Below are positions 1-59,104 of a stretch of 59,104 nt of DNA, piece after piece. The stretch is from Candidatus Woesearchaeota archaeon (GTDB lineage: Archaea; Nanobdellota; Nanobdellia; Woesearchaeales; SKGA01). The stretch lies in NCBI GenBank assembly GCA_021734105.1, contig JAIPJP010000003.1:1-59104 (forward strand), read 5' to 3'. The notes beneath the pieces are model-generated. The model saw only the letters and a program-made list of their open reading frames with translations. It did no database searches and had not been told where the DNA came from. Each line of letters begins with the position of its first letter. The stretch's first letter is position 1. The translations under genes were made by a program, and so were the position numbers.

Positions 1-302
1 TAACTTTTTTAATTAATCTATCTTTTTTCTTCATTGGAAAAACAGCCTCAATCTGTTTTTCCCTCCCACAATGCTACTTTTGGCAGTGGGAGCATATATT
101 TCTTTCTAAAAAGTTAGAGACTTGGGACAAACCCCTAGAAAACAAGGAAAACCAAGCAGTCTTCCCCGCATCATTCCAAAAGGTTAATAGCCCCGCCCAA
201 CGGGATACCAATCGAGCGATTTCTAAGGACCTCCAAAACCAACTATTTTAAGATAATTTAAAAAATAGTCATAACTATTTTAGAAATATTTATATATTAG
301 TT

Positions 303-1517
303 ATGGTGCCATATATGAATATGAAAAGAAAATTATATCAAAAACTCCTAAAAGAAAAAGATTCAAAAAAAATTTCAATAATTATCGGTCCAAGACAAGT
401 AGGAAAAACAACTCTTCTAAAACAACTTCACGAAGAATTAGGAGGCCTATATGTAGATTTTGACATACTTGAAAATGTAGAACGATTTGAAACATATACT
501 AAATTCATAAATTCGCTTCAATTAGAAGGTTATAACGAAAAGAAACAATTTTGTTTATTTATAGATGAATTTCAGAAGTACACAGATCTTACAAAAATTC
601 TAAAAAATATATACGATAATCATAAAAACATTAAAATTTACGCTACAGGTTCATCATCAATAACAATAAAAAACAACATACAAGAATCTTTAGCTGGCAG
701 AAAAATACTACACAAAATATATCCTTTAGATTTTGAAGAATTTTTAACATTTAAAGAAATAAATCCAGATAAATTAGAAAGATTAACTAAATTCAAAGGA
801 GATCTCCCTAAAACAGAATACAAAAAAGAAATAGAAGAATTCATGCAATACGGCGGATACCCAGAAGTAGTCTTAAGTAAAAACAAAAAAGAAATTCTCG
901 CAAGCATTTTTGACACATTCATAAAAAAAGACCTCGTAGATTATCTTAACATAAAAGAAATACTCGGAGTAAAAAAACTCATACAATACCTAGCAATAAA
1001 CAACGGTGGAAAGCTAAACATAACAGATATTTCACAACAATTAAACTTAACAAGAGAACAAATCGAAAATTATCTTGAAGTATTAGAAGAAACATTCATT
1101 CTAAAAAGAGTTACTCCATTCTTTACTAATAAGAATAAAGAGATAGTTAAAGCATATAAAGAATACTTTATAGACCCAGGAGTAAGAAACTACTTTTGCA
1201 ACAACTTCAACGAAATGAACATAAGAAATGATAGAGGATTCTTATTTGAAACATTTATTTTAGGAGAAATAATAAAAAACTCTGATTATGAAATCAAATT
1301 TTGGCAAGACAAACAAAAACACGAAGTGGATTTTATAATTGACAAAATACACGAACAAATTGGACTAGAAATAAAATACAAAGAAAAACTTAAAGCAGAA
1401 GATTATCAAGGAATTAAATATATAAAAGAAAAAATAAAAAGATGCTACATAATTAATTTAATAAAACAAGATGAAAAACACATATTACCATTCTCAACTA
1501 GACAAATAGTAGAATAA
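303..1517 (+). CDS. AAA+ ATPase of the AAA_14/DUF4143-like family
   Basis: Walker A GPRQVGKTT near the N-terminus, Walker-B-like LFIDEFQ, and a long C-terminal region typical of the archaeal/bacterial 'ATP-binding protein' family. The gene looks very AT-rich by eye. Confidence 0.7.
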   Translation: MVPYMNMKRKLYQKLLKEKDSKKISIIIGPRQVGKTTLLKQLHEELGGLYVDFDILENVERFETYTKFINSLQLEGYNEKKQFCLFIDEFQKYTDLTKILKNIYDNHKNIKIYATGSSSITIKNNIQESLAGRKILHKIYPLDFEEFLTFKEINPDKLERLTKFKGDLPKTEYKKEIEEFMQYGGYPEVVLSKNKKEILASIFDTFIKKDLVDYLNIKEILGVKKLIQYLAINNGGKLNITDISQQLNLTREQIENYLEVLEETFILKRVTPFFTNKNKEIVKAYKEYFIDPGVRNYFCNNFNEMNIRNDRGFLFETFILGEIIKNSDYEIKFWQDKQKHEVDFIIDKIHEQIGLEIKYKEKLKAEDYQGIKYIKEKIKRCYIINLIKQDEKHILPFSTRQIVE

Positions 1518-1712
1518 ATAATTCTTCAATCGCAAATAATATGAGATAGCCCCGTGGGGGTAAGTTCTTTATAGAAAAAAGTCAAACATTAACAAAAAAA
1601 TAAACTCCTAAAAACCGAACAAAAAGGTACAAAGCCCCGGGCGAGAAACCGCCCAAGGTAATAATCTCCGCTTAAAATGTGGTGGGTGTTGTTCACTGGA
1701 GAAATAAAGGTA

Positions 1713-1730
1713 TGCGGGGGGAGGGATTCG
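1713..1730 (-). repeat. 18-nt perfect copy of the tRNA-Leu 3' part (T-loop to acceptor end)
   Basis: tgcggggggagggattcg occurs at 1713-1730 and again at 1819-1836 inside the tRNA gene. It lies downstream of the tRNA on the minus strand. Confidence 0.85.
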
Positions 1731-1815
1731 TGCACGAAAACAAACATTTTCGGCACCCTAAAGGGAACAAGTTCAAATCCTAGCAAAAAAAACAAGCAGA
1801 ACAATAAAAAAAAAT

Positions 1816-1904
1816 GGTGCGGGGGGAGGGATTCGAACCCTCGGACTCACTAAGAGACAGGATCTTAAGTCCTGCGCGTTTGACCAGACTTCGCTACCCC
1901 CGCA
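1816..1904 (-). tRNA. tRNA-Leu (anticodon TAA), long variable arm, CCA encoded
   Basis: The reverse complement reads GCGGGGG-TA-GCG..CGC-G-CAGGA-CTTAAGA-TCCTG-(long variable arm)-GAGGG-TTCGAAT-CCCTC-CCCCCGC-ACCA. The acceptor stem pairs 7/7. Confidence 0.9.
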
Positions 1905-2225
1905 AAGGAATATACTTTGGTTTCTTGAGACGAGTGAATGTAAAATTCTAACAAGCCCTGCAAAGTATGATTTAGAGACAGAAAGCCCTTTTTAAATGTT
2001 ACCCATACACTCAAGCCTTACAACCCCTTAATACCTTCAATAGCTCCGTTTAGAAAAGAATTAATTTTTCTACTGCGAAGTGCTTTGCACATTTAATCAT
2101 TTCTGACTGTCGCGAAGAGGTATTGCGTTCTATGAACGCGAGAAAGACATCGTCTCGCAGCACATGCTCAAAAATTCAGAACAGTTTTGGCACACCTACC
2201 GACGAATGGTGTCGACTCCTGTTTG

Positions 2226-2237
2226 TACTTCAAGGCA
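2226..2237 (+). promoter_or_regulatory. Copy 1 of the recurrent 12-mer TACTTCAAGGCA, about 40 nt upstream of a TATA-like box
   Basis: The identical 12-mer is also at 17541-17552 and 37355-37366. A CTGCGAAG motif lies 155 nt upstream (2073-2080). Confidence 0.45.
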
Positions 2238-2331
2238 ACAGCCACTTTATGTGCAAAACCACTGCGAAGAAAACATTTAAAAACAATAAGAACTGTAAAT
2301 ACAAGCATACGTACTCATAATACAAGGTGAT

Positions 2332-3489
2332 ATGATGAAAACAACAATTGTTACAACAATGATACTTTTTATATTTCTTGCAAGCACGGTTCTTGCACCA
2401 AGCGAAGATATACTCCGCTCAACCGAAGATATAATAACCACTCAAGAAGATGCCGTTGCTTGCTGTCTAGCAATGACTCCAGATTGTTTGGCATGCAGCG
2501 CAGGAATGACCACCCATAAATACTGTCAAGAAAATCCTCAAACAGAGGGCTGTGAACGATTCCTTAATCAAACAACAGACATAATACCTGTAACAGAAGA
2601 ACTAGAAAAACGACTAGAAGAAGAAAAAAATGAAATAATGAACACCTATCGTAAAGAAGCTGAAGTATTTAAAAATCAAATTATGGCAACATACGGTAAC
2701 GATACGCAAGCAATACGCACAGCATATCAAGAACAAGCCAGAGAAATAATTCAATCTTACAAAGGAGATGTCAACAAGCTTACAGAAGAATATAAAGCAA
2801 TGAATAAAGAAGAACTTGAAGGATATGTTCAAGCACAAAAAGAATTCTATGCTAAAGAAGTAGAAGCAAAAAGAGAACAACTTAAGAAAAAAGAACAAAC
2901 CATTCTTGAAGAACAAAATCGTGTTCACGTGGCAGTCCAATCAATGATTGCAATGGAAAACATGGCAGGCAGTATTGGAGAAAATATCAGCACACTTGCA
3001 AAAGAAATGAACAATCGAATTAAAAATATTACTTCACTTAAAGAACAAGCTGCAACAAAAAGCGGCTTAGCACGATTCTTCGCAGGTGGAGATAAAGAAG
3101 CAGCAAGAGAACTTCATAAACAAGCAAAAGAATTTGGAGAAAAAATTATTCAACTTGAAGCACTCAAACAAGAAACAACACTTGACGAAGACGCTCTTGT
3201 AATTTATGAAGAACAAATTGAAGCACTCAAACAAGAAACACAACGAGTATTGCAAGAAGCACAACAAGAAGCTGATCGTGGACTACTCGGCTGGATATGG
3301 CAACCAAAAGTAATAAATGATAGTGAAGCGGAAAATATGTTCGGTCAAGTCGTTAAGATGAGTAGACGAGAATGTAAATCAAAAGGTTGGGATTGGGATA
3401 GAAGCAGAGACGTAGGGCTACGATGTCTAAAATCAGGAAGTGGTGGAGCTGACGACGAAAAAGTTTATTATACCTATAATTTTGGGTAG
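2332..3489 (+). CDS. Secreted or membrane-anchored coiled-coil protein with Cys-rich termini (function unknown)
   Basis: The hydrophobic N-terminus MMKTTIVTTMILFIFLASTVLA looks like a signal peptide. The core is a long E/K/Q-rich heptad-like region with Cys clusters at both ends. An AAGGTGA Shine-Dalgarno site lies just upstream. Confidence 0.6.
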   Translation: MMKTTIVTTMILFIFLASTVLAPSEDILRSTEDIITTQEDAVACCLAMTPDCLACSAGMTTHKYCQENPQTEGCERFLNQTTDIIPVTEELEKRLEEEKNEIMNTYRKEAEVFKNQIMATYGNDTQAIRTAYQEQAREIIQSYKGDVNKLTEEYKAMNKEELEGYVQAQKEFYAKEVEAKREQLKKKEQTILEEQNRVHVAVQSMIAMENMAGSIGENISTLAKEMNNRIKNITSLKEQAATKSGLARFFAGGDKEAARELHKQAKEFGEKIIQLEALKQETTLDEDALVIYEEQIEALKQETQRVLQEAQQEADRGLLGWIWQPKVINDSEAENMFGQVVKMSRRECKSKGWDWDRSRDVGLRCLKSGSGGADDEKVYYTYNFG

Positions 3490-3647
3490 TATCATAAATA
3501 CTATGCTTAAAGTAATATACCCAACTACATAATTTTCTTTTTTAATTAGTAGAGCTTTGCTCTAGACGCCAAAAACCAAAATGTTTTTGAGCGTTTAATT
3601 TTCCTTTTCAATTTATGTTTAATAGAATCAATAAATAGGCGTTGTTT

Positions 3648-4271
3648 ATGACTATAAACATTCTCACGTGTAAAGTAGGCGAGTTAAAAACAAATTGTTA
3701 TTTGCTCATAGCGGGTGATGAGTGTTTGCTCATTGACCCTGGTAGCAATAACCATCAAGATATTGCAACAATACAAGCAGGCATTAACGATAAAAAATTA
3801 CGAGCAGTCATATACACGCATAACCATTTTGATCACGTTATGGGCGGATATTATTTCAAGAATGTTCCCCACTACATGCATCAAGCAGATATAAACACAC
3901 TTGAAGAGAACAGTACCTATTATCAAGCAAAGCGAAACCTAAACATAATACTTCCTGAACAAATAGAACCATTACAAGAGCGTATGAATATCGGAGCATT
4001 CTCATTTCAAATTATCCACACACCAGGACACTCCAAAGGAGGCGTTTGCTTGTTATTTGCTGAAGAGAAATTCGTTCTCACGGGCGATACCTTATTTTGC
4101 GGCACCTGTGGCCGAACAGACCTTCCTCACGCCAGCACTTCGGAGATGAAGGCAAGTTTGAAATTATTAGCTGAACTAGACGATGAGCTGAGTATTTATC
4201 CAGGACACGGCAGACCAAGCAGCATAGGTGCTGAGCAAAAGAGCATACAAGCCCTCATAGAACAACTATAA
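3648..4271 (+). CDS. Metallo-beta-lactamase-fold hydrolase (glyoxalase II-like)
   Basis: THNHFDHVMG matches the HxHxDH motif. Downstream are HTPGHS and a TGDTLF-type Asp, then a terminal PGHG. The ATG at 3648 is preferred over the TTG at 3642. Confidence 0.8.
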   Translation: MTINILTCKVGELKTNCYLLIAGDECLLIDPGSNNHQDIATIQAGINDKKLRAVIYTHNHFDHVMGGYYFKNVPHYMHQADINTLEENSTYYQAKRNLNIILPEQIEPLQERMNIGAFSFQIIHTPGHSKGGVCLLFAEEKFVLTGDTLFCGTCGRTDLPHASTSEMKASLKLLAELDDELSIYPGHGRPSSIGAEQKSIQALIEQL

Positions 4272-4322
4272 AAAGCGACCACAACAAAACAAAACGCATT
4301 TAGTCTCCTTTCAGAGTAACCT

Positions 4323-4330
4323 TTATAAAT
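4323..4330 (+). promoter_or_regulatory. Archaeal TATA box (TTTATAAA) for rpoK
   Basis: The box is centred about 29 nt upstream of the ATG at 4355. That spacing implies a leaderless or near-leaderless transcript. Confidence 0.5.
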
Positions 4331-4354
4331 AGAAACGGACTCCTTGACCATACT

Positions 4355-4636
4355 ATGGCAGCTAAAGCTAAAAATTCTTCAGGCGAACAATACGTTGCAG
4401 AAATTAATAACGAGCTCAAAGAAGGAGAATTTACCCGCTACGAAAAGGCACGTATCATCGGTTCTCGATCATTACAAATTGCACAAGGAGCTCCAACGCT
4501 TATTAAACTCAGTAAAAAACAGCTTGAAGAACTTAAATACAATCCTATTGAAATTGCAAAAAAAGAATTTGCAGCTGGCAAAATACCTATTTCTGTGAAG
4601 CGATCACTGCCTCACGAAAAACCTAATTACAAGTAG
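4355..4636 (+). CDS. rpoK: DNA-directed RNA polymerase subunit K (Rpo6)
   Basis: TRYEKARIIGSRSLQIAQGAP matches the conserved Rpo6/omega core. Size is 93 aa. Confidence 0.85.
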   Translation: MAAKAKNSSGEQYVAEINNELKEGEFTRYEKARIIGSRSLQIAQGAPTLIKLSKKQLEELKYNPIEIAKKEFAAGKIPISVKRSLPHEKPNYK

Positions 4637-4690
4637 GTACATTTATTAAGAACCTTATCAAAAAAACATTCAGAGGTAGGTGGAACCATC

Positions 4691-6133
4691 ATGAAAAACG
4701 AAGTTGGTATTACAGTAAAAAAAGAAGATGACATGTCAGAATGGTATACGCAAGTCATTCAAAAGGCAGAAATGGCAGATTACACACTCGTCTCAGGATG
4801 CATTGTGTATCGGCCAAGATCATATGCAATATGGGAAAAAATTGTACACGCAATTGACTTAAGATTTAAAAAATCAGGAATACAAAATACATATTTTCCA
4901 CTATTTATACCTGAAAGCCTGCTAATAAAAGAAGCAACACATCTTGAAGGATTTAGCCCTGAAGTCGCATGGGTTACCCACACAGGAAATACTAAACTTA
5001 ACGAACGATTAGCAATACGACCAACAAGCGAAACCATTATGTATGACTCCTATAAAAAATGGATTCGTTCATACAGAGATTTGCCACTTCGACTTAATCA
5101 ATGGAATAATGTTGTCAGATGGGAATTCAAACACGCAGTGCCCTTTCTTCGTGGGCGAGAATTCTTATGGCAAGAAGGACATACCGCATTTGCAACAAAA
5201 GAAGAGGCAGAAGCAGAACGAAAAGAAATTATTAACATATATAACGAAGTTATGGAAAATTATTTAGCCATACCGAGCATTATTGGTAAAAAAAGTGAGA
5301 AAGAAAAATTTGCAGGCGCAGAATATACTATTTCTTTAGAACAAGTATTACCCAATGGAAAAGCAATACAAGGACCTGACTTTCACCACGATGGACAAAT
5401 ATTTGCAAAAGCATTTGACATCACATTTACTAATCAAAAAGAAGAGCGAGATTATGTCTATCAGAATACCTTCGGATTTACAACAAGAGTAATAGGTATT
5501 ATGCTCATGATACACAGCGATGACAAAGGACTTGTTCTACCACCGAAACTTGCAGAAACACATGTTGGTATAGTTCCTATCTTTGCAAAGGACAAAGAAA
5601 AAGTTTTAGAATATGCAAATAAACTTCGCGACGAACTACAAAAAAACTTTTTAGTTAAAGTAGATGATAGAGACGAATATAGCCCAGGATATAAATTCAA
5701 TGAATTAGAATTAAAAGGCGTTCCAATACGATTAGAAATAGGACCTAAAGACATAGAAAAAAATCAAGTTGTCCTTGTAAGACGAGATACAGGTGAAAAA
5801 GAATTTGTAGAAATGTCAAAGGTGGAAACTAGAGTAAAAGAACTACTTAATGAAATTCAAAACAATCTATTCACCAAAGCAAAACAACTCCTCGAGCAAA
5901 GCGTCGTAACTGTAGAAACATATGATGAACTCAAAGAAGCAATAAATAACAAAAAAATTGTTCGCGCACTCTACAGAAATAAACCTGGAACTGATGATGA
6001 AGAAAATATCAAGGCAGAAACAGGCGGCGCAAAAGTTCTTAATATAGAACTGGAGCCAGCAAAAACATCTGGAAAATGCGTGTATAGCGGCGAACCAGCT
6101 CAGTATTACACCTACTTTGGAAAAAGTTATTAA
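4691..6133 (+). CDS. proS: Proline--tRNA ligase, archaeal/eukaryotic type
   Basis: Class II motifs are present (RPTSET, FLRGREFLWQEGHT, an HDDKGLVLPP-like segment), plus an anticodon-binding domain and a C-terminal domain ending in Tyr. Confidence 0.95.
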   Translation: MKNEVGITVKKEDDMSEWYTQVIQKAEMADYTLVSGCIVYRPRSYAIWEKIVHAIDLRFKKSGIQNTYFPLFIPESLLIKEATHLEGFSPEVAWVTHTGNTKLNERLAIRPTSETIMYDSYKKWIRSYRDLPLRLNQWNNVVRWEFKHAVPFLRGREFLWQEGHTAFATKEEAEAERKEIINIYNEVMENYLAIPSIIGKKSEKEKFAGAEYTISLEQVLPNGKAIQGPDFHHDGQIFAKAFDITFTNQKEERDYVYQNTFGFTTRVIGIMLMIHSDDKGLVLPPKLAETHVGIVPIFAKDKEKVLEYANKLRDELQKNFLVKVDDRDEYSPGYKFNELELKGVPIRLEIGPKDIEKNQVVLVRRDTGEKEFVEMSKVETRVKELLNEIQNNLFTKAKQLLEQSVVTVETYDELKEAINNKKIVRALYRNKPGTDDEENIKAETGGAKVLNIELEPAKTSGKCVYSGEPAQYYTYFGKSY

Positions 6134-6143
6134 ATTCTAAAAA

Positions 6144-6509
6144 ATGGCCGAAGACTTTTATGCGCTCATTAAAGAAATCAAAGCATTTAACAAAGAGCGA
6201 GACTGGGACCAATACCACAACCCAAAAGATTTGTTAATTGCAATGATGAGTGAAGTAGGTGAACTTGCAGACCTTTACCGCTGGCTGGAGCCAGGCGAAC
6301 TAGAAACGGTCTTAGCAACACCTGAAAAGAAAACTAAAGTCTCTGAAGAACTCGCAGATATTTTTTCTTTTCTTATTATTCTCGCATATAAAAATAATAT
6401 TGACTTGCTTGAAGCCCTCAAAGATAAACTAGAGAAAAATAAGAAAAGATTCGATCCAGCAAAAATGAAAGGAGTTCACTCCAACGTGCTGGAAGGATTT
6501 AAACGATAA
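6144..6509 (+). CDS. MazG-like nucleotide pyrophosphohydrolase (dCTPase-like)
   Basis: EVGELADLYRW and EELADIFSFLIILA form the EExxE/D metal-binding helices of all-alpha NTP pyrophosphatases. Confidence 0.8.
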   Translation: MAEDFYALIKEIKAFNKERDWDQYHNPKDLLIAMMSEVGELADLYRWLEPGELETVLATPEKKTKVSEELADIFSFLIILAYKNNIDLLEALKDKLEKNKKRFDPAKMKGVHSNVLEGFKR

Positions 6510-6516
6510 ACAATTC

Positions 6517-6972
6517 TTATGCAGATTTATAGCTTGAAGTAACTGCATTAAAATTAAATTCTTTTGCTAGCGGAAGATATTCTAATTCAATTTTTGTTAC
6601 TTGATTATTATATTCAGCAGGAGTTTTAGTATAAATCCACTGAAGATGATTAATTAAATCATTTACTGACTGAACATCAGGAGAACTCCCCATAAAGTCT
6701 TGTGCAGACAATTCATCTAAAGATTTGAGTTGAATATTTTTTATCTTTACAGGGCGCGCAATATCCTTGAATCGTGGAGGAATCATTAACGCATCGTTAC
6801 CCGGCTGCTGAATAACCCTTGCAGTTACTAATTCGCCTGGTTTATAACCACGCCATTCAGGATAAATTCTATTACCTGGACGATAAATAGTTGTCAATAA
6901 ACCATGTTCTACTAATGATTCATACTCTTTTCTAAAGGCTATTTCATCCCGAGGTAATTCTAAACGATTCAT
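6517..6972 (-). CDS. Hypothetical protein, possibly ASCH/PUA-like fold
   Basis: The ORF overlaps the upstream gene by 4 nt (operon). The fold call is based only on weak pattern resemblance. Confidence 0.45.
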   Translation of the reverse strand: MNRLELPRDEIAFRKEYESLVEHGLLTTIYRPGNRIYPEWRGYKPGELVTARVIQQPGNDALMIPPRFKDIARPVKIKNIQLKSLDELSAQDFMGSSPDVQSVNDLINHLQWIYTKTPAEYNNQVTKIELEYLPLAKEFNFNAVTSSYKSA

Positions 6973-7943
6973 AGAGCATCCCTCATAATACTTTCTAGTT
7001 TGCTATCGGGCACATCTTGTAATGGCGCCATAATCTTTAGTGCGGGTACTGCTTGATAAAGATTCATACTTTTTCCATTGTGAATTTTATATCCTGCATT
7101 TTTTGCAAGTTCTAAAGTTTTTGATAAGTCTTCAAGTAAAATATCAGCAACAATAGCATCTTTTGGCAAATGAGATATGTTCTTCTTAGCAATAGCCAGG
7201 TCTTGATTGTAATCATTTGTTATTGGACCAAACGCGCTATACGCTTTGAAAGGATCGGCGCCTTTGTTTGAGGTGTTAATTACTAGATTAGCTGTAGCTA
7301 GTTGTGCACCGATATCTTCTTCGCCACCTGCAAAAGCAGTCGTGTACGGACTAATTAATTGTGCTATCTTTTGCGCTTTTGCAATGGTTCTATTTAGAAC
7401 AGTGATTTGTTTTGGATGAGCGCGCGCTAATTCATACGCAATAGGAAGAGCAGTTCCGCCAGCACCAAGAAGCACGATATTTTTGTCTTTTACCGCATCA
7501 GGAAATTCTGCTGTTAACCCTTTGTAAAAACCAACACCGTCAGTATTGTATCCAATGAGTTTATCATTTTCTTTTTTAACAACATTCACACTGCCCGTTA
7601 TTTTTGCAGAGTCATCAAGCGCATCAAGATACGCAATTGCTTTATCCTTAAACCCTGAACCAACACCGCCACCAACATAGAGTGGATCGTTTCTAAACGT
7701 TTCAAAAATCTTTTGTGCGTTCTTTGGGTTTGCTACAACAAATGCCGTTTTATAGTTAGGTAAGAATTGGTCAAACACTGCGTTATGCATGGCAGCTGAT
7801 CCACCGGGATAATCATGGTCAATAGGAATAAGTAATAAGTTATAATCTGCTAACCTTTCCAAATCTAACTGGTTGTTTTTTGGCTGCTTAGCAAGCGTAA
7901 TTGTTCCGTCATCAAATAAATCTTTAATTGCCATAACTGTCAC
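6969..7943 (-). CDS. Shikimate/quinate dehydrogenase family protein (AroE-like)
   Basis: Motifs seen are AMHNAVF, GFKD (catalytic Lys context), GSVNVV, YNTDGVGF and the Rossmann segment LLGAGGTALPIAYEL. Confidence 0.75.
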   Translation of the reverse strand: MTVMAIKDLFDDGTITLAKQPKNNQLDLERLADYNLLLIPIDHDYPGGSAAMHNAVFDQFLPNYKTAFVVANPKNAQKIFETFRNDPLYVGGGVGSGFKDKAIAYLDALDDSAKITGSVNVVKKENDKLIGYNTDGVGFYKGLTAEFPDAVKDKNIVLLGAGGTALPIAYELARAHPKQITVLNRTIAKAQKIAQLISPYTTAFAGGEEDIGAQLATANLVINTSNKGADPFKAYSAFGPITNDYNQDLAIAKKNISHLPKDAIVADILLEDLSKTLELAKNAGYKIHNGKSMNLYQAVPALKIMAPLQDVPDSKLESIMRDAL

Positions 7944-8099
7944 CTTTCTGTATAGGTAGAGAATGCAACCATATTTATAAATAAAGCGAACGAGTGTGCA
8001 CCAGTGGGTGAAAAATGCACTACCGAAATATTATTTGCCACGTTGTAACTCATAAGATACAAATCTAGGCAATAGCACAACACCATTTAAAAAGCAAGG

Positions 8100-8108
8100 T
8101 TTATAAAA
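8100..8108 (+). promoter_or_regulatory. TATA box (TTTATAAAA) upstream of the SET-domain gene
   Basis: The box is centred about 25 nt upstream of the ATG at 8129. Confidence 0.45.
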
Positions 8109-8128
8109 CAAAACTTAATCGTGAGCGT

Positions 8129-8680
8129 ATGAATGATTGGTTTATAGTTAGGGAATCAAAAATGCTGCCGGGAGTTAAAGGAGCATTCGCACTTAGAGAC
8201 ATACCTCGAGGCACACAAATAATCGAATACAAAGGAAAGCTTATTTCTAAAGAACTCTCCGATAAGCGAGCAAACGAACACCGCAAACAAGGAGAACTCT
8301 GGATATTCACACTCAATAAAGCATACGACATAGATGCAAGCAGACAAGGCAATGATGCACGATTCATTAACCATAGTTGCGAGCCAAACTGCGAGGCCGT
8401 TAATTACGACGATGAAGAACTCTGGATAGAAGCAACACGCGATATTAAGAAAGGAGAAGAACTCACGTACAACTACGGATTTGATGAACCTGACGAAGCA
8501 TACCCTTGCCTGTGCGGCGCAAAAGGCTGTCGAGGCTGGATAGTTGCTGAAAATTATAAATTTTCACCAGGTGAAAAAGAAAAACTAAAGGCCCTGCAAA
8601 AAGAATTACTTGCAGAACTAGCTCATCTAGAGAACGCAACTCACTTCGTAACCGAGAAAAAGAAGAAAGGAACTGCGTAA
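8129..8680 (+). CDS. SET-domain protein-lysine methyltransferase with post-SET Cys cluster
   Basis: Motifs seen are RFINHSCEPNC, ELTYNYGF and CxCGAKGCRGWI (post-SET). Confidence 0.85.
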   Translation: MNDWFIVRESKMLPGVKGAFALRDIPRGTQIIEYKGKLISKELSDKRANEHRKQGELWIFTLNKAYDIDASRQGNDARFINHSCEPNCEAVNYDDEELWIEATRDIKKGEELTYNYGFDEPDEAYPCLCGAKGCRGWIVAENYKFSPGEKEKLKALQKELLAELAHLENATHFVTEKKKKGTA

Positions 8681-8747
8681 AAATCACTTATTTTCTATTC
8701 TGAAGGATAAGCTTTAAAAACAACATATTATTCTATTTATATATCGT

Positions 8748-8846
8748 GGGCCCGTAGCCTAGCCTGGATAGGGCACCAGCCTTCTACTTGCCGTTTGGCA
8801 TGAAGCAAGCTGGGGATCGCGAGTTCAAATCTCGCCGGGCTCACCA
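8748..8846 (+). tRNA. tRNA-Arg (anticodon TCT) with a 21-nt intron at 37/38, CCA encoded
   Basis: Structure reads GGGCCCG-TA-GCCT..GGGC-A-CCAGC-CTTCTA[cttgccgtttggcatgaagca]A-GCTGG-GGATC-GCGAG-TTCAAAT-CTCGC-CGGGCTC-ACCA. Loop CTTC can pair with intron GAAG, and TGCC/GGCA form an inner helix, as expected for a BHB substrate. Confidence 0.85.
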
Positions 8847-8908
8847 TCATCCTATTCTGCACAAACTATTCTGCAACTGCACGGCGAACCGGAACACTAG
8901 TGACACTA

Positions 8909-8933
8909 TCGCCGGGCTCACCATCATCCTATT
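8909..8933 (+). repeat. 25-nt perfect copy of the tRNA-Arg 3' end plus 10 nt of flank
   Basis: tcgccgggctcaccatcatcctatt occurs at 8832-8856 and 8909-8933. Confidence 0.85.
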
Positions 8934-9009
8934 TCTACTAGTTAGGTTTTCAGCGTTCTGTTTTCCACAACACCTGAAAATGGTAGAAATCATGTTCTTA
9001 ACAAGAACG

Positions 9010-10947
9010 TTACTCTTTTTCTAAGCGCTGTTGTAGTTGCTTAAGTTTTACTCGAAGCTCAATTGCTAATTCGAAATCAAGCTGGTCAGCTGCACGCTTC
9101 ATGTCAGCTTCAATTTGAGCCATGAGCTCGGGCAGTTGCGCTTTAGGAATGTGCTTGGTGTCTTTAACAATTGTTGTTTGTTCACGAATTGGTTTAATAA
9201 TAGTTTTAGGAACGATGTTATGTTTTTTATTGAATCTAAGTTGTATAGAGCGACGACGATTAGTTTCGTGAATTGCTGCCTTCATAGAATCAGTCATCTT
9301 ATCAGCATACAACACGACATGAGAATCAGCGTTTCTTGCCGCGCGACCAATGGTCTGAATAAGACTTCTTGCGTCGCGAAGAAAACCTTCTTTATCAGCG
9401 TCTAAAATACCAATGAACGCAACTTCTGGAATATCAAGACCTTCACGAAGAAGATTTATTCCTACTAACACATCAAACTCTCCAAGACGAAGTTGTCTTA
9501 AAATTTCAGTTCGCTCTAAGGTGTCAATTTCTGAATGAAGATAACGGGTTTTAATGCCTTCTTTAGCGAGGAATTCTGCGAGTTCCTCAGCAAGTTTTTT
9601 CGTTAAAGTAGTTACTAATGCTCTGAAGCCTCGTTTGATTGTTTTTTGAATTTCATCTTTAAGGTCGTGAATTTGTCCTTCAATAGGTCGGACTTCAACA
9701 ATTGGATCGACTAAACCTGTTGGTCTGATGATTTGCTCAACAATTTGTTGTGATTGTTTTTTTTCATATTCACTAGGGGTTGCAGAAAGGAAGATTGTTG
9801 TTCTCTTTTTGAGATATTTTTCTGTTTCATCAAAACGTAAAGGCCTGTTGTCGTATGCACTTGGAAGTCGGAAACCGTATTGAATTAAGTTTCTCTTTCT
9901 TGCACGGTCACCATTTGCCATAGCATGAAGCTGAGGAATAGTCTGATGGCTTTCATCAATAATGATAATGGAATCATCAGGGAAATAATCTAATAAGGAG
10001 AATGGTTGCTCGCCAGGTTTTCTTCCGTCCATGTGGCGCGAATAGTTTTCAATGCCTTTGCAAAAACCAGTTTCTTGAATCATTTCTAAATCATACATGG
10101 TTCGTTGTTTAAGGCGATGTTCTTCTAAAGGCTCCAGTTCAGGCAATGTTTCATCAAGTTCATCTTTAATCGAAATCATTGCTTTTTTGAGTTTATCATC
10201 TGGTGTGACAAAATGTTTTGCAGGATAGACAAAATAATAGTCTACTGTTGTAATAGTATCACTTGTTGTGTTTTCAAGTTCTGCTATACGTTCTATTTCA
10301 TCACCAAACATTTCAATACGCATGACATTGACATGCGAGCCTGGAACAAAATCAATCGTATCACCTTTCACTCGGAAACGTCCTGGAGCAAGTTCTGTGT
10401 CATTTCTTTCGTATTGTGCGTTGACAAATTTTTCAATTAATTGTTTTCTTGAAAGTTGTTCTCCTTTCTTTACTTCAAAACCCATTAAGTGAAAATCTTC
10501 AGGATTACCTACGTTGTAAATTGCGGAAACTGATGCGATGACAATTGTATCATTTCTTGAGAGAAGAGATGCAGTTGCCGCCATACGCATACGCTCAATT
10601 TGTGGATTAATCTGCGCATCTTTTTCGATGTATTGATCTTTAGAAGGAATGTAACTTTCTGGTTGATAATAATCATAATAGGAGATAAAAAATTCCACTC
10701 GATTCTCTGGAAAGAAATCTTTAAACTCTTGATAAAGCTGTTGTGCGAGCGTCTTGTTATGGGCGATGACGAGAACTGGTTTGTTTGCCTTTGCGATGAC
10801 ATTAGCCATAGTGAAGGTTTTACCGCTTCCAGTGACACCAAGGAGGGTTTGTGTGGAATGAGGTTTTTTCATGCCAGAAACTAGGTCAGCGATTGCATCC
10901 TCCTGAGAGCCCTTAGGCTTGAAGTCTGAAACGAGCTTAAAATCCAT
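9010..10947 (-). CDS. uvrB: Excinuclease ABC subunit B
   Basis: Motifs seen are GVTGSGKTFT, the helicase motifs DESH and QTIGRAARN, and a C-terminal UVR domain. Confidence 0.97.
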   Translation of the reverse strand: MDFKLVSDFKPKGSQEDAIADLVSGMKKPHSTQTLLGVTGSGKTFTMANVIAKANKPVLVIAHNKTLAQQLYQEFKDFFPENRVEFFISYYDYYQPESYIPSKDQYIEKDAQINPQIERMRMAATASLLSRNDTIVIASVSAIYNVGNPEDFHLMGFEVKKGEQLSRKQLIEKFVNAQYERNDTELAPGRFRVKGDTIDFVPGSHVNVMRIEMFGDEIERIAELENTTSDTITTVDYYFVYPAKHFVTPDDKLKKAMISIKDELDETLPELEPLEEHRLKQRTMYDLEMIQETGFCKGIENYSRHMDGRKPGEQPFSLLDYFPDDSIIIIDESHQTIPQLHAMANGDRARKRNLIQYGFRLPSAYDNRPLRFDETEKYLKKRTTIFLSATPSEYEKKQSQQIVEQIIRPTGLVDPIVEVRPIEGQIHDLKDEIQKTIKRGFRALVTTLTKKLAEELAEFLAKEGIKTRYLHSEIDTLERTEILRQLRLGEFDVLVGINLLREGLDIPEVAFIGILDADKEGFLRDARSLIQTIGRAARNADSHVVLYADKMTDSMKAAIHETNRRRSIQLRFNKKHNIVPKTIIKPIREQTTIVKDTKHIPKAQLPELMAQIEADMKRAADQLDFELAIELRVKLKQLQQRLEKE

Positions 10948-10997
10948 GGCTAATGGTGGGAAGAAGGAGCTTATAAGGATTGTGGAGGTGTGTCCAG

Positions 10998-11249
10998 TTA
11001 TTTTTTGTAAATCCTACTTCGATGACCAACTTCAAGCACAAGAATGATGAGTTTGTTGTCGACAATATCTGCGATGACTCGGTAATCACCAACTCGTAAT
11101 TTATACTCCGGACGATTTGTTAGTTTGATGAAATAACGATGAGGATTTTCTTTTGTTTCCTCTAACTTCTTGAAAATTCTTTGACTAGCAGAGCGAGGGA
11201 GTTTGTTTAAAACATCTCCTGCGTTTTTACCATAAGATAATATATACAT
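10998..11249 (-). CDS. relE: RelE/ParE-family type II toxin
   Basis: 83 aa protein. YKLRVGDYRVIADI..LIILVLEVGHRSRIYK is the typical RelE core. Confidence 0.8.
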   Translation of the reverse strand: MYILSYGKNAGDVLNKLPRSASQRIFKKLEETKENPHRYFIKLTNRPEYKLRVGDYRVIADIVDNKLIILVLEVGHRSRIYKK

Positions 11250-11255
11250 TTGAAT

Positions 11256-11495
11256 TTACAAACCTAAACGTTTTCTTACTTCTTCTTCAGTATAATATTC
11301 GCCTCGTTTGTAGCGTTCTCTTGCGGCTTGAATATTGCGAATTGTTTCTTCACTTAATTCAGGTTCATCTTCAACATGTTTTGCAATGAAAACTAATTTG
11401 TTAATAACCTCATCATAACTTTCGTTCTTGTATTCTCTGAATGTGTCAAGTTTTGATTTAGTTTCAGGTTGCAATTTAATCGTTGTCGCCGTCAT
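11256..11495 (-). CDS. Cognate antitoxin (archaeal RelB/VapB-like)
   Basis: 79 aa, ending 6 nt upstream of the toxin. The N-terminal TIKLQPETKSKLD..SYDEVINKL pattern is common in archaeal antitoxins. Confidence 0.6.
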   Translation of the reverse strand: MTATTIKLQPETKSKLDTFREYKNESYDEVINKLVFIAKHVEDEPELSEETIRNIQAARERYKRGEYYTEEEVRKRLGL

Positions 11496-11606
11496 AAGTA
11501 TACCGAGGTATACCGAAGTATATAAGTGTTTCTACATCCTTTAAAAAAAGTTGTATGAAAAGAAATGAGAATTGGTTTGTTAAAAGCGCTACGTGGGCTT
11601 GACCAG

Positions 11607-13154
11607 TTATTTGAATAAAGATTTCTTTCTTAATAGTCTGTTGTAGGTGATAGCGAAGCGATGCGCTTCGTCTCTAATGTTTTGCAAGAGTTGTAAACCT
11701 TTGTTTGATTTACTAAGTCGTAAAGGTTTTTCCGCCCCTGGAATGTAGATTTCTTCGTGTTTCTTTGCAAGACCAATGATAGGAATTTTGATATCTAGAT
11801 GTTTTAAGGCTTCCAGTGAAGCTGAGAGTTGGCCCGCTCCACCGTCGATAATAATAAGGTCAGGGAAAGGTTGGCGTTCTTCTTTGAGTCGCTTGTATCT
11901 GCGCGTGACAACTTCAGCCATAGCAGCGAAATCATCGTTTCTATCAAGTTTAATTTTGAAGCGACGATAATTATCTTTGAAGGGTTTACCGTTTCTAAAT
12001 TGCACCATAGAAGCAACAGTTGACGTTCCTGAAAGGTGCGAGATATCAAAACACTCCATAACAGCTGGTTGCTGGGAGAGGTTTAATGCTTTTTGTAATC
12101 CAGCTAATTTTTCATTACTTGCAAAGAATTGTGCTGTAATATTGGTTTTGACAAGGTCAAGTAATTGTTTCTTAGAACCACGCTCGGGCTTAGTGAACGT
12201 AGTTTTTGAAAAAAATGATTGTAGTACATCACTCACTTTGATTGGCAAGATAACTTCTTTAGGAATTTTATTAGTTTCATAAAACTGCATAAGAAATTGT
12301 TCTAAGAAGTTTTCAGTCTCAGGAAAAACAAACTCTTGTTTGTTGTGTAATATTCCTTGTTTAATGTTAAAGAGGAAGAGATATACCTGATCATCATCAA
12401 TGATGTAATTAATAATATCTTCATCAAAGCGTTTGTCACGCTCCATGTTCTGGCGTTCTTGTAACCAATCAATAGCTGCAATTTGATTTCTTAATAATAA
12501 TGCAGTTTCATAGTTTTGTGTTGCTGCTGCAGACTGCATTTCTGTTGAGAGTTGTTTGGAAAGTTCTTTGGTTTTACCTCTTAACACCATTGCAGCCTTG
12601 TTGAGTTGTTGTTGATACTGCGCTTTGGAAACTTTGTTGACACACGGCGCTGTGCAAAGTCCTAAATGATAACGTAAACAAGGACGTTTTGGTAACGTCT
12701 TGCAGGTTCTGAGTTGGAAAGAGTTGTTGAGAGTTTTTAGAATTTCATCACGAATTTGGCCAGAGACGAATGGTCCGAAGAATTTTCCTTTAGAAGTTTT
12801 TTGTCTAGCAAGAATGAGACGAGGAACAGATTCAGCAGTGAGTTTGATGTATGCGTAACGCTTAGCGTCTTTGAGGTTGATATTGTATTTAGGTTGATGT
12901 TTTTTGATAAGATTATTTTCCAGAATTAAAGCCTCATCCTCGGTTTTAGTTACAATGAAGTCAATGAGTTTAATTCTTCCCACAAGAGCCTGCGTCTTAG
13001 GGTCGTGGTCTTTTTTTTGGAAATAATTGCTCACTCGCTTCTTAAGATGCTTAGCCTTACCCACATAGAGGATGATGTCCTTGCCATCTTTGAATAAGTA
13101 ACAGCCAGGAAGGGCAGGAAGCGAGGAGAGGTCAATAGCAGTCTCTGAAGCCAT
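11607..13154 (-). CDS. uvrC: Excinuclease ABC subunit C
   Basis: An N-terminal GIY-YIG domain (PGCYLFKD..ILYVGKAK), a UVR domain, and a C-terminal endonuclease V-like region with FDISH. Confidence 0.95.
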   Translation of the reverse strand: MASETAIDLSSLPALPGCYLFKDGKDIILYVGKAKHLKKRVSNYFQKKDHDPKTQALVGRIKLIDFIVTKTEDEALILENNLIKKHQPKYNINLKDAKRYAYIKLTAESVPRLILARQKTSKGKFFGPFVSGQIRDEILKTLNNSFQLRTCKTLPKRPCLRYHLGLCTAPCVNKVSKAQYQQQLNKAAMVLRGKTKELSKQLSTEMQSAAATQNYETALLLRNQIAAIDWLQERQNMERDKRFDEDIINYIIDDDQVYLFLFNIKQGILHNKQEFVFPETENFLEQFLMQFYETNKIPKEVILPIKVSDVLQSFFSKTTFTKPERGSKKQLLDLVKTNITAQFFASNEKLAGLQKALNLSQQPAVMECFDISHLSGTSTVASMVQFRNGKPFKDNYRRFKIKLDRNDDFAAMAEVVTRRYKRLKEERQPFPDLIIIDGGAGQLSASLEALKHLDIKIPIIGLAKKHEEIYIPGAEKPLRLSKSNKGLQLLQNIRDEAHRFAITYNRLLRKKSLFK

Positions 13155-13214
13155 TTAAAAAGGTAAATCCTTAAGGGATTTAAAGGTTGTGGGAAAAAAC
13201 TAAGATGAAGGAGA

Positions 13215-14213
13215 TCATTTGAAATGCTGCGTGATAAAATCAGCTAAATGAATAATATCTTGTTGCATAGCCTCTAGCGACACACCTTTAGGAAATAAAT
13301 TTAACGAATCACGTTCACCAGATTGACTGGGCATAGTTAAATGAAAGGAGAAACCTTTACGATGCAATGCTTTTTTAACCAAAGGAAAAACTTTGCGAAT
13401 ATCATCATGATGAATTTTCCCCTGATGAGGGAACAACACCACAGCCCACACATCTTGAGTGCCAATTTCTAATGCAAAACCATTCTCACCTACAAGATGC
13501 TTGCAGATCTGCCCAACGTAATCAATCTCATGCTTTGAAAATTCAGACCTATCTTTTTTTGTAATTCCGACTGTAGACATAAATGAAGAAGAACCTACAA
13601 GTCTTTCAAAATACCAGTTAATAACATTTTGTTCATTATAACTACGTATGACGGAAACTAATTTTTTCAATTGAGAAGATTCTTTAATTCTCACCCAAGG
13701 ATAAGGATTACCATGATCAGCATGACCTTGACAAGATTGCTCTGTTTTAAAACCAAAATAAGAAAGCGTTGCAACAAGCGGCTTAATTAACGGATCAACA
13801 CCATGCCCTAAGGCATCGCCAATTCTATCAATGTGGACATCACGTTTATCCAATTCTTTTTTTAAACGATGATACGTTTTAACTTTTTGAAGAAGTTCAT
13901 GAGATTCTAAAGCTTTTATTCGTTCAAGGAGCACTAAAACTTTTTCAAACGATCCTTTTTCCACATCCAATAATGCTTCTTGTGCTAACACCTGTAATTG
14001 TTTGCATTCTAAATATAACTCAGTAGAACCAGTTTCTTTTTTTATTGCAAGAAGTTCCTTTCGTTCAAATTTTAAAATGAGCTGCAACAATCGTTTTGTT
14101 TGAGCAACGTTCGTTTGTTGAATTTCCTGTTCGGCACGCTTTACTAAACGAATAATCTGCACAATATAATCCATTGATGATTTAGAGAACAGACCCATAA
14201 GAACAATGTTCAA
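13215..14213 (-). CDS. Hypothetical protein embedded in the uvr cluster
   Basis: Long ORF with a coiled-coil N-terminal half and a C-terminal half containing SCQGHADHGNPYPW. No family recognised. Confidence 0.5.
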   Translation of the reverse strand: MNIVLMGLFSKSSMDYIVQIIRLVKRAEQEIQQTNVAQTKRLLQLILKFERKELLAIKKETGSTELYLECKQLQVLAQEALLDVEKGSFEKVLVLLERIKALESHELLQKVKTYHRLKKELDKRDVHIDRIGDALGHGVDPLIKPLVATLSYFGFKTEQSCQGHADHGNPYPWVRIKESSQLKKLVSVIRSYNEQNVINWYFERLVGSSSFMSTVGITKKDRSEFSKHEIDYVGQICKHLVGENGFALEIGTQDVWAVVLFPHQGKIHHDDIRKVFPLVKKALHRKGFSFHLTMPSQSGERDSLNLFPKGVSLEAMQQDIIHLADFITQHFK

Positions 14214-14231
14214 ATTCGAACTATTTAAAAC

Positions 14232-17030
14232 TTACAATAATTTCTTTAAGAACTGGCCGGTGAAACTCTTTTTTTCTTTTGCGACCTCTTCAGGTGTACC
14301 CTCTGCAACAATTTCCCCGCCAGCATCACCGCCATGCGGACCAAGGTCAATAACATAATCAGCCGATTTAATCACATCAAGATTATGCTCAATCACAATA
14401 ATCGTATTGCCTTTTGCAACCAAACTATCTAGCACACTAATAAGCTTTCTTGTATCGTGAAAATGCAAACCAGTTGTTGGTTCGTCAAGCAAATAAATAG
14501 TGTTTCCTGTTCCACGCTTAGCCAGCTCACGCGTTAATTTAATTCGCTGCGCTTCACCACCAGAAAGCGTGTTTGAACCCTGACCAAGTTTAATATAACC
14601 AAGACCAACATCTTGAAGCGTTGCAAGTTTATTCATCACAATAGGCACGTTAACAAACACAACAGCAGCCTCATCAACCGTCATATCTAAGACTTCTGCA
14701 ACTGTTTTTCCTTTGTAATGCACCTCTAAAGTTTCTTTATTATACCTTGTTCCCTTACACTCCTCGCACTCAACAAATACGTCAGGTAAGAAATTCATTT
14801 CAATTTTAATCTCGCCATCACCTTGACAATGCTCGCACCTTCCACCCTTCACATTAAACGAGAAACGTCCAGGCTTATACCCGCGAACTTTCGCTTCTTT
14901 AGTATCAGCAAAGAGTTGACGAATAGGATCAAAGAGTTTTGTGTACGTTGCAGGATTACTGCGAGGCGTTCTTCCAATAGGTGATTGGTCAATTTCAATT
15001 ACTTTATCAACATCCTTATCAAACTTTATTGATTTATGCGCGCCAATATTTTTTTTCGAATGATAAATTTTCTTCATGAGTGCCGGATACAAAATATTAC
15101 CAATTAATGTCGACTTTCCACTACCAGAAACACCAGTAATAGTAGTTAAAACACCAAGCGGAATTTTCACATCAATATTTTTTAGATTGTGCTCAGTACA
15201 CCCAAAAACATGCACAAACGATTCACTTACGCGTCTTTTAGTTGGCGTTGGAATAGAAAGTTTTCCTGAAAGGTATTTCCCTGTTAAAGATTGAGGATTT
15301 TTTTCAATTTGCTTTGGCGTACCTTCGGCAATAATTTTTCCACCCTGAGCGCCAGCACCAGGACCTAAGTCAACCACGTAATCAGCAGCACGGATAGTAT
15401 CTTCATCATGCTCAACAACAATGAGGGTGTTTCCAATATCACGCAGACGCTTAAGCGTATCAATTAATTTTTTATTATCTTTTTGATGCAAACCAATAGA
15501 GGGCTCATCAAGAATGTATAAGACACCCGTAAGATTAGAACCAATTTGCGTTGCTAAACGAATACGCTGCGCTTCACCACCAGAAAGCGTTCCCGCGCTT
15601 CTTGATAACGTTAGATACCCCAAACCAACACGCTTCAGAAACGTTAATCGTTCACGAATTTCTTTAAGAATTTGTTTAGAAATTTCTTTATCTTTTTCTG
15701 AAAGTTTAAGACTTTCAAAAAATTCTAGCGCGTCATAGATTGAAAAGTCAGTTGTTTGAATAATATTTTTTTCAGCAATACGCACCGACAATGCCTTGCT
15801 ATTAAGCCGCTTTCCCTTGCACACCGGACAAGGAGAAACTTCCATAAATTTTTCGAGTTCACGACGACGATAATCAGACTCTGTTTGTTGATACAGCCTA
15901 TCACATTGCGGAACAAGCCCTTCCCACATACCATGATGTGACCAGTTTGCTTCACCGCCTTTCATACTCATCTTAAAATGAATGTTCTCGCCAGAACCAT
16001 ACATGAGCGCGTCATATTGTTCTTCTGTTAAATCCTCTATAGGAGTAAATACATCAAAACCAAAATGTTTAGCAACAGCAGCTAAGTGTTGACCACGCCA
16101 GCCATCAACAGCGTTACGATATACAGCAATTGCACCATCAACAATAGATAATGAAGGATCAGGAATCATGAGCGTTGGCTCAAACTCCATTTGCACACCT
16201 AAACCTGAACAAGACTCACACGCGCCAAACGGACTGTTAAATGAAAACATCCGTGGTTGTAATTCTGGAAAACTTAAGCCACACGTAGGGCACGCATGTT
16301 GTGAAGATAGGAGTTTTTCTTTATTTTTACTATTAATAACAAGTAATAAGCCACCGCTTTTTGCAAGTCCTTGCTCAACGGCATCAGCAAGACGAGTTGC
16401 ATCGCTCGCTTCAAGTCTATCAATCACCACCTCGATATCATGTTTTTTGTATCTATCCAGTTCAAACTTTGCATCACTTCGTTGCAATTTCCCATTAATA
16501 CGAACACGCGCATATCCTTCTTGATGTAGGTCGGCAACAAGTTTTTGGTATGTTCCTTTTTTCTGGCGAACAATTGGTGATAAAATAGTAATTTGTTCTT
16601 TGTAGTTTTTAGTAATATCTTTAGTGATTTGCTCAGCAGTACGACCTTTAATAGGAATATCATGGACCGGACAATGCGGCGTTCCCACACGAGCAAAGAG
16701 TAAACGCAAATAATCATAGATTTCAGTGACCGTACCTACTGTACTTCGCGGATTCTTACTTGTTGTTTTTTGCTCAATAGAAATTGCCGGACTGAGTCCT
16801 TCAATACTATCCACATCGGGCTTATTCATTAAACCAAGAAATTGCCTTGCGTACGCCGAGAGCGATTCCACATAACGCCTTTGTCCTTCAGCATAAAGCG
16901 TGTCAAAGGCCAATGAAGACTTCCCACTACCCGAAAGACCAGTTATTACTACCAATTTATCACGAGGAAGCGTTACTGAAACATTCTGCAGATTGTGCTC
17001 TCGAGCACCCTTGACAACAATATCTTTCAT
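14232..17030 (-). CDS. uvrA: Excinuclease ABC subunit A
   Basis: Two ABC modules ([20 protein letters not shown], two LSGGE signatures) and Zn-finger Cys pairs. The start is set at [14 protein letters not shown] (ATG at 17030), not the upstream in-frame Met at 17087. Confidence 0.97.
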
Positions 17031-17086
17031 ACCCTGATGGAAAAGAGGTGTTTTTATATAGTTTATGAAGGCACCTGTCCAGTGCA

Positions 17087-17419
17087 ATGAAGAAAGAAGA
17101 ACAAAAAAAAGAGCATACTGTAAAGGAAATTCCTTGCCACATCAAACATCCAAACCACATCAAAGGGTTTACTGGAAGTATTGATGAGCTCGCATACGCC
17201 ATCGGTAACACGACATATGATGTGAGTGTGGACGTTTTAGGAAAGCTTGCAGATGACTACACGCGACAAGCAGATGCCGATAAAGCAAGAGGGCGAGTGC
17301 AACTTGCAACACAATTATACAAAACAGCTGAAAAGCTGTATGAAGCACGAGATGCCATGCAACAGGCATGGAATATCTGCAAACCATACATGCAAGTAAA
17401 AAAAGAACAAAAACAATAG
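17087..17419 (+). CDS. Small hypothetical protein
   Basis: 110-aa ORF divergent from uvrA. No recognisable motif. Confidence 0.35.
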
Positions 17420-17540
17420 GCTTTGTTCTAAAAGGAATACTATTGTATACTGCGAAGCACTATTCTTGCTACGCTTCAAAATTTTTATCGACAAACAAGT
17501 TTATTTTACGCATAAGCATAAAATTTGTTTGCCTTTACAT

Positions 17541-17552
17541 TACTTCAAGGCA
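17541..17552 (+). promoter_or_regulatory. Copy 2 of TACTTCAAGGCA, 46 nt upstream of the TATA box at 17597-17606
   Basis: Identical 12-mer. TACTGCGAAG lies 93 nt upstream (17448-17457). Confidence 0.45.
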
Positions 17553-17596
17553 GTATACACAAAGTATTTTGAACAGAGCCCAAAAACAATAGAATT

Positions 17597-17606
17597 CTTT
17601 ATAAAG
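17597..17606 (+). promoter_or_regulatory. TATA box (CTTTATAAAG) for the permease-methyltransferase gene
   Basis: The box is centred about 27 nt upstream of the ATG at 17629. Confidence 0.45.
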
Positions 17607-17628
17607 AACAAGTATGAGCAAATAGTAT

Positions 17629-19632
17629 ATGGAAGAGGTAGGGGCGAGAGCAGGACAACCCGAAGTTACTGTAGCACAAGAAGAGGCAACAGACCAAACC
17701 ATTCCAAACGAGAAAGGAAAACTCGGCTTTCTCACGATTCTTCTTATCACTATTAACTCCATTATGGGAACAGGTATCTTCTTTTTACCTGCAGTAGGCG
17801 CTCGAGAAGGAGGACTCCTCTCCATATTCTCCTGGATTGTTATGGGTCTTGTTGCCATTTATTTTGGTATGATGTTTGCAGAACTCGTAGGACGATTTCC
17901 TAAAGAAGGAGGTGTCTATGAATACGCAAAGGAAGCATTCGGGCATTTCCCCAGTTTTCTTTTAGGTTGGATGAGCTTTATTGCAGCAAACGTCACCATC
18001 GCCATGCTTATTGTGGGCGCAATCAAATACATTGGGCCAGTTCTTCCTAACAGCTATCTTATCATTGCAAGCATCATATTTATCATCATGTTTAACTTCA
18101 TGGCATTTAAAGGTTTAAAGACTGGAGCTGTCATGCTTGTTGCATTTGCACTTATCACTCTTACTGCAGTCTTTGGCATTATGATTCCAGGACTCATTCA
18201 TTTTAACATAGATAATTTTTCAGGATTTTTTTCAGGAAGTTTTGCACCAGCAGATATTGCAACAGGAGGAATACTAGGGATGGGTATTGCAATATTTGTT
18301 GTTATTTTTTTTATTGCAGAAACATTTTTTGGATGGGAAACAGCAACGTTTCTTGCTGAAGAAGTAAAAAACCCTCGAAAAGTCATGCCTAAAGTTATGA
18401 AGCTTGCAACTGTACTTATCGCCATATTTTGTTTGCTTTTTGTTATCGCATCATTCTCACTTATTCCCTGGCAAACATTTGGTCAATCAATCACACCACT
18501 ATCAGATCTTGCAGCAACCGTATATGGTATACAAGCAGTACCTATTTATGGAATACTCGTTTATTTAGCAATCATAGGTAGCGTTGCAGGATGGATAGTT
18601 GCAACGCCAAATCTTATTTTAGCACTTGCAAAAGATAAACTTTTTTTAACACAACTTGCAAAAAAACATCCAAAAACAAACACACCCTACAAAGCAATTA
18701 TCTTTCAAACAATTCTTACAAGCATCTTAGTTATCCTTGGCGCTGGAAACTATGAAACACTTTTGCATCTTCTCGTGCCACTTGTATTAATCTTATATTC
18801 AAGCGTCGTACTTAGCCTCATATTTATCAGAAGAAAATATCCTCACACCGACACCTACAAAGCGCCCGGAGGAAAACTCGGACCAATACTCCTTATTTTG
18901 TTTGCGCTCGCACTTGTTGTTATGTGGATATTGCACACGCCAGGAGCAATGCACGCAACACTTATTATCTTTTCATTCATTTTTTTTGGAATACCAATCT
19001 ATTTACTCCTTATCTTTTATTATGATCCTGAGGCAACTATACGATTCCAAAATAAAACATCAATATTATCTTATCTGTTCGAAAGATTTTTTCTTCCAAA
19101 AAGAATACAAAGAAAATTTCTAGAAAACACTCAAATCAGAGGAAGAAAAATATTAGAACTAGGTGCAAGTAGTGGACTTATAAGTAAAGCAATAGCTAAA
19201 CAAGATCCTGCTGAACAAATTATTATTGAACAATCAGAAGCATTAACAAAGTTTATCAAAAAAAGATTAAAACATGCACACAATGTAAGATGCATTTATG
19301 ATGAACACTTAACAGCAAGAGTACACCCTGAAATAAAAGAAGTAAATGAAATATTTAGTTTTGGAATACTAACCAACTTACATAATGAAGAAATGTATCT
19401 TAAAGATCTAGGAGAACTACTACCTGAACATGGAAGAATACATATATTTGATTATGTAGACATGTATAAATTTATTCCAAATAAAGAAATTCTTAACGAT
19501 ATGAACAGACTTAGAGAATTATTTAGAAAAGCGGGATTTGCTATTAAAATAAGAAAAATCAAGGGCGCGTTATGGAATTATCTTATTATCGACGGTATTA
19601 AAACAAAAGAAGATGATGTTGTATTTATTTGA
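17629..19632 (+). CDS. APC-family amino acid/polyamine permease fused to a C-terminal class I SAM-dependent methyltransferase domain
   Basis: About 12 hydrophobic segments starting with INSIMGTGIFFLP. A soluble tail follows, with ILELGASSGL (motif I) and later GRIHIFDY. Confidence 0.8.
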   Translation: MEEVGARAGQPEVTVAQEEATDQTIPNEKGKLGFLTILLITINSIMGTGIFFLPAVGAREGGLLSIFSWIVMGLVAIYFGMMFAELVGRFPKEGGVYEYAKEAFGHFPSFLLGWMSFIAANVTIAMLIVGAIKYIGPVLPNSYLIIASIIFIIMFNFMAFKGLKTGAVMLVAFALITLTAVFGIMIPGLIHFNIDNFSGFFSGSFAPADIATGGILGMGIAIFVVIFFIAETFFGWETATFLAEEVKNPRKVMPKVMKLATVLIAIFCLLFVIASFSLIPWQTFGQSITPLSDLAATVYGIQAVPIYGILVYLAIIGSVAGWIVATPNLILALAKDKLFLTQLAKKHPKTNTPYKAIIFQTILTSILVILGAGNYETLLHLLVPLVLILYSSVVLSLIFIRRKYPHTDTYKAPGGKLGPILLILFALALVVMWILHTPGAMHATLIIFSFIFFGIPIYLLLIFYYDPEATIRFQNKTSILSYLFERFFLPKRIQRKFLENTQIRGRKILELGASSGLISKAIAKQDPAEQIIIEQSEALTKFIKKRLKHAHNVRCIYDEHLTARVHPEIKEVNEIFSFGILTNLHNEEMYLKDLGELLPEHGRIHIFDYVDMYKFIPNKEILNDMNRLRELFRKAGFAIKIRKIKGALWNYLIIDGIKTKEDDVVFI

Positions 19633-19687
19633 AACAAAACAAAAATGTAAACTAAAATTAATGCCAGACTGAAACTAATTCTTTTCA

Positions 19688-20686
19688 TCACTTCATTAAT
19701 TTATCAGACTTAAGGATTAAGTCGACATATTGCGCCCTATCATACACAAACGGATCCTTGGTTGCTTGTTTAGATAATTTTCCTTTAAAATCAGTAAGAG
19801 CCATATAACTTTTATCTTTCATCCACAAACGTAATTCATCAATCATTTTCTCAATATGCTCAGGACCATTATTATAAACAGTGCTTACTACTTGCACTGC
19901 ACTCGCACCTGCAAGAATCACTTTAATAACGTCTTGTGCATCAAAAACACCATTATTTGCAGCAACTGGCGCTTGAACTTGACCAAATAATAAACCAGCA
20001 AAACGAATTGCTAAACGAACGTCATGAGGATTACTCAAATGAAAATTTACATCATGTATTTCTTTTTCTACATCAATATCTGGTTGAAAAAATCGATTAA
20101 ATAATACAAACCCATCAACACCAATCTCATCAAAAGATTTTATAACTGCAAGCGGGTTAGAATAAAAAACACTCAGCTTCACCCCAACAGGAATGGAAAC
20201 TGCTTCTTTTACTGCCATAAGCACAGCAATTTGTTCTTCTTCAATTTCTTGAGCAGAAATATCAAATGATTTTGGCGTGTAGTAAAAATTAAGCTCGATG
20301 CCATCAACACCAGTCTCTTGTATTTTTTTAGCATACTCAACCCAGGTTTCTTTACGAATACAATTCAAACTTGCAATCACAGGAACATCAACTGATTCTT
20401 TAGTTTTTTTCAACCACATGAGATGTTCACTTGGACCACCATGATTTACTTTTGGAAATACGTCAATCATTTCAGGATGAAGTTCATCAAAAGCTTCTGT
20501 TTCTTGTTCGAGTTTATGACGTTCAAGTTCTATTTGTTCTTCAAAAAGTGAAGCGCAAACAATTGCTGAAGCACCATGTTTAACTAGTTTTTTAATTTCA
20601 TCCATATTTGCAGTGAGCTTGCTTGCTCCAGCGATAATCGGATTTTTTAAAGTAATTCCCATATATGTAGTTGATAAGTCGACCAT
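19688..20686 (-). CDS. Dihydroorotate dehydrogenase-like (DHOD/DHPD family) flavoprotein
   Basis: TIM-barrel pattern: LKNPIIAGASKLT, GVDGIELNF, and a terminal segment resembling VSTVY..GP. Confidence 0.75.
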   Translation of the reverse strand: MVDLSTTYMGITLKNPIIAGASKLTANMDEIKKLVKHGASAIVCASLFEEQIELERHKLEQETEAFDELHPEMIDVFPKVNHGGPSEHLMWLKKTKESVDVPVIASLNCIRKETWVEYAKKIQETGVDGIELNFYYTPKSFDISAQEIEEEQIAVLMAVKEAVSIPVGVKLSVFYSNPLAVIKSFDEIGVDGFVLFNRFFQPDIDVEKEIHDVNFHLSNPHDVRLAIRFAGLLFGQVQAPVAANNGVFDAQDVIKVILAGASAVQVVSTVYNNGPEHIEKMIDELRLWMKDKSYMALTDFKGKLSKQATKDPFVYDRAQYVDLILKSDKLMK

Positions 20687-20763
20687 AATTATTCACCTAA
20701 GTAAAATAAAGCTAGCGGCGAATATATATAAATATTGTGCAAGAAAAAACAAGAACATACTAG

Positions 20764-22182
20764 TTAACGAATAACTTGCATAACAATAGTTGAAAGAGGA
20801 CCAAAATATTCTTTATCCATAATCTTTCTAGCAGGTTTATCTAACATCCTAAAAGGATCTGAGTTAGCCTTAAACAAATCATGTGCATTAGGACCAAACT
20901 CAGCATCATATTTATCAAGTAGACCTTGTAAATGTACACTAAAAGATAAAGAAGATAAATCATCTTCTGAGAAATGTCTTGGATGAGGTAAAATGTTGGA
21001 TAATTCTTTACCCACATCATATACAAATGATTCGCTTGGACGAACAGCTAAATGAATAGACCGGATATATTTATCGGTATCAGGAGAAGGATCATTTCGA
21101 TAAGAATCTTCTTTCACCATTACTTCATACCTACTATCACAAGCCAGAATTCTTTGCCAAGAACGCAAATGAGCATCAAGCTCTTTTGTTTTAGAATTAC
21201 TGTATCCAAAAGGAGTTACTATCATAAATCCAAAATAATCATCAAGACTAATTTTACTAAGATTCATATCAGCAATAAAATCTATTTCGGCTTGCGAGAG
21301 CAAATTATATTTTAAGGCATCACTAAAAGCCAGATTTTTAATCGGACGAGTAAATGTTTGGATAAAAGGATTTGTTTCCAACTGAGTTTTTTTTCTTTTA
21401 TCGCGACCTGCTACGTGCTGTGCTAAACGCATATACATTTCAAGACTATATGGTGTTGGCAATCTCCCCTTAAGAAAACCATCCTTATCTAAACGAGCAA
21501 GATCTTTTTTCATATTCTCAGCAGTCATAATTAAATTTGCACCAACTTTTGTTTTCGCTTTGTATGCTTCTTTTGCAAATTTATTTGTTAAACTAATTGC
21601 TCGCTTTTGCTTTTCTTGAGAATACACAATAGACTCTCTGTTTTTCCCACCAAATATGTTCACTCGCAAGTCAACACCATCCGCAATCCATGAACGATAA
21701 GGACCGAATTTTTCTTCAAAATTATTACGCAAATCAACAAGATCATCAACAGAAACATTTTTATCTTTGAAACGAACTTTTTCTTTCAACGCATCAGCAT
21801 GAAACTTTTTTAATCGAGCTTCTAAATCTTTTGAAAGAACTTTCTTATTAAGAATGGTTCGAAACAAATCTTTTTTATTAGTAATGACCATACTTTCTTG
21901 AATACCAGGAGTTTTTTGCGGTTCTTGAATATTAAATGGCACATATAATTTATCATATAATAATTGTTTATGTGCAAAATCACGAAGTGCTCGAATGTTT
22001 TCTAGTTTCATAGGAATAACGTGACGCAACGAAAAAGTACGACCATTTTCAGAAAGTGAAAAAGGTTTATCAGTGTAAAAATCATACAAAAATAATGTTT
22101 CAATACTTGCTTTTGCTAAATTTTTTAGCTCGCCTTCTTCAAGAGCCCGTGCGTCTTGTAAATATTCAGATATATTATTCAT
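20764..22182 (-). CDS. Hypothetical protein (472 aa)
   Basis: Long uninterrupted ORF, 21 nt downstream of the preceding gene on the same strand. No family recognised. Confidence 0.55.
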   Translation of the reverse strand: MNNISEYLQDARALEEGELKNLAKASIETLFLYDFYTDKPFSLSENGRTFSLRHVIPMKLENIRALRDFAHKQLLYDKLYVPFNIQEPQKTPGIQESMVITNKKDLFRTILNKKVLSKDLEARLKKFHADALKEKVRFKDKNVSVDDLVDLRNNFEEKFGPYRSWIADGVDLRVNIFGGKNRESIVYSQEKQKRAISLTNKFAKEAYKAKTKVGANLIMTAENMKKDLARLDKDGFLKGRLPTPYSLEMYMRLAQHVAGRDKRKKTQLETNPFIQTFTRPIKNLAFSDALKYNLLSQAEIDFIADMNLSKISLDDYFGFMIVTPFGYSNSKTKELDAHLRSWQRILACDSRYEVMVKEDSYRNDPSPDTDKYIRSIHLAVRPSESFVYDVGKELSNILPHPRHFSEDDLSSLSFSVHLQGLLDKYDAEFGPNAHDLFKANSDPFRMLDKPARKIMDKEYFGPLSTIVMQVIR

Positions 22183-22203
22183 TGTCTATTCACCAAATCA
22201 TCA

Positions 22204-22926
22204 TTACATAAAATATTTTTCTTTTAGACCACTACACATGCTTTCTCCCCCAATTACATGGTTTGGATTTTGAAGGAAAAAATCAATAGTGAACGGTTTG
22301 TTAAGTAAAGATATTCGAGGAGCACCCTGATAATCAGGCCTAGCAATATCAAAAACATATTGTTTATCAGTATTTTTATCAAAAATAGGAATGAATGCAT
22401 GCGACTCATCATCCCCGAGATAATTTTCAACATACCCAATTGCCAAATTACTCTCGTAATTTGAATCGGAAGTGTCTTTAAGAAGATGATGAATAAGGTA
22501 TTGACCAACAGAAGCTAATTCTGTACACATCGCATTTCCTTTCAAATCAGATAACGAAGGAATACCCTTGCGAAACAATTTATTTCTTAACAAGGGATCA
22601 GGTTGTTTATTAGACATTCCTAAAAGTTGTTGCGCACTCAAAGCAACATATTCAGCTATTGCAAACAGACGAGCATCAAGTTTACTATCCCTTTTTTTAA
22701 AATAATCATGTTCAAAAAGATTTGTAAACTTAGGCATAAAACGATTATCAATAAGCTCTCGTTTCTCAGGAGAAAAAAAAGACTTTAGAACACGAGCATC
22801 CAAATTATCTATATCAAACAGCAATTCAGGATTAGCACCCATAAAGGAAATACCCGAAGGAATAACATCGCCATGCTGCAATCCATTAATAAGAGCGCCA
22901 TAATTTGAAGTTACTTGTATGTTCAT
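22204..22926 (-). CDS. Transglutaminase-like cysteine peptidase-fold protein
   Basis: An ordered Cys-His-Asp set (GNAMCTELASVGQYL ... DESHAFIPIF ... YVFDIARPD) resembles the transglutaminase core. Confidence 0.5.
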   Translation of the reverse strand: MNIQVTSNYGALINGLQHGDVIPSGISFMGANPELLFDIDNLDARVLKSFFSPEKRELIDNRFMPKFTNLFEHDYFKKRDSKLDARLFAIAEYVALSAQQLLGMSNKQPDPLLRNKLFRKGIPSLSDLKGNAMCTELASVGQYLIHHLLKDTSDSNYESNLAIGYVENYLGDDESHAFIPIFDKNTDKQYVFDIARPDYQGAPRISLLNKPFTIDFFLQNPNHVIGGESMCSGLKEKYFM

Positions 22927-23041
22927 AAGTATTGTTTGTAGTAGAACTTATTTATATAGTTTTCTATTTGTAACTACTTTTAAGTGACATATTCTTTAGC
23001 GCCATAGATTTAAATACGAGGAGAGCCTTTCTAGAGCCACA

Positions 23042-24952
23042 ATGGTAGAAATAACCTTTCCTGATGGGAATAAAAAACAGTACGAAGCAGGCGTAACGGG
23101 CCTGCAAGTAGCAACAGACATCAGCGAGGGGCTCGCAAGAGCTGCTCTGGCCGTCGAAATAGATGGCAAATTAGTCGATATAACTACTACCATCACAACC
23201 GACTGCAAGGTCCGTATTATCACGTTTCGGGACTCTGAAGGAGTTAAGCTCTTCTGGCACTCTAGTGCCCATCTTTTAGCGCACGCCGTTCAAAGACTCT
23301 ACCCAGAAGCGCTCCCCACCATTGGTCCGGCAGTAGAGAACGGCTTTTATTACGATTTTGATAATTTAAACATTACGATGGACGATTTTCCCAAAATAGA
23401 AGCTGAAATGAAGAAAATTGTGGAAGAGCGCATTGAGCCAAAGCGTATTGAGTATGCAAGCAAAGAAGAAGCAATTGAAGCATTTAAGGATAATCCATAC
23501 AAGGTTGAAATGATTAATCGACTTGACGAGGGAAGCAGCGCCTATCAACAAGGAGATTTTATCGATCTTTGTCGAGGACCACATATTCCAAATACAAAAG
23601 TTATCAAGGCATTTAAGCTCATGAAACTAGCAGGCGCGTACTGGCGAGGAGACAGCAAGAACAAAATGCTGACCCGAGTGTATGGCGTGAGTTTTCCAGA
23701 TAAAAAAGATCTCAAAGAACATCTACACCTGCTTGAAGAAGCAGAAAAGCGCGACCATAGAAAAATTGGGAAACATCTTGATTTATTTTCATTTCAGGAC
23801 GAAGCGCCAGGCATGCCATTCTTTCACGACAAAGGAGCATTTATGTGGAACCAACTCGTTAACTACCTAACAGAATTATTAACACAACGAGACTATGAGT
23901 TAATCAAAACACCATATATATTGAACAAAGAATTATGGCTCCAATCAGGACATTGGGATCATTACAAAGAAAATATGTACTTTACCAAAATTGATAGTGA
24001 TGAAGAAAACTTCGCAGTTAAACCCATGAACTGTCCAGCACACTTACTTGTCTACAAGAATAAAATGTACTCTTATCGAGACTTGCCCCTACGCATGGGA
24101 GAGTTTGGACTTGTTCATCGACACGAATTATCAGGTGTATTAAGCGGACTCTTTAGAGTACGAATGTTCACGCAAGATGATGCGCATGTCTTTTGCACAG
24201 AAGAACAAATTAAGTCAGAAGTCAAAGAACTCATCGAACTGATGAACATTGTGTACACCACATTTGGTTTTGATTACGCTATGGAACTTTCTACCAAACC
24301 TGAAAAGGCAATGGGAGATCCAAAGAAATGGGAACTTGCAGAAACCATATTAGAAGAAGTGCTTAATGAGCAAGAAAAAGAGTGGAAATTAAATCCGGGA
24401 GATGGAGCATTCTACGGACCAAAAATAGACTTCCACATCAAAGACGCGCTTGGTCGAAGCTGGCAATGCGGCACCATACAACTTGATTTTCAAATGCCTG
24501 AAAAATTCAGACTAACCTATGAAGGAAAAGATGGCACTAAACATCAACCAGTCATGCTCCATCGAGCAGTCCTTGGCAGTGTTGAACGATTTTTAGGTAA
24601 CGTTATTGAACAATTCGCAGGAAAATTCCCGCTCTGGATAAGTCCAAACCAAATCGCAATACTTCCAATTGCAGACAGACACCTAGACTATGCACAACAA
24701 GTCGCCCAAGAATTTAAAGTAGCAGGGCTTCGCACAGAAGTTGATGCACGAAGTGAGAGTGTTAATAAAAAAGTACGTGATGCGCAACTTAGCCAGTTTA
24801 ATTACATCCTCGTTGTTGGCGATAAAGAAGCAGAAGAAAAAACTGTTAACGTTCGCAAGCGGAATAACGAAGTACTTGGCGAAAAGAAACTTGATGAGTT
24901 TAAAGCAGAGCTTTTAGCTGAAGTTGCTGAAAAACGAATTAGCAATTATTAA
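23042..24952 (+). CDS. thrS: Threonine--tRNA ligase, bacterial-type architecture (TGS, editing, catalytic and anticodon domains)
   Basis: An N-terminal TGS domain, the editing-domain motif HSSAHLLAHAV, class II motifs (FRVRMFTQDDAH, a GAFYGPKID segment), and an anticodon-binding domain. Confidence 0.95.
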   Translation: MVEITFPDGNKKQYEAGVTGLQVATDISEGLARAALAVEIDGKLVDITTTITTDCKVRIITFRDSEGVKLFWHSSAHLLAHAVQRLYPEALPTIGPAVENGFYYDFDNLNITMDDFPKIEAEMKKIVEERIEPKRIEYASKEEAIEAFKDNPYKVEMINRLDEGSSAYQQGDFIDLCRGPHIPNTKVIKAFKLMKLAGAYWRGDSKNKMLTRVYGVSFPDKKDLKEHLHLLEEAEKRDHRKIGKHLDLFSFQDEAPGMPFFHDKGAFMWNQLVNYLTELLTQRDYELIKTPYILNKELWLQSGHWDHYKENMYFTKIDSDEENFAVKPMNCPAHLLVYKNKMYSYRDLPLRMGEFGLVHRHELSGVLSGLFRVRMFTQDDAHVFCTEEQIKSEVKELIELMNIVYTTFGFDYAMELSTKPEKAMGDPKKWELAETILEEVLNEQEKEWKLNPGDGAFYGPKIDFHIKDALGRSWQCGTIQLDFQMPEKFRLTYEGKDGTKHQPVMLHRAVLGSVERFLGNVIEQFAGKFPLWISPNQIAILPIADRHLDYAQQVAQEFKVAGLRTEVDARSESVNKKVRDAQLSQFNYILVVGDKEAEEKTVNVRKRNNEVLGEKKLDEFKAELLAEVAEKRISNY

Positions 24953-24988
24953 TTTTATTTTTTTAATTATTTTTTTGAGGTGAACACA

Positions 24989-25465
24989 ATGGCAACAAAA
25001 TTAATCATAACAAGTATTATTAATCTTCTTATTGGCGCATTGCTCAACATTATTTCTCTTGAAACAGTTTTTGGCATGATACTTATACCGCTGGCGTTAA
25101 TTTCATCAATCTTGGTTATTGCATTTATCTTTGAAGATGCAGCAAAAAGAAAACTATCAAAAGCATATGCAGCATTAGGTTTGTTTGTTGGCGGTTTTGG
25201 AGGCCTCATATATTATTTTGCCCTAGCAAAAGATAAGCCATATGTAAAGAGCAATCCAGACGAAGATAAAGCTGAAAGAAATAAGTCAAGAACAAGTGCA
25301 GCATATTTTAACTTGGTAATGGGAATCATTATGCTCATTGCACTTATCCCTGCAATTCCTTGGAAAGGAGGATACATTAACTGGGGAGCAGTTGGACCTA
25401 TGCTAGGATTAACATTAATTTTCTTCACCATATTCTTTGCCTTAAAACCAGCCAAACAAAAGTGA
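24989..25465 (+). CDS. Integral membrane protein (about 4 TM segments)
   Basis: Hydrophobic segments throughout. The ATG at 24989 follows a GAGGTGA Shine-Dalgarno site. Confidence 0.55.
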   Translation: MATKLIITSIINLLIGALLNIISLETVFGMILIPLALISSILVIAFIFEDAAKRKLSKAYAALGLFVGGFGGLIYYFALAKDKPYVKSNPDEDKAERNKSRTSAAYFNLVMGIIMLIALIPAIPWKGGYINWGAVGPMLGLTLIFFTIFFALKPAKQK

Positions 25466-25524
25466 TTGCTACCTTAGCGAGATAACACATTATTTTAAAG
25501 CGATAAAAGGTATAATGGAGTATA

Positions 25525-26610
25525 ATGAAGCGTTCTACAAAGTCAAAAGGTCATAAACAACTTATTAAACATCATATGAAAATTCTCAGAGGACTACAGT
25601 ACAAGTCAGGACTCTTTGCAGCATCAAACAAAAACGTGAGCACGGGCTATGATAAATCATGGCTACGAGATAATTTCTACGAGTGTTTAGCCTTTGAAGT
25701 ATTAGGTGATTGGGACACGGTAGAGAAAACCTATACAGCACTTCTTAAGGCATTTCTTAAACATGAATACAAAATAGATGTCGCAATTGAGCGAAAACCA
25801 CAATATAAACACGAATATATTCACGCACGAGTACATCCAGAAACATTTGATGAGTTCTGGGAAGACTGGGGTAATAAACAAAATGACGCTGTAGGCGCAA
25901 TACTCTTTAGAATTGGTGAACTTGAACGAAACCGACCAGGATGCCTGTTAAAAAACGAGAATTTTATACGCATCACCAACAAACTCGTACAGTATTTAAA
26001 TTCTATTGAATACTGGCATGATGAAGATAATGGTATGTGGGAAGAAAATGAAGAAATACACGCATCAAGTGTTGGTGCGTGCGTTGCGGGACTTAAAGCA
26101 GTTGCAAAACTTTCACACATACAAGTTCCTAAAGAGTTGATTAAAAAAGGTGAAATGACACTTAATCAAATGCTTCCACGAGAATCGGCAGGAAAATTTG
26201 TTGATCTCGCCCTTCTTTCACTTATTTATCCATATAATGTTGTAACAGCAAAACAACGAGATGAAATCTTAGATCATGTCGAATATCTGCTTGAACGAAA
26301 AAAAGGAGTAATACGATACAAAAATGATTATTACTATAACAAAAATCCTGATGGCTACAGTGAGGAAGCAGAATGGACGTTTGGCTTTAGTTGGCTAGCC
26401 ATTATTTATGAAAAACTTGGCAACAAGAAAAAAGCAAAAAAATACGTTGATAACATGCTTAAAACAGATACTAAAGATGGCATTCCGGAACTCTATTACT
26501 CAAATACCGATAAGCCAAATGAAAACACGCCATTAGGGTGGGCCGAATCACTCTTTGTTGTCGCACTCTATAACTTGAATAAAAAATTCACCCATAAAAA
26601 AAATCGGTGA
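25525..26610 (+). CDS. Glycoside hydrolase family 15-like (alpha/alpha)6-barrel protein
   Basis: Motifs seen are GLFAAS..YDKSWLRDNFY, NGMWEENEEIHASSVG and a terminal LGWAESLF. Confidence 0.7.
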   Translation: MKRSTKSKGHKQLIKHHMKILRGLQYKSGLFAASNKNVSTGYDKSWLRDNFYECLAFEVLGDWDTVEKTYTALLKAFLKHEYKIDVAIERKPQYKHEYIHARVHPETFDEFWEDWGNKQNDAVGAILFRIGELERNRPGCLLKNENFIRITNKLVQYLNSIEYWHDEDNGMWEENEEIHASSVGACVAGLKAVAKLSHIQVPKELIKKGEMTLNQMLPRESAGKFVDLALLSLIYPYNVVTAKQRDEILDHVEYLLERKKGVIRYKNDYYYNKNPDGYSEEAEWTFGFSWLAIIYEKLGNKKKAKKYVDNMLKTDTKDGIPELYYSNTDKPNENTPLGWAESLFVVALYNLNKKFTHKKNR

Positions 26611-26626
26611 AACCAGAATTTTCTTA

Positions 26627-27193
26627 TTATTTACGCACAGGAATATACAAATAATTCACCATTTTTGAAATAAAGCGACCTTTCCAAAATGTAAGAAAAT
26701 CACCATAGTTAATTGCAAAGTTTCCGGCAGGAAGTCCTTTTTGATACGTGCTTGTATGAGGAAGAGAATCGTAGACATAAAATATTTTTTTTTCATCATC
26801 ATAGCCTAGAAGCGTCACCCAATGAAGCGCGTAATACTTTTTAATAAGTGCTTTTTTTCGTTGTTTAGTATAAATATTATTAATTAAAATAATAACCGGA
26901 TGACCTTGCTCAAGCTCTTTTTTGAGCAGCAATAACTTATGTTTAGATTTTTTTGCACGCAAAATTGGCGCAGTAAACTTCTTAGTTTTACTAAAAACAT
27001 GTTTAATCGTGGAAGGAAACATGAAACCAAAGAAAATCTTACCTAAAGAAGAAAGATATTTACGAGGTGGCAAATCTAAGTCTTCACCATATAAATTCAT
27101 CACCGCCTTAACAGCATAAGCCCCGCAATCCATCCACTTTTGTTGAATGTATGCCGTTGGCTTTACATAAATTGCAGCACGCTTAGCAACCAT
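26627..27193 (-). CDS. Papain-fold, C39-like cysteine peptidase
   Basis: QQKWMDCGAYAV supplies the Gln/Cys, HWVTLLGYDD the His, and YVYDS the Asp. Confidence 0.55.
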   Translation of the reverse strand: MVAKRAAIYVKPTAYIQQKWMDCGAYAVKAVMNLYGEDLDLPPRKYLSSLGKIFFGFMFPSTIKHVFSKTKKFTAPILRAKKSKHKLLLLKKELEQGHPVIILINNIYTKQRKKALIKKYYALHWVTLLGYDDEKKIFYVYDSLPHTSTYQKGLPAGNFAINYGDFLTFWKGRFISKMVNYLYIPVRK

Positions 27194-27204
27194 AAAATAA
27201 CACC

Positions 27205-27459
27205 TTAGTGAAGCGTTACTTCAGCTTCAAGTTCTTCTTCATCAAACGATTCTTGCCGACGTTTTGATCGACGCGTCTTTTTTTCAAACGCATCTTCATA
27301 GACCTTATCTTCTACTGATTCATTATCAGTATTTTCCCGGTCTTCATCATAGCCGTGCATAAAAGCCTCTTCCTCAGAACTAATAGCGTCGTTGTCAACA
27401 AGGTCCTCTCGGCCCTCACCATTATACACTTCCTCAAAATCTTCCTCATCTGGATACAT
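27205..27459 (-). CDS. Highly acidic small protein (84 aa)
   Basis: D/E-rich sequence with a short basic patch (KKTRRSKRRQ). It ends 11 nt upstream of the peptidase gene. Confidence 0.45.
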   Translation of the reverse strand: MYPDEEDFEEVYNGEGREDLVDNDAISSEEEAFMHGYDEDRENTDNESVEDKVYEDAFEKKTRRSKRRQESFDEEELEAEVTLH

Positions 27460-27586
27460 AGAGTTCAGAAAGTTAACTAGTTATTTAAATTTCTTTCGAC
27501 TACCTTAAAAAGCAACCTTTCTAGTATTAAAACCACTCAAAAGGAGTGCAAATGTTTATATGGTTGGCTTAAATTAGACCATTACT

Positions 27587-30500
27587 ATGCTTGAAAGACT
27601 CCTAACCGATATACGAGCAGACATTCAAAAAGATAGAGCTGTACTGTATTTTCGCGATACTGGCCAAGTGCACGCCCCATTAGACAAACACATATTTGTA
27701 AGCAGAGACTTACAGCCAGAAACATTTAAGCGTGTGCAACAGGTTCTTGCAACAAATCCTTGTTTTGCAGATGTAAAAGTAAACACCTTTCCCCGAAGTA
27801 AAAATAAGAACCCATTTAATATTATACAAGTTACCGGACCACCATCGCTAGGAAAACAACTGCGAGAAGAATTTGGCAAAACAATATTTAGCACCAAAAA
27901 CTACACCCAGACTGCACGGGCACGATTTGGAAATGAATCAACAATAGTAACTATGCCAAAATCAATTGCAGAAACAATTACACTTGCTAAAACACATAAT
28001 CAACAAGTTCGCTTACTTGAGCAAAAAATAAGAATGCAATTGCCTGATAAAAAGAAAGGACAACAAACAAGAATTATTAACTCATTACATCAAGCGTCAC
28101 AAGAACAAAATGTACTAGATAAAAATAGCCAAGAATATAAATTAACAAAACATCTTTCAACAGATATTCTACAAGACTTTGAAAAAATACAGCAATTACG
28201 CACAACACTTGCTCAACAAGAACATATTTCTCTGCAACGACAAAAAAACCAAACACTTGAAGTAATCCTAAACGATGCAACGCAACTCAAACCCAAACAA
28301 CAACTTGACTACAACAACTGTTTGAACCAATCATGGGCATATTTGGATATTGAAATACCTCTTTTTAGAAAAGAAAAACCAGAAATTAGTTGGGTAGAAA
28401 TACATTATGAAACAGATGGACAAACATACAAAGAAGAACTACATACATTAAGTAATTTAGGTGTTGATATATTCAAAGGAAATGATATTATAAAATATAA
28501 TTCGGAAGCAGACTTAGTTTTAGGCGTGCGAGATGCTTTACGAACACAACACACCTATTTTCTTGTCGCTTATAATGGACGATTTGATTTCATTAAACTT
28601 CGAGAAGCAGAGGAACTCAACAATCATGATGAAAATTTTACCCCGGATGAAGAAGGATATTCTGAACCAGTTCATGAAGCATCTACTAGGTTTTTTGAAC
28701 GAATCGGCATTAAATCTCGAGCAATTATTGATCTCCTTCGCTTTGCACAAGTACAATATCATTTTCTTCCTAACAAAAAACTTGACCTTGTTGCAAAAGT
28801 TATGTTAGGACAAGATGCATTTAGCAAAAGCATCACCTATGATGAAATGGAAGAACTTGAACAAATCGCACAACGATATAAAAAAATTAAAAATAAAAAA
28901 AATATTGAGCACGCACTCGCACTTACTGGAAAAACAATTAAAGACACCTTAGAAGAAAGTCAAGCAGCAGCAAGAAAAATTGCTTCATACGTTATTGATG
29001 ATGTTCAAATTATGCCTCAAATAAAACGAAGCCACGCATTCGATAATTACCTAAAACGAGTTACTTTTTTTGCAAATGAATTTAAGATACCTTTTGAGCA
29101 TCTTGCATACTCTGAACGCGCACTCCTTAAAGTTAACGAACGTTTTTTTCTTCAGCGAACAAAAACAGAAAAAGATATGGTTTTTTTTAGCCAAAAGGAT
29201 GCTCGAAAAAAATATGCTGATGCAAAACAATATTTCAGAACAATACTTAATGAGAAAAGAAATTTTATTGCAGAACCAGGACTATACAATAATGTTCATC
29301 TTGCATTTTTACGTTATGGTCATGCATTACAAAACATCATTACAAGAACCATTCCTGAAGCAAACATCGTATTTAGCGAAAAAGCAAGAAGCAAAGAAGA
29401 CAGTTATTTATTGAGTAGATATGGAAATGTCTTTGCTGACTGGATGATTGCAGATTATGCAGAAATTTACAAACTTTGTAAAGTATCACTTCGCGAAGAA
29501 GAAAAAATCGAGAAAAAATATCCATCATTTGGTACTTGGTATAATCAACAATTCTGGAAACTATGGAACAAATCTTCAACTATAAAAGAAAAAATAAAAA
29601 AAGGATATATAGAACCAAAAGATGTCATAAAAGAATTACATCCAGAAATAGCCTTAGTAGCAAAACAAGAATCACAAACAACAACACCTCAAGGACAAAT
29701 GAGTTTATTTCCAGATCAAGAACAACCAAAACCACTAGACGAAACAAACATCGTACAAACAATAGCCCAAATGATTAACACAAAACAAAAACTCAACAGA
29801 AGAAAATATCGATTCAAACAAGAGTACAAGGCAACCTATGAAGAAGTTAACGGTGCTATTGGTGCAACGATAAGTATGGCGCAAGATGCAGCAAAACGAT
29901 TCGGCATGGAAATTATTCACCAAGAAGGACCATATTTTTACATGTACGGCGATAAAACAAGCTTTGAAGAAACCTACCCCTACCCGGTCATCAAAACATT
30001 TGATAATGTTCTAATTACTCATAACGCAACAAAAACAAAACAAAATATGCAACGCAGCAATCAACGAATTTATTATAATATTTTTGGCACATTTAAAAAT
30101 ATGAAGGTCGTTAACCACCCAACACATTATCTCAATGTTTTTGAAATGGAACAATTCAAAACATTCTACAATCATATTACAGCAAAAGAGTACAAAGAAG
30201 CAATAAAAAGCATTATTACAAGTTATGAGCAACTTAAAAAACAAACTGTTCCTACAGAAAAACTCGTTCTATTTTCAAAATCAAGCGAAAGATACAGTGC
30301 ATTAGAACAGGGCGAGAGAATTTATTTTACAACGACACTCCCAAAAAAAACAACTAGAGATTGTGTGGGCGTTCCTATTCAATACTACAATGAAACAGAA
30401 AAAAAATTTGTCGATTTAGCATTTGATAAAAAATATGGCCGACCATACACGCTTGAACTTATTTCTCAGAAAGAAAAACCCATTTATATTATGCAATTCT

Positions 30501-30667
30501 CAGACCTTAAACCTGATTGGAACTTATATCTACAAAAAAACCAAGGAAGACTACGAAATCTTCTTTATTCACTAGTAGGCGATGCAATAGAAGGAGTATT
30601 TGAAGAAAACCACAAAACAAGTTCTATTGATAGTATGGTTAAACAATTACAAAAACGAGTTTTCTAA
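27587..30667 (+). CDS. Family B DNA polymerase-like protein with intact 3'-5' exonuclease motifs but degenerate polymerase motifs
   Basis: Exo I is YLDIEIP, Exo II is AYNGRFDFIKL, the inter-exo segment is KKLDLVAKVMLG, and Exo III is YVIDDVQ. The motif A region reads IAEPGLYNNVHLAFLRYGHA (no DxxSLYPS). The motif C region reads YMYGDKTSF instead of YGDTDS. Confidence 0.65.
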   Translation: MLERLLTDIRADIQKDRAVLYFRDTGQVHAPLDKHIFVSRDLQPETFKRVQQVLATNPCFADVKVNTFPRSKNKNPFNIIQVTGPPSLGKQLREEFGKTIFSTKNYTQTARARFGNESTIVTMPKSIAETITLAKTHNQQVRLLEQKIRMQLPDKKKGQQTRIINSLHQASQEQNVLDKNSQEYKLTKHLSTDILQDFEKIQQLRTTLAQQEHISLQRQKNQTLEVILNDATQLKPKQQLDYNNCLNQSWAYLDIEIPLFRKEKPEISWVEIHYETDGQTYKEELHTLSNLGVDIFKGNDIIKYNSEADLVLGVRDALRTQHTYFLVAYNGRFDFIKLREAEELNNHDENFTPDEEGYSEPVHEASTRFFERIGIKSRAIIDLLRFAQVQYHFLPNKKLDLVAKVMLGQDAFSKSITYDEMEELEQIAQRYKKIKNKKNIEHALALTGKTIKDTLEESQAAARKIASYVIDDVQIMPQIKRSHAFDNYLKRVTFFANEFKIPFEHLAYSERALLKVNERFFLQRTKTEKDMVFFSQKDARKKYADAKQYFRTILNEKRNFIAEPGLYNNVHLAFLRYGHALQNIITRTIPEANIVFSEKARSKEDSYLLSRYGNVFADWMIADYAEIYKLCKVSLREEEKIEKKYPSFGTWYNQQFWKLWNKSSTIKEKIKKGYIEPKDVIKELHPEIALVAKQESQTTTPQGQMSLFPDQEQPKPLDETNIVQTIAQMINTKQKLNRRKYRFKQEYKATYEEVNGAIGATISMAQDAAKRFGMEIIHQEGPYFYMYGDKTSFEETYPYPVIKTFDNVLITHNATKTKQNMQRSNQRIYYNIFGTFKNMKVVNHPTHYLNVFEMEQFKTFYNHITAKEYKEAIKSIITSYEQLKKQTVPTEKLVLFSKSSERYSALEQGERIYFTTTLPKKTTRDCVGVPIQYYNETEKKFVDLAFDKKYGRPYTLELISQKEKPIYIMQFSDLKPDWNLYLQKNQGRLRNLLYSLVGDAIEGVFEENHKTSSIDSMVKQLQKRVF

Positions 30668-30782
30668 ATAATTGTATTCTACAACTAAACATGACTAGAC
30701 ATAACCCTAACATTTAAAGCAGGTCACCTACTACATAAAATTTATAAAAAAAATCCAACATGATAAACAAAAAGGTGAATAT

Positions 30783-31187
30783 ATGAAATACCCAATCAGT
30801 TTAATTATTATTGCAACACTGTTTCTTGCAGCATGCACGACCACACCAGAAATTATTCTTTATGGAACAAACACCCAAACAACTCAAGAAACAAATACAA
30901 AAATGCAAACAACAACACTTGATGAGTTTGCACAATGTTTAACAGATAATGATGCAACTTTTTATGGTGCATATTGGTGTTCACATTGTAGTAACCAAAA
31001 GAAAACATTTGGTGATGCAATGAAGTATGTAAATTATGTTGAATGTGAAGAAGAAAAACAACAATGTATAAACGCACAAATTACTGCTTATCCGACATGG
31101 ATTATTCAAGGAGAACAATATCTTGGCGGACAAACATTAGAACGATTAAGCGCACTTACAGGATGCAAACTACCAGCACGAAATTAA
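30783..31187 (+). CDS. Thioredoxin-like lipoprotein (VKOR-associated Trx-like domain type)
   Basis: Lipobox-like LFLAAC. Motifs FYGAYWCSHCSNQKK (CxxC), VEC, and AYPTWII..G. Confidence 0.7.
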   Translation: MKYPISLIIIATLFLAACTTTPEIILYGTNTQTTQETNTKMQTTTLDEFAQCLTDNDATFYGAYWCSHCSNQKKTFGDAMKYVNYVECEEEKQQCINAQITAYPTWIIQGEQYLGGQTLERLSALTGCKLPARN

Positions 31188-31380
31188 GTATCACATCCAC
31201 TAATACCGCGATAAATACAAGAAAATTTTTCTTTAGCAAAAAAGTTTCTTCCATTAATAAGAACATATAACAAGCAGTCAATTGTGCAAAAGAGCAAGTA
31301 TAAATTGCACACCTACATAACACTTATAAGTGCTTAAATTACTCACTAGTGTAATAAAAACAAAAAAAGGTATACACAAA

Positions 31381-31944
31381 ATGGTAAAAATAAATGAACA
31401 AGCGCCAGCATTTAGTGCCCAAGTCTATGTCGATAACCAATTCAAAGAACTCTCTCTTACTGAGCAGAAAGGAAAATTTGTTGTTCTCTTTTTTTATCCG
31501 GCAGACTTTACGTTCGTTTGTCCAACAGAATTAGAAGATATGGCAGAACAGTATGAAGAACTTAAAAAACTTAATACAGAAGTTATCTCTGTTTCAACAG
31601 ACACACATTTCGTACATAAAGCATGGCATGATGCAAGCGAAGCAATTAGAAAAATTCAATTTCCCATGGCAGGAGATCCACTCCACACAATCGCAAAAGC
31701 ATACGATGTCTTAAGAGAAAAAGAAGGTTTGGCAGACAGAGCAACAATTATCATTGATCCTGACGGTATCGTTAAAGCAATTGAAATTACTGATGAACCC
31801 ATTGGTCGAAACGCTGAAGAACTCATTAGAAAAATACAGGCACTTGAATATGCTCGAAAACATCCTGGTATAGCATGTCCTGCAAAATGGAAACCTGGTG
31901 AGAAAACACTCAAACCAGGAATTGACTTAGTTGGAAAAATATAA
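31381..31944 (+). CDS. Typical 2-Cys peroxiredoxin (AhpC/Prx1 type)
   Basis: FFYPADFTFVCPTEL. The start is set at MVKINEQAPAF. Confidence 0.9.
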   Translation: MVKINEQAPAFSAQVYVDNQFKELSLTEQKGKFVVLFFYPADFTFVCPTELEDMAEQYEELKKLNTEVISVSTDTHFVHKAWHDASEAIRKIQFPMAGDPLHTIAKAYDVLREKEGLADRATIIIDPDGIVKAIEITDEPIGRNAEELIRKIQALEYARKHPGIACPAKWKPGEKTLKPGIDLVGKI

Positions 31945-32039
31945 GCAGATAATTGCCATGAAGCGTTCAGTGAACTGTCGCTTCGCTTTTTATCTTCTTA
32001 TTTTTATTTTCTTGCAAAACTATTTCGAGGTGAATAACT

Positions 32040-32501
32040 ATGTTAACCATTGGAAAAAAAGCTCCAGCATTTTCTTTGCCAGATAAAGATAACAATAAAA
32101 TTAGTTTAAAATATGTAAAGACAAAATATACCTTAATCTATTTTTATCCAAAAGATAATACGCCTGGTTGTACACTTGAAGCAATTGGATTTAACAAGCT
32201 TAAAACAGAATTTGATAAACTTGGCGTAAGTATTATTGGTATTAGTGGTGGCAATGAAAAAAGTAAAACAACGTTTTGTGAAAAATATAAGCTAGGCATC
32301 ACCTTACTTTCAGACAAAGATTTTACAGTTAGCACCAAGTATGACGTCTACGGCGAAAAGAAATTTATGGGGCAGACATATAAAGGCATTAGCAGATGTA
32401 GTTATCTTCTTGATACCAATAAAAAAATTATTAAAACCTATGAAAACGTAAAAGCTGCAACCCACCATAAAGAAGTTATAATGGATATAAAAGCTCTCTA
32501 A
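32040..32501 (+). CDS. bcp: Peroxiredoxin, Bcp/PrxQ type
   Basis: YFYPKDNTPGCTLEA. Size is 153 aa. A GAGGTGA Shine-Dalgarno site lies upstream. Confidence 0.85.
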   Translation: MLTIGKKAPAFSLPDKDNNKISLKYVKTKYTLIYFYPKDNTPGCTLEAIGFNKLKTEFDKLGVSIIGISGGNEKSKTTFCEKYKLGITLLSDKDFTVSTKYDVYGEKKFMGQTYKGISRCSYLLDTNKKIIKTYENVKAATHHKEVIMDIKAL

Positions 32502-32589
32502 ATAAATAATTCTTAATTTTTCTTATTTTCCTTTAATGGTAACCATTATCATAAATTTTATAAACTACACCTATTTGCTTAAATATAAC

Positions 32590-33114
32590 ATGAACAGAAT
32601 TCAAGTTACTATCATAAAAACGTTGCAAAATAAAACAGAAGATATTACTATTAACCACATCGCAGCAGACGTTGGCGTAGATAGACATACTGCAGCAAAA
32701 CACCTAGCAGCACTAGAAAATTTAGGCATCGTTATGCATCGAGACGTGGGTAAATCAAAAATGTGGAAACTTACGCCCTCGCCACTCCTCTCAATTGTTT
32801 CCTCAGATACACCCATTCGAAAAGAACTTACTAATATGCTCGGACTCTTAGATGAACGAATTAATATTCAAAGTAAAGAATTCGAAATCATCTGGACAAA
32901 CAAAAATGAAGAAGACGTGACAAAAAAATGTTACGAGATTATGGCTCACCAAGGAGAGCAATGCACTGATTGTCCGGTAAAAAAAACATTTGCAACAGGC
33001 ATACAGCAAAAACTTTTGTGCAACAATGTCGAGGTCATTTCTGAACCAGTCAAAGACAATACAGGCGAAACTATCGCCGTAATTAACGTTTTTAAAAATA
33101 AAACAAAAAAATAA
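32590..33114 (+). CDS. Winged-helix transcriptional regulator with C-terminal Cys-containing PAS-like sensor domain
   Basis: The N-terminal INHIAADVGVDRHTAAKHLAALENLGIV is HTH-like. The C-terminal half contains KKCYEIM..GEQCTDCP...LLCNN. The start is set at MNRIQVT. Confidence 0.5.
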   Translation: MNRIQVTIIKTLQNKTEDITINHIAADVGVDRHTAAKHLAALENLGIVMHRDVGKSKMWKLTPSPLLSIVSSDTPIRKELTNMLGLLDERINIQSKEFEIIWTNKNEEDVTKKCYEIMAHQGEQCTDCPVKKTFATGIQQKLLCNNVEVISEPVKDNTGETIAVINVFKNKTKK

Positions 33115-33126
33115 CTAGGGATGTGA

Positions 33127-34281
33127 ATGCAAGAAATATATTTAGATAATAGCGGCACAACAAAAATAGATGATGTTGTAGTTGCAGTAATGATGCCCTA
33201 TTTAGAAAAAGAATATGGTAATCCATCAGCAATTTATTCAAAAGGAATGAGTGCAAAAGACGCAATAGATACTGCGCGAACAATTATTGCACAAAGCATT
33301 AACGCACAACCAGAAGAAATTATTTTTACCTCGGGCGGAACAGAAAGCAATAATTTTGCATTAAAAAGTATCGCGTTCACCAACAGAGATAAAGGCAACC
33401 ACATCATCACAACAAAAACAGAACATAAATGCATCCTAGATAGTTGCAGGTGGCTTTCCAAACAAGGATTCGAAATCACCTACCTTCCAGTTGATAATGA
33501 AGGATTTGTCAGTCTTAAAGCAATTGATAAAGCAATCACCGATAAAACTATACTCGTCTCTATTGCTCACGCAAACAACGAAATAGGAACCATTCAAGAC
33601 CTCGCAGGAATTGGTACCGTCTGCAAAAAACATAACGTCTATTTCCATACTGACGCCTGTCAAAGCTACACTAAAACAATCCTTGACGTTAAAGCACAAC
33701 ATCTTGATTTAGTAACCATTAACGCACATAAAATTCACGGACCAAAAGGAGTCGGTGCACTCTATATTCGAAAAGGCACGCGAATTGAACAATGGCAACA
33801 TGGTGGCGATCAAGAAAATCGCAAACGAGCAGGAACAGAAAACGTACCTGCAATCGTAGGATTTGGTAAAGCCGTAGAAATCGCAAATCATGCAGACATC
33901 AAACAAATAACAACACTTCGCGATTACTTAATTGAACAAATACTTACCATTCCACATGTAAGACTGAACGGTCCAAAAGGAAATGAACGACTATGCAATA
34001 ATGTAAATATTTCATTTCATAGTATCGAAGGAGAAGCGATAGGGGGCTTTTTAGATATTGAACACATTTTTACTTCAACAGGATCGGCATGTGCTGCAAA
34101 AAGTCTTGACCCCAGCCACGTCCTCTTAGCAATTGGACTTACACACGAAGAATGTAATGGGTCATTACGATTAACACTCAGCAAATACACTACAAAACAA
34201 GATATTGACAAAGTCCTTGAAGTACTACCAAACATTGTTCAACGACTACGAGAACTATCGCCAGTGGGGAGGCAGAAATAA
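33127..34281 (+). CDS. Cysteine desulfurase (NifS/IscS class)
   Basis: NAHKIHGPKGVG carries the PLP-binding Lys. TSTGSACAA is the active-site Cys loop. Confidence 0.92.
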   Translation: MQEIYLDNSGTTKIDDVVVAVMMPYLEKEYGNPSAIYSKGMSAKDAIDTARTIIAQSINAQPEEIIFTSGGTESNNFALKSIAFTNRDKGNHIITTKTEHKCILDSCRWLSKQGFEITYLPVDNEGFVSLKAIDKAITDKTILVSIAHANNEIGTIQDLAGIGTVCKKHNVYFHTDACQSYTKTILDVKAQHLDLVTINAHKIHGPKGVGALYIRKGTRIEQWQHGGDQENRKRAGTENVPAIVGFGKAVEIANHADIKQITTLRDYLIEQILTIPHVRLNGPKGNERLCNNVNISFHSIEGEAIGGFLDIEHIFTSTGSACAAKSLDPSHVLLAIGLTHEECNGSLRLTLSKYTTKQDIDKVLEVLPNIVQRLRELSPVGRQK

Positions 34282-34282
34282 T

Positions 34283-34663
34283 ATGTACAAAAATAGCGCA
34301 TTAATACAACGATTTAGATTTCCGCAGTTTGCAGGAGAAATGGAAGATGCAGACGCCATAGGTGAAGTAGGAAATTTCAAATGCGGCGATATCATGAAAA
34401 TATTTATCAAAGTACAAGATAATATCATCACCGACATTACCTTCCAGACCTATGGATGCGTTGCAGCAATCTCCTCAACAGACATGGTCTGTGAAATGGC
34501 CAAAGGCATGACGCTTGATGAGGCAGAGAAACTCACCAGCAAAGACGTAGTTGAAAAACTCGGCGAAGTACCCGAAGTAAAAGTGCACTGCTCGATACTA
34601 GGGACAAACGCGCTTCGCGAAGCAATCAAAAATTATCGAGCACAACAAACAAAGAACGACTAA
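34283..34663 (+). CDS. Fe-S cluster scaffold, IscU/NifU N-terminal type
   Basis: Motifs seen are GNFKCGDIM, TYGCVAAI and HCSIL. The start is set at MYKNS, directly after the nifS stop. Confidence 0.9.
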   Translation: MYKNSALIQRFRFPQFAGEMEDADAIGEVGNFKCGDIMKIFIKVQDNIITDITFQTYGCVAAISSTDMVCEMAKGMTLDEAEKLTSKDVVEKLGEVPEVKVHCSILGTNALREAIKNYRAQQTKND

Positions 34664-34722
34664 AACAATAACCCGTACAAAAAGGATTTGTATGAATGGT
34701 TACAGTTAAGGAGGAAAAGAAC

Positions 34723-35340
34723 ATGACATTTGCATTACCTGAATTAGATTATGAATACGACGCACTAGAACCATACATTGATGCTGAAACGATGAAAATA
34801 CATCACACTAAACATCATCAAGCATACACCAATAAATTTAACGCAGCACTAGAGAACCATCCGGAACTCTTTGAACAAACAGCAGAAGAAATTATTGCAG
34901 ATTTAGCAAGCGTTCCTGAAGGTGTCAAAGGAGCAGTGCAAAACAATGGTGGCGGATATGTAAATCATAAATTATTCTGGCACATTTTAGGAAAAGGAGC
35001 AGAACTAACAGGCGAATTAAAAACAGCAATCGAAAAGGATTTTGGCAGTGTTGAAGAATTCAAAAAACAATTTGAAGATGCAGCAGCAACACAATTCGGT
35101 AGTGGCTGGGCCTGGCTAGTAGTAGACAGAAGTCAGGGAACTGCAAAACTGGTTATCAGTAAAACTTCGAATCAAGATAGTCCTTTAACAGATGGGTTAA
35201 CTCCAATTCTTTGTTTAGATGTCTGGGAACATGCATATTACTTGAAGTATCAAAATAAACGACCAGAGTACATCGAAGCATTTTGGAACGTAGTAAACTG
35301 GAATAATGTTGCAGAATTATACAAAGAAGCAACAGAGTAA
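34723..35340 (+). CDS. Fe/Mn superoxide dismutase
   Basis: Motifs seen are [23 protein letters not shown], and a DVWEHAYYL metal-ligand motif. A GGAGG Shine-Dalgarno site precedes the ATG at 34723. Confidence 0.95.
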
Positions 35341-35431
35341 AAAAAATTAATTTTTAGACTAATCATCTTTAGAAATATAAAGAAAAAAAAGAAAAATTAT
35401 GAATACAAGTCAGAAACAATTCTCATTCAAT

Positions 35432-35908
35432 TCACATCATAAGCAAAGAAGGATCAGCGCTTGCAACATACATAACTACAGCAATAATTCCAATTGTTCC
35501 TAAAACAATTACTGCAGCGCCAACAATAATTCCTGCAAGAGCAAGACCTCGCCCCTTGTATCTTTTTGGATCATTTTTCACTTTATTTAGACCAATAGCA
35601 CTCAAAATAATGCCAACTGGCGGACCAAAGAATACAATTAAAATATTAAGAAAAGGAATTGCCCAACCAACAAAAGGCGCCACAGCACAGATAAAACCCC
35701 ATAACGCTAATGGATGCAATTCTTTATCAAGACCTGAAGCCTTGTTTCGTTTTGCATACATTTCTGTTGCTTTGTCATGACTAATCATTTGCGAATCATT
35801 CTTCTGCTTTGCCATGCTCGGCTTCGCAGTTTTTGTTACTGCGGCTTTTTTAGTTGCTTTTTTAGTAGATTTCTTAGCAACTTTTTTCGTAGCTTTTTTT
35901 TCAACCAT
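35432..35908 (-). CDS. DUF4190-like small membrane protein with Lys-rich N-terminus
   Basis: A KKATKK repeat tail, followed by two TM hairpins with GIILSAIGL...GRGLALAGIIVG. Confidence 0.6.
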   Translation of the reverse strand: MVEKKATKKVAKKSTKKATKKAAVTKTAKPSMAKQKNDSQMISHDKATEMYAKRNKASGLDKELHPLALWGFICAVAPFVGWAIPFLNILIVFFGPPVGIILSAIGLNKVKNDPKRYKGRGLALAGIIVGAAVIVLGTIGIIAVVMYVASADPSLLMM

Positions 35909-35929
35909 AATATATCACCTAAAACCCAT

Positions 35930-36262
35930 TTATTTAAATTTCACGGCAGTACCAAAAACCATAATCTCGGCAGCACCTTGCGCAATTTGACTTGTTGTGA
36001 ATCGAAGAGCAATAATAGCGTCAGCACCAAGTTCCTCCGCATCCTTATCCATACGCTCAAGCGCTTTTTCTCGAGCATCACCTAACAGCTTCATATAATT
36101 TGTTAGCTCGCCGCCAACCATATTTTTTAGGCCTGCTGCAAAGTCAGCACCAAACCACTTAGCTCGAACACTATTACCGCGCACTACGCCAAGAACCTCG
36201 GCAATTTCCTTATTTGGAACGTAATCCATTGTTGCATGCATCATTGTAAATACCTCATACAA
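35930..36262 (-). CDS. YbjQ/UPF0145 family protein
   Basis: GELTNYMKLLGDAREKALERM..GADAIIALRF..GTAVK is the family signature pattern. Confidence 0.8.
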   Translation of the reverse strand: MYEVFTMMHATMDYVPNKEIAEVLGVVRGNSVRAKWFGADFAAGLKNMVGGELTNYMKLLGDAREKALERMDKDAEELGADAIIALRFTTSQIAQGAAEIMVFGTAVKFK

Positions 36263-36458
36263 AAGAATCGAAGTAAGGAAGTATATAAATTTATGGAAGA
36301 AAGAAGAACAATAAAAACTGAAGAATCTTACTCTTCTTCAGAGAATTTTTAATACTTTGAACACAATGAAAAAAAATAATAAAGAGAAGAGATTTACTCT
36401 TCTTCTGAGAATTTTTTGATTTCGCAAGAAAATCAAAGATTTTCTGCGCACCAAAAAA

Positions 36459-36617
36459 TTATTCCTCTTCGGAAAATTTTTTGATTGCTTCGTAGTTTTC
36501 TACGATTAATTTTGCTTTGTTTTTACCAAAACTAAAAGGCCATTTGCCTTCTGCATCTTTATCGCTCACAAGCTTAATCATCTTATTTCCTTTAAATTCA
36601 CCAAATTCTACTGGCAT
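36459..36617 (-). CDS. Small protein (52 aa), possibly PC4/YdbC-like ssDNA-binding fold
   Basis: The start at MPVEFGEF follows an AGGTGA Shine-Dalgarno site. FSFGKNKAKLIVENYEAIKKF resembles PC4-like small proteins, but the match is weak. Confidence 0.4.
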   Translation of the reverse strand: MPVEFGEFKGNKMIKLVSDKDAEGKWPFSFGKNKAKLIVENYEAIKKFSEEE

Positions 36618-36722
36618 AATATAATCACCTAACAATTTGGGCAAAAAAGACATTTATAAGCTTTATGGCGTTGCAGCCGCTACAACGAGACCTTATTAAA
36701 AAGATTCCTCAAAGATACCCTT

Positions 36723-37253
36723 ATGGCCCAATTAACTGCGAAGCAAGAACGAGGTTATCGCTTTGAAATGCTTGTTTTGGAAGCCTTTAAAGGAATTTCT
36801 GGCATTTACAACCTCATGCATAACGTGGAATACCATAAGGAAAGATGGGTCTATCGCCAAGCAGATATTTCCTACCAAATAGCAACGCCTCAAGGACTAG
36901 AACTCGTGCTTGTTGAAGCAAAAAGCTCACAAGGAGGACCTATTACAAGAAAGCTTCGAGCGGAAGTTACTAAGAACGGACAACTCAATCCCCACATCAC
37001 TACACTTGATCAAGAAATACTTGAGCGACAGGCCTTCGTTGGTGCACAACAAAGTATTGCCATCACAAACACATATTTTAACAAAGAATTTGTGCGAGCA
37101 GCACTGGACCAAGGAATCTACGTTATTGACCACAAATGGCTCGAGAGTATATTTGCAAGTCAAGGAAAAAGTTATGGCAGTGTTGAGCGCGCAATAAATA
37201 GTATTCACTTAAACGGTCAAGTCAGCCAGAAAAATATTATTTACATTCCTTAA
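36723..37253 (+). CDS. PD-(D/E)xK nuclease-like (Mrr/NERD-like) protein
   Basis: YRQADISYQ...LELVLVEAKSS fits a D...ExK catalytic arrangement. Confidence 0.45.
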   Translation: MAQLTAKQERGYRFEMLVLEAFKGISGIYNLMHNVEYHKERWVYRQADISYQIATPQGLELVLVEAKSSQGGPITRKLRAEVTKNGQLNPHITTLDQEILERQAFVGAQQSIAITNTYFNKEFVRAALDQGIYVIDHKWLESIFASQGKSYGSVERAINSIHLNGQVSQKNIIYIP

Positions 37254-37354
37254 ACGTATTGCGAAGATTTATTCTCACTCTGCTCGAAATGCCAATCGTT
37301 AAACAAGAATATTTTGCACAACTTACGTTGCACAAAATTAGTTTAACTTATTTC

Positions 37355-37366
37355 TACTTCAAGGCA
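37355..37366 (+). promoter_or_regulatory. Copy 3 of TACTTCAAGGCA, about 44 nt upstream of a TATA-like TTCTTATATC
   Basis: Identical 12-mer. TATTGCGAAG lies 98 nt upstream (37257-37266). Confidence 0.45.
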
Positions 37367-37468
37367 ATACTACTTGCAAAGGTGTTGTTTTCTTTACTAC
37401 TGCGCTTTCTTATATCTCTCATTTTGTTTACTACATCTACAACACCCTAACATGTGGAGGTAACAACT

Positions 37469-38161
37469 ATGGGAAAAGTAAAAAATTTACTTGTGGCAGG
37501 GGGCATCACATTAGGCGCATTAGGACTCACCTATTTAGGAGAGAAGACGCAACCAGTAACCAAACTCACAGAAGCAATCAAATTTCATAATGTAGCAGCC
37601 TCGCCAAGCACGCCAGAAAATTATAAATTATGGCACGTAGAAGTACTTAAAGACCAAAACAACGATGCTGTAGTCAGTTTTACTGATGATAGTACGAGCT
37701 ATTTCTTACATAAAGAATTAGGACCAGTAAGTAAAGAAGAAGCACTACAGTATGAAGCAATTAAAAACAAACCAGCAGCAGAAGGAACACCGCAAGACTT
37801 TCTTAACGGCGACATCGCATACAAGATTAACGAGCAGGGAAGAGTTGAAATGTATTTTGGCAACAAAGCAACCAGACAATACTGGCAAGTAAACTCGAAC
37901 TGGACAGCAGGCGATTTTGGTGAACGAATTGATGATATCTTTGAACGACTTGCTCGAGGACCAAAGTGGACTGCAGCAACAGAACAAAAAATCAAAGAAA
38001 AAGCAATAGAAGGTTGGGAGAAAGCAGACTCTCTTTATCAACAGAAAAAAGACCAGATTACGTCAGGAGATTCACTTACAAAACAGAATTTCTGGGATAA
38101 AATCAAAGAAACAACAATAGAATCGTATGAAAACGTTAAAGGAGTGTTTGAAAAGAAGTAG
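37469..38161 (+). CDS. N-terminally membrane-anchored protein (operon gene 1)
   Basis: GGAGGT Shine-Dalgarno site 8 nt upstream. A TM segment LLVAGGITLGALGLTYL is followed by a soluble domain with no recognised family. Confidence 0.6.
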   Translation: MGKVKNLLVAGGITLGALGLTYLGEKTQPVTKLTEAIKFHNVAASPSTPENYKLWHVEVLKDQNNDAVVSFTDDSTSYFLHKELGPVSKEEALQYEAIKNKPAAEGTPQDFLNGDIAYKINEQGRVEMYFGNKATRQYWQVNSNWTAGDFGERIDDIFERLARGPKWTAATEQKIKEKAIEGWEKADSLYQQKKDQITSGDSLTKQNFWDKIKETTIESYENVKGVFEKK

Positions 38162-38236
38162 TAAGCGCTACTGCGCTTTTTGATATATACATAAAACAAT
38201 ACACTACATAAGAACATTTGCACGGAGGCAAACAAA

Positions 38237-38542
38237 ATGGGATTAATTGGAAAAGTTTTAACGGGAACTGCACTTGTTGCAGGAGGTATCGTTGTCGGTA
38301 CCGGTTTAGCAAAGGATAACGACTATAAAATCACGCGAAGTGGTGATGACGTCTTCTTAAAAGATAGAGACACTAAAAAAGAATATGTACTCACCAGAAC
38401 AGAAGGAGAAACATACATGGGCAATGCAACACATAACTTTGAAGGAGCATTCGTTCTTGGAAGTCAAGAAATTACAAAAGGAACAGTGAGTGCTGATTCA
38501 TTAAAGAAATCATTCATGGACGTTTACCAAGGAGGTAAGTAA
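38237..38542 (+). CDS. Small N-terminally membrane-anchored protein (operon gene 2)
   Basis: TM segment VLTGTALVAGGIVVGTGL. The stop is 1 nt before the next ATG. Confidence 0.55.
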   Translation: MGLIGKVLTGTALVAGGIVVGTGLAKDNDYKITRSGDDVFLKDRDTKKEYVLTRTEGETYMGNATHNFEGAFVLGSQEITKGTVSADSLKKSFMDVYQGGK

Positions 38543-38543
38543 G

Positions 38544-39626
38544 ATGAGTATTTTAGAAGATAGTCAAGAAACTCAAAAACAAAAATCTGGCAAGCAAGAA
38601 ACAGTCAGCACAAAAGAAGCAGATCGAATCTTAGAAGAGCAAAAAAAATTCGATGAGAAAATGAGAGATATCGAAAAGCAGGCAAGAACTCTACAAGGAA
38701 ATCCAAAAGATCAACAATTATTCTACGATAAGGCTGTTTACACCGCTTTAACCGGCAAAGAAGTTTCAGGAATTCAAGAGAAAATAAATGATGCAATATA
38801 CATGAACACAGGTAGAAGCATGTACAAAGAACGGTCTGTTAAACATCTTAAAACAGTCGATAAAAACATCGATAAAGCTGAACGAGAACTTGAGCAAGTT
38901 GTTGGTAAATTTGAAGGCGAAATTGAATTTCAGCCAACAAGAACTATTGATGATTTTGTTTCCATGAAAGAAAGTACTCCTCAAGAATCAAAAGGTACTC
39001 GATATCAAGCTCTGGAAGCAAAAAGAGAAGCAAAAATATATGAGCGTAAAATTCAAGATATGGAAGTTGCACTATTACAATATAGTGCTAAAGAAGAAGA
39101 AATAGATAATAAAATTGAAGAACTAAGAACGTCTTTAACTACACCTGGAAATCTCGCACTTATCAGCGAACTTGAAGATGTGAAAGATGAAGTTGTTCAA
39201 AAACAAGAAGAAGTTATTGGCAAAATTGAAGACTATTCTGTTCTAAAAGAAGCAAAAGATATGGAATATGAAATTGCAGATACTAAGTTTTTGAATGAAA
39301 AAAATAATCTTTCTCAAGCACAAAGAAAACTGATGGAAGAAAAATCTAAACGAAGATTCTTAGACCTTTATATTAAAACAGATGGCATTATTGAATACGG
39401 AAACGTTATTCAGAGTATTGGAAAAGTTACTAATGGCCTAAAAGGCTATACAACTGTTTTACAGCACGAACAAGCAAAGAACAAAAGAGCATTTCCAACT
39501 TCAAATGGTATTAATGGAAAAAGTTTCAGCGGATCTGTAAAAGGCATGCACGATAAGGCAAAACTAGAAGATAGCAAATATCGAGTGGAACTTATCAAAA
39601 AAACCAAAGATAAGTATAGAAATTAA
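38544..39626 (+). CDS. Coiled-coil protein (operon gene 3)
   Basis: 360 aa, E/K/Q-rich with heptad-like periodicity and no TM segment. Confidence 0.6.
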   Translation: MSILEDSQETQKQKSGKQETVSTKEADRILEEQKKFDEKMRDIEKQARTLQGNPKDQQLFYDKAVYTALTGKEVSGIQEKINDAIYMNTGRSMYKERSVKHLKTVDKNIDKAERELEQVVGKFEGEIEFQPTRTIDDFVSMKESTPQESKGTRYQALEAKREAKIYERKIQDMEVALLQYSAKEEEIDNKIEELRTSLTTPGNLALISELEDVKDEVVQKQEEVIGKIEDYSVLKEAKDMEYEIADTKFLNEKNNLSQAQRKLMEEKSKRRFLDLYIKTDGIIEYGNVIQSIGKVTNGLKGYTTVLQHEQAKNKRAFPTSNGINGKSFSGSVKGMHDKAKLEDSKYRVELIKKTKDKYRN

Positions 39627-39659
39627 ACAATTTTTTATTTTTTTAATAGGTGAATAAAT

Positions 39660-41255
39660 ATGACTCTGGAACTACTATTGGAGAGAGATCTTCTTGTTAA
39701 CGATATGAATATTGCTAAAATAACTTATCGCGATCAGCTTCATATCCTCAAAGAAGCTGCAAGAAGTAAATTTAGTTTTGATATTGAAAAAGGAAATGAA
39801 GCTAAAACTCTTGTAGATGATGCAGGTTTACTATTCGCAGGAACATATACTTCTCTTGAAAGTAAAGTTGCCAAAAGAAAACCATTTACTAGTGCTCCCG
39901 ATGAATTTAAACGAAGTTACTTAACATTTGTTGCGGCTGAAGGCGTATTACAATACATAGCAAAAGATGAAGATATTGAAATCAGTAAAAGTTTTAAAAG
40001 ACCTGAAGTATCATTTAACCAAGGAAATTATAACCTCATCAGCGATGTTATGGAAGGTATGACTCGAGCCTTCGAAGAAAGCAGTCTGGGTAATTCAGCA
40101 ATCATTGCGGCAAATTATTTAGCAAGTGTTCGCGATGAAGCATTAAAAAAAGTTCTTCGAAAACAAGCATTAAAAAAAGATTTGCAAAACTATGCTGTTA
40201 TCAGCGATTTCTTTGCCGTTGAAGGTATCGGAAACAGCACTACAACAATTAATCCAACGACAGACGAAAAACCATTAGCCATCAAAGAAAAAAGCAAAAT
40301 AGTGTACGATCCAATTAGTTTAACAAAAAACATTAATCTAAGCGAACCAGTTCTTTTTGAACAAATTATCGGCAATAAGGATGCAATTGAACATGTCTTT
40401 AAGAATGTCCGAAAACTATTAACTTACGACTCGAAGCTTGGTTTTAATCCGGAGCAAAAAATACGAGGACTTAATCAACTCATCATGCTTACAGGTATGC
40501 CTGGAAGCGGCAAGTCAATGATAGGACAAGCAGCAGTTCATTATGCTCTTGGCATCGCAAAAAAATATAATAAAGAAGTTGAAATTGTAAAATTTGATTT
40601 TGATACTGCATGGAAATCAGGAGAAACACAAATTCTTGAGCATCAACTTAATTATATCACCCAACCAGATAAAATACGAATAGTATTCCTTGATGAGGCA
40701 GATAAATATTTCCCTTCCCGAAATGAAACAATTGATCAAAACATCATTAAAACAATAAATACGTTTTTACAAATCGATAACCCTGCAATATATCCAAATG
40801 CAGGAAATTACCTCATCTTAACAACAACTAACAGAGGAAAAAATATCGACCCTGCAATAATGGATAGATATGCGAGAATAGGAGGCGTTCATTTTTGTAA
40901 TGGACCTGAAACAGCAAAAGAACGAATAAAACTTATTAAACAGTATTTGAAAAAGCACGAAGTTGAACAATATATCAACATCACTGACTGGAACGAAATA
41001 GGAAGAAGAAGTGATAAAGTTAGTGCAAGAGCGCTTTCAGGAGTTGCTGAACTTGTTAAAGGTGAAGTATACAAAGATAATGAATTCATTGAAGACGATG
41101 TGTACTTTAATTCTGATGGAAATCAAGTAATAGATATCATCAAAAAAGACACACAAAAAGTAGGCCAAGAACAAATGTATTCATTAATACATCGAGCCAA
41201 AGAATTAGACGAAAAATTAAATAAACTCAATCAACAATTTAGAGGTAGTGCATAA
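39660..41255 (+). CDS. Classical AAA-family ATPase with unknown N-terminal domain of about 260 aa (operon gene 4)
   Basis: Walker A LTGMPGSGKSM, Walker B IVFLDEADK, sensor-1 LILTTTNRG, and the Arg-finger region IDPAIMDRYAR. Confidence 0.8.
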   Translation: MTLELLLERDLLVNDMNIAKITYRDQLHILKEAARSKFSFDIEKGNEAKTLVDDAGLLFAGTYTSLESKVAKRKPFTSAPDEFKRSYLTFVAAEGVLQYIAKDEDIEISKSFKRPEVSFNQGNYNLISDVMEGMTRAFEESSLGNSAIIAANYLASVRDEALKKVLRKQALKKDLQNYAVISDFFAVEGIGNSTTTINPTTDEKPLAIKEKSKIVYDPISLTKNINLSEPVLFEQIIGNKDAIEHVFKNVRKLLTYDSKLGFNPEQKIRGLNQLIMLTGMPGSGKSMIGQAAVHYALGIAKKYNKEVEIVKFDFDTAWKSGETQILEHQLNYITQPDKIRIVFLDEADKYFPSRNETIDQNIIKTINTFLQIDNPAIYPNAGNYLILTTTNRGKNIDPAIMDRYARIGGVHFCNGPETAKERIKLIKQYLKKHEVEQYINITDWNEIGRRSDKVSARALSGVAELVKGEVYKDNEFIEDDVYFNSDGNQVIDIIKKDTQKVGQEQMYSLIHRAKELDEKLNKLNQQFRGSA

Positions 41256-42664
41256 TGCTCCCTCGGGAAATGCTTCGCAGTAAAGAAGCAAAAGAAATAT
41301 GGGATTTCTTGCATGGAAAAGAGAAGAAAGAAGAAAAATCAAAACAAAATTATAAGGTCATAAGAACAACAAGTTCTGTACCAGCAGTAGACGATGCAAT
41401 CAAAACAAGATTCAAACAGACACCAAAAAATAGTATCCCGACCTCAACAGTTAGTATCGATAGTCTTATTACTAAAGGAGAGCATATTCCTGAAGCATCA
41501 ATAACAACAACTCCAGAACATAAAGAAGAATCCTTACGGTTTTCAGATTTAAAAACTCCAGAACTACACGATATTGTCAAATATGCACAAAACAAAGGTA
41601 TTGTTGGTGAAGAAGCATTAGTAGTTACTGCATACCTTGCACTATCTCATAATATTCATTTGGGAGTTGAAGGGTATAGTGGTTCAGGAAAAACATTTCT
41701 TACAGATAAAATTATCGACCTTATTCCTGAAGAAGAAATTTATCGAGCAGAACTTGCTTCAAAGCAAGCAATCTTTCACGATGAAGGCAGAATTAATGAA
41801 GCAAAAATACTCTATTTTCCAGAATTACAAAAAGCATTACAAGACAAAACAGCACCAGCTCTAGAGCTTATTAAAAATATTACCGAAGGTCGAGATGCAA
41901 AACGACTCGTTACTTCAAAAAATTTAGAAGGCAGTGATGAATTTATTATTACAAAAGATAAAATTATTATCTACACGCTTGCAAAAGAAAATTCGTTTAA
42001 GAAAGATACAGAACTTTCCAGAAGAATTATGCGACTAGTTACTGATTCATCACCAGAACATTTTGAAGCAATTCATAATTATAAAGCGAATGCTCGATTA
42101 CAACTCAAAACTAATGGTACAAGCAAAGACTTAGCACAACGTCTGAGCAATCATCTTCACACTCTTCGTAACTTTTCCGTGCAGGTGATTGACCCATTCG
42201 CAGAATACCTCCAAGCATTTATTCCAAAAACACAGAAATCGGTCGGATATATCGACCATTACTACCACTTGGTTGACGCCTGCACGCGTTTCCATTACCA
42301 AGAAAGAGAACATTTCAATATTAATGGGCAAGATTATTTGCTCGCGCAAGTCCAAGATCATCAGTACATTCATGCACTCTACTATAACGAGTTTATGAAA
42401 ACACTTGATGACTTAGCACAAGAAGATGAAGCAAAACAAGAATTTACAGCTCCTGATTGGAAAGACTGTTTTGAGCAAGGAAGAGAAAATTTGTATAACA
42501 ATGAAGCCTTACACACAATAATAGAAAGAAATCCTACTCTTTTAAAGAACTGGGAGTTACGACAACTCAACCAAAGTAGCATATACACAAAGAATTATAA
42601 AACTGGTGAACTTTTCACACTTACAAGCAACGTCGAGTTAAATAAAAATGATACGATTTCCTGA
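41255..42664 (+). CDS. P-loop NTPase with SF3 (D5/P4/VirE-like) helicase-core resemblance (operon gene 5)
   Basis: Walker A GYSGSGKTF and Walker-B-like ILYFPE, followed by LIKNITEGRDAKR, KIIIYTLAKEN and LSRRIMRL in the order seen in D5/P4-type cores. The start codon overlaps the gene 4 stop. Confidence 0.55.
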   Translation: MLPREMLRSKEAKEIWDFLHGKEKKEEKSKQNYKVIRTTSSVPAVDDAIKTRFKQTPKNSIPTSTVSIDSLITKGEHIPEASITTTPEHKEESLRFSDLKTPELHDIVKYAQNKGIVGEEALVVTAYLALSHNIHLGVEGYSGSGKTFLTDKIIDLIPEEEIYRAELASKQAIFHDEGRINEAKILYFPELQKALQDKTAPALELIKNITEGRDAKRLVTSKNLEGSDEFIITKDKIIIYTLAKENSFKKDTELSRRIMRLVTDSSPEHFEAIHNYKANARLQLKTNGTSKDLAQRLSNHLHTLRNFSVQVIDPFAEYLQAFIPKTQKSVGYIDHYYHLVDACTRFHYQEREHFNINGQDYLLAQVQDHQYIHALYYNEFMKTLDDLAQEDEAKQEFTAPDWKDCFEQGRENLYNNEALHTIIERNPTLLKNWELRQLNQSSIYTKNYKTGELFTLTSNVELNKNDTIS

Positions 42665-43862
42665 AATTTGGAAAAGATACGAGCAAGGCGAGTTAAAAAG
42701 ACTTGAGCCCGAGAAACCCTCTTCTACTAAAATAATGGGTTACAAAGACTTAGATGCTAGTTCACAAGCCATTAACCAAATCGCTTCATTTCAAAGTAAA
42801 CCTCTTCTTAAAAAAATAAATAGCCTACCCATCACTAAACCATCCATTCCAGCATTAGAGAAAATCCTTGAACCTATAGAAGCTGCAGAAAAAAATATTG
42901 CTGATAAAGTTGATTTATTCGAGCTTCACGGACATTTTATCAGAGTCATAAAGCTAGGAGATGCATATGATAATTTCATTCTTGGTGCCGAGATAAAAAA
43001 TTATCTGGACTTTGACTTTTTCTATACAAATCTCAAAAATGGAAAAAACGAATCAATTGTTCAAAAAAAACGAGAACAAGTTGATTCTATACACGAAGTG
43101 GTTGTAGGCCTACATCGTCTTGCACAGCGAAGAAAAATTGATGATGAAATCCCTTACATGAATAAACAGACCATTACAGAATACAGCACCACCCGTAATG
43201 AAATTAACAAGATTAAAGGCAATATAGCGCGCATCAAAGAAGAATATGAATACACTGATTTACTTTCAAAGAAAGGTCAAAAAGATATCAAAGAACTCCA
43301 ACATGAAATTAAACAATGGTGGAAAAAAGATCTCATTACTAACGCAAAGGCCATTGGCTATGTTGAAGGTGTTGCAGAGCTTAAAGACTTACACGAACTA
43401 CTTAAAGATGCACGAAAACACCCAAAAGAATATCAAGTAGCAAAACGAGCACAACAACGAATTAAACAACAGACGCAACCAGCAGAAACAATTACACCTT
43501 ATGAAGTAAAACAAGAAGAAACAAAGCAACCAGTTTCCGCTCTAGAGCCTGAAGAAAAAACACCTCAATATTCACTGTCCATGCACCTGTTCTCCATTGG
43601 CTATCCACAAAACTTCCAATACTTTCCACTTAGAAGCTCACTTGTTGAGCAAGACGCTTGGCCGAAACGATTCGAACGATTTAACAAATATCTTACTAAT
43701 TTAACAGCGACAAAAGCTGTGCTTCAGATGAGTACAGAAGATAAAACATATTTAAAGTCAATTGCAGAAGGCATGTATCTTGCAGCAGAGAAGCCAGAAC
43801 CAGACTTCCCCGTAAAAACAGCTAAAGAGACATACAAGACGCTTCAAACACTTAGTTCTTAG
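42648..43862 (+). CDS. Hypothetical protein (operon gene 6)
   Basis: 404 aa, overlapping gene 5 by 17 nt. No family recognised. Confidence 0.55.
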   Translation: MIRFPEIWKRYEQGELKRLEPEKPSSTKIMGYKDLDASSQAINQIASFQSKPLLKKINSLPITKPSIPALEKILEPIEAAEKNIADKVDLFELHGHFIRVIKLGDAYDNFILGAEIKNYLDFDFFYTNLKNGKNESIVQKKREQVDSIHEVVVGLHRLAQRRKIDDEIPYMNKQTITEYSTTRNEINKIKGNIARIKEEYEYTDLLSKKGQKDIKELQHEIKQWWKKDLITNAKAIGYVEGVAELKDLHELLKDARKHPKEYQVAKRAQQRIKQQTQPAETITPYEVKQEETKQPVSALEPEEKTPQYSLSMHLFSIGYPQNFQYFPLRSSLVEQDAWPKRFERFNKYLTNLTATKAVLQMSTEDKTYLKSIAEGMYLAAEKPEPDFPVKTAKETYKTLQTLSS

Positions 43863-43886
43863 AAATTTTCAAGATATTGCTTAGCG

Positions 43887-44609
43887 TTACTTTTTTGCAG
43901 CTTCCCAGAGAAGTGCGAAATATTTTTTGTAGCTCTGCGCGACTTGTTTATTTTTTACAACGATGCAGACTAGAGGTTTTTCCCAAAGCGTAATCATTAT
44001 CTCATCACCACAGACCCAAGTTGAAACTTGCGAATCAAAAGACTCAGGCAGAAATCTTGCTTGGGTTAATTTCATTTTATTTAAGAATTTAATTCGATCA
44101 GTCGCATCATGATTGTAAATATGGAGCATCTTTACACCTTGCTGTATTCTATCTTTGTGAAAATGAGGAATTTTTGTTCTTACCAGTTCAGGAACTGTAT
44201 TAGGAATACCATAGACTCGAATATCATCGTTGTACTTTAGAAAGCCACGCATGGCATTAAACAAACCTTGGAGACCTTCAGCCACGTAAGACTCGCTCGT
44301 ATCTTCTACTAATCGTCTTGAAAGTTCTAATTGCGGAAGAATGGCAGTAAGTTGATTTTCTTTTGCCTTTAGAATATTCATCAAAGCGCTTGGCTCAACA
44401 GCTTCATAGTAAGAAACTTTTTCTTTTTGCATATACGTTGCAAGGCCACGAGCAACAAGTTTTTTAAGAGCATCATAAATGTTTGCACGGTGAAGTTTAG
44501 TTGTATCTGCTACTTTTGTAACCGTTGAAACACCGTCGTGAAGGAGTGCTAAGTAGATTTTTGCTTCGCTGCGACTCAGACCAATATCGACCAAAATATC
44601 TTCGTTCAT
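43887..44609 (-). CDS. TrmB-family transcriptional regulator
   Basis: The N-terminal LGLSRSEAKIYLALLHDGVSTVTKVADTTKLHRANIYDALKKLVARGL is the TrmB wHTH. A C-terminal effector-like domain follows. Confidence 0.8.
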   Translation of the reverse strand: MNEDILVDIGLSRSEAKIYLALLHDGVSTVTKVADTTKLHRANIYDALKKLVARGLATYMQKEKVSYYEAVEPSALMNILKAKENQLTAILPQLELSRRLVEDTSESYVAEGLQGLFNAMRGFLKYNDDIRVYGIPNTVPELVRTKIPHFHKDRIQQGVKMLHIYNHDATDRIKFLNKMKLTQARFLPESFDSQVSTWVCGDEIMITLWEKPLVCIVVKNKQVAQSYKKYFALLWEAAKK

Positions 44610-44640
44610 TTATAAATAACCCTGTTTAAACTATATAATT

Positions 44641-44665
44641 CAGCAAAGATATATAAATATTGCTG
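44641..44665. promoter_or_regulatory. Inverted repeat CAGCAA-N13-TTGCTG bracketing a TATA-like ATATATAAATA in the TrmB/LDH-like divergent intergenic region
   Basis: The sequence is cagcaaagatatataaatattgctg. It lies about 40 nt upstream of the ATG at 44704. Confidence 0.4.
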
Positions 44666-44703
44666 CCACCCTCTACTGTAAAGTAGTACACGGGGAAGAA
44701 CGT

Positions 44704-47034
44704 ATGACAGCTGTATTTGATGCAAACCAACTAATGGCCAGACAACAACGACAACAAGTTGAAGCAGCACTACGCGGTTGGGATCATCTCAATCCAAAAA
44801 AATATAATATTCTTTTTATTGGTGATGGTGGCGTTACTCAAAACGCCATAAATCTTATTGCAAATAATGCCAATAAATTCATATTTGATATCGACCATAT
44901 TTATATCGTCGGAAGAGTTCAAGAAGGAAGTGTACAGAAACGAGAAAAAGCAATTAGAGATGGCAAGATACATACAAGGATAGATAACAATGAAATTAAG
45001 ATCAAACCAAGAAGTTTTGAATATTTAGAAGAACTACTTCAAGGCAATAAAACTGATTTAGTCTTTTTTACACTAGATAAAAATCCATCTAATGAGTATG
45101 ATAGAAGCAAGTTATCCGCAGAAAATATTAGTTTAGTAGAAAAACTCAAAGGTAAAGTCAAAGCAGATTTTACAGGAATCATCAATTTTGTTTCCAATCT
45201 GCCAGAAGTCTTAGCAGCTTATGCAACACAAATTCTAGATATTGACCCAAGACAAATAACTGCAAATGTTCCACTTGATCTTCTTCGAGCAGAATCAATA
45301 ATCTATAATGAAATAAGAGAAGAAATTTCTGGATTTACAGGATTTGAAATAGTTATGGCAGGATTTCATGATCAAATAATACCCTTTTTAGAACACTCCA
45401 AAATTTGGACTGGCTACACCATAAACAAAAACACAACAGAAAGAAATTTTAAAACATTTAACGAATACATTGCAAGAGATCCTCGATTTGAAGGAGCTGT
45501 TAGAGAACAAGTAAGTAAATATGCAAAAGAAGACTTTGAATTATTAGAAGCGTACTTAAAAGCAAAAGGGTTTGAATGGCAACAAGGTGCAACCATTGAA
45601 ACAACAGGTGCAGGAATTTTTAGATTTACTCAAACAGTAATTAATGGAGAAAAAACAATTACAGGCATCCCTGAACTAGTAGGAGATAAATACTATTTCA
45701 AAAACTTACCAGTTACATTTGAAAATGGTTTTCCCCAACGAGATGAAGAAGTAATCAGAAAGCTCTCCGAAGAAGACAAACGACTTATAGATGCAACAAT
45801 TGTAGATTCCAAGCATACAACACCAAATCAAAGAAAAAATTCAATAATGCCAAAAACACTTCAAACAATCATTGAAGAAACGACTAAAGAAGTTAATAGA
45901 AAACGAAGCAAGCATGATAAAATAATAATAGCATGTCAAACCCCGCGAGCAACCGATGAAGAATTAGCAGAGAAGTTTGGTAAGCGAAAAAAGCTCAACA
46001 TAAAAGAAGTTGATGAAGCAACCATAAAACATCTTCAAAATAAAAACATGAAAAAAGTTCTTGAGGAAGGTTTATACACCACATTTGCTCTGAAAAAATC
46101 AAACAATAAAACAGGATTTACTTATTACGAATTCGCAGGTTCAATTGAACCCTTCAATTCCAAGCCATATCAAGTGAGAAACAAGAATCTTTCTTACGAA
46201 GAAGAAAAAGAATTCCTCAGAAAATCACCAATTACAAAAATTAACCATTACAAAGAACATATTTATGCAACTATCGCAACTCAAGGAAAAAACAATCTTT
46301 TTTGCACACTAGGACTGGTTGAATTTGAAAAAAACAATGGTTTAGAAGGACAAATTATCTGGCAATGTGAAAAGCCAATGGACTCAATTATAGAAGAATT
46401 TATCATTCAAAAAAATCAAACTGTTGCAATAGTCTCAACACCCGATGGCCAGTTTCTTGAACGAATAGATCAAAAAGGAAAAATAAGAGAAACCACGAGT
46501 TTGCCTGAACAAATATATGGATTTCAAAAATATAAAGAAGGATTATTGCTTATTGGAGAGGAGAATGTTTATCAATACACGAATAAATGGAAAAAAATTG
46601 CTCCAAATAACAAAGGACGGGAGTATGAACTGCTTAGTGATAGAAATATTCTTTTAACGATGTCTGAAAACAGGGCCAACATTATTGATTTGGAAAAAGG
46701 TTTGATAACTTCTTATCCAACTACAAATTATCTTGGAACTATTGCATCTGAGAAAAAATATTTGCAATTAGCAACATCAAACGAAGAAGGCATAGTTATC
46801 CAAGAATTTAGAAGCAAAGAGGAAGCAGTCTCTAAAGAAAGTAAGGAACGATTTATCAGAGAAAGCCAGTTAGAAGATCCTTGGAAAATATATGCACCAA
46901 GAAAAAATGTTCTTATAACATTTCATCAAGATAATATCTTTGCAACAAGCCATAACGATTTAGGACAATTAAAAACAGTGAATTTAGTTTCAGGAGCACA
47001 GTTCTTAGATTTTGGAGGGTTTTTTGAAAAATGA
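44704..47034 (+). CDS. LDH/MDH-like 2-hydroxyacid dehydrogenase-fold domain fused to a beta-rich (propeller-like?) C-terminal domain of about 400 aa
   Basis: The N-terminal half follows the LDH order: ILFIGDGGVTQNA, DLVFFTLDKNPSNEYDRSKL, FVSNLPEVL, PLDLLRAE, MAGFHDQIIPF. The C-terminal half consists of repeated short beta-strand-like segments. Confidence 0.55.
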   Translation: MTAVFDANQLMARQQRQQVEAALRGWDHLNPKKYNILFIGDGGVTQNAINLIANNANKFIFDIDHIYIVGRVQEGSVQKREKAIRDGKIHTRIDNNEIKIKPRSFEYLEELLQGNKTDLVFFTLDKNPSNEYDRSKLSAENISLVEKLKGKVKADFTGIINFVSNLPEVLAAYATQILDIDPRQITANVPLDLLRAESIIYNEIREEISGFTGFEIVMAGFHDQIIPFLEHSKIWTGYTINKNTTERNFKTFNEYIARDPRFEGAVREQVSKYAKEDFELLEAYLKAKGFEWQQGATIETTGAGIFRFTQTVINGEKTITGIPELVGDKYYFKNLPVTFENGFPQRDEEVIRKLSEEDKRLIDATIVDSKHTTPNQRKNSIMPKTLQTIIEETTKEVNRKRSKHDKIIIACQTPRATDEELAEKFGKRKKLNIKEVDEATIKHLQNKNMKKVLEEGLYTTFALKKSNNKTGFTYYEFAGSIEPFNSKPYQVRNKNLSYEEEKEFLRKSPITKINHYKEHIYATIATQGKNNLFCTLGLVEFEKNNGLEGQIIWQCEKPMDSIIEEFIIQKNQTVAIVSTPDGQFLERIDQKGKIRETTSLPEQIYGFQKYKEGLLLIGEENVYQYTNKWKKIAPNNKGREYELLSDRNILLTMSENRANIIDLEKGLITSYPTTNYLGTIASEKKYLQLATSNEEGIVIQEFRSKEEAVSKESKERFIRESQLEDPWKIYAPRKNVLITFHQDNIFATSHNDLGQLKTVNLVSGAQFLDFGGFFEK

Positions 47035-47852
47035 ATTATTTAGAGTTTATTACAAAAACAGAATTTCAAAACAAACGATCTGAACAACAAGATAGAACTT
47101 ATTATGACCTAGAACAAGGAATAATTTTAGTTGCAGACGGACTTGGTGGAGAAAAACATCTCCGAGGAGATTATGCAAGCCAATTAGCTGTTGAAGAGAT
47201 GAGAAAACATATCGAATCAAATAATTATATGATTAAAGAGAAAATTATTTCAGAAGGCGAAATTACCTATTGGTTCAAAGTAAGTTTAGAAAAAACAAAT
47301 GAACTTATCGCGGAGCTTTCCCATAAAACTGAACAGTTCAAAAATACAGGAACTACACTTGAGGCACTGCATATCTACAAGAACCGATTATATTATGCAC
47401 ACATAGGCGATAGTGCGACATTTATCATCAGACCAAATGAAAAAAATTATGTAAACTGGTCTATGCATGGTTCAATTCAAAAACTAGCACAAGAACATAA
47501 TAGTAATAAAGAAAACACAACAGGATTTGTTACAAGTTACTTAGGCAGAGACAGCAAACTATCCGAAAACAAATTCGAATTTAACATATATAAACTTCAA
47601 CCTGGAGATATCATATTTTCTTGTACTGATGGAGTTACTAACCCATTAATAACAGATGATATTCTTGACATTTTTACTAATAATAGAATAGTTGACGTTA
47701 GTAAAAAGATTATCGAACGAGTTAATAATCCTGTAGGAAGACTTATTGAACTTCAAAAAAAAGGAAAAAAACATACACTCCAACAATACTTAGGAGATAA
47801 TGCTTCTTTCGTAATATATCAAGTAGGTAATACATATGACAAAAGAAAATAA
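47031..47852 (+). CDS. PP2C-family Ser/Thr phosphatase
   Basis: Motifs seen are VADGLGGE, AHIGDSATF, SCTDGVTN and LGDNASFVIY. It has an ATGA overlap with the upstream gene. Confidence 0.85.
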   Translation: MNYLEFITKTEFQNKRSEQQDRTYYDLEQGIILVADGLGGEKHLRGDYASQLAVEEMRKHIESNNYMIKEKIISEGEITYWFKVSLEKTNELIAELSHKTEQFKNTGTTLEALHIYKNRLYYAHIGDSATFIIRPNEKNYVNWSMHGSIQKLAQEHNSNKENTTGFVTSYLGRDSKLSENKFEFNIYKLQPGDIIFSCTDGVTNPLITDDILDIFTNNRIVDVSKKIIERVNNPVGRLIELQKKGKKHTLQQYLGDNASFVIYQVGNTYDKRK

Positions 47853-49293
47853 TAGCTCGACAAACAAAAAAAAATATATAGATAAAGTACTTCTTAAAAA
47901 AGAAAAAACACTAATAGATGCTCTTGAGAATTCAAAATTATATGAACTAGAGTACGACAGACAAACAGGCGTAGAAAGAGACACAAAAAAAACAAGAATA
48001 ACATTTAATGCAAGAGATACAAAAGGAAATTCTGTGTTCATAAAAATTCCTTTTCCTACTGAGCCGGAAACAAACAAACAGCAAATAACAAGAGTTGTTC
48101 AGCTTAGAAAGGCTCTAACCGAAGTTAATCCTCTAGCAAATGAAATTTTGTTTAGAATTGTTCGCGATGAGCCTCTTTTCTTAAATGGTCTTTATGGAAT
48201 TGTAACAGAACGAGGTCATCATAATCTACAAGATTACTTTCAACATACAAGCAATCAGCAAGAACGTGCAAATACAACATTTCATGCAATTCAACAATCA
48301 ACAAGAGGAATGCAATTACTCCATCAAAATAAATCAATAGTGTGTGATTTTAAGCCAACTAATTTGGTTTTTTTCTCAGATGACGAGTGGATGATAGTCG
48401 ATCCAGAGAGTTTTAAACCATTAGGAAGTAAACGATTTGATCCAAAACTTCGTGTTGAAGGTAGCCACTCATCAAGTGGAAGAACAAAAGACTATGCAGA
48501 CTGGCAATTAGAAGACAAACTTCATGACCCTCTATCCATACTTACAGACTGGTATGCGGTAGGAACAACACTTTTCGAAGCATACTACGAAACAACACCT
48601 AATGTGATTTTCCAAGAAAAAGAAATTGCCGATAAAAATAAACAAGTAGAATGCCTTCTTGGAATGATTAACCAAATTCCTAATGAAGTTCATCGTCATT
48701 TCATGCAAAGAACAATGGGATACGTTCTTGAAGGAGAACTCTTGCCTGAAAGAAAAACATACACTGATTTCAGATTCAGAACAACTGAAGAGACAAGAGG
48801 GTTCCTTGAAAAAGGAGAAGACTCACTTCTTGAACAAAAACTAAGTCATAAAGATTATCAAGCATTTCTAAAAAGCGTTCAAGATTTCAAGGACTTAAAA
48901 GAAAGAGTGACTCAAAAATCAAGCGGGCTTGAAGGATCGCTAACGATAGAAAATGCTGAAGCTGTTCGATCAACATACAAGAATGTTTATTCTTGGTATG
49001 CAAACGAGCATGTTAGTCCTCTACAACAAAGTAAAGAACATTTAAAAGAAGTTGAAGATATCAAAGAGCAAATTGTCTTTAGCGAGTTTGAAAAGATGAG
49101 AGCTTACCTACAAAAAAATAAAGATTTAGAAAATAAGAAAATTGCTAAGCCAATGTGGGAAATCTTTTCAAAAGCAATGATACTTGGCTTAAATAAAGAA
49201 GAAAAAATGTATTCTCTTCAGGACATTGAAAAGTTAGATGATAAATATATTTTAGAAACAAGACAACTCATCAATAAAATTAAACAATTATAG
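47836..49293 (+). CDS. Atypical Hanks-type (eukaryotic-like) protein kinase with helical C-terminal extension
   Basis: The VAIK-like Lys is in SVFIKIP. The catalytic loop is VCDFKPTNL, followed by IVDPES in the DFG position and a DWYAVGTTLFE subdomain IX-like segment. It overlaps the PP2C gene by 17 nt. Confidence 0.65.
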   Translation: MTKENNSSTNKKKYIDKVLLKKEKTLIDALENSKLYELEYDRQTGVERDTKKTRITFNARDTKGNSVFIKIPFPTEPETNKQQITRVVQLRKALTEVNPLANEILFRIVRDEPLFLNGLYGIVTERGHHNLQDYFQHTSNQQERANTTFHAIQQSTRGMQLLHQNKSIVCDFKPTNLVFFSDDEWMIVDPESFKPLGSKRFDPKLRVEGSHSSSGRTKDYADWQLEDKLHDPLSILTDWYAVGTTLFEAYYETTPNVIFQEKEIADKNKQVECLLGMINQIPNEVHRHFMQRTMGYVLEGELLPERKTYTDFRFRTTEETRGFLEKGEDSLLEQKLSHKDYQAFLKSVQDFKDLKERVTQKSSGLEGSLTIENAEAVRSTYKNVYSWYANEHVSPLQQSKEHLKEVEDIKEQIVFSEFEKMRAYLQKNKDLENKKIAKPMWEIFSKAMILGLNKEEKMYSLQDIEKLDDKYILETRQLINKIKQL

Positions 49294-49302
49294 TAAAGAA
49301 AA

Positions 49303-51201
49303 ATGCCGCAAGACCTAGGAGAATTAGTAAGGCAAGAAGCCAATAGACGACTTAAAATACACGAGCAATGGGAGCGACGGCGCGACAGGCAAAAAGCTTG
49401 GGAGAAAAACAGACAAAAATTCTTTGGCAGCGCTAAGTTCTTAGGAACAACAGCACTCCTCTTTGGTGGTTTAATGATAGGCAATAAGTTAGTTAATACT
49501 GTTCCTCCTCGAGAATTTAAACATAAAATAAAAAAATACGAAAATAAAATCATTGAGTTAGAAAAAGATAGCGCCTCTTATGTGCTAAGCACTCAAAAAC
49601 TTCAAGAAGAGAATGCTACTTTTGAAGAAACTAATAAAGAACTTCAAAATCAAATAATTGTTGAAAAAAATAAAATTCGCACACATAATTTTTCAGGAAA
49701 AGGAATACCGCACACAACTGTTCAAATTTATAAAAATGGAAAAGCTAAAACCGGAATAATAAATAATAGTGGAAAAATTAATATTACTTGGGAAGATAAA
49801 AATAAAACATTTCTCGCAGACAGCATCATCGCATTTCTTGATGGATACAAACGAGCAAAAGCAACAAATGTCTCAATAGGAGAAAAAGTTAGTTATAATT
49901 TACAACTAAAAAAAATTCCCGAATCTCGAAAAGAAATTCCAATAACGCCTCAAGCCAAATACCCCTTAGTTCTTAATGGAAAAAAAACAAAAGGTGCAAA
50001 TATTACGGCTTGGCATAATAAAAAGGAATTAAAACCAAAAGACTATGGAACTACCTATACCTTTTCATGGACTGGCAATTCTAAATCTATAGTTATAGAT
50101 AGCATAATAGGAGCATTAGAAGGATATAAACGAATGAAAATAATCGACTTGCAAGTAAATGAACAGACTACTCAGAACTTCATTTTAGAAAAAATTTCTT
50201 CAGAAAAAGAAAATAAAATAATTCAAACAAAACCCCGACTAGAACAAGAAATAAACATGCCAATAGAAAGCGGCGATAAAAAAAGAACACGGAAATTAAC
50301 AGCCGCTCCCTTAAAAGAAAGAGGAAATAAGTTAATTCTTGAATCAGGCGTGTATGAACAAATTCAGTCAATTAATATCCCTTCAGGAAAAACACTTATC
50401 ATTGAGAAAGGAGTCATTATTCAAAAGTCGCCAGGATTTGGAATTAACGCCACTGGAGGATCACTTCATGTTAAAGGCACACAAGAAAACCCTGTAGGTA
50501 TTATTGGCGGAGAAGGAATCGAACTTATTAATTCAGAAAAAAATAAAGTTAGCTACTTAGTTCTTTCAGATATTATAGATTACGATACCGACGATGGAGG
50601 AGCATTTACATTACGAAACACAGAAATTTACTTTGATAACCTTACTGTTAATAATGCGCAAACAGCGGGTAGTGGTGGAAGTATTGCAGCATATCGATCT
50701 GACGTTGAACTTACTACCAGTAAATTAGTTAGAGGAAAGGCAGGGTTTTATGGAGGAAACCTTTACATCTACGATTCGCCATACATCATAACAAATTCTA
50801 CAATCACCAAAGGTTCGGCAAAAAAAGGAGGAAATATTTACGTTGAAAGTACTAAAATAAGAGATATAAAAGAAGGTAAAAAAGCATATGCAGAAAAACC
50901 ATATATAGTCATTACTACTAGTGAAGTTACTCAAGGTGTCGCTACAACAAAAGGAGGAGGTATTTGTTTGATAGATATTGGGACAAAAATAACTAATACT
51001 GAAATAAGTCATTGTCAAGCGCAATACGGTGCAGGAGTTTATGGAGAAAAGGGCGCTTATGATTTTAGAACTAGTAACATCCATAACAATATCGCAACAG
51101 TTTCTGGAGGGGGAGGCTATTTTGTTAAAATTGGCCCTTCGTTAGACTCCTTTAGACAACCATTCTCCAATAACAAACCAAATAATTTTATAGAAAAATG
51201 A
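49303..51201 (+). CDS. Membrane-anchored surface protein 1: cytoplasmic tail, TM, coiled coil, two PEGA-like domains, Pmp-type right-handed beta-helix
   Basis: TM segment LGTTALLFGGLMIG. Two repeats end in LDGYKR and LEGYKR. GG[AGNS][FILY] repeats are spaced about 25-30 aa apart (GGAF, GGSI, GGNLY, GGNIY, GGGIC, GAGVY, GGGGYF). Confidence 0.7.
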   Translation: MPQDLGELVRQEANRRLKIHEQWERRRDRQKAWEKNRQKFFGSAKFLGTTALLFGGLMIGNKLVNTVPPREFKHKIKKYENKIIELEKDSASYVLSTQKLQEENATFEETNKELQNQIIVEKNKIRTHNFSGKGIPHTTVQIYKNGKAKTGIINNSGKINITWEDKNKTFLADSIIAFLDGYKRAKATNVSIGEKVSYNLQLKKIPESRKEIPITPQAKYPLVLNGKKTKGANITAWHNKKELKPKDYGTTYTFSWTGNSKSIVIDSIIGALEGYKRMKIIDLQVNEQTTQNFILEKISSEKENKIIQTKPRLEQEINMPIESGDKKRTRKLTAAPLKERGNKLILESGVYEQIQSINIPSGKTLIIEKGVIIQKSPGFGINATGGSLHVKGTQENPVGIIGGEGIELINSEKNKVSYLVLSDIIDYDTDDGGAFTLRNTEIYFDNLTVNNAQTAGSGGSIAAYRSDVELTTSKLVRGKAGFYGGNLYIYDSPYIITNSTITKGSAKKGGNIYVESTKIRDIKEGKKAYAEKPYIVITTSEVTQGVATTKGGGICLIDIGTKITNTEISHCQAQYGAGVYGEKGAYDFRTSNIHNNIATVSGGGGYFVKIGPSLDSFRQPFSNNKPNNFIEK

Positions 51202-51296
51202 AACTCACACATATAATCAAAACAAGAGTAGTTATCACTTTAGCAAACATGTTAACAACACGATGCGCATCAAACAAAAAAATAAAAAATGATTAA
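51198..51296 (+). pseudogene. Remnant of a lipoprotein signal-peptide exon (32 codons)
   Basis: It encodes MKLTHIIKTRVVITLANMLTTRCASNKKIKND. It shares a perfect 25-nt block (51262-51286) with the lipobox region of the gene at 51625 (51683-51707). It has an ATGA overlap with the preceding gene. Confidence 0.5.
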
Positions 51297-51621
51297 AATG
51301 ATACAAGCAAACTATAACCCTAATAACAATAAATTATCACCTTGGGAAAAAGAAGAACGAAATAAAATTAACAAATTTGTTGGAAAGTATCTTCTTTGGG
51401 GAGGAGTAGTAATTGCAAGCTATATGGGTGTAAAAGCAGTTAGTACTAGATTGCCAACCGAAGAAAATAAATTTGAATTTGCAAAATATGATAAACGAAT
51501 TAATCAACTTGAAACGGAAGTAAACAAATTAGAAAAAACATACAGTTTAGAACAGAATAAAAATACTAACCTTCGTAGACAAAAAAATAATTTAGAAAAA
51601 GAATTACGAAAAGTACAATAA
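51289..51621 (+). CDS. Small TM + coiled-coil protein (partner 1)
   Basis: TM segment YLLWGGVVIASYMGV, then heptad-like sequence ending NNLEKELRKVQ. It is a paralog of 54625..54900. Confidence 0.6.
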   Translation: MIKMIQANYNPNNNKLSPWEKEERNKINKFVGKYLLWGGVVIASYMGVKAVSTRLPTEENKFEFAKYDKRINQLETEVNKLEKTYSLEQNKNTNLRRQKNNLEKELRKVQ

Positions 51622-51624
51622 AAA

Positions 51625-52425
51625 ATGAAAGCAACTACATTAGTAAGTATTATCGCAGGAGCAAGTTTGCTTCTGAGCACAGGATGCGCATCAAACAAAA
51701 AAATAAATAGTAGGGATTTTCAAGCAGTTTCAGAAGATATTAACCTTAAAATAGAACAATATATGCATTGGGGTGTTGGCGTAGGTATCGAGAATATTGG
51801 ACAAACGGTTATTGATGTTCCTGACCAGCCATACAGCAACGAAGAAAATGAAGATATTGTAGTAGACATTCCAAATCTTAATTTTCAACTAAATTACAGA
51901 TGGTTTCACGTAGGAGTGGGCTTGCCACTTCAATTCGAAGATAGAAGCTTGCGTGCGTGGGGAACTTATACGCTAGACTTACCTGAAGAAGATAACGTAA
52001 AATTTAATGGATTAACAGAGCTTGTATGGAACTCAGAAGCAACGCCTGCATATGAAGCAGGACTCACATTTTATCTTAACAAACAGGCACGAATGGGATT
52101 TATTTTAGGTTTAGGAAAACAAGACTATACAGCAATTTTGAAAGCAGATTTTTCGGACTGCGAGAACACTACATATGGTTCCATTAAAAATTATACTTCT
52201 GCAAAAGAAGAAATGCGTGTTGATTATACGGGCTGGTCGCCACAATTCGGTATAGCATTGAGAACAAAAAATGATGGTCGACTAACAATTAATCTTATTG
52301 GAAGAATACAAGACATTAATACACATGGCAGCATAGAAGAATATAATTTGCCAGAAAAAAAATTTATCAAAGGTGCTGAAATTAATTTTATTATTCCTCT
52401 CACAACAAAGAAAACCATGCAATAA
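51625..52425 (+). CDS. Lipoprotein, beta-rich
   Basis: Lipobox LLLSTGC. Alternating beta-strand-like pattern throughout. Confidence 0.65.
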   Translation: MKATTLVSIIAGASLLLSTGCASNKKINSRDFQAVSEDINLKIEQYMHWGVGVGIENIGQTVIDVPDQPYSNEENEDIVVDIPNLNFQLNYRWFHVGVGLPLQFEDRSLRAWGTYTLDLPEEDNVKFNGLTELVWNSEATPAYEAGLTFYLNKQARMGFILGLGKQDYTAILKADFSDCENTTYGSIKNYTSAKEEMRVDYTGWSPQFGIALRTKNDGRLTINLIGRIQDINTHGSIEEYNLPEKKFIKGAEINFIIPLTTKKTMQ

Positions 52426-52467
52426 ATATTCAACAAACTATCCAAATACTATCAATGGTGAACCACT

Positions 52468-54558
52468 ATGAAACCAGACCTTGCAGAACTTGTCAAGAAC
52501 GAAGCAACTAGACGAATTAACCTAGTTAGAGAAAGGGAAAAACAAATAGAAAAAAAACAATTAATCAATCTTGGAATAAAGAATCTAGGAATAACAACAG
52601 TACTTGCTGGAATGATTATTTTAGGAACAAGATATATTAATCAACTACCACCAAGAACACTTGAGTATAAAATAAATCGAAAAGAACAACAAATAGAACA
52701 ACTCAAAAAAGATGTTACATTTGAAGAAGGCAGAGCAAACATCGCCAAAGAAAGAAACAATAGTTATCGAAATGAAATTGCCAATCTCACTAATCAAATT
52801 GAGAAAGAAGAGGAAAGAAGAAATGTTTTTGGCAAAGTAAAGAAAAAATACGAAGTTCCAGAAAACAACACTAGAACAACACCACAAAACGATCAAACAA
52901 TAAGGCAATCAAATAATAGTTTAAAACAACAAAACGAACAAATAACAACAGAACCAGCAAAAGAAAATAAAAAAACAAACACGCCAAGGGAAACAATAAC
53001 AAATAATAAAAACGAAAAATCAACAAAACAAAAAACTACAAATACTACAACAACAAAAACAAGCTCGAAATCAACAAAAATAGCCAAAACAAAAAAACAA
53101 GAAATAAAAACACAACCAGAATCAAAAATATACAATTTATCAATCGCAGGATCAACAAGAGATAATGCAAAAATCGTTATTTGGGATGACGGAAAGATTA
53201 TTGATCAAAAAGATGCAAAGTACGGAATCTTTGATATTTCTTGGGAATCTTCAACAAACAATAGGAGAATAGACAGTGTAACAGCTCGACTTGAAGGTTA
53301 CAAACCAATGACTAAAAAAAATGTTCTTGCTAAAGAAAAAACACTCCTTCAATTCCCATTAGAAAAAATCGAAGGGGTTCAAACCAAACCAGTAGAAAGA
53401 AATACTAACAGAGTAAGAACCAATACAGCAAATAATCAAGAAACAAGTTCTCGAAACAATCAACAAACAATCGAAGAAAAAATCAACAAAGTAGACTTGC
53501 CAACTGAACGATACTCTATTTCAGGAACAGAAATAATTTCTGCAGGACATTACCGAGTAAACAAAACAATCACAGTCTCCGATCAAGGCACATTAATAAT
53601 TGAGCCAGGAACACATCTTTATTTTGCGAGAACCGCAGGAATCGACATAAGAGGATATATCCAGGCAAAGGGAACAAGCGAAGAAAAGATTCATCTTGAA
53701 CCTGAAGAAAACCTTTGGCGAGGAATTACAGTTAATGAAGCGCACATCCACGATATTAAACATTTTAGAGCGCAAGTAGCAGAAGAAAGATATGGAATAA
53801 AACAAAAAAGCGGCCAAGCACAACAACAATTTATCCATACAATGATTACTGATGCGCTTACAGCAATATATATCCAACGAGGTTACCTCGCATTAGACGA
53901 CTGTAAAATAGAAGGAAGCCGACAACAAGCAATGATTCTAAAAGAAGGAACAATACAGGTAAATAAATCGGAATTCAATCATAACGGCAATAAAGCCAAT
54001 GGAGGCGTGCTTTATGTGCAACTAGGAACTGCAAAATTTTCAAACTCAACATTTTCAAATAATAAAGCAAACAACGGGGGTGTTTTCTTTGTAGATTATG
54101 TGCACAGAACAAGTTCAGGACGTAAACTTTCCGATGAGTTTAATTTTGAGAACTGCAAGTTTAACAACAACAAGGCAAATTATGCAGGCGGAGCTATCCT
54201 CATGTTTGGCAACACAGGAGCATTATTTACAGGATGCACATTTGAAGATAATAATGCACAAATAGGCGGAGCGATGTCCATTCAATTTAACGAAGCTCGA
54301 GGAATAGGAGAAAATAAGGGTACAGGAGCAGAAGCATACATGCAACGATACCTCGCAGGAACAAAACAACCTCGAATATACACTTCACAAAATGTAATCA
54401 TAAAAAACTCTCGTTTTAACAACAACAAAGCAAGTAAAGACTTAGGCGGAGGAGCAATAAGTCACAGCAAATACGCAGGAATTAATGTTAAAGCAAATTT
54501 TAGCAATAATATTCCTCAAGATATCGCCATTATGGAAACAGGAACTATCGTGAAATAA
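52468..54558 (+). CDS. Membrane-anchored surface protein 2 (paralog of 49303..51201) with T/N/K-rich linker
   Basis: The N-terminus MKPDLAELVKNEATRR aligns with MPQDLGELVRQEANRR of protein 1. It has a TM segment, a coiled coil, one PEGA-like domain (LEGYKP), and FxNN..GGA[IVM] Pmp-type repeats. Confidence 0.7.
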   Translation: MKPDLAELVKNEATRRINLVREREKQIEKKQLINLGIKNLGITTVLAGMIILGTRYINQLPPRTLEYKINRKEQQIEQLKKDVTFEEGRANIAKERNNSYRNEIANLTNQIEKEEERRNVFGKVKKKYEVPENNTRTTPQNDQTIRQSNNSLKQQNEQITTEPAKENKKTNTPRETITNNKNEKSTKQKTTNTTTTKTSSKSTKIAKTKKQEIKTQPESKIYNLSIAGSTRDNAKIVIWDDGKIIDQKDAKYGIFDISWESSTNNRRIDSVTARLEGYKPMTKKNVLAKEKTLLQFPLEKIEGVQTKPVERNTNRVRTNTANNQETSSRNNQQTIEEKINKVDLPTERYSISGTEIISAGHYRVNKTITVSDQGTLIIEPGTHLYFARTAGIDIRGYIQAKGTSEEKIHLEPEENLWRGITVNEAHIHDIKHFRAQVAEERYGIKQKSGQAQQQFIHTMITDALTAIYIQRGYLALDDCKIEGSRQQAMILKEGTIQVNKSEFNHNGNKANGGVLYVQLGTAKFSNSTFSNNKANNGGVFFVDYVHRTSSGRKLSDEFNFENCKFNNNKANYAGGAILMFGNTGALFTGCTFEDNNAQIGGAMSIQFNEARGIGENKGTGAEAYMQRYLAGTKQPRIYTSQNVIIKNSRFNNNKASKDLGGGAISHSKYAGINVKANFSNNIPQDIAIMETGTIVK

Positions 54559-54624
54559 CTAAACAAATAATCAGCAATACATAAAAAAGTTTCAAAATAT
54601 GTAACAAATAAGAAGGGAAGTGCC

Positions 54625-54900
54625 ATGAAAGAATACAACAAAATTGTAAAAAATTATTTCACCATAGGACTTATTGGTACAGGAATATATCTTGGAGCTT
54701 TTTATACAAGCACCCGAATACTAACACCCGAGCAACAAGAAACAATACAAGCCCTAAACCAAGATATAAACTCACTCAAACAACTACAACAACAATATAA
54801 AGGCAGTTATCAATCAGCTAAAGAAAATTTTCCTGCATTGTCAAAAGAAAAAAACAAACTGGAAAAAGAATTAGAAAAAGTGACAAGAAAAGATAGATAA
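54625..54900 (+). CDS. Small TM + coiled-coil protein (partner 2)
   Basis: TM segment IGLIGTGIYLGAFY, with a coiled coil ending NKLEKELEKV. Confidence 0.6.
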   Translation: MKEYNKIVKNYFTIGLIGTGIYLGAFYTSTRILTPEQQETIQALNQDINSLKQLQQQYKGSYQSAKENFPALSKEKNKLEKELEKVTRKDR

Positions 54901-54924
54901 GCCTACTTTTATAAATAAAAAACA

Positions 54925-54970
54925 AAAGGTGCTGAAATTAATTTTATTATTCCTCTCACAACAAAGAAAA
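54925..54970 (+). pseudogene. 46-nt perfect copy of the 3' end of the lipoprotein gene (remnant of a second lipoprotein gene)
   Basis: aaaggtgctgaaattaattttattattcctctcacaacaaagaaaa is identical at 52369-52414 and 54925-54970. The remnant frame runs into a TGA that overlaps the ATG at 54978. Confidence 0.7.
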
Positions 54971-54977
54971 TTATAAA

Positions 54978-55562
54978 ATGACTGATAAAAATATTGCTGA
55001 TAAGGTCAGAGAACTACTTCAAGAGCGAGAGCAAGTATATATTCTCAGAGAGAAACAGAAGCAAAAAGAACAAGAAGCAATACAAAAAAAGAAGCTAGCT
55101 AGGAAAAAAAAGAAAGAAAGAGAAAAACAAAAATTAAACAATTATTACAATAGACAAAGAAAAAAAGAAAACTTAGCTAAACTAAGAGAAAAAGATAGAC
55201 AAGAAAGAGAAGCAAACGATAACGAAATAAACATACTTAAACAAAAAAGGAATAACATTAGAGAACGATATTCCACATCTTTGAAGAGTCAACAATATTT
55301 AAAACCAAGAAACACACGCGAGTATAATTACAAATCACACGAAAAAGCAAGAGAAAAAACTGAATGGGAAAAAAATAAACCTGTCCGATTAATTGGGGGA
55401 ATATTGGGTTTTGCAGGGCTTGCGGGAGTTATTGCTAGCTATGGTTTAGATGATAGCCACACCATAGCTCAACAAACTACGGACTCCATTAAAACTATTT
55501 CTAGTTTTGCTTTGGGCATCGGATTATATGTTAGTTTCAAATATGGGAGCTATGGAAAATAA
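54978..55562 (+). CDS. K/E/R-rich protein with C-terminal TM segments
   Basis: A highly charged region of about 130 aa is followed by LIGGILGFAGLAGVIASYGL and a second hydrophobic segment. Confidence 0.55.
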   Translation: MTDKNIADKVRELLQEREQVYILREKQKQKEQEAIQKKKLARKKKKEREKQKLNNYYNRQRKKENLAKLREKDRQEREANDNEINILKQKRNNIRERYSTSLKSQQYLKPRNTREYNYKSHEKAREKTEWEKNKPVRLIGGILGFAGLAGVIASYGLDDSHTIAQQTTDSIKTISSFALGIGLYVSFKYGSYGK

Positions 55563-55565
55563 AAT

Positions 55566-56765
55566 CTACCACAAATATAATATCACAGGAAGAATTAGAC
55601 AACCTAAAAGCATATTTTTCTGCGCACCATATTTACTTGCAAGAATTCCCAAACTTGTTGCAGTGAGAAGAATTAATAATCCCTGAAGTTTTGAAAGTAA
55701 TATAACAATAATCACTAGAAAAATAATAACTCCCCACACAAGTTTTTGATAATTAACTTTCGGAAGAAATCTTGCTAACCTTCTTGAAAGCTTTAAACCA
55801 AGAATGGTTGCAATGCCACCCACAAGTAAAAGCACACAAACAAAAATAAGTAACTGATTTGAGGAAATACTTCCTAATAAACTTTTCACGCCAACTATTG
55901 CGCCATTTCTAGCTTTCCCTAACACCATCATCGTTACTAAAGAGAACGAAAAGTTTACCGTGTTAATTCCACCAACAAGCAAGAGATATTCAGCAGGTGT
56001 TTTTTCTTTAAGCGTTGTGCTGGCAACGAGCGCTGCCTGACTACTTCCAAAGCCTGGTAGAAAAGAAGCAAGCATACCAACAAGTGTTGCTCTTAGTGTT
56101 ACACCTTCTAAAGATTTTTGTTTAATTGGAATAATTAATTTAGATAATTTTTGCACAGGCATAATACTTGCCGTTGCTAAGCTGTATAATAGTGTACTTG
56201 TACCAAAAAGTCCTGAAAGGAGCGGTAATAAAATTTGTTTTTGAGAAACTAAAGAAAAGCAAATTAGACCAAGAAGCCCTGCAGTTAAAAAGAAAAAAGA
56301 ATTTCTAAAAATTTTTTTTGAAAGAATGATAAGAAAAATAATAATTCCTAGTAAACACTTACCAATATAAGGCGAGATAAATGCTTGCACAGGAGGCAAA
56401 ATTTTTATGCCGATAGGAATAAATAGAATAGTTAAAAGTAAAGCAGCTAAAGAACCAAGAAGGGTGTAAGTAATTGCCAAATGACCTTTACCTTGCATTA
56501 AAAGTTGATGACCAGGAAGCACACCCACGACCATCGACTCATCAGGAGCTCCTAAATAAATGGAAGGAATACTATCTAAAAAGGAATGTGTGAGCGCAAG
56601 GCTAATAATAAATAATGCAATTAAAAACGGAGAAACACCACAAAGAACACCAACACTAGAAACAACAATAGCAGTAATTAAATTTACATGAACTCCAGGA
56701 ATAAGGCCTGTGATTATCCCGGCATTCACCCCGATGATGATTGCCAGTAAAATTTCAAAGAACAT
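55566..56765 (-). CDS. Polytopic membrane protein, TctA/DUF112-like
   Basis: About 10-12 TM segments. GLIPGVHVN and LPGFGSSQAA are reminiscent of TctA-family repeats. Confidence 0.5.
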   Translation of the reverse strand: MFFEILLAIIIGVNAGIITGLIPGVHVNLITAIVVSSVGVLCGVSPFLIALFIISLALTHSFLDSIPSIYLGAPDESMVVGVLPGHQLLMQGKGHLAITYTLLGSLAALLLTILFIPIGIKILPPVQAFISPYIGKCLLGIIIFLIILSKKIFRNSFFFLTAGLLGLICFSLVSQKQILLPLLSGLFGTSTLLYSLATASIMPVQKLSKLIIPIKQKSLEGVTLRATLVGMLASFLPGFGSSQAALVASTTLKEKTPAEYLLLVGGINTVNFSFSLVTMMVLGKARNGAIVGVKSLLGSISSNQLLIFVCVLLLVGGIATILGLKLSRRLARFLPKVNYQKLVWGVIIFLVIIVILLSKLQGLLILLTATSLGILASKYGAQKNMLLGCLILPVILYLW

Positions 56766-56994
56766 AAAACGCTTATATCCTCGAAATTTATAAGTTTCAC
56801 GCCTTCTTGTCCGAAAGATTTTCGATCAATTCTGAAAGGTTTTCTTTATAAACACATGCCGGAAATTTAATGCATTCCCGGAACGTCATCAAGACACCAA
56901 ACCAGTATTCTGTTTGGATGCTTATTTTTTGTTATGTGGTAGGTTCTTTATATAATTTTCTTTGTTTAGTTGAACACCTGGAATAAATTTAACT

Positions 56995-58137
56995 TTATTT
57001 TGTCTGTTTGGAGGTTCTACGCTTTCTATATGCTTCAAGATCTTCTTCTAATTTTCTCTTTAAAGGATCAGGTCTTGTTGATTGTGCCAGTCTTACCCGA
57101 GAATCTTCATTAATTATTGTTTCTTTTTTATATTTAAACTCCTTATTTATTCTTAGATATACTGCTTCAACAAGACCTTCAGTAGTTGAATAATCACATT
57201 GGAGTGGGAGAAGAGAATCCAATATTCTTCCTGATACAACATCAGATAAATAAAAAACAAGAAAATTAGCAACTAATCTTTTGTTAAAACCTTTCACTTC
57301 AATAAAAAAATGATTTTGAATTAATCGAACAAATAAGTCTTCGGTTTTAATAGGCTTGTAATCCTTTGGATGAACATATTTATTATCATACCACAAATCA
57401 AAAAACTCAATAGCAAAGTGATGCCTTGCTGAAGATTCTTTTCTAAATTTTGGATTTGAAAAAACATAGTCTGCAATCGAAGGTGAAACTATTAACATAT
57501 TTAGTAGAACCAACGAAGTTTCTTTATTCAAATTAATTGAATCATCCGAATGAGTCCCATAAAACAAAGATGCTTTAGCTACATCTCTAACTATTTTTTC
57601 CTTATATTTTATGAAAGATTCAGTAAAATATTTTGTTTGATAAAGATAATTCTCTAATTTATGCTCAATAAAGTCCCTTACTATTTTTTTAAAAGATGAA
57701 TAGTTCGTTTTCAAGGAATATCTATGGCTTTTATCTTCAGGATTTATTTGGATATAATCCAAAGTACCTCTTCTTAAATAAGATTTTAAATCAATTTCTT
57801 GTACATCGCATTTTCCAAAAGTTAATGAATCCTTCAGAAGTTCTCTAGTAAATCCTTTGGATTCAAAATACGCTGAATGTATTAGTACAATTTTTCTATA
57901 CAGTGTCTTGAATCTGTTTTTGTATTTTTTGTTGAACTCAAACCAAGATATAATTTTAGGAATTAAATCTAAACTGTATATACCTATCCCTTGCTTATTG
58001 ATAAAATCAGATAAAGGGTTAGGAAGAGCATTATAGATTTTTGTTTGTTCATAATCTAAATCAACACTCGACCTCATAAGAACTAAATAAATTGCATATT
58101 TTTTTTGAAGATTGGAAATATTGGAATAATCTAACAT
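56995..58137 (-). CDS. Hypothetical protein (380 aa), very AT-rich gene
   Basis: Long ORF, K/Y/F/N-rich, with no recognised family. It is divergent from the AbrB/RHH/Zn-ribbon operon. Confidence 0.5.
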   Translation of the reverse strand: MLDYSNISNLQKKYAIYLVLMRSSVDLDYEQTKIYNALPNPLSDFINKQGIGIYSLDLIPKIISWFEFNKKYKNRFKTLYRKIVLIHSAYFESKGFTRELLKDSLTFGKCDVQEIDLKSYLRRGTLDYIQINPEDKSHRYSLKTNYSSFKKIVRDFIEHKLENYLYQTKYFTESFIKYKEKIVRDVAKASLFYGTHSDDSINLNKETSLVLLNMLIVSPSIADYVFSNPKFRKESSARHHFAIEFFDLWYDNKYVHPKDYKPIKTEDLFVRLIQNHFFIEVKGFNKRLVANFLVFYLSDVVSGRILDSLLPLQCDYSTTEGLVEAVYLRINKEFKYKKETIINEDSRVRLAQSTRPDPLKRKLEEDLEAYRKRRTSKQTK

Positions 58138-58176
58138 ATTATAATTAATACTTATATATTATTTAAAGTTTTCTAT

Positions 58177-58199
58177 TTTGGATATTTATGATATCCAAA
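58177..58199. promoter_or_regulatory. Perfect palindrome TTTGGATAT-N5-ATATCCAAA (candidate operator)
   Basis: It sits in the divergent intergenic region. An extra GGATAT half-site follows at about 58203-58208. Confidence 0.5.
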
Positions 58200-58264
58200 T
58201 CGGATATTTTAGTACTCCCTAACGTATCCTCACCCTAATATACTTCTACAGCAATAATTAAGAT

Positions 58265-58438
58265 ATGATCAAAAGACAAATTTTTACATGGGGAGGTTAC
58301 TCTTTTGGAATCACTTTGCCCAAAAATTGGGTGAAACGAAACGATGTTTCTCAAGTAGAAATTGAAGAATTTGATCAAGAATTAATCATAAGAATTGCAA
58401 AAAATGACGCAAACACAGGAGGAGCTGACAAATGCTGA
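58265..58438 (+). CDS. AbrB/SpoVT/MazE-type swapped-hairpin DNA-binding protein (57 aa; not in the ORF track)
   Basis: Hand translation gives MIKRQIFTWGGYSFGITLPKNWVKRNDVSQVEIEEFDQELIIRIAKNDANTGGADKC. The GITLPK..V pattern is typical. It overlaps the next ORF by 7 nt. Confidence 0.55.
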   Translation: MIKRQIFTWGGYSFGITLPKNWVKRNDVSQVEIEEFDQELIIRIAKNDANTGGADKC

Positions 58439-58629
58439 GAAAGACTTGCCTCCTCCAGCTTCGAGTCACTGCTGATCAAAAACAAATGATCGAAAAACTT
58501 GCCGAAATCAATGGTTATAACTCCCTCAGTGACTTCATTCGATCAAGAGCCTTACAATCTAATCTCATAGAGCTACGTCTAAACGAAATCAAGAAAATGC
58601 TCCAAAAAGAGGTCGGTAAACATGACTGA
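58432..58629 (+). CDS. Ribbon-helix-helix-like protein (MobC/CopG-like)
   Basis: LQLRVTADQKQMIEKLAEINGYNSLSDFIRSRAL fits a beta-strand followed by two helices. Confidence 0.5.
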   Translation: MLRKTCLLQLRVTADQKQMIEKLAEINGYNSLSDFIRSRALQSNLIELRLNEIKKMLQKEVGKHD

Positions 58630-58663
58630 TGGAGAAATTGTTGAAAATCGAGGTGGAAAAATA

Positions 58664-58915
58664 ATGACTAAAAAAACATTTCGGGATCACCATGCAACAC
58701 CAGTTACGTCTATACGTGCTTTTTGTCTGCATTGCATGGGGTTTTCACGTAAAGAAGTTGGAAAATGCTCCGCCCCTGAGTGCCCCTTGTTTCCTTATCG
58801 AATGGGAAAGCGACCTAAGAATAGCACCAAAATAGGGCTTACTGAGGCTTGCTTTATCGCCGACAGGGGTAACATGAACGAATTGAAAATAATTGAAAAT
58901 AGCGAAGAAAATTAG
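58664..58915 (+). CDS. Zn-ribbon protein of a type common on phage/plasmid contigs
   Basis: The sequence is FCLHCMG...GKCSAPECPLFPYRMGKRP. The ATG at 58664 follows an AGGTGGA Shine-Dalgarno site. Confidence 0.5.
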   Translation: MTKKTFRDHHATPVTSIRAFCLHCMGFSRKEVGKCSAPECPLFPYRMGKRPKNSTKIGLTEACFIADRGNMNELKIIENSEEN

Positions 58916-59104
58916 GGGCTAGCTAGTGATTCACAATCCTCCATGTGAGGTCACCTGTTTTTGTTGTTGTTTGGAGATCCTGAAAGAAATTAACTTTCTT
59001 CCAGGAACCTCCATTTAATCAAATCAAAAAAGATCAAAAATGGAATTACCAGAACATCGATACACAAGCCTGATGCACAGATTTTATGCTAAAAGGAAGG
59101 GATT

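Follow-up and report, generated by a model that had tools for sequence, protein, structure and literature searches.

Which process is served by a block of tightly coupled, ATPase-encoding genes in the chromosome of a Candidatus Woesearchaeota archaeon? The block lies in a 59,104-nucleotide stretch of DNA (GCA_021734105.1, JAIPJP010000003.1:1-59104; hereafter the window). The original prediction described two membrane anchors, a coiled-coil protein, a classical AAA ATPase, an SF3/D5-like P-loop protein and an orphan, placed between a nuclease-like gene and a TrmB regulator, and proposed either a novel defence module or the core of a cryptic integrated element. All seven of the proposed genes are borne out by their open reading frame coordinates, and the junctions are as claimed: a 1-nt gap separates g2 from g3, g4 and g5 share one base (TAATG), and g5 and g6 overlap by 17 nt. 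The features of the locus are as follows.

36723-37253, plus strand: g0, 176 aa, small protein with a putative PD-(D/E)xK nuclease fold (Mrr-like)
37469-38161, plus strand: g1, 230 aa, with a Gly-rich, weakly hydrophobic N-terminus and an alternative GTG start at 37454
38237-38542, plus strand: g2, 101 aa, with a TM anchor at the N-terminus and an ectodomain that opens with a conserved D-Y-K-I
38544-39626, plus strand: g3, 360 aa, charged and helical, probable coiled coil
39660-41255, plus strand: g4, classical-clade AAA ATPase, 531 aa
41255-42664, plus strand: g5, 469 aa, AAA+ ring-motor ATPase in the family of plasmid/virus Rep helicases
42648-43862, plus strand: g6, helical scaffold protein, 404 aa, with conserved N- and C-terminal regions
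43887-44609, minus strand: TrmB-family wHTH regulator, 240 aa, convergent with g6
44674-44685, no strand: palindrome TACTGTAAAGTA (TACT-N4-AGTA), candidate TrmB operator
44704-49293, plus strand: neighbour operon of g8, PP2C and Ser/Thr kinase genes, linked to the ATPase module
44704-47034, plus strand: g8, LDH/MDH-like N-domain fused to an unknown C-domain
47031-47852, plus strand: PP2C phosphatase
47836-49293, plus strand: Ser/Thr kinase

The pairing of g4 with g5 recurs in about seventeen related genomes. A g4 gene lies directly 5′ of a g5-type gene in 15 of 17 distinct related loci, the flanks otherwise differing, and the g4 stop and g5 start usually overlap. The usual order is a small membrane protein, a coiled-coil protein, g4, g5, a helical protein and a convergent TrmB gene; it is kept across g5 identities of 33-62%, and the module occupies the same site in the close relatives L001 and L008. 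Co-localisation of the gene set far exceeds chance. Overall, the module is a chromosomal gene set of Woesearchaeota-type DPANN archaea, and its constant core is the translationally coupled g4 and g5 pair. Its optional parts are the putative Mrr-like nuclease g0 and a MoxR and vWA pair, which two loci (L009 and L010) carry as an insertion between g4 and g5. The literature that we searched does not describe the gene set, and PADLOC-DB v2 returned generic AAA hits with no system-level match, in keeping with the earlier statement that no named defence system could be recognised; component matches of g4 to IetA (2.6e-8) and TRIP13 (2.5e-7) lack their required partners. Neither ESCRT nor any secretion system gave a match, and the gene combination corresponds to no described system.

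The downstream member of the core pair, g5, carries the motifs GYSGSGKTF, YFPELQKA, LIKNITEGRD, IIIYTLAKEN and LSRRIMRL. A comparison of 22 homologues shows no variation at the Walker A residues or at E190, R256 and R257, and hardly any at N246; by inspection these 22 sequences present SF3 motifs A, B, B′ and C in order, followed by an arginine finger. The precomputed family is PF27228 (MTBMA_p00010_2nd), and DUF5906 is detected in 11 of the 22 (best E 1.5e-5). With Rep primase-helicase motors of the P4 alpha or poxvirus D5 type (SF3-like; PF27228, DUF5906), g5 shares the Walker A, an acidic Walker B, a K-x-(L/I)-T-E-G-x-D B′-like motif, a T-L-A-x-E-N sensor and an S-R-R arginine finger. A significant sequence relative is HRTV-27 gp63, which sits beside a PriS-PriL primase; g5 also resembles bacterial plasmid CHC2/Toprim primases in their C-terminal part, a homologue of 33% identity lies on a viral contig, and remoter relatives adjoin integrases. 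The family comprises 213 50%-identity clusters at E<=1e-30. In contrast to the Rep proteins, g5 is chromosomally encoded, its gene is always coupled to one for a classical AAA protein, and the g5 N-terminus consists of a 30-residue helix and a ~70-residue disordered linker. Primase fusion or adjacency is confined to mobile relatives: neither in the window nor in any chromosomal locus did we find a primase or origin-binding domain fused or adjacent to g5, and the N-terminal Rep domain is lost from all chromosomal copies.

In the AF2 model of g5 (pLDDT 78), a conserved N-terminal helix (residues 1-30) and the disordered linker (31-99) precede the AAA+ core, which is followed by helical and beta domains at the C-terminus. 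The best PDB fold matches of the model are MCM (E 3e-8), RavA and BchI, with target-length-normalised TM-scores of 0.56 for the PfMCM AAA domain and 0.51 for BchI, and a viral fold library returned a mix of MoxR-like, DUF3987 and primase-helicase proteins. These likenesses come without a significant sequence match; PDB and Pfam sequence searches gave no match of g5 to MCM, and no N-terminal OB or zinc domain was found. The IPELQKA ... SRRF motif order of the g5 family appears to resemble an MCM box and its arginine finger, and weak Mg_chelatase hits occur in 10 of the 22 homologues. The proposal that g5 is SF3-like stands as regards kinship to primase-associated plasmid and virus helicases. 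Strict SF3 membership is not established, given the best fold matches to MCM, RavA and BchI and the lack of any Pfam SF3 family for the window g5 at E<0.1. Overall, g5 is a ring ATPase of the AAA+ class, related in sequence to the helicase portions of primase-helicase Rep proteins from plasmids and viruses.

All four motifs ascribed to g4 (GMPGSGKSM, FLDEADK, TTTNRG and DPAIMDR) are present, and residues 275-407 match Pfam AAA (PF00004; E 3.8e-12, 47.2 bits against a cutoff of 21.2). The protein comprises an all-helical N-domain of ~175 aa, a linker of ~50 aa and one AAA module, which carries Walker A and B, a sensor-1 TTN and the conserved aromatic pore loop AWKSGE; its AF2 model (pLDDT 42) was unusable. 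The family profile matches p97 D1/D2, VAT, AFG2 and Vps4B with best values to 2e-36, and Vps4B is among the best single-domain matches (78 bits), with p97, VAT and AFG2 equally good. Although g4 is like Cdc48/p97/VAT, AFG2 and Vps4 in having an AAA module with an aromatic pore loop, it differs in its helical N-domain and linker, for which no relatives were detectable, in its single AAA module, and in its second region of homology (SRH), where the window protein has one arginine (in DPAIMDR) and the orthologues of L002, L006 and L009 have none (DPAI(L/I)(N/D)VF). Viral collections hold no close relative of g4. Because of the classical AAA module, the aromatic pore loop and the profile matches, g4 is probably a substrate-threading unfoldase.

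Of the two N-terminal TM anchors in the original prediction, that of g2 (a TM-like segment at residues 1-25) passes a simple hydropathy threshold, but g1 does not reach it. g1 is restricted to the closest relatives, L001 and L008, other loci having different membrane proteins at its position; g2 is a widely conserved small membrane component with orthologues in at least 10 loci, and two loci, L020 and L023, have two g2 copies divergent from TrmB. The g3 gene, which starts just 1 nt past the g2 stop, evolves fast, and a protein of 325-437 aa fills its position in 14 loci. Profile matches support the coiled-coil call for g3, all of them to generic coiled coils (Smc at 5e-6, keratin, Rad50), but a crude heptad test was non-discriminating. 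No hit to Snf7, PspA or CdvA was obtained with 12 members of the g3 family.

The label of orphan does not hold for g6, because orthologues occur in at least 10 loci. These span 390-740 aa, and 3 of 11 contain an inserted transglutaminase-like core (Transglut_core matches at E 5.6e-12 and 1.5e-7) that is absent from the window g6, for which no PDB sequence match was found. We conclude that g6 is a conserved scaffold with a transglutaminase-like domain in some lineages. At the other end of the block, the gene described as nuclease-like does carry a conserved PD-(D/E)xK-type D...E.K signature: D48, E65 and K67 of g0 are invariant in 9 orthologues. The window g0 has no Pfam hit and its profile search against PDB sequences was empty; the L003 and L005 orthologues have a weak precomputed Mrr_cat hit. 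g0 is an accessory member, present in about nine related loci and missing from several, with a TATA-like region of its own upstream. McrBC combines a ring motor of the AAA+ class with a PD-(D/E)xK nuclease, and the module is like type IV restriction of the McrBC/Mrr kind in possessing both. It differs from such systems in that g0 is separate and dispensable, with its own promoter region, and in that the g5 sequence does not resemble McrB; no domain for reading modifications was detected.

The downstream regulator is confirmed as a TrmB protein (PF01978; E 2.4e-15, 56.6 bits against a cutoff of 25.6), and in 11 of the 15 loci with enough downstream sequence it is convergent with, and often overlaps, the g6 3′ end. 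The palindrome TACTGTAAAGTA falls between the g8 start and a TATA-like box. L001, L008 and L009 have it in the corresponding place, and L005, L006, L011 and L024 have variants; the window contains two such sites, versus 0.75 expected. The palindrome is a candidate TrmB operator, and it faces the g8/PP2C/kinase operon, not the ATPase operon. That neighbour operon, whose g8 product matches LDH/MDH at E 6.5e-15, adjoins the module in L001, L005, L006, L008, L009, L011, L013 and L024. A conserved cytoplasmic peptide at the N-terminus is common to the paralogous, membrane-anchored beta-helix surface proteins whose genes lie downstream. Four loci, L002, L003, L020 and L023, retain the module without g8, kinase or surface-protein genes, and two of these, the minimal variants L020 and L023, have a Xer-like tyrosine recombinase as a neighbour. 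The Ser/Thr kinase and PP2C genes adjoining the module are a point of likeness to NTP-dependent conflict systems.

The GC content and codon usage of the block are native and typical of the window, with none of the deviation that had been suggested as a check, and the housekeeping genes that flank it are conserved in close relatives; it is therefore not a recent insertion. The idea of a recently integrated cryptic element also fails on the shared site in L001 and L008 and on the lack of an integrase. Within the window we found no att-like or flanking repeats and no capsid, primase or polymerase genes, and no origin-like repeats lie beside the module. Part of the locus nonetheless behaves differently from its surroundings. 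For the flanks, g0, g1, g2 and TrmB, the window is more similar to L008 (61-92%) than to L001 (48-79%), whereas the cassette genes reverse this order: g4 is 37% identical in L008 and 80% in L001, and g3, at 63% in L001, has an L008 counterpart without detectable similarity despite flanks of 71-92% identity. Across loci, and with the caveat of non-independent pairs and saturated distances, g4 and g5 similarity co-vary (rho 0.80), whereas TrmB co-varies with neither g4 (rho -0.14) nor g5 (rho -0.05). Thus g3-g6 behave as an exchangeable cassette, discordant with the flanks, inside a conserved locus.

Tentatively, we favour a conflict module that is tethered to the membrane, regulated by ATPases and centred on a helicase exapted from a mobile element. 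Mrr-like REase, transglutaminase-like and coiled-coil domains are listed for the vWA-MoxR-type NTP-dependent conflict systems, which are reported to occur preponderantly in multicellular prokaryotes and rarely in archaea (Kaur et al. 2020, PMC7159879). The present module likewise combines regulatory ATPases with Mrr-like, transglutaminase-like and coiled-coil domains, but its core is a classical AAA with a Rep-helicase AAA+ protein, and it has a fixed location in small DPANN genomes. Unlike MoxR-vWA systems, the window has no vWA protein, and a true MoxR and vWA pair appears only as the L009/L010 insertion. Mechanistically, g2 and g3 would tether an ATP-driven, immunity-type module at the membrane, where the exapted helicase ring g5 could engage DNA, such as foreign DNA that invades or replicates. 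As an AAA unfoldase paired with its matched coiled-coil g3, g4 would assemble, unload or activate a g5/g6 complex, and might do so by threading the disordered linker at the N-terminal end of g5. The output might be DNA cleavage by g0 and, where the domain is present, transglutaminase-like proteolysis or cross-linking.

Several observations argue for such a conflict module: g4 and g5 are co-localised in varied flanks, usually with overlapping codons; g5 has mobile-element helicase ancestry and g4 is a classical AAA protein with a pore loop; the nuclease, transglutaminase-like core and MoxR/vWA pair are domain types of the PMC7159879 systems; and g3-g6 diverge from the flanks in a cassette-like manner, an exchange expected for genes under conflict-driven diversification. 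Against it, PADLOC gave no system-level match, and the fixed site, native composition, small genomes and large family (213 clusters) are no less compatible with a cellular function across the lineage than with a typical patchy defence island. Furthermore, g0 is missing from several loci, the window g6 has no peptidase core, membrane tethering is predicted from one TM helix, and the candidate operator faces the g8 operon.

These same points of fixed position, native composition, housekeeping flanks and family size would suit a housekeeping DNA transaction, in which a domesticated helicase g5 and unfoldase g4 act in chromosome replication restart, segregation or repair in these reduced genomes. 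Cdc48/p97 removes the CMG helicase in eukaryotes, and by analogy g4 could be an AAA protein that loads or unloads a ring. The replicative-helicase ancestry and MCM-like fold of g5, its tight coupling to g4 in nearly all loci and the Xer-like recombinase beside the minimal variants point the same way. We nevertheless regard this explanation as unlikely. The cassette formed by g3-g6 departs from its flanks and is diverging very rapidly, core replication machinery would not usually include optional nuclease, MoxR/vWA and transglutaminase parts, and no primase, polymerase or origin-binding partner and no origin-like repeats lie alongside.

We attach similarly low probability to an envelope or host-contact chaperone machine, in which g4 and g5 would remodel proteins in the manner of MoxR/vWA/transglutaminase operons, maturing or turning over the downstream beta-helix surface proteins under kinase and phosphatase control. 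Linkage to g8, PP2C, the kinase and the paralogous surface proteins is consistent with this role, as are the small membrane proteins of the module, the RavA/MoxR and BchI side of the g5 fold matches with their weak Mg_chelatase hits, the MoxR/vWA insertion and the transglutaminase core of some g6 orthologues. However, the proteins with significant sequence similarity to g5 are primase-linked helicases rather than MoxR proteins, four loci keep the module without the g8, kinase and surface-protein genes, and the window has no vWA partner.

A remnant of an integrated plasmid or virus, with the cassette as a selfish replication or maintenance module at a preferred site, is improbable. It would account for the mobile-element ancestry of g5 and for cassette exchange between lineages, and the HTH/Rep/tyrosine-recombinase layout of mobile relatives is echoed by TrmB and the L020/L023 recombinase. 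These echoes must be set against native GC and codon usage, a gene order that persists at 33-62% g5 identity, loss of the Rep N-terminal domain from every chromosomal g5, the absence of a close g4 relative from viral collections, and a window devoid of integrase, att-like repeats, capsid, primase and polymerase genes. Finally, an ESCRT/Cdv-like membrane-remodelling apparatus of Vps4-like AAA, filament-forming coiled coil and membrane anchors is very improbable: the Vps4B match, the helical g4 N-domain, helical g3 and upstream membrane genes are as it would have them, but g4 matches p97, VAT and AFG2 equally well, g3 relatives hit none of Snf7, PspA or CdvA, an obligatory helicase-type partner has no place there, and an ESCRT survey makes no mention of DPANN (PMC11188069).

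Alongside the favoured conflict module, the same genes might be described, with still more reserve, as a DPANN-specific, membrane-anchored DNA-handling machine in which an AAA unfoldase with a g3 adaptor operates the virus- or plasmid-derived hexameric g5. If true, this machine would represent either new archaeal immunity or DNA uptake and processing at the symbiont-host interface, and its g3-g6 core would circulate as an exchangeable cassette among Woesearchaeota.

The ATPase-centred block comprises seven plus-strand genes and a convergent regulator gene, and our ORF list reproduced every gene and junction of the original prediction:

36723-37253, plus strand: g0
37469-38161, plus strand: g1, with an alternative GTG start at 37454
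38237-38542, plus strand: g2, small membrane protein
38544-39626, plus strand: g3, coiled-coil protein
39660-41255, plus strand: g4, classical AAA
41255-42664, plus strand: g5, Rep-helicase-type AAA+ ATPase
42648-43862, plus strand: g6
43887-44609, minus strand: TrmB-type winged-HTH regulator, convergent with g6

A single nucleotide separates g2 from g3, g4 and g5 have one base in common (TAATG), and g5 runs 17 nt into g6. Shine-Dalgarno-like sequences (GGAGG or AGGTG) precede g1, g2 and g4, and TATA-like boxes lie upstream of g0 and g2. Of the two transmembrane anchors predicted, only that of g2 is supported as a helix by a hydropathy test; g1 is marginal. The coiled-coil label of g3 is based on profile matches to the coiled coils of Smc, keratin and Rad50, our heptad-periodicity test being crude and giving no discrimination.

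Comparative loci were fetched via g5 homologues, and their ORFs were scored with family HMMs. Among the matches listed, 17 distinct chromosomal loci carried enough upstream sequence for comparison and serve as examples rather than a census. A g4-type AAA gene lies directly 5′ of g5 in 15 of these 17, in most cases with the g4 stop codon overlapping the g5 start; the neighborhood check bears out co-localization of the pair and reveals a classical AAA translationally coupled to a Rep-helicase-type AAA+ ATPase. The pair is accompanied by a fast-evolving coiled-coil partner (325-437 aa, upstream of the AAA gene in 14 loci) and a small g2-like membrane protein (at least 10 loci), and in 11 of the 15 loci with enough downstream sequence TrmB comes next, in convergent orientation. 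In the minimal form, found in L020 and L023, only the coiled-coil, AAA, g5 and TrmB genes form the series; two g2-like genes diverge from TrmB, a Xer-like tyrosine recombinase is encoded upstream, and ribosomal-protein and LonB genes flank the locus. Flanks of distant loci are completely different, which argues that the association of these genes reflects more than inherited synteny. All named or titled g5 homologues among the matches listed derive from Candidatus Woesearchaeota or Nanoarchaeota metagenome bins, and some TPA records carry the label "uncultured Methanosarcinales". Clustered at 50% identity, the g5 family amounts to 213 groups when matches are cut at E ≤ 1e-30, and to 1427 at E ≤ 1e-3. 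Overall, the module is conserved and chromosomal.

The AAA motifs originally assigned to g4 are present, and Pfam AAA covers residues 275-407 above threshold. The protein is a classical-clade AAA, and its family profile matches p97 D1/D2, VAT, AFG2, Rix7 and Vps4B without clear preference. Its aromatic pore loop reads AWKSGE, and the SRH arginine is missing from three orthologues. The N-domain is all-helical in a low-confidence AF2 model (three sequences, pLDDT 42), and no relatives of this domain emerged from profile searches of a 5.8-billion-protein set or of the PDB; phage and viral collections likewise contained no g4 relatives.

For g5, the motifs on which an SF3/D5-like helicase had been proposed are present and show the highest conservation of any positions among 22 homologues. 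In the AF2 model (pLDDT 78), a conserved helix at the N-terminus is followed by disorder over residues 31-99, then by an AAA+ core and by helical and beta domains at the C-terminus. Foldseek ranked MCM first (E 3e-8), followed by RavA and BchI, and a viral fold library returned unnamed proteins (E 3e-15), then MoxR-like, fusellovirus, DUF3987 and primase-helicase proteins. Assignments as a true MCM orthologue or as a MoxR protein were both rejected: the likeness is one of fold, with no sequence match in either case, no MCM N-domain and no vWA partner. Weak matches to DUF5906 and Mg_chelatase occurred in 11 and 10 of the 22 homologues, respectively, and the precomputed Pfam family is PF27228, "MTBMA_p00010_2nd", a name from which we infer a Methanothermobacter plasmid protein.

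Sequences of three kinds gave significant tblastn matches to g5. These were HRTV-27 gp63, encoded immediately 5′ of the PriS-PriL primase; the C-terminal half of CHC2/Toprim primases (990-1034 aa) of bacterial plasmids, whose genes lie between one for an HTH protein and one for a XerC-like recombinase; and a protein of 470 aa from a viral contig of 74 kb (33% identity, E 2e-31). The latter adjoins a Pfam-confirmed Cas4-like nuclease, and two ORFs nearby, read from their N-terminal sequences only, appear to encode a ribonucleotide reductase and a DNA polymerase. Remoter archaeal homologues reside within small HTH/Rep/two-integrase elements. Given these relatives, the helicase reading was right in substance, as a mobile-element-type enzyme, but membership of SF3 in the strict sense is not established. 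The N-terminal Rep domain of the mobile versions, whatever its kind, has been lost from the chromosomal copies. A layout of HTH, primase-helicase (or Rep with PF27228) and tyrosine recombinase recurs in bacterial plasmids and small archaeal elements (L030, 1453-5450; L031, 1285-5472; L007; L019), which points to an under-described Rep-helicase family common to several domains.

Further components vary among loci, and the nuclease, peptidase and MoxR/vWA parts are optional. In L009 (6301-9611) and L010 (3423-6640), genes for a MoxR-type ATPase (AAA_5, AAA_lid_2) and for a vWA protein separate the g4 and g5 orthologues. The D...E.K signature of g0 is invariant, and weak Mrr_cat matches were obtained for two orthologues. 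Although g6 had been called an orphan, a similar protein is encoded 3′ of g5 in at least 11 loci, with conserved N- and C-terminal regions. In three of 11 g6 orthologues, among them those of L009 and L011, a transglutaminase-like core bearing a Cys/His/Asp-type signature is inserted; the g6 of the window lacks this core. Neither g0 nor g6 profiles matched PDB sequences.

Comparison with L001 and L008 revealed discordance along the block. For SOD, YbjQ, g0, g1, g2, TrmB and the downstream operon, L008 is nearer to the window than L001, whereas for g3 to g6 the order is reversed. Relative to the window, g3 is undetectable in L008 and 63% identical in L001, g4 is 37% and 80% identical, and g6 is 44% and 54% identical, respectively; for g5, the difference is confined to both protein ends. 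The reversal thus covers exactly the unit of tightly coupled genes from g3 to g6. When nine loci were compared, the similarity of g4 correlated with that of g5 (Spearman 0.80), and neither correlated with that of TrmB (-0.14 and -0.05, respectively), values that are indicative only because the pairs are not independent. Together, the discordance and co-variation describe an exchangeable cassette within a conserved locus, and these alignments indicate that it moves between lineages.

We tentatively favor a membrane-tethered, ATPase-regulated conflict module, which we regard as possible. In such a system, g5 would be the part that engages DNA, assembly or activation would be under the control of g4 together with g3, and g0 and the transglutaminase-like domain would act as effectors. 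The domain repertoire parallels that of NTP-dependent conflict systems (PMC7159879), but the core ATPases of those systems are unlike the pair described here. A lineage-wide cellular role is an equally good fit to the native composition of the module, its fixed position and the large size of the family. A housekeeping DNA transaction seems to us rather unlikely.

Further genes lie beyond TrmB:

44704-47034, plus strand: g8, a 776-aa fusion (N-part of ~340 aa, C-terminal domain of ~430 aa)
47031-47852, plus strand: PP2C phosphatase, after g8
47836-49293, plus strand: Ser/Thr kinase, after PP2C
49303-51201, 51289-51621 and 52468-54558: paralogous membrane-anchored proteins, after the kinase

The N-part of g8 is L-lactate/malate dehydrogenase-like (profile E 6.5e-15), with invariant catalytic R134, N141, R195 and H222. 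Each membrane paralogue possesses a conserved cytoplasmic N-terminal peptide (M.PDL.ELV+.EA.RR), one transmembrane helix and a coiled coil; its C-terminal region is beta-helix-like by eye, with no Pfam match in the window. Beta_helix matches occur in L003 and L006. A 110-aa gene is a shortened version, and comparable multi-copy families with a common N-terminal motif lie 3′ of the module in L003, L009 and L013. In the divergent TrmB/g8 intergenic region (44610-44703), the palindrome TACT-N4-AGTA (44674-44685) falls between a TATA-like box and the g8 start. The position is shared by L001, L008 and L009, and variant forms are seen in L005, L006, L011 and L024. The palindrome is rare in the window (2 sites versus 0.75 expected) and is a plausible candidate TrmB operator of the g8 operon. 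TrmB is kept with g5 and g6 where g8 is missing (L002, L003, L020, L023), and the kinase and g8 are kept where TrmB is missing (L013), a pattern that identifies the whole region as a linked neighborhood. A chaperone system for envelope or surface proteins seems to us rather unlikely, too.

A remnant mobile element, which the ancestry of g5 might suggest, is doubtful indeed. The window is cellular chromosome of low GC (35%) with housekeeping genes (ProRS, ThrRS, UvrABC, IscS/IscU, SOD), and the seven genes do not differ from the remainder in GC, GC3 or codon usage. On these ordinary distances a recent horizontal island was rejected; with no integrase or flanking repeats found in the window, they also speak against the earlier idea of a cryptic integrated element, as far as a recent integration is meant. 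A replication origin beside the operon was rejected for lack of meaningful adjoining repeats. An ESCRT-like system is very improbable: no ESCRT components were matched, 12 g3-family members gave no Snf7, PspA or CdvA signal, and an ESCRT survey (PMC11188069) leaves DPANN unmentioned.

Elsewhere in the window, the sole tandem repeat (36304-36486, three copies of ~66 nt) lies in the YbjQ-proximal intergenic region and duplicates the 3′ end of a 64-aa minus-strand ORF (36459-36653). An AAA_14 and DUF4143 ATPase gene (303-1517) has a GC of 0.258 versus 0.352 for the window and could be foreign or defence-type. ARAGORN calls a tRNA-Pyl (anticodon CTA) at 8748-8846, where Rfam confirms a tRNA; given its 99-nt length, it is more probably intron-containing or mis-assigned than a true pyrrolysine tRNA.

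As originally predicted, the set corresponds to no named system: PADLOC gave only generic AAA matches, by which a known defence system was rejected, and PHROG families of known function gave none. The searchable literature (MTBMA_p00010, Woesearchaeales AAA/ESCRT, DPANN SF3 neighborhoods) does not describe the module. Its component domains are of known kinds, and their combination and the exaptation of the helicase family appear undescribed.

Given the tiny genomes of DPANN archaea, a conserved block of ~7 kb with a further ~5-10 kb linked to it is unlikely to be idle. Of the two different ring ATPases combined in the module, one is clearly a relative of the replication helicases of mobile elements and has been stripped of the Rep N-terminus, a clean example of a replication motor exapted into a cellular system. 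Testable candidates include the g4-g5 interaction, DNA-dependent ATPase activity, the nuclease and the TrmB operator, all bearing on how uncultured symbionts handle foreign DNA or hosts. Should the module prove to be a defence system, current catalogues would gain an AAA-driven archaeal type that they now lack.

Follow-up and report, generated by a model that had tools for sequence, protein, structure and literature searches.

What kind of structure is encoded by a tandemly repeated set of membrane-protein genes located directly downstream of kinase and phosphatase genes in an archaeon? The question is raised by positions 49303-55562 of a 59,104-nucleotide stretch of DNA (the window, below) from a Candidatus Woesearchaeota archaeon. 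The six open reading frames of this region, all on the + strand, have the coordinates given in the initial annotation; they encode two large proteins (L1 and L2), two small ones (S1 and S2), a lipoprotein (LP) and a K/E/R-rich protein (KE). The cassette most likely specifies a surface assembly that is adhesin-like or binds a ligand and may be linked to the kinase and phosphatase. This uncultured archaeon has two old copies of a stalked surface-protein set. The headless character of S, the N-terminal motif of KE, near-identical lipoprotein-gene fragments before S1 and after S2, the synteny in three genomes and the extent of the operon are newly recognised in this study.

Architecture of the large paralogues

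L1 (49303-51201, +; 632 aa) is a predicted type-II membrane surface protein, and L2 (52468-54558, +; 696 aa) is its paralogue. In BLASTP comparisons the two were related over the tail, transmembrane (TM) segment and stalk (E 1e-13) and again over the sandwich and beta-helix regions (E 1e-12), while S1 and S2 matched each other with an E value of 1e-9. These similarities are far above chance, which upholds the tandem duplication proposed earlier; with an identity of 24-34%, L1/L2 and S1/S2 are, judging from these alignments, true paralogues that arose by an ancient duplication.

The modular design previously suggested for the large proteins (tail, TM segment, stalk, beta-helix) was borne out by the AlphaFold model of L1, in which the parts follow in order: a tail (residues 1-45), the TM segment (46-64), a stalk formed by one 54-residue helix (70-123), two beta-sandwiches (126-199 and 220-286), the beta-helix (338-609) and a C-terminal F.NN.PNN...K motif. 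L2 comprises a tail (1-34), a TM segment (about 35-56), a stalk (62-117), a low-complexity linker rich in T, N, K and Q (about 120-215), a single beta-sandwich (about 218-303) and a beta-helix with FxxN...GGA rungs (about 345-690). Heptad periodicity of the stalks was significant, and L1, L2, S1 and S2 share one register of the a/d positions.

Each large protein contains one hydrophobic segment, near the N-terminus, preceded by a long K/R-rich tail, and no cleavable signal peptide was found. The N-in/C-out topology is therefore the most likely one, as predicted from the K/R-rich tail and the lack of a cleavable signal peptide, in agreement with the cytoplasmic tail assumed in the initial annotation. 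The positive-inside signal for L is weak (K/R counts in the 15-residue TM flanks of 5 vs 5, 5 vs 3, 6 vs 4 and 4 vs 3), as is the signal from sequon density, which peaks in the L proteins.

The beta-sandwich domains (about 80 aa; two in L1, one in L2) are transthyretin-like, and the Foldseek matches of L1 include carboxypeptidase D, through its transthyretin-like domain (5aq0_A, prob 1.0, rmsd 3.8). Their earlier description as PEGA-like domains that end in a conserved motif stands at the level of the fold, but no Pfam PEGA match was obtained, and the LDGYK/LEGYK motif lies approximately two-thirds along each domain rather than at its end.

The right-handed beta-helix of L1 was modelled by AF2 at pLDDT 80-94. 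GG[AGSNV]-hydrophobic rungs occur at about 12-15 times the frequency seen in shuffled sequence; the FxxN...GGA rungs previously ascribed to both copies are clear in L2 and only degenerate in L1. Pfam Chlam_PMP gave a weak, sub-threshold match in L2 (E 0.021) and none in L1. A profile search yielded 10,914 matches, nearly all limited to the beta-helix and many of them in giant multi-repeat proteins; among the sampled matches outside the L family, Chlam_PMP was present in eight of nine and PF13229 in five of nine. This transitive homology to Chlam_PMP/PF13229 proteins, distant relatives with Chlam_PMP and Beta_helix repeats, agrees with the assignment of Pmp-type repeats.

The putative headless partner, the lipoprotein and KE

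S1 (51289-51621, +; 110 aa) is a small membrane protein, predicted to be of type II, in which a TM segment at residues 30-48 is followed by a heptad stalk. In its paralogue S2 (54625-54900, +; 91 aa) the hydrophobic segment (residues 7-25) is below the TM threshold and was placed only as the hydropathy maximum. Comparison of S with the anchor and stalk of L by hhalign gave an alignment of 82 columns with an E value of 3e-8, as against 0.012 for the reversed control and at least 0.07 for column-shuffled controls. On this evidence, S is homologous to the anchor and stalk of L and lacks the head; the heptads are in phase, and both observations strengthen the case for the predicted pairing of S with the L stalk.

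The LP gene (51625-52425, +) begins 3 nt past S1 and encodes a predicted lipoprotein of 266 aa, in which a signal peptide is followed by the lipobox ...LLLSTGC; direct reading showed that it fits the pattern, a lipobox check having been proposed in the initial annotation. Lipoproteins with a lipobox are common in Euryarchaeota and DPANN (PMC12462473). LP had no match in Pfam or PDB, its AF2 model reached a pLDDT of 26, and its relatives are confined to the same cassette in related genomes, with the S and LP genes adjacent in every cassette compared.

The lipoprotein had been assigned to copy 1 only. The intact gene is indeed found there, but copy 2 retains a 55-nt remnant of it. This 3' remnant (54925-54981, +; KGAEINFIIPLTTKKIIK and a stop codon) follows S2, shows 93% identity over 55 nt to the 3' end of LP (52369-52423), and ends in a stop codon that overlaps the start of KE (ATGA). 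A decayed 5' lipoprotein-gene fragment (51213-51296, +; ..IIKTRVVITLANMLTTRCASNKKIKND and a stop codon) precedes S1; it has no start codon and carries Arg in place of the lipobox Gly, and its positions 51258-51286 are 97% identical to 51679-51707 inside LP. In the related genomes L001 and L005 the LP gene is placed directly 3' of L.

KE (54978-55562, +; 194 aa), confirmed as the K/E-rich TM protein without an ectodomain that ends the array, starts with the L-type N-terminal motif MTDKNIADKVRELLQERE, which is followed by approximately 115 K/E/R-rich residues, a TM segment (136-154; its sole hydrophobic segment, near the C-terminus) and a short C-terminal segment. Besides KE, only the L proteins and, in the related genome L002, a putatively soluble, TPR-like 222-aa protein carry the motif, in each case at the N-terminus.

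Probable operon setting and related genomes

The placement of the cassette directly downstream of kinase/phosphatase genes was verified. A 776-aa protein (44704-47034, +), which had no match in Pfam, NCBIfam or PDB, is encoded by the first gene of the co-directional run, and the last 4 nt of this gene overlap the start of a gene for a PP2C-type Ser/Thr phosphatase (47031-47852, +; PF13672 E 4.5e-16, and E 1.7e-32 against the Stp1/IreP model, which is under that model's cut-off). Next comes an atypical soluble protein-kinase-like protein (47836-49293, +; Pkinase E 1e-5, under the Pfam cut-off), whose gene stops 9 nt ahead of L1; its VFIK, VCDFKPTN and DPE motifs are kept in three orthologues. 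Neighbours in this run (776-aa, PP2C, kinase, L, S and LP) either overlap or lie no more than 87 nt apart, and the region from the 776-aa gene through KE looks like a single operon. A gene for a TrmB-family protein, a candidate regulator of this operon, is divergently oriented upstream (43887-44609, -; Pfam TrmB E 2.4e-15), and its position and orientation are kept in L001, L002 and L005. The intervening 44610-44703 region (+), with a TATA-like ATATATAAA, the palindrome CTACT..AGTAG and GGGG before the ATG, would act as promoter/operator; its mean column identity is 77% (DNA, three genomes) versus about 40% for the proteins encoded downstream. On the other side, a TctA-family transporter gene (55566-56765, -; PF01970 E 2.5e-49; 75% identity to the L001 orthologue) constitutes a conserved boundary downstream of the cassette.

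A survey of related genomes, which the initial annotation had recommended, revealed three further archaeal genomes (L001/L003, L002 and L005) in which the L, S and LP core is flanked by the same kinase and TctA genes, with one L gene each. The order 776-aa, PP2C, kinase, L, S, LP is identical in the four genomes carrying the cassette, on which the conservation statistics rest, and gene boundaries are overlapping or very short in L001, L002 and L005 as well. As far as the sequences indicate, this gene set is found only in this lineage. The proteins of the cassette and kinase module share 23-42% identity between genomes (39-42% for the 776-aa, PP2C and kinase proteins), in contrast to 74-80% for the flanking AAA, TrmB and TctA proteins. 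The L gene of L005 is divided between two ORFs, which may reflect decay or an assembly error.

Archaeal markers in the window are TrmB, a class-I ProRS and a tRNA with a 37/38 intron. The window also codes for aroE, a PyrD-like protein, SOD, AhpC and UvrABC.

A proposed stalked surface assembly and its alternatives

The explanation that we favour, with moderate confidence, is a lineage-specific archaeal surface assembly of L, S and LP with an adhesin-like head, co-transcribed with the kinase module. In L1 and L2, a helical cytoplasmic tail of about 40 aa would bear the conserved N-terminal motif, and a glycine-rich TM helix would hold a coiled-coil stalk of about eight heptads, carrying one or two transthyretin-like spacers and, on top, the Pmp-repeat beta-helix as a non-enzymatic binding head. 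S1 and S2 would most likely combine with the L stalk into a hetero-oligomeric coiled coil, parallel and in register, with LP as a third component tethered to the membrane. KE probably either competes with L for a shared cytoplasmic partner or recruits that partner, and a conserved promoter beside TrmB would drive transcription of the cassette together with the PP2C, atypical kinase and 776-aa genes. The initial annotation envisaged host attachment by an episymbiont; since nothing in the window shows that the organism is a small episymbiont, this is speculation.

A role in signalling, which was absent from the initial annotation, is suggested by the tight operon link between the cassette and the kinase, PP2C and 776-aa genes. 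L1/L2 (and KE) could thus be TM sensor or docking subunits of a split receptor-kinase module, the beta-helix relaying ligand or cell contact via the N-terminal motif, or the kinase controlling surface display. This possibility, which we regard as tentative, overlaps the adhesin reading, and the two are compatible. It fits the invariant order of the run in four genomes, the lack of a TM or sensor domain in the kinase and PP2C themselves, and the motif common to L1, L2, KE and the putatively soluble 222-aa protein. Divergence of the 776-aa, PP2C and kinase proteins, which are intracellular, is also as fast as that of the surface proteins, as co-evolution would predict, although faster evolution is common in lineage-specific compared with housekeeping genes. 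Moreover, alignment of the L tails revealed no conserved Ser or Thr, the Pkinase match is sub-threshold, and a shared operon by itself does not prove physical coupling.

It is quite improbable that the beta-helix is an enzyme (a polysaccharide lyase/hydrolase or NosD-like protein), which would make L1/L2 membrane-tethered glycan degraders. Foldseek matches of L1 include NosD (7osf), endo-polygalacturonase (7e56), GH87 glucanase (6k0s) and RbmB lyase (9ozl), along with the PfbA adhesin and Rhombotarget A, but the enzyme matches are at the fold level, with 7-16% identity. L1 and L2 had no sequence match to enzyme families in Pfam, NCBIfam or PDB, a type of match that, with intact catalytic sites, the initial annotation had considered incompatible with its proposal, and their nearest sequence relatives are Chlam_PMP-repeat proteins. 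In an alignment of five beta-helix sequences no Asp, Glu or His was invariant; the invariant residues (Gly, Ala, Asn, Ser, Thr, Tyr, Ile, Phe and Lys) are read as structural. L1/L2 are thus probably not glycanases. Least plausible is an integrated viral element with S as an Rz-type i-spanin, LP as its partner and L as a viral receptor-binding protein. S2 and S1 match PHROG 739 'Rz-like spanin' (E 4.4e-6 and 1.3e-3), their genes always neighbour LP, as in the pairing, in phage two-component spanins (Rz/Rz1), of a small type-II coiled-coil membrane protein gene with a lipoprotein gene, the last gene of the L001 cassette encodes a TM-anchored SLT lytic transglycosylase, and BFVD fold matches include tail fibres and tailspikes. 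However, the PHROG matches span the TM and coiled-coil alone, a sequence type prone to weak cross-family matches, and LP (about 250 aa) is far above the size of o-spanins. The setting is archaeal, with no indication of an outer membrane, and chromosomal, with synteny between housekeeping-like genes conserved in four genomes; no holin or lysis-cassette logic, no virus hallmark among the annotated genes from TrmB to TctA and no relative in the IMG/VR scan was found. L1/L2 are not spanins, and such a role is very unlikely for S and LP.

The favoured surface assembly has architectural counterparts among known systems. Adhesin-like proteins (ALPs) that combine an N-terminal TM helix with a right-handed beta-helix and Ig-like domains have been described in archaea (PMC11532034). 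Those of Methanobrevibacter smithii and Methanosphaera stadtmanae share with L an N-terminal TM anchor with a basic cytoplasmic side, the beta-helix (in some ALPs with Chlam_PMP repeats), Ig-like or carboxypeptidase-regulatory-like beta-sandwiches and the occurrence of multiple paralogues (PMC11532034). This likeness is one of architecture, with no family link shown at the sequence level. In ALPs the Ig-like repeats usually follow the beta-helix (PMC11532034), whereas in L the order is TM segment, coiled-coil stalk, sandwich(es) and distal beta-helix. Further differences from ALPs are the conserved N-terminal motif on the cytoplasmic side of L, its dedicated headless paralogue of the stalk (S), the putative lipoprotein partner, and the operon shared with a kinase and PP2C. 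Chlamydial Pmp proteins (type V autotransporters) similarly contain FxxN and GGA(I/L/V)-type tetrapeptide rungs and are surface exposed, paralogous and fast-diverging (PMC10715098); for L, exposure is predicted. L1/L2 are not Pmp autotransporters, as they have no cleavable signal peptide, Pmp middle domain or C-terminal autotransporter barrel, and are anchored in an archaeal membrane through an N-terminal TM helix.

In trimeric autotransporter adhesins and the tetrabrachion of Staphylothermus marinus, a binding head sits on a coiled-coil stalk away from the membrane, and the anchor is a C-terminal barrel or a C-terminal TM segment. L has the same head-stalk-anchor logic with no sequence similarity to these proteins; its anchor is an N-terminal TM helix, and its stalk is short by comparison (about eight heptads, roughly 8 nm) and, unlike theirs, probably hetero-oligomeric with a separate headless subunit.

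Composition and conservation of the gene cassette

All six genes that the initial annotation had described were recovered on the forward strand by ORF listing: the large paralogues L1 (49303-51201, 632 aa) and L2 (52468-54558, 696 aa), the small paralogues S1 (51289-51621, 110 aa) and S2 (54625-54900, 91 aa), the predicted lipoprotein gene LP (51625-52425, 266 aa), and KE (54978-55562, 194 aa), which encodes a K/E-rich transmembrane (TM) protein without an ectodomain and closes the array. The proposed tandem duplication of the large and small genes was borne out by BLAST. L1 and L2 could be aligned in two blocks, one comprising the tail, TM segment and stalk (E 1e-13, 34% identity) and the other the beta-sandwich and beta-helix region (E 1e-12, 24% identity), and S1 matched S2 with an E value of 1e-9 (32% identity). 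Given these significant E values and low identities, the duplication is, judging from the alignments, genuine but old. No further paralogues of L, S, LP or KE were found within the window, and KE has no overall BLAST similarity to L1.

The cassette (the genes between the kinase and TctA genes) is also present in three other archaeal assemblies: L001 (identical to L003, the same sequence being available as a 172-kb ENA scaffold and as GTDB contig CAYRYB010000003), L002 (GTDB contig CAZSZY010000007) and L005 (an 11-kb JGI contig). A scan of metagenome contigs with the kinase alignment added only L004, a 2-kb fragment, and a scan of genome contigs with the L1/L2 alignment gave nothing, the derived patterns being too specific. 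The common gene order is a TrmB regulator (reverse strand; 43887-44609 in the window), an unknown protein of 750-800 aa (776 aa, 44704-47034), PP2C (47031-47852), a kinase (47836-49293), the cassette and a TctA transporter (reverse strand; 55566-56765). The cassette consists of L, two lipoprotein genes (LPa and LPb), S and a TM-anchored SLT lytic transglycosylase in L001; of L, S, LP and a gene for a 222-aa protein in L002; and of L (split into ORFs of 83 and 448 aa), LP, S and an 83-aa ORF in L005. Its invariant core is therefore L, S and LP, with S and LP always neighbours and with genes that overlap or lie a few nucleotides apart; the duplication is limited to the window. The protein closing the L001 cassette (14076-14999, 307 aa) combines an N-terminal TM helix with an SLT domain, a peptidoglycan-cleaving fold, in an archaeon. 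In L005 (6732-8537), about 200 nt separate the L ORF encoding the tail and TM segment (83 aa) from that encoding the sandwich and beta-helix (448 aa). The part coding for the stalk is either missing or no longer in frame, as might result from decay of the gene or from faulty assembly.

In a comparison of the window with L001, identity amounts to 74-80% for the flanking AAA, TrmB and TctA proteins, to 39-42% for the 776-aa protein, PP2C and kinase, and to 23-35% for L, S and LP; on these figures the entire module is fast-evolving. Synteny stops just past TctA (window 56995-58915 against L001 16501-20517 and L002 16470-21179), so that the cassette adjoins a variable region. This region contains a gene for a 380-aa unknown protein and small ORFs of AbrB- and RHH-type appearance (by sequence) in the window, small genes and a phage-type integrase (19226-20056) in L001, and unrelated membrane protein genes in L002. 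L001 also encodes a weakly OmpA-like protein (20854-22050) beyond the cassette.

In the window, positions 44704-55562 form one co-directional run, in which neighbouring genes either overlap or lie no more than 87 nt apart; this fits a single regulated operon. The 94-nt region between the TrmB and 776-aa protein genes (44610-44703; L001 5371-5469; L002 about 6721-6830) has a mean column identity of 77% at the DNA level in the three genomes, far above that of the downstream proteins (about 40%). It contains two TATA-like boxes, one of them ATATATAAA, a CTACT..AGTAG palindrome, and GGGG before the ATG. On the strength of these boxes and the palindrome, the region is a candidate TrmB operator. In L002, the orthologue of the 776-aa protein probably starts at the ATG of this alignment; the ORF listing has it begin at a TTG further upstream. 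In the kinase, a VFIK lysine is retained, the catalytic loop reads VCDFKPTN where HRD would be usual, and DFG is replaced by DPE; three orthologues conserve all of these. A conserved C-terminal region of about 180 aa follows, ending in WEIFSKAMILGLNKEEKMY. From these motifs, the kinase-like protein looks atypical yet is probably active.

Architecture of the large proteins

Hydropathy analysis placed a single TM segment at aa 46-64 of L1 and at about aa 35-56 of L2. In L1 this is the sole hydrophobic segment, an internal signal-anchor, and it is preceded by a K/R-rich tail (13 K/R in 45 residues). An AlphaFold2 model of L1 built from a three-sequence alignment (mean pLDDT 70) comprises a tail helix (5-42), an unmodelled TM region, a single helix (70-123), two beta-sandwiches (126-199 and 220-286, pLDDT roughly 72-84) and a right-handed beta-helix (338-609, pLDDT 80-94). 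The a/d heptad periodicity of the stalk was significant against shuffled sequences in L1, L2 and the L protein of L001 (p <= 0.02); the L protein of L002 gave p 0.06. Enrichment in N-glycosylation sequons, used as a proxy for topology, was weak (z about 2 for L1 and the L001 protein, 0.1 for L2).

The sandwich domains had been described as PEGA-like and as ending in L(D/E)GYK. The likeness holds at the level of fold class, in the AlphaFold2 model and Foldseek comparisons, and the motif sits inside the domain, at about two-thirds of its length. Among PDB structures, the sandwiches superposed on carboxypeptidase D, in its transthyretin-like domain (5aq0_A; 85 columns, rmsd 3.8, TMt 0.57, prob 1.0), and further matches were to the B. 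anthracis TIE protein and to the ectodomains of PepT1/2. With the class defined by a seven-stranded sandwich of about 80 residues superposing on known members, the L1 sandwiches are predicted, from a model based on only three sequences, to have the transthyretin-like (prealbumin-like) fold, a class that includes PEGA and CarboxypepD_reg. Membership of the PEGA family itself was rejected: PF08308 gave no match at E <= 1 in the full proteins and none at E <= 10 in seven isolated domain copies. A sandwich-domain profile found only chance-level matches in the PDB. L1 contains two such domains and L2 one, which follows a T/N/K/Q-rich linker of about 95 residues.

Foldseek matched the C-terminal domain of the L1 model to NosD (7osf), an endo-polygalacturonase (7e56), the pneumococcal adhesin PfbA (3zpp, 4mr0), the RbmB lyase and Rhombotarget A (9cdu_C; 290 columns, rmsd 5.7), with prob 0.9-1.0 for NosD, the polygalacturonase, PfbA and Rhombotarget A. 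The head of L1 is thus modelled as a right-handed parallel beta-helix, the fold of stacked three-strand rungs that marks the PF13229/NosD/pectate-lyase-like clan; neither L1 nor L2 reaches the PF13229 threshold, and their HMM relatives do carry this domain. An exhaustive HMM search with an L1/L2 profile yielded 10,914 proteins at E <= 1e-3. Many of the best 150 are giant multi-repeat proteins, and in this subset only three, L2 aside, match outside profile positions ~344-720, i.e. the C-terminal part bearing the beta-helix. Nine sampled matches from outside the L family contain Chlam_PMP (8/9, E 3.8e-5 to 2.6e-35) or PF13229 Beta_helix (5/9) domains.

In Pmp proteins the rungs are formed by repeated FxxN and GGA(I/L/V) motifs. 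The description of the repeats as Pmp-like is favoured by the sampled relatives and by the strong over-representation of rung motifs: L2 has five F..N..A..GG rungs (0.1 expected) and L1 seven GG[AGSNV]x rungs (0.6 expected). Direct Pfam evidence is weak for L2 (Chlam_PMP PF02415, E 0.021, 15.5 bits against a cut-off of 20.6) and absent for L1. Identity with a Pmp or type V autotransporter was ruled out, since L, unlike the chlamydial proteins, has no cleavable signal peptide, Pmp middle domain or C-terminal autotransporter beta-barrel. No autotransporter or Pmp-middle Pfam model was matched at E <= 1, and in the model the C-terminus of L1 lies about 20 residues beyond the last rung. A conserved F.NN.PNN...K sequence closes all members of the beta-helix alignment. 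For L1, L2, LP, KE and the 776-aa protein, no match above threshold came from sequence searches of Pfam, NCBIfam, PADLOC or the PDB. A homologue search with L1 in a collection of 5.8 billion proteins returned no match at all, not even to itself; L2 and LP of the same contig are present there, and the L1 gene may have been called differently in the source annotation.

Headless paralogues, the N-terminal motif and lipoprotein remnants

With hhalign, a profile built from four S proteins could be aligned to the TM and stalk region in four L proteins (82 columns, S 26-108 against L 39-120; probability 95%, E 3e-8). The reversed L alignment gave E 0.012 and 22 column shuffles E >= 0.07, so that the similarity reflects more than composition. 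When L1, L2, S1 and S2 are aligned in this way, their a/d heptad positions fall together over the whole stalk. S is therefore a headless L, with a stalk equal in length and register, the pattern expected of a subunit that would join a parallel coiled coil in the same membrane. Direct reading revealed glycine-rich TM helices with small-xxx-small spacing throughout the L and S alignments.

A second element is shared at the N-terminus. The pattern [DN][LIV][AG]..V[RK]..[VLIA]..[ER] (e.g. MPQDLGELVRQEANRRL) was sought in the window, L001 and L002 translated in all six frames. It is confined there to the N-termini of L1 and L2, of KE (which begins MTDKNIADKVRELLQERE), of the two orthologous L proteins and of the 222-aa protein closing the L002 cassette. 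The last of these is read, by its sequence, as soluble and TPR-like; as it has no obvious TM segment, the motif most likely works in the cytoplasm. This, together with the long basic tail, argues for an N-in orientation of L with the beta-helix outside.

LP is a predicted lipobox lipoprotein, whose signal peptide ends in MKATTLVSIIAGASLLLSTG immediately before the cysteine (LLLSTG, then C). The class is defined by a signal peptide with n- and h-regions ahead of either [LVI][ASTVI][GAS]C or the wider pattern of PROSITE; only the latter fits this family, in which the -3 residue is S, T or G and not L (relatives: ..GILTTGC, ..LLLGTSC, ..LMTAGC), and LPb of L001 (..LLHTSC) fits poorly. The only relatives of LP are lipoproteins of the same cassette in related genomes (17-25% identity); it matched no family in Pfam or the PDB, and its AlphaFold2 model, from a two-sequence alignment, has a mean pLDDT of 25.7.

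The complete order in the window is L1, LP remnant, S1, LP, L2, S2, LP remnant, KE. The first remnant (51258-51286) matches the lipobox region of LP at 97% identity and lies within a decayed signal-peptide frame (ending in RVVITLANMLTTRCASNKKIKND and a stop) directly upstream of S1. The second (54925-54979) matches the final 55 nt of LP at 93% identity, and its stop codon overlaps the KE start. These fragments indicate that the second copy once had its own lipoprotein gene and that LP once directly followed L1, an arrangement still found in L001 and L005. Their near-identity, against protein identities of only 24-34% for L1/L2 and S1/S2, suggests that copies of LP have undergone recent turnover or gene conversion. 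By its rapid divergence, duplication and remnants, the locus stands out as a hotspot of surface variation.

Possible functions and genomic setting

We propose, with moderate confidence, that the cassette encodes a surface assembly of L, S and LP with a non-enzymatic head. L would project a Pmp-type beta-helix on sandwich spacers and a short coiled-coil stalk, S would add further stalk strands, and LP would be a third, lipid-anchored component. The closest known kind of protein is that of the archaeal adhesin-like proteins of gut methanogens, which have an N-terminal TM helix, a right-handed beta-helix and Ig-like domains (PMC11532034); L likewise combines an N-terminal TM anchor, a beta-helix and sandwich domains. 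On sequence and model, L fits this class in a purely descriptive sense, adhesion being putative. Lipobox lipoproteins are common in Euryarchaeota and DPANN (PMC12462473). We found no description in the literature of a coiled-coil stalk with a paralogous stalk-only subunit, of an obligatory lipoprotein neighbour, or of a shared cytoplasmic motif and an operon link to a kinase/PP2C pair. The gene set is narrowly distributed and the proposed function plausible.

The main rival reading, less probable but compatible with a surface assembly, is that L and KE serve the neighbouring soluble kinase/PP2C module as its subunits in the membrane, with the N-terminal motif that they share as the docking site. 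It is unlikely, though conceivable, that the operon encodes a "receptor kinase in pieces" of a kind hitherto undescribed in archaea, in which a shared cytoplasmic docking helix at the N-terminus recruits the soluble, atypical Ser/Thr kinase, PP2C and the 776-aa protein, and contact at the Pmp-type head leads to intracellular phosphorylation. The modular family of type-II membrane proteins would comprise full-length L, stalk-only S, tail-only KE and the soluble-looking, TPR-like 222-aa variant of L002, with rapid co-evolution of surface and cytoplasmic parts and with expansion and decay of the gene set in the lineage, signs of which are the L/S duplication and the lipoprotein-gene remnants.

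A beta-helix enzyme is a minor and very improbable alternative. Glycanases and lyases with this fold, such as GH28 and PL1, are recognised by a conserved catalytic cluster of Asp/Glu, or of Arg/Lys with a Ca-binding Asp. The five-sequence alignment of the beta-helix domain contains no invariant Asp, Glu, His or Arg, and no enzyme family was matched by L1 or L2 in Pfam, NCBIfam or PDB sequence searches. A glycanase with an intact catalytic site, which the initial annotation had named as the finding that would speak against its proposal, was thus not encountered, and a glycanase or lyase role seems unlikely. Least probable of all is a spanin-like or viral cassette, to which weak matches of S to PHROG 739 (E 4e-6 and 1e-3) might point; however, the cassette is embedded in chromosomal synteny in archaea, LP is about 250 aa long and matches no PHROG, and a scan of IMG/VR viral contigs with the L alignment detected no relative. 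Two-component spanins (Rz/Rz1) pair an i-spanin with a small outer-membrane lipoprotein (o-spanin) in phage lysis cassettes of diderm hosts, which the present cassette does not match, and a lysis function was rejected on context.

Little is known about surface building and contact sensing in uncultured archaea, and the cassette offers a compact, testable model: a stalked beta-helix protein together with a lipoprotein and a paralogous stalk-only subunit, all in genetic linkage with a TrmB regulator and a kinase/phosphatase pair. Should L, S and LP assemble, they would be an archaeal adhesin of the head-stalk-anchor type whose full and headless subunits are separate proteins; should the cytoplasmic motif dock the kinase module, surface binding in archaea would be coupled to Ser/Thr signalling in a new way. 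The suggestion of host attachment by an episymbiont is unsupported speculation, as nothing in the window shows a reduced episymbiont. The window also encodes aroE, a PyrD-like protein, SOD, AhpC and UvrABC.

The archaeal origin of the window is evident from the TrmB regulator, a class-I ProRS with a ProRS-C_1 domain, a tRNA with a canonical 37/38 intron, which supports this assignment, and the nearest genomes, which are filed under archaea in GTDB. ARAGORN reported this tRNA as a 99-nt "tRNA-Pyl (cta)" at 8748-8846 on the forward strand. Read directly, it is tRNA-Arg(UCU)-like, with an encoded CCA and an intron of about 22 nt at 37/38 (CCAGC CTTCTA CTTGCCGTTTGGCATGAAGCA A GCTGG), and the Pyl call, an intron artefact, was dismissed as support for Methanosarcinales or a pyrrolysine lineage. 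Elsewhere in the window, a 1026-aa ORF without a Pfam match (27587-30667, forward strand) contains VAYNGRFDFIKL, a sequence similar to Exo II (YNxxxFDxxY), a motif of family-B DNA polymerases; judged by this likeness, it may encode a highly divergent polymerase or exonuclease.
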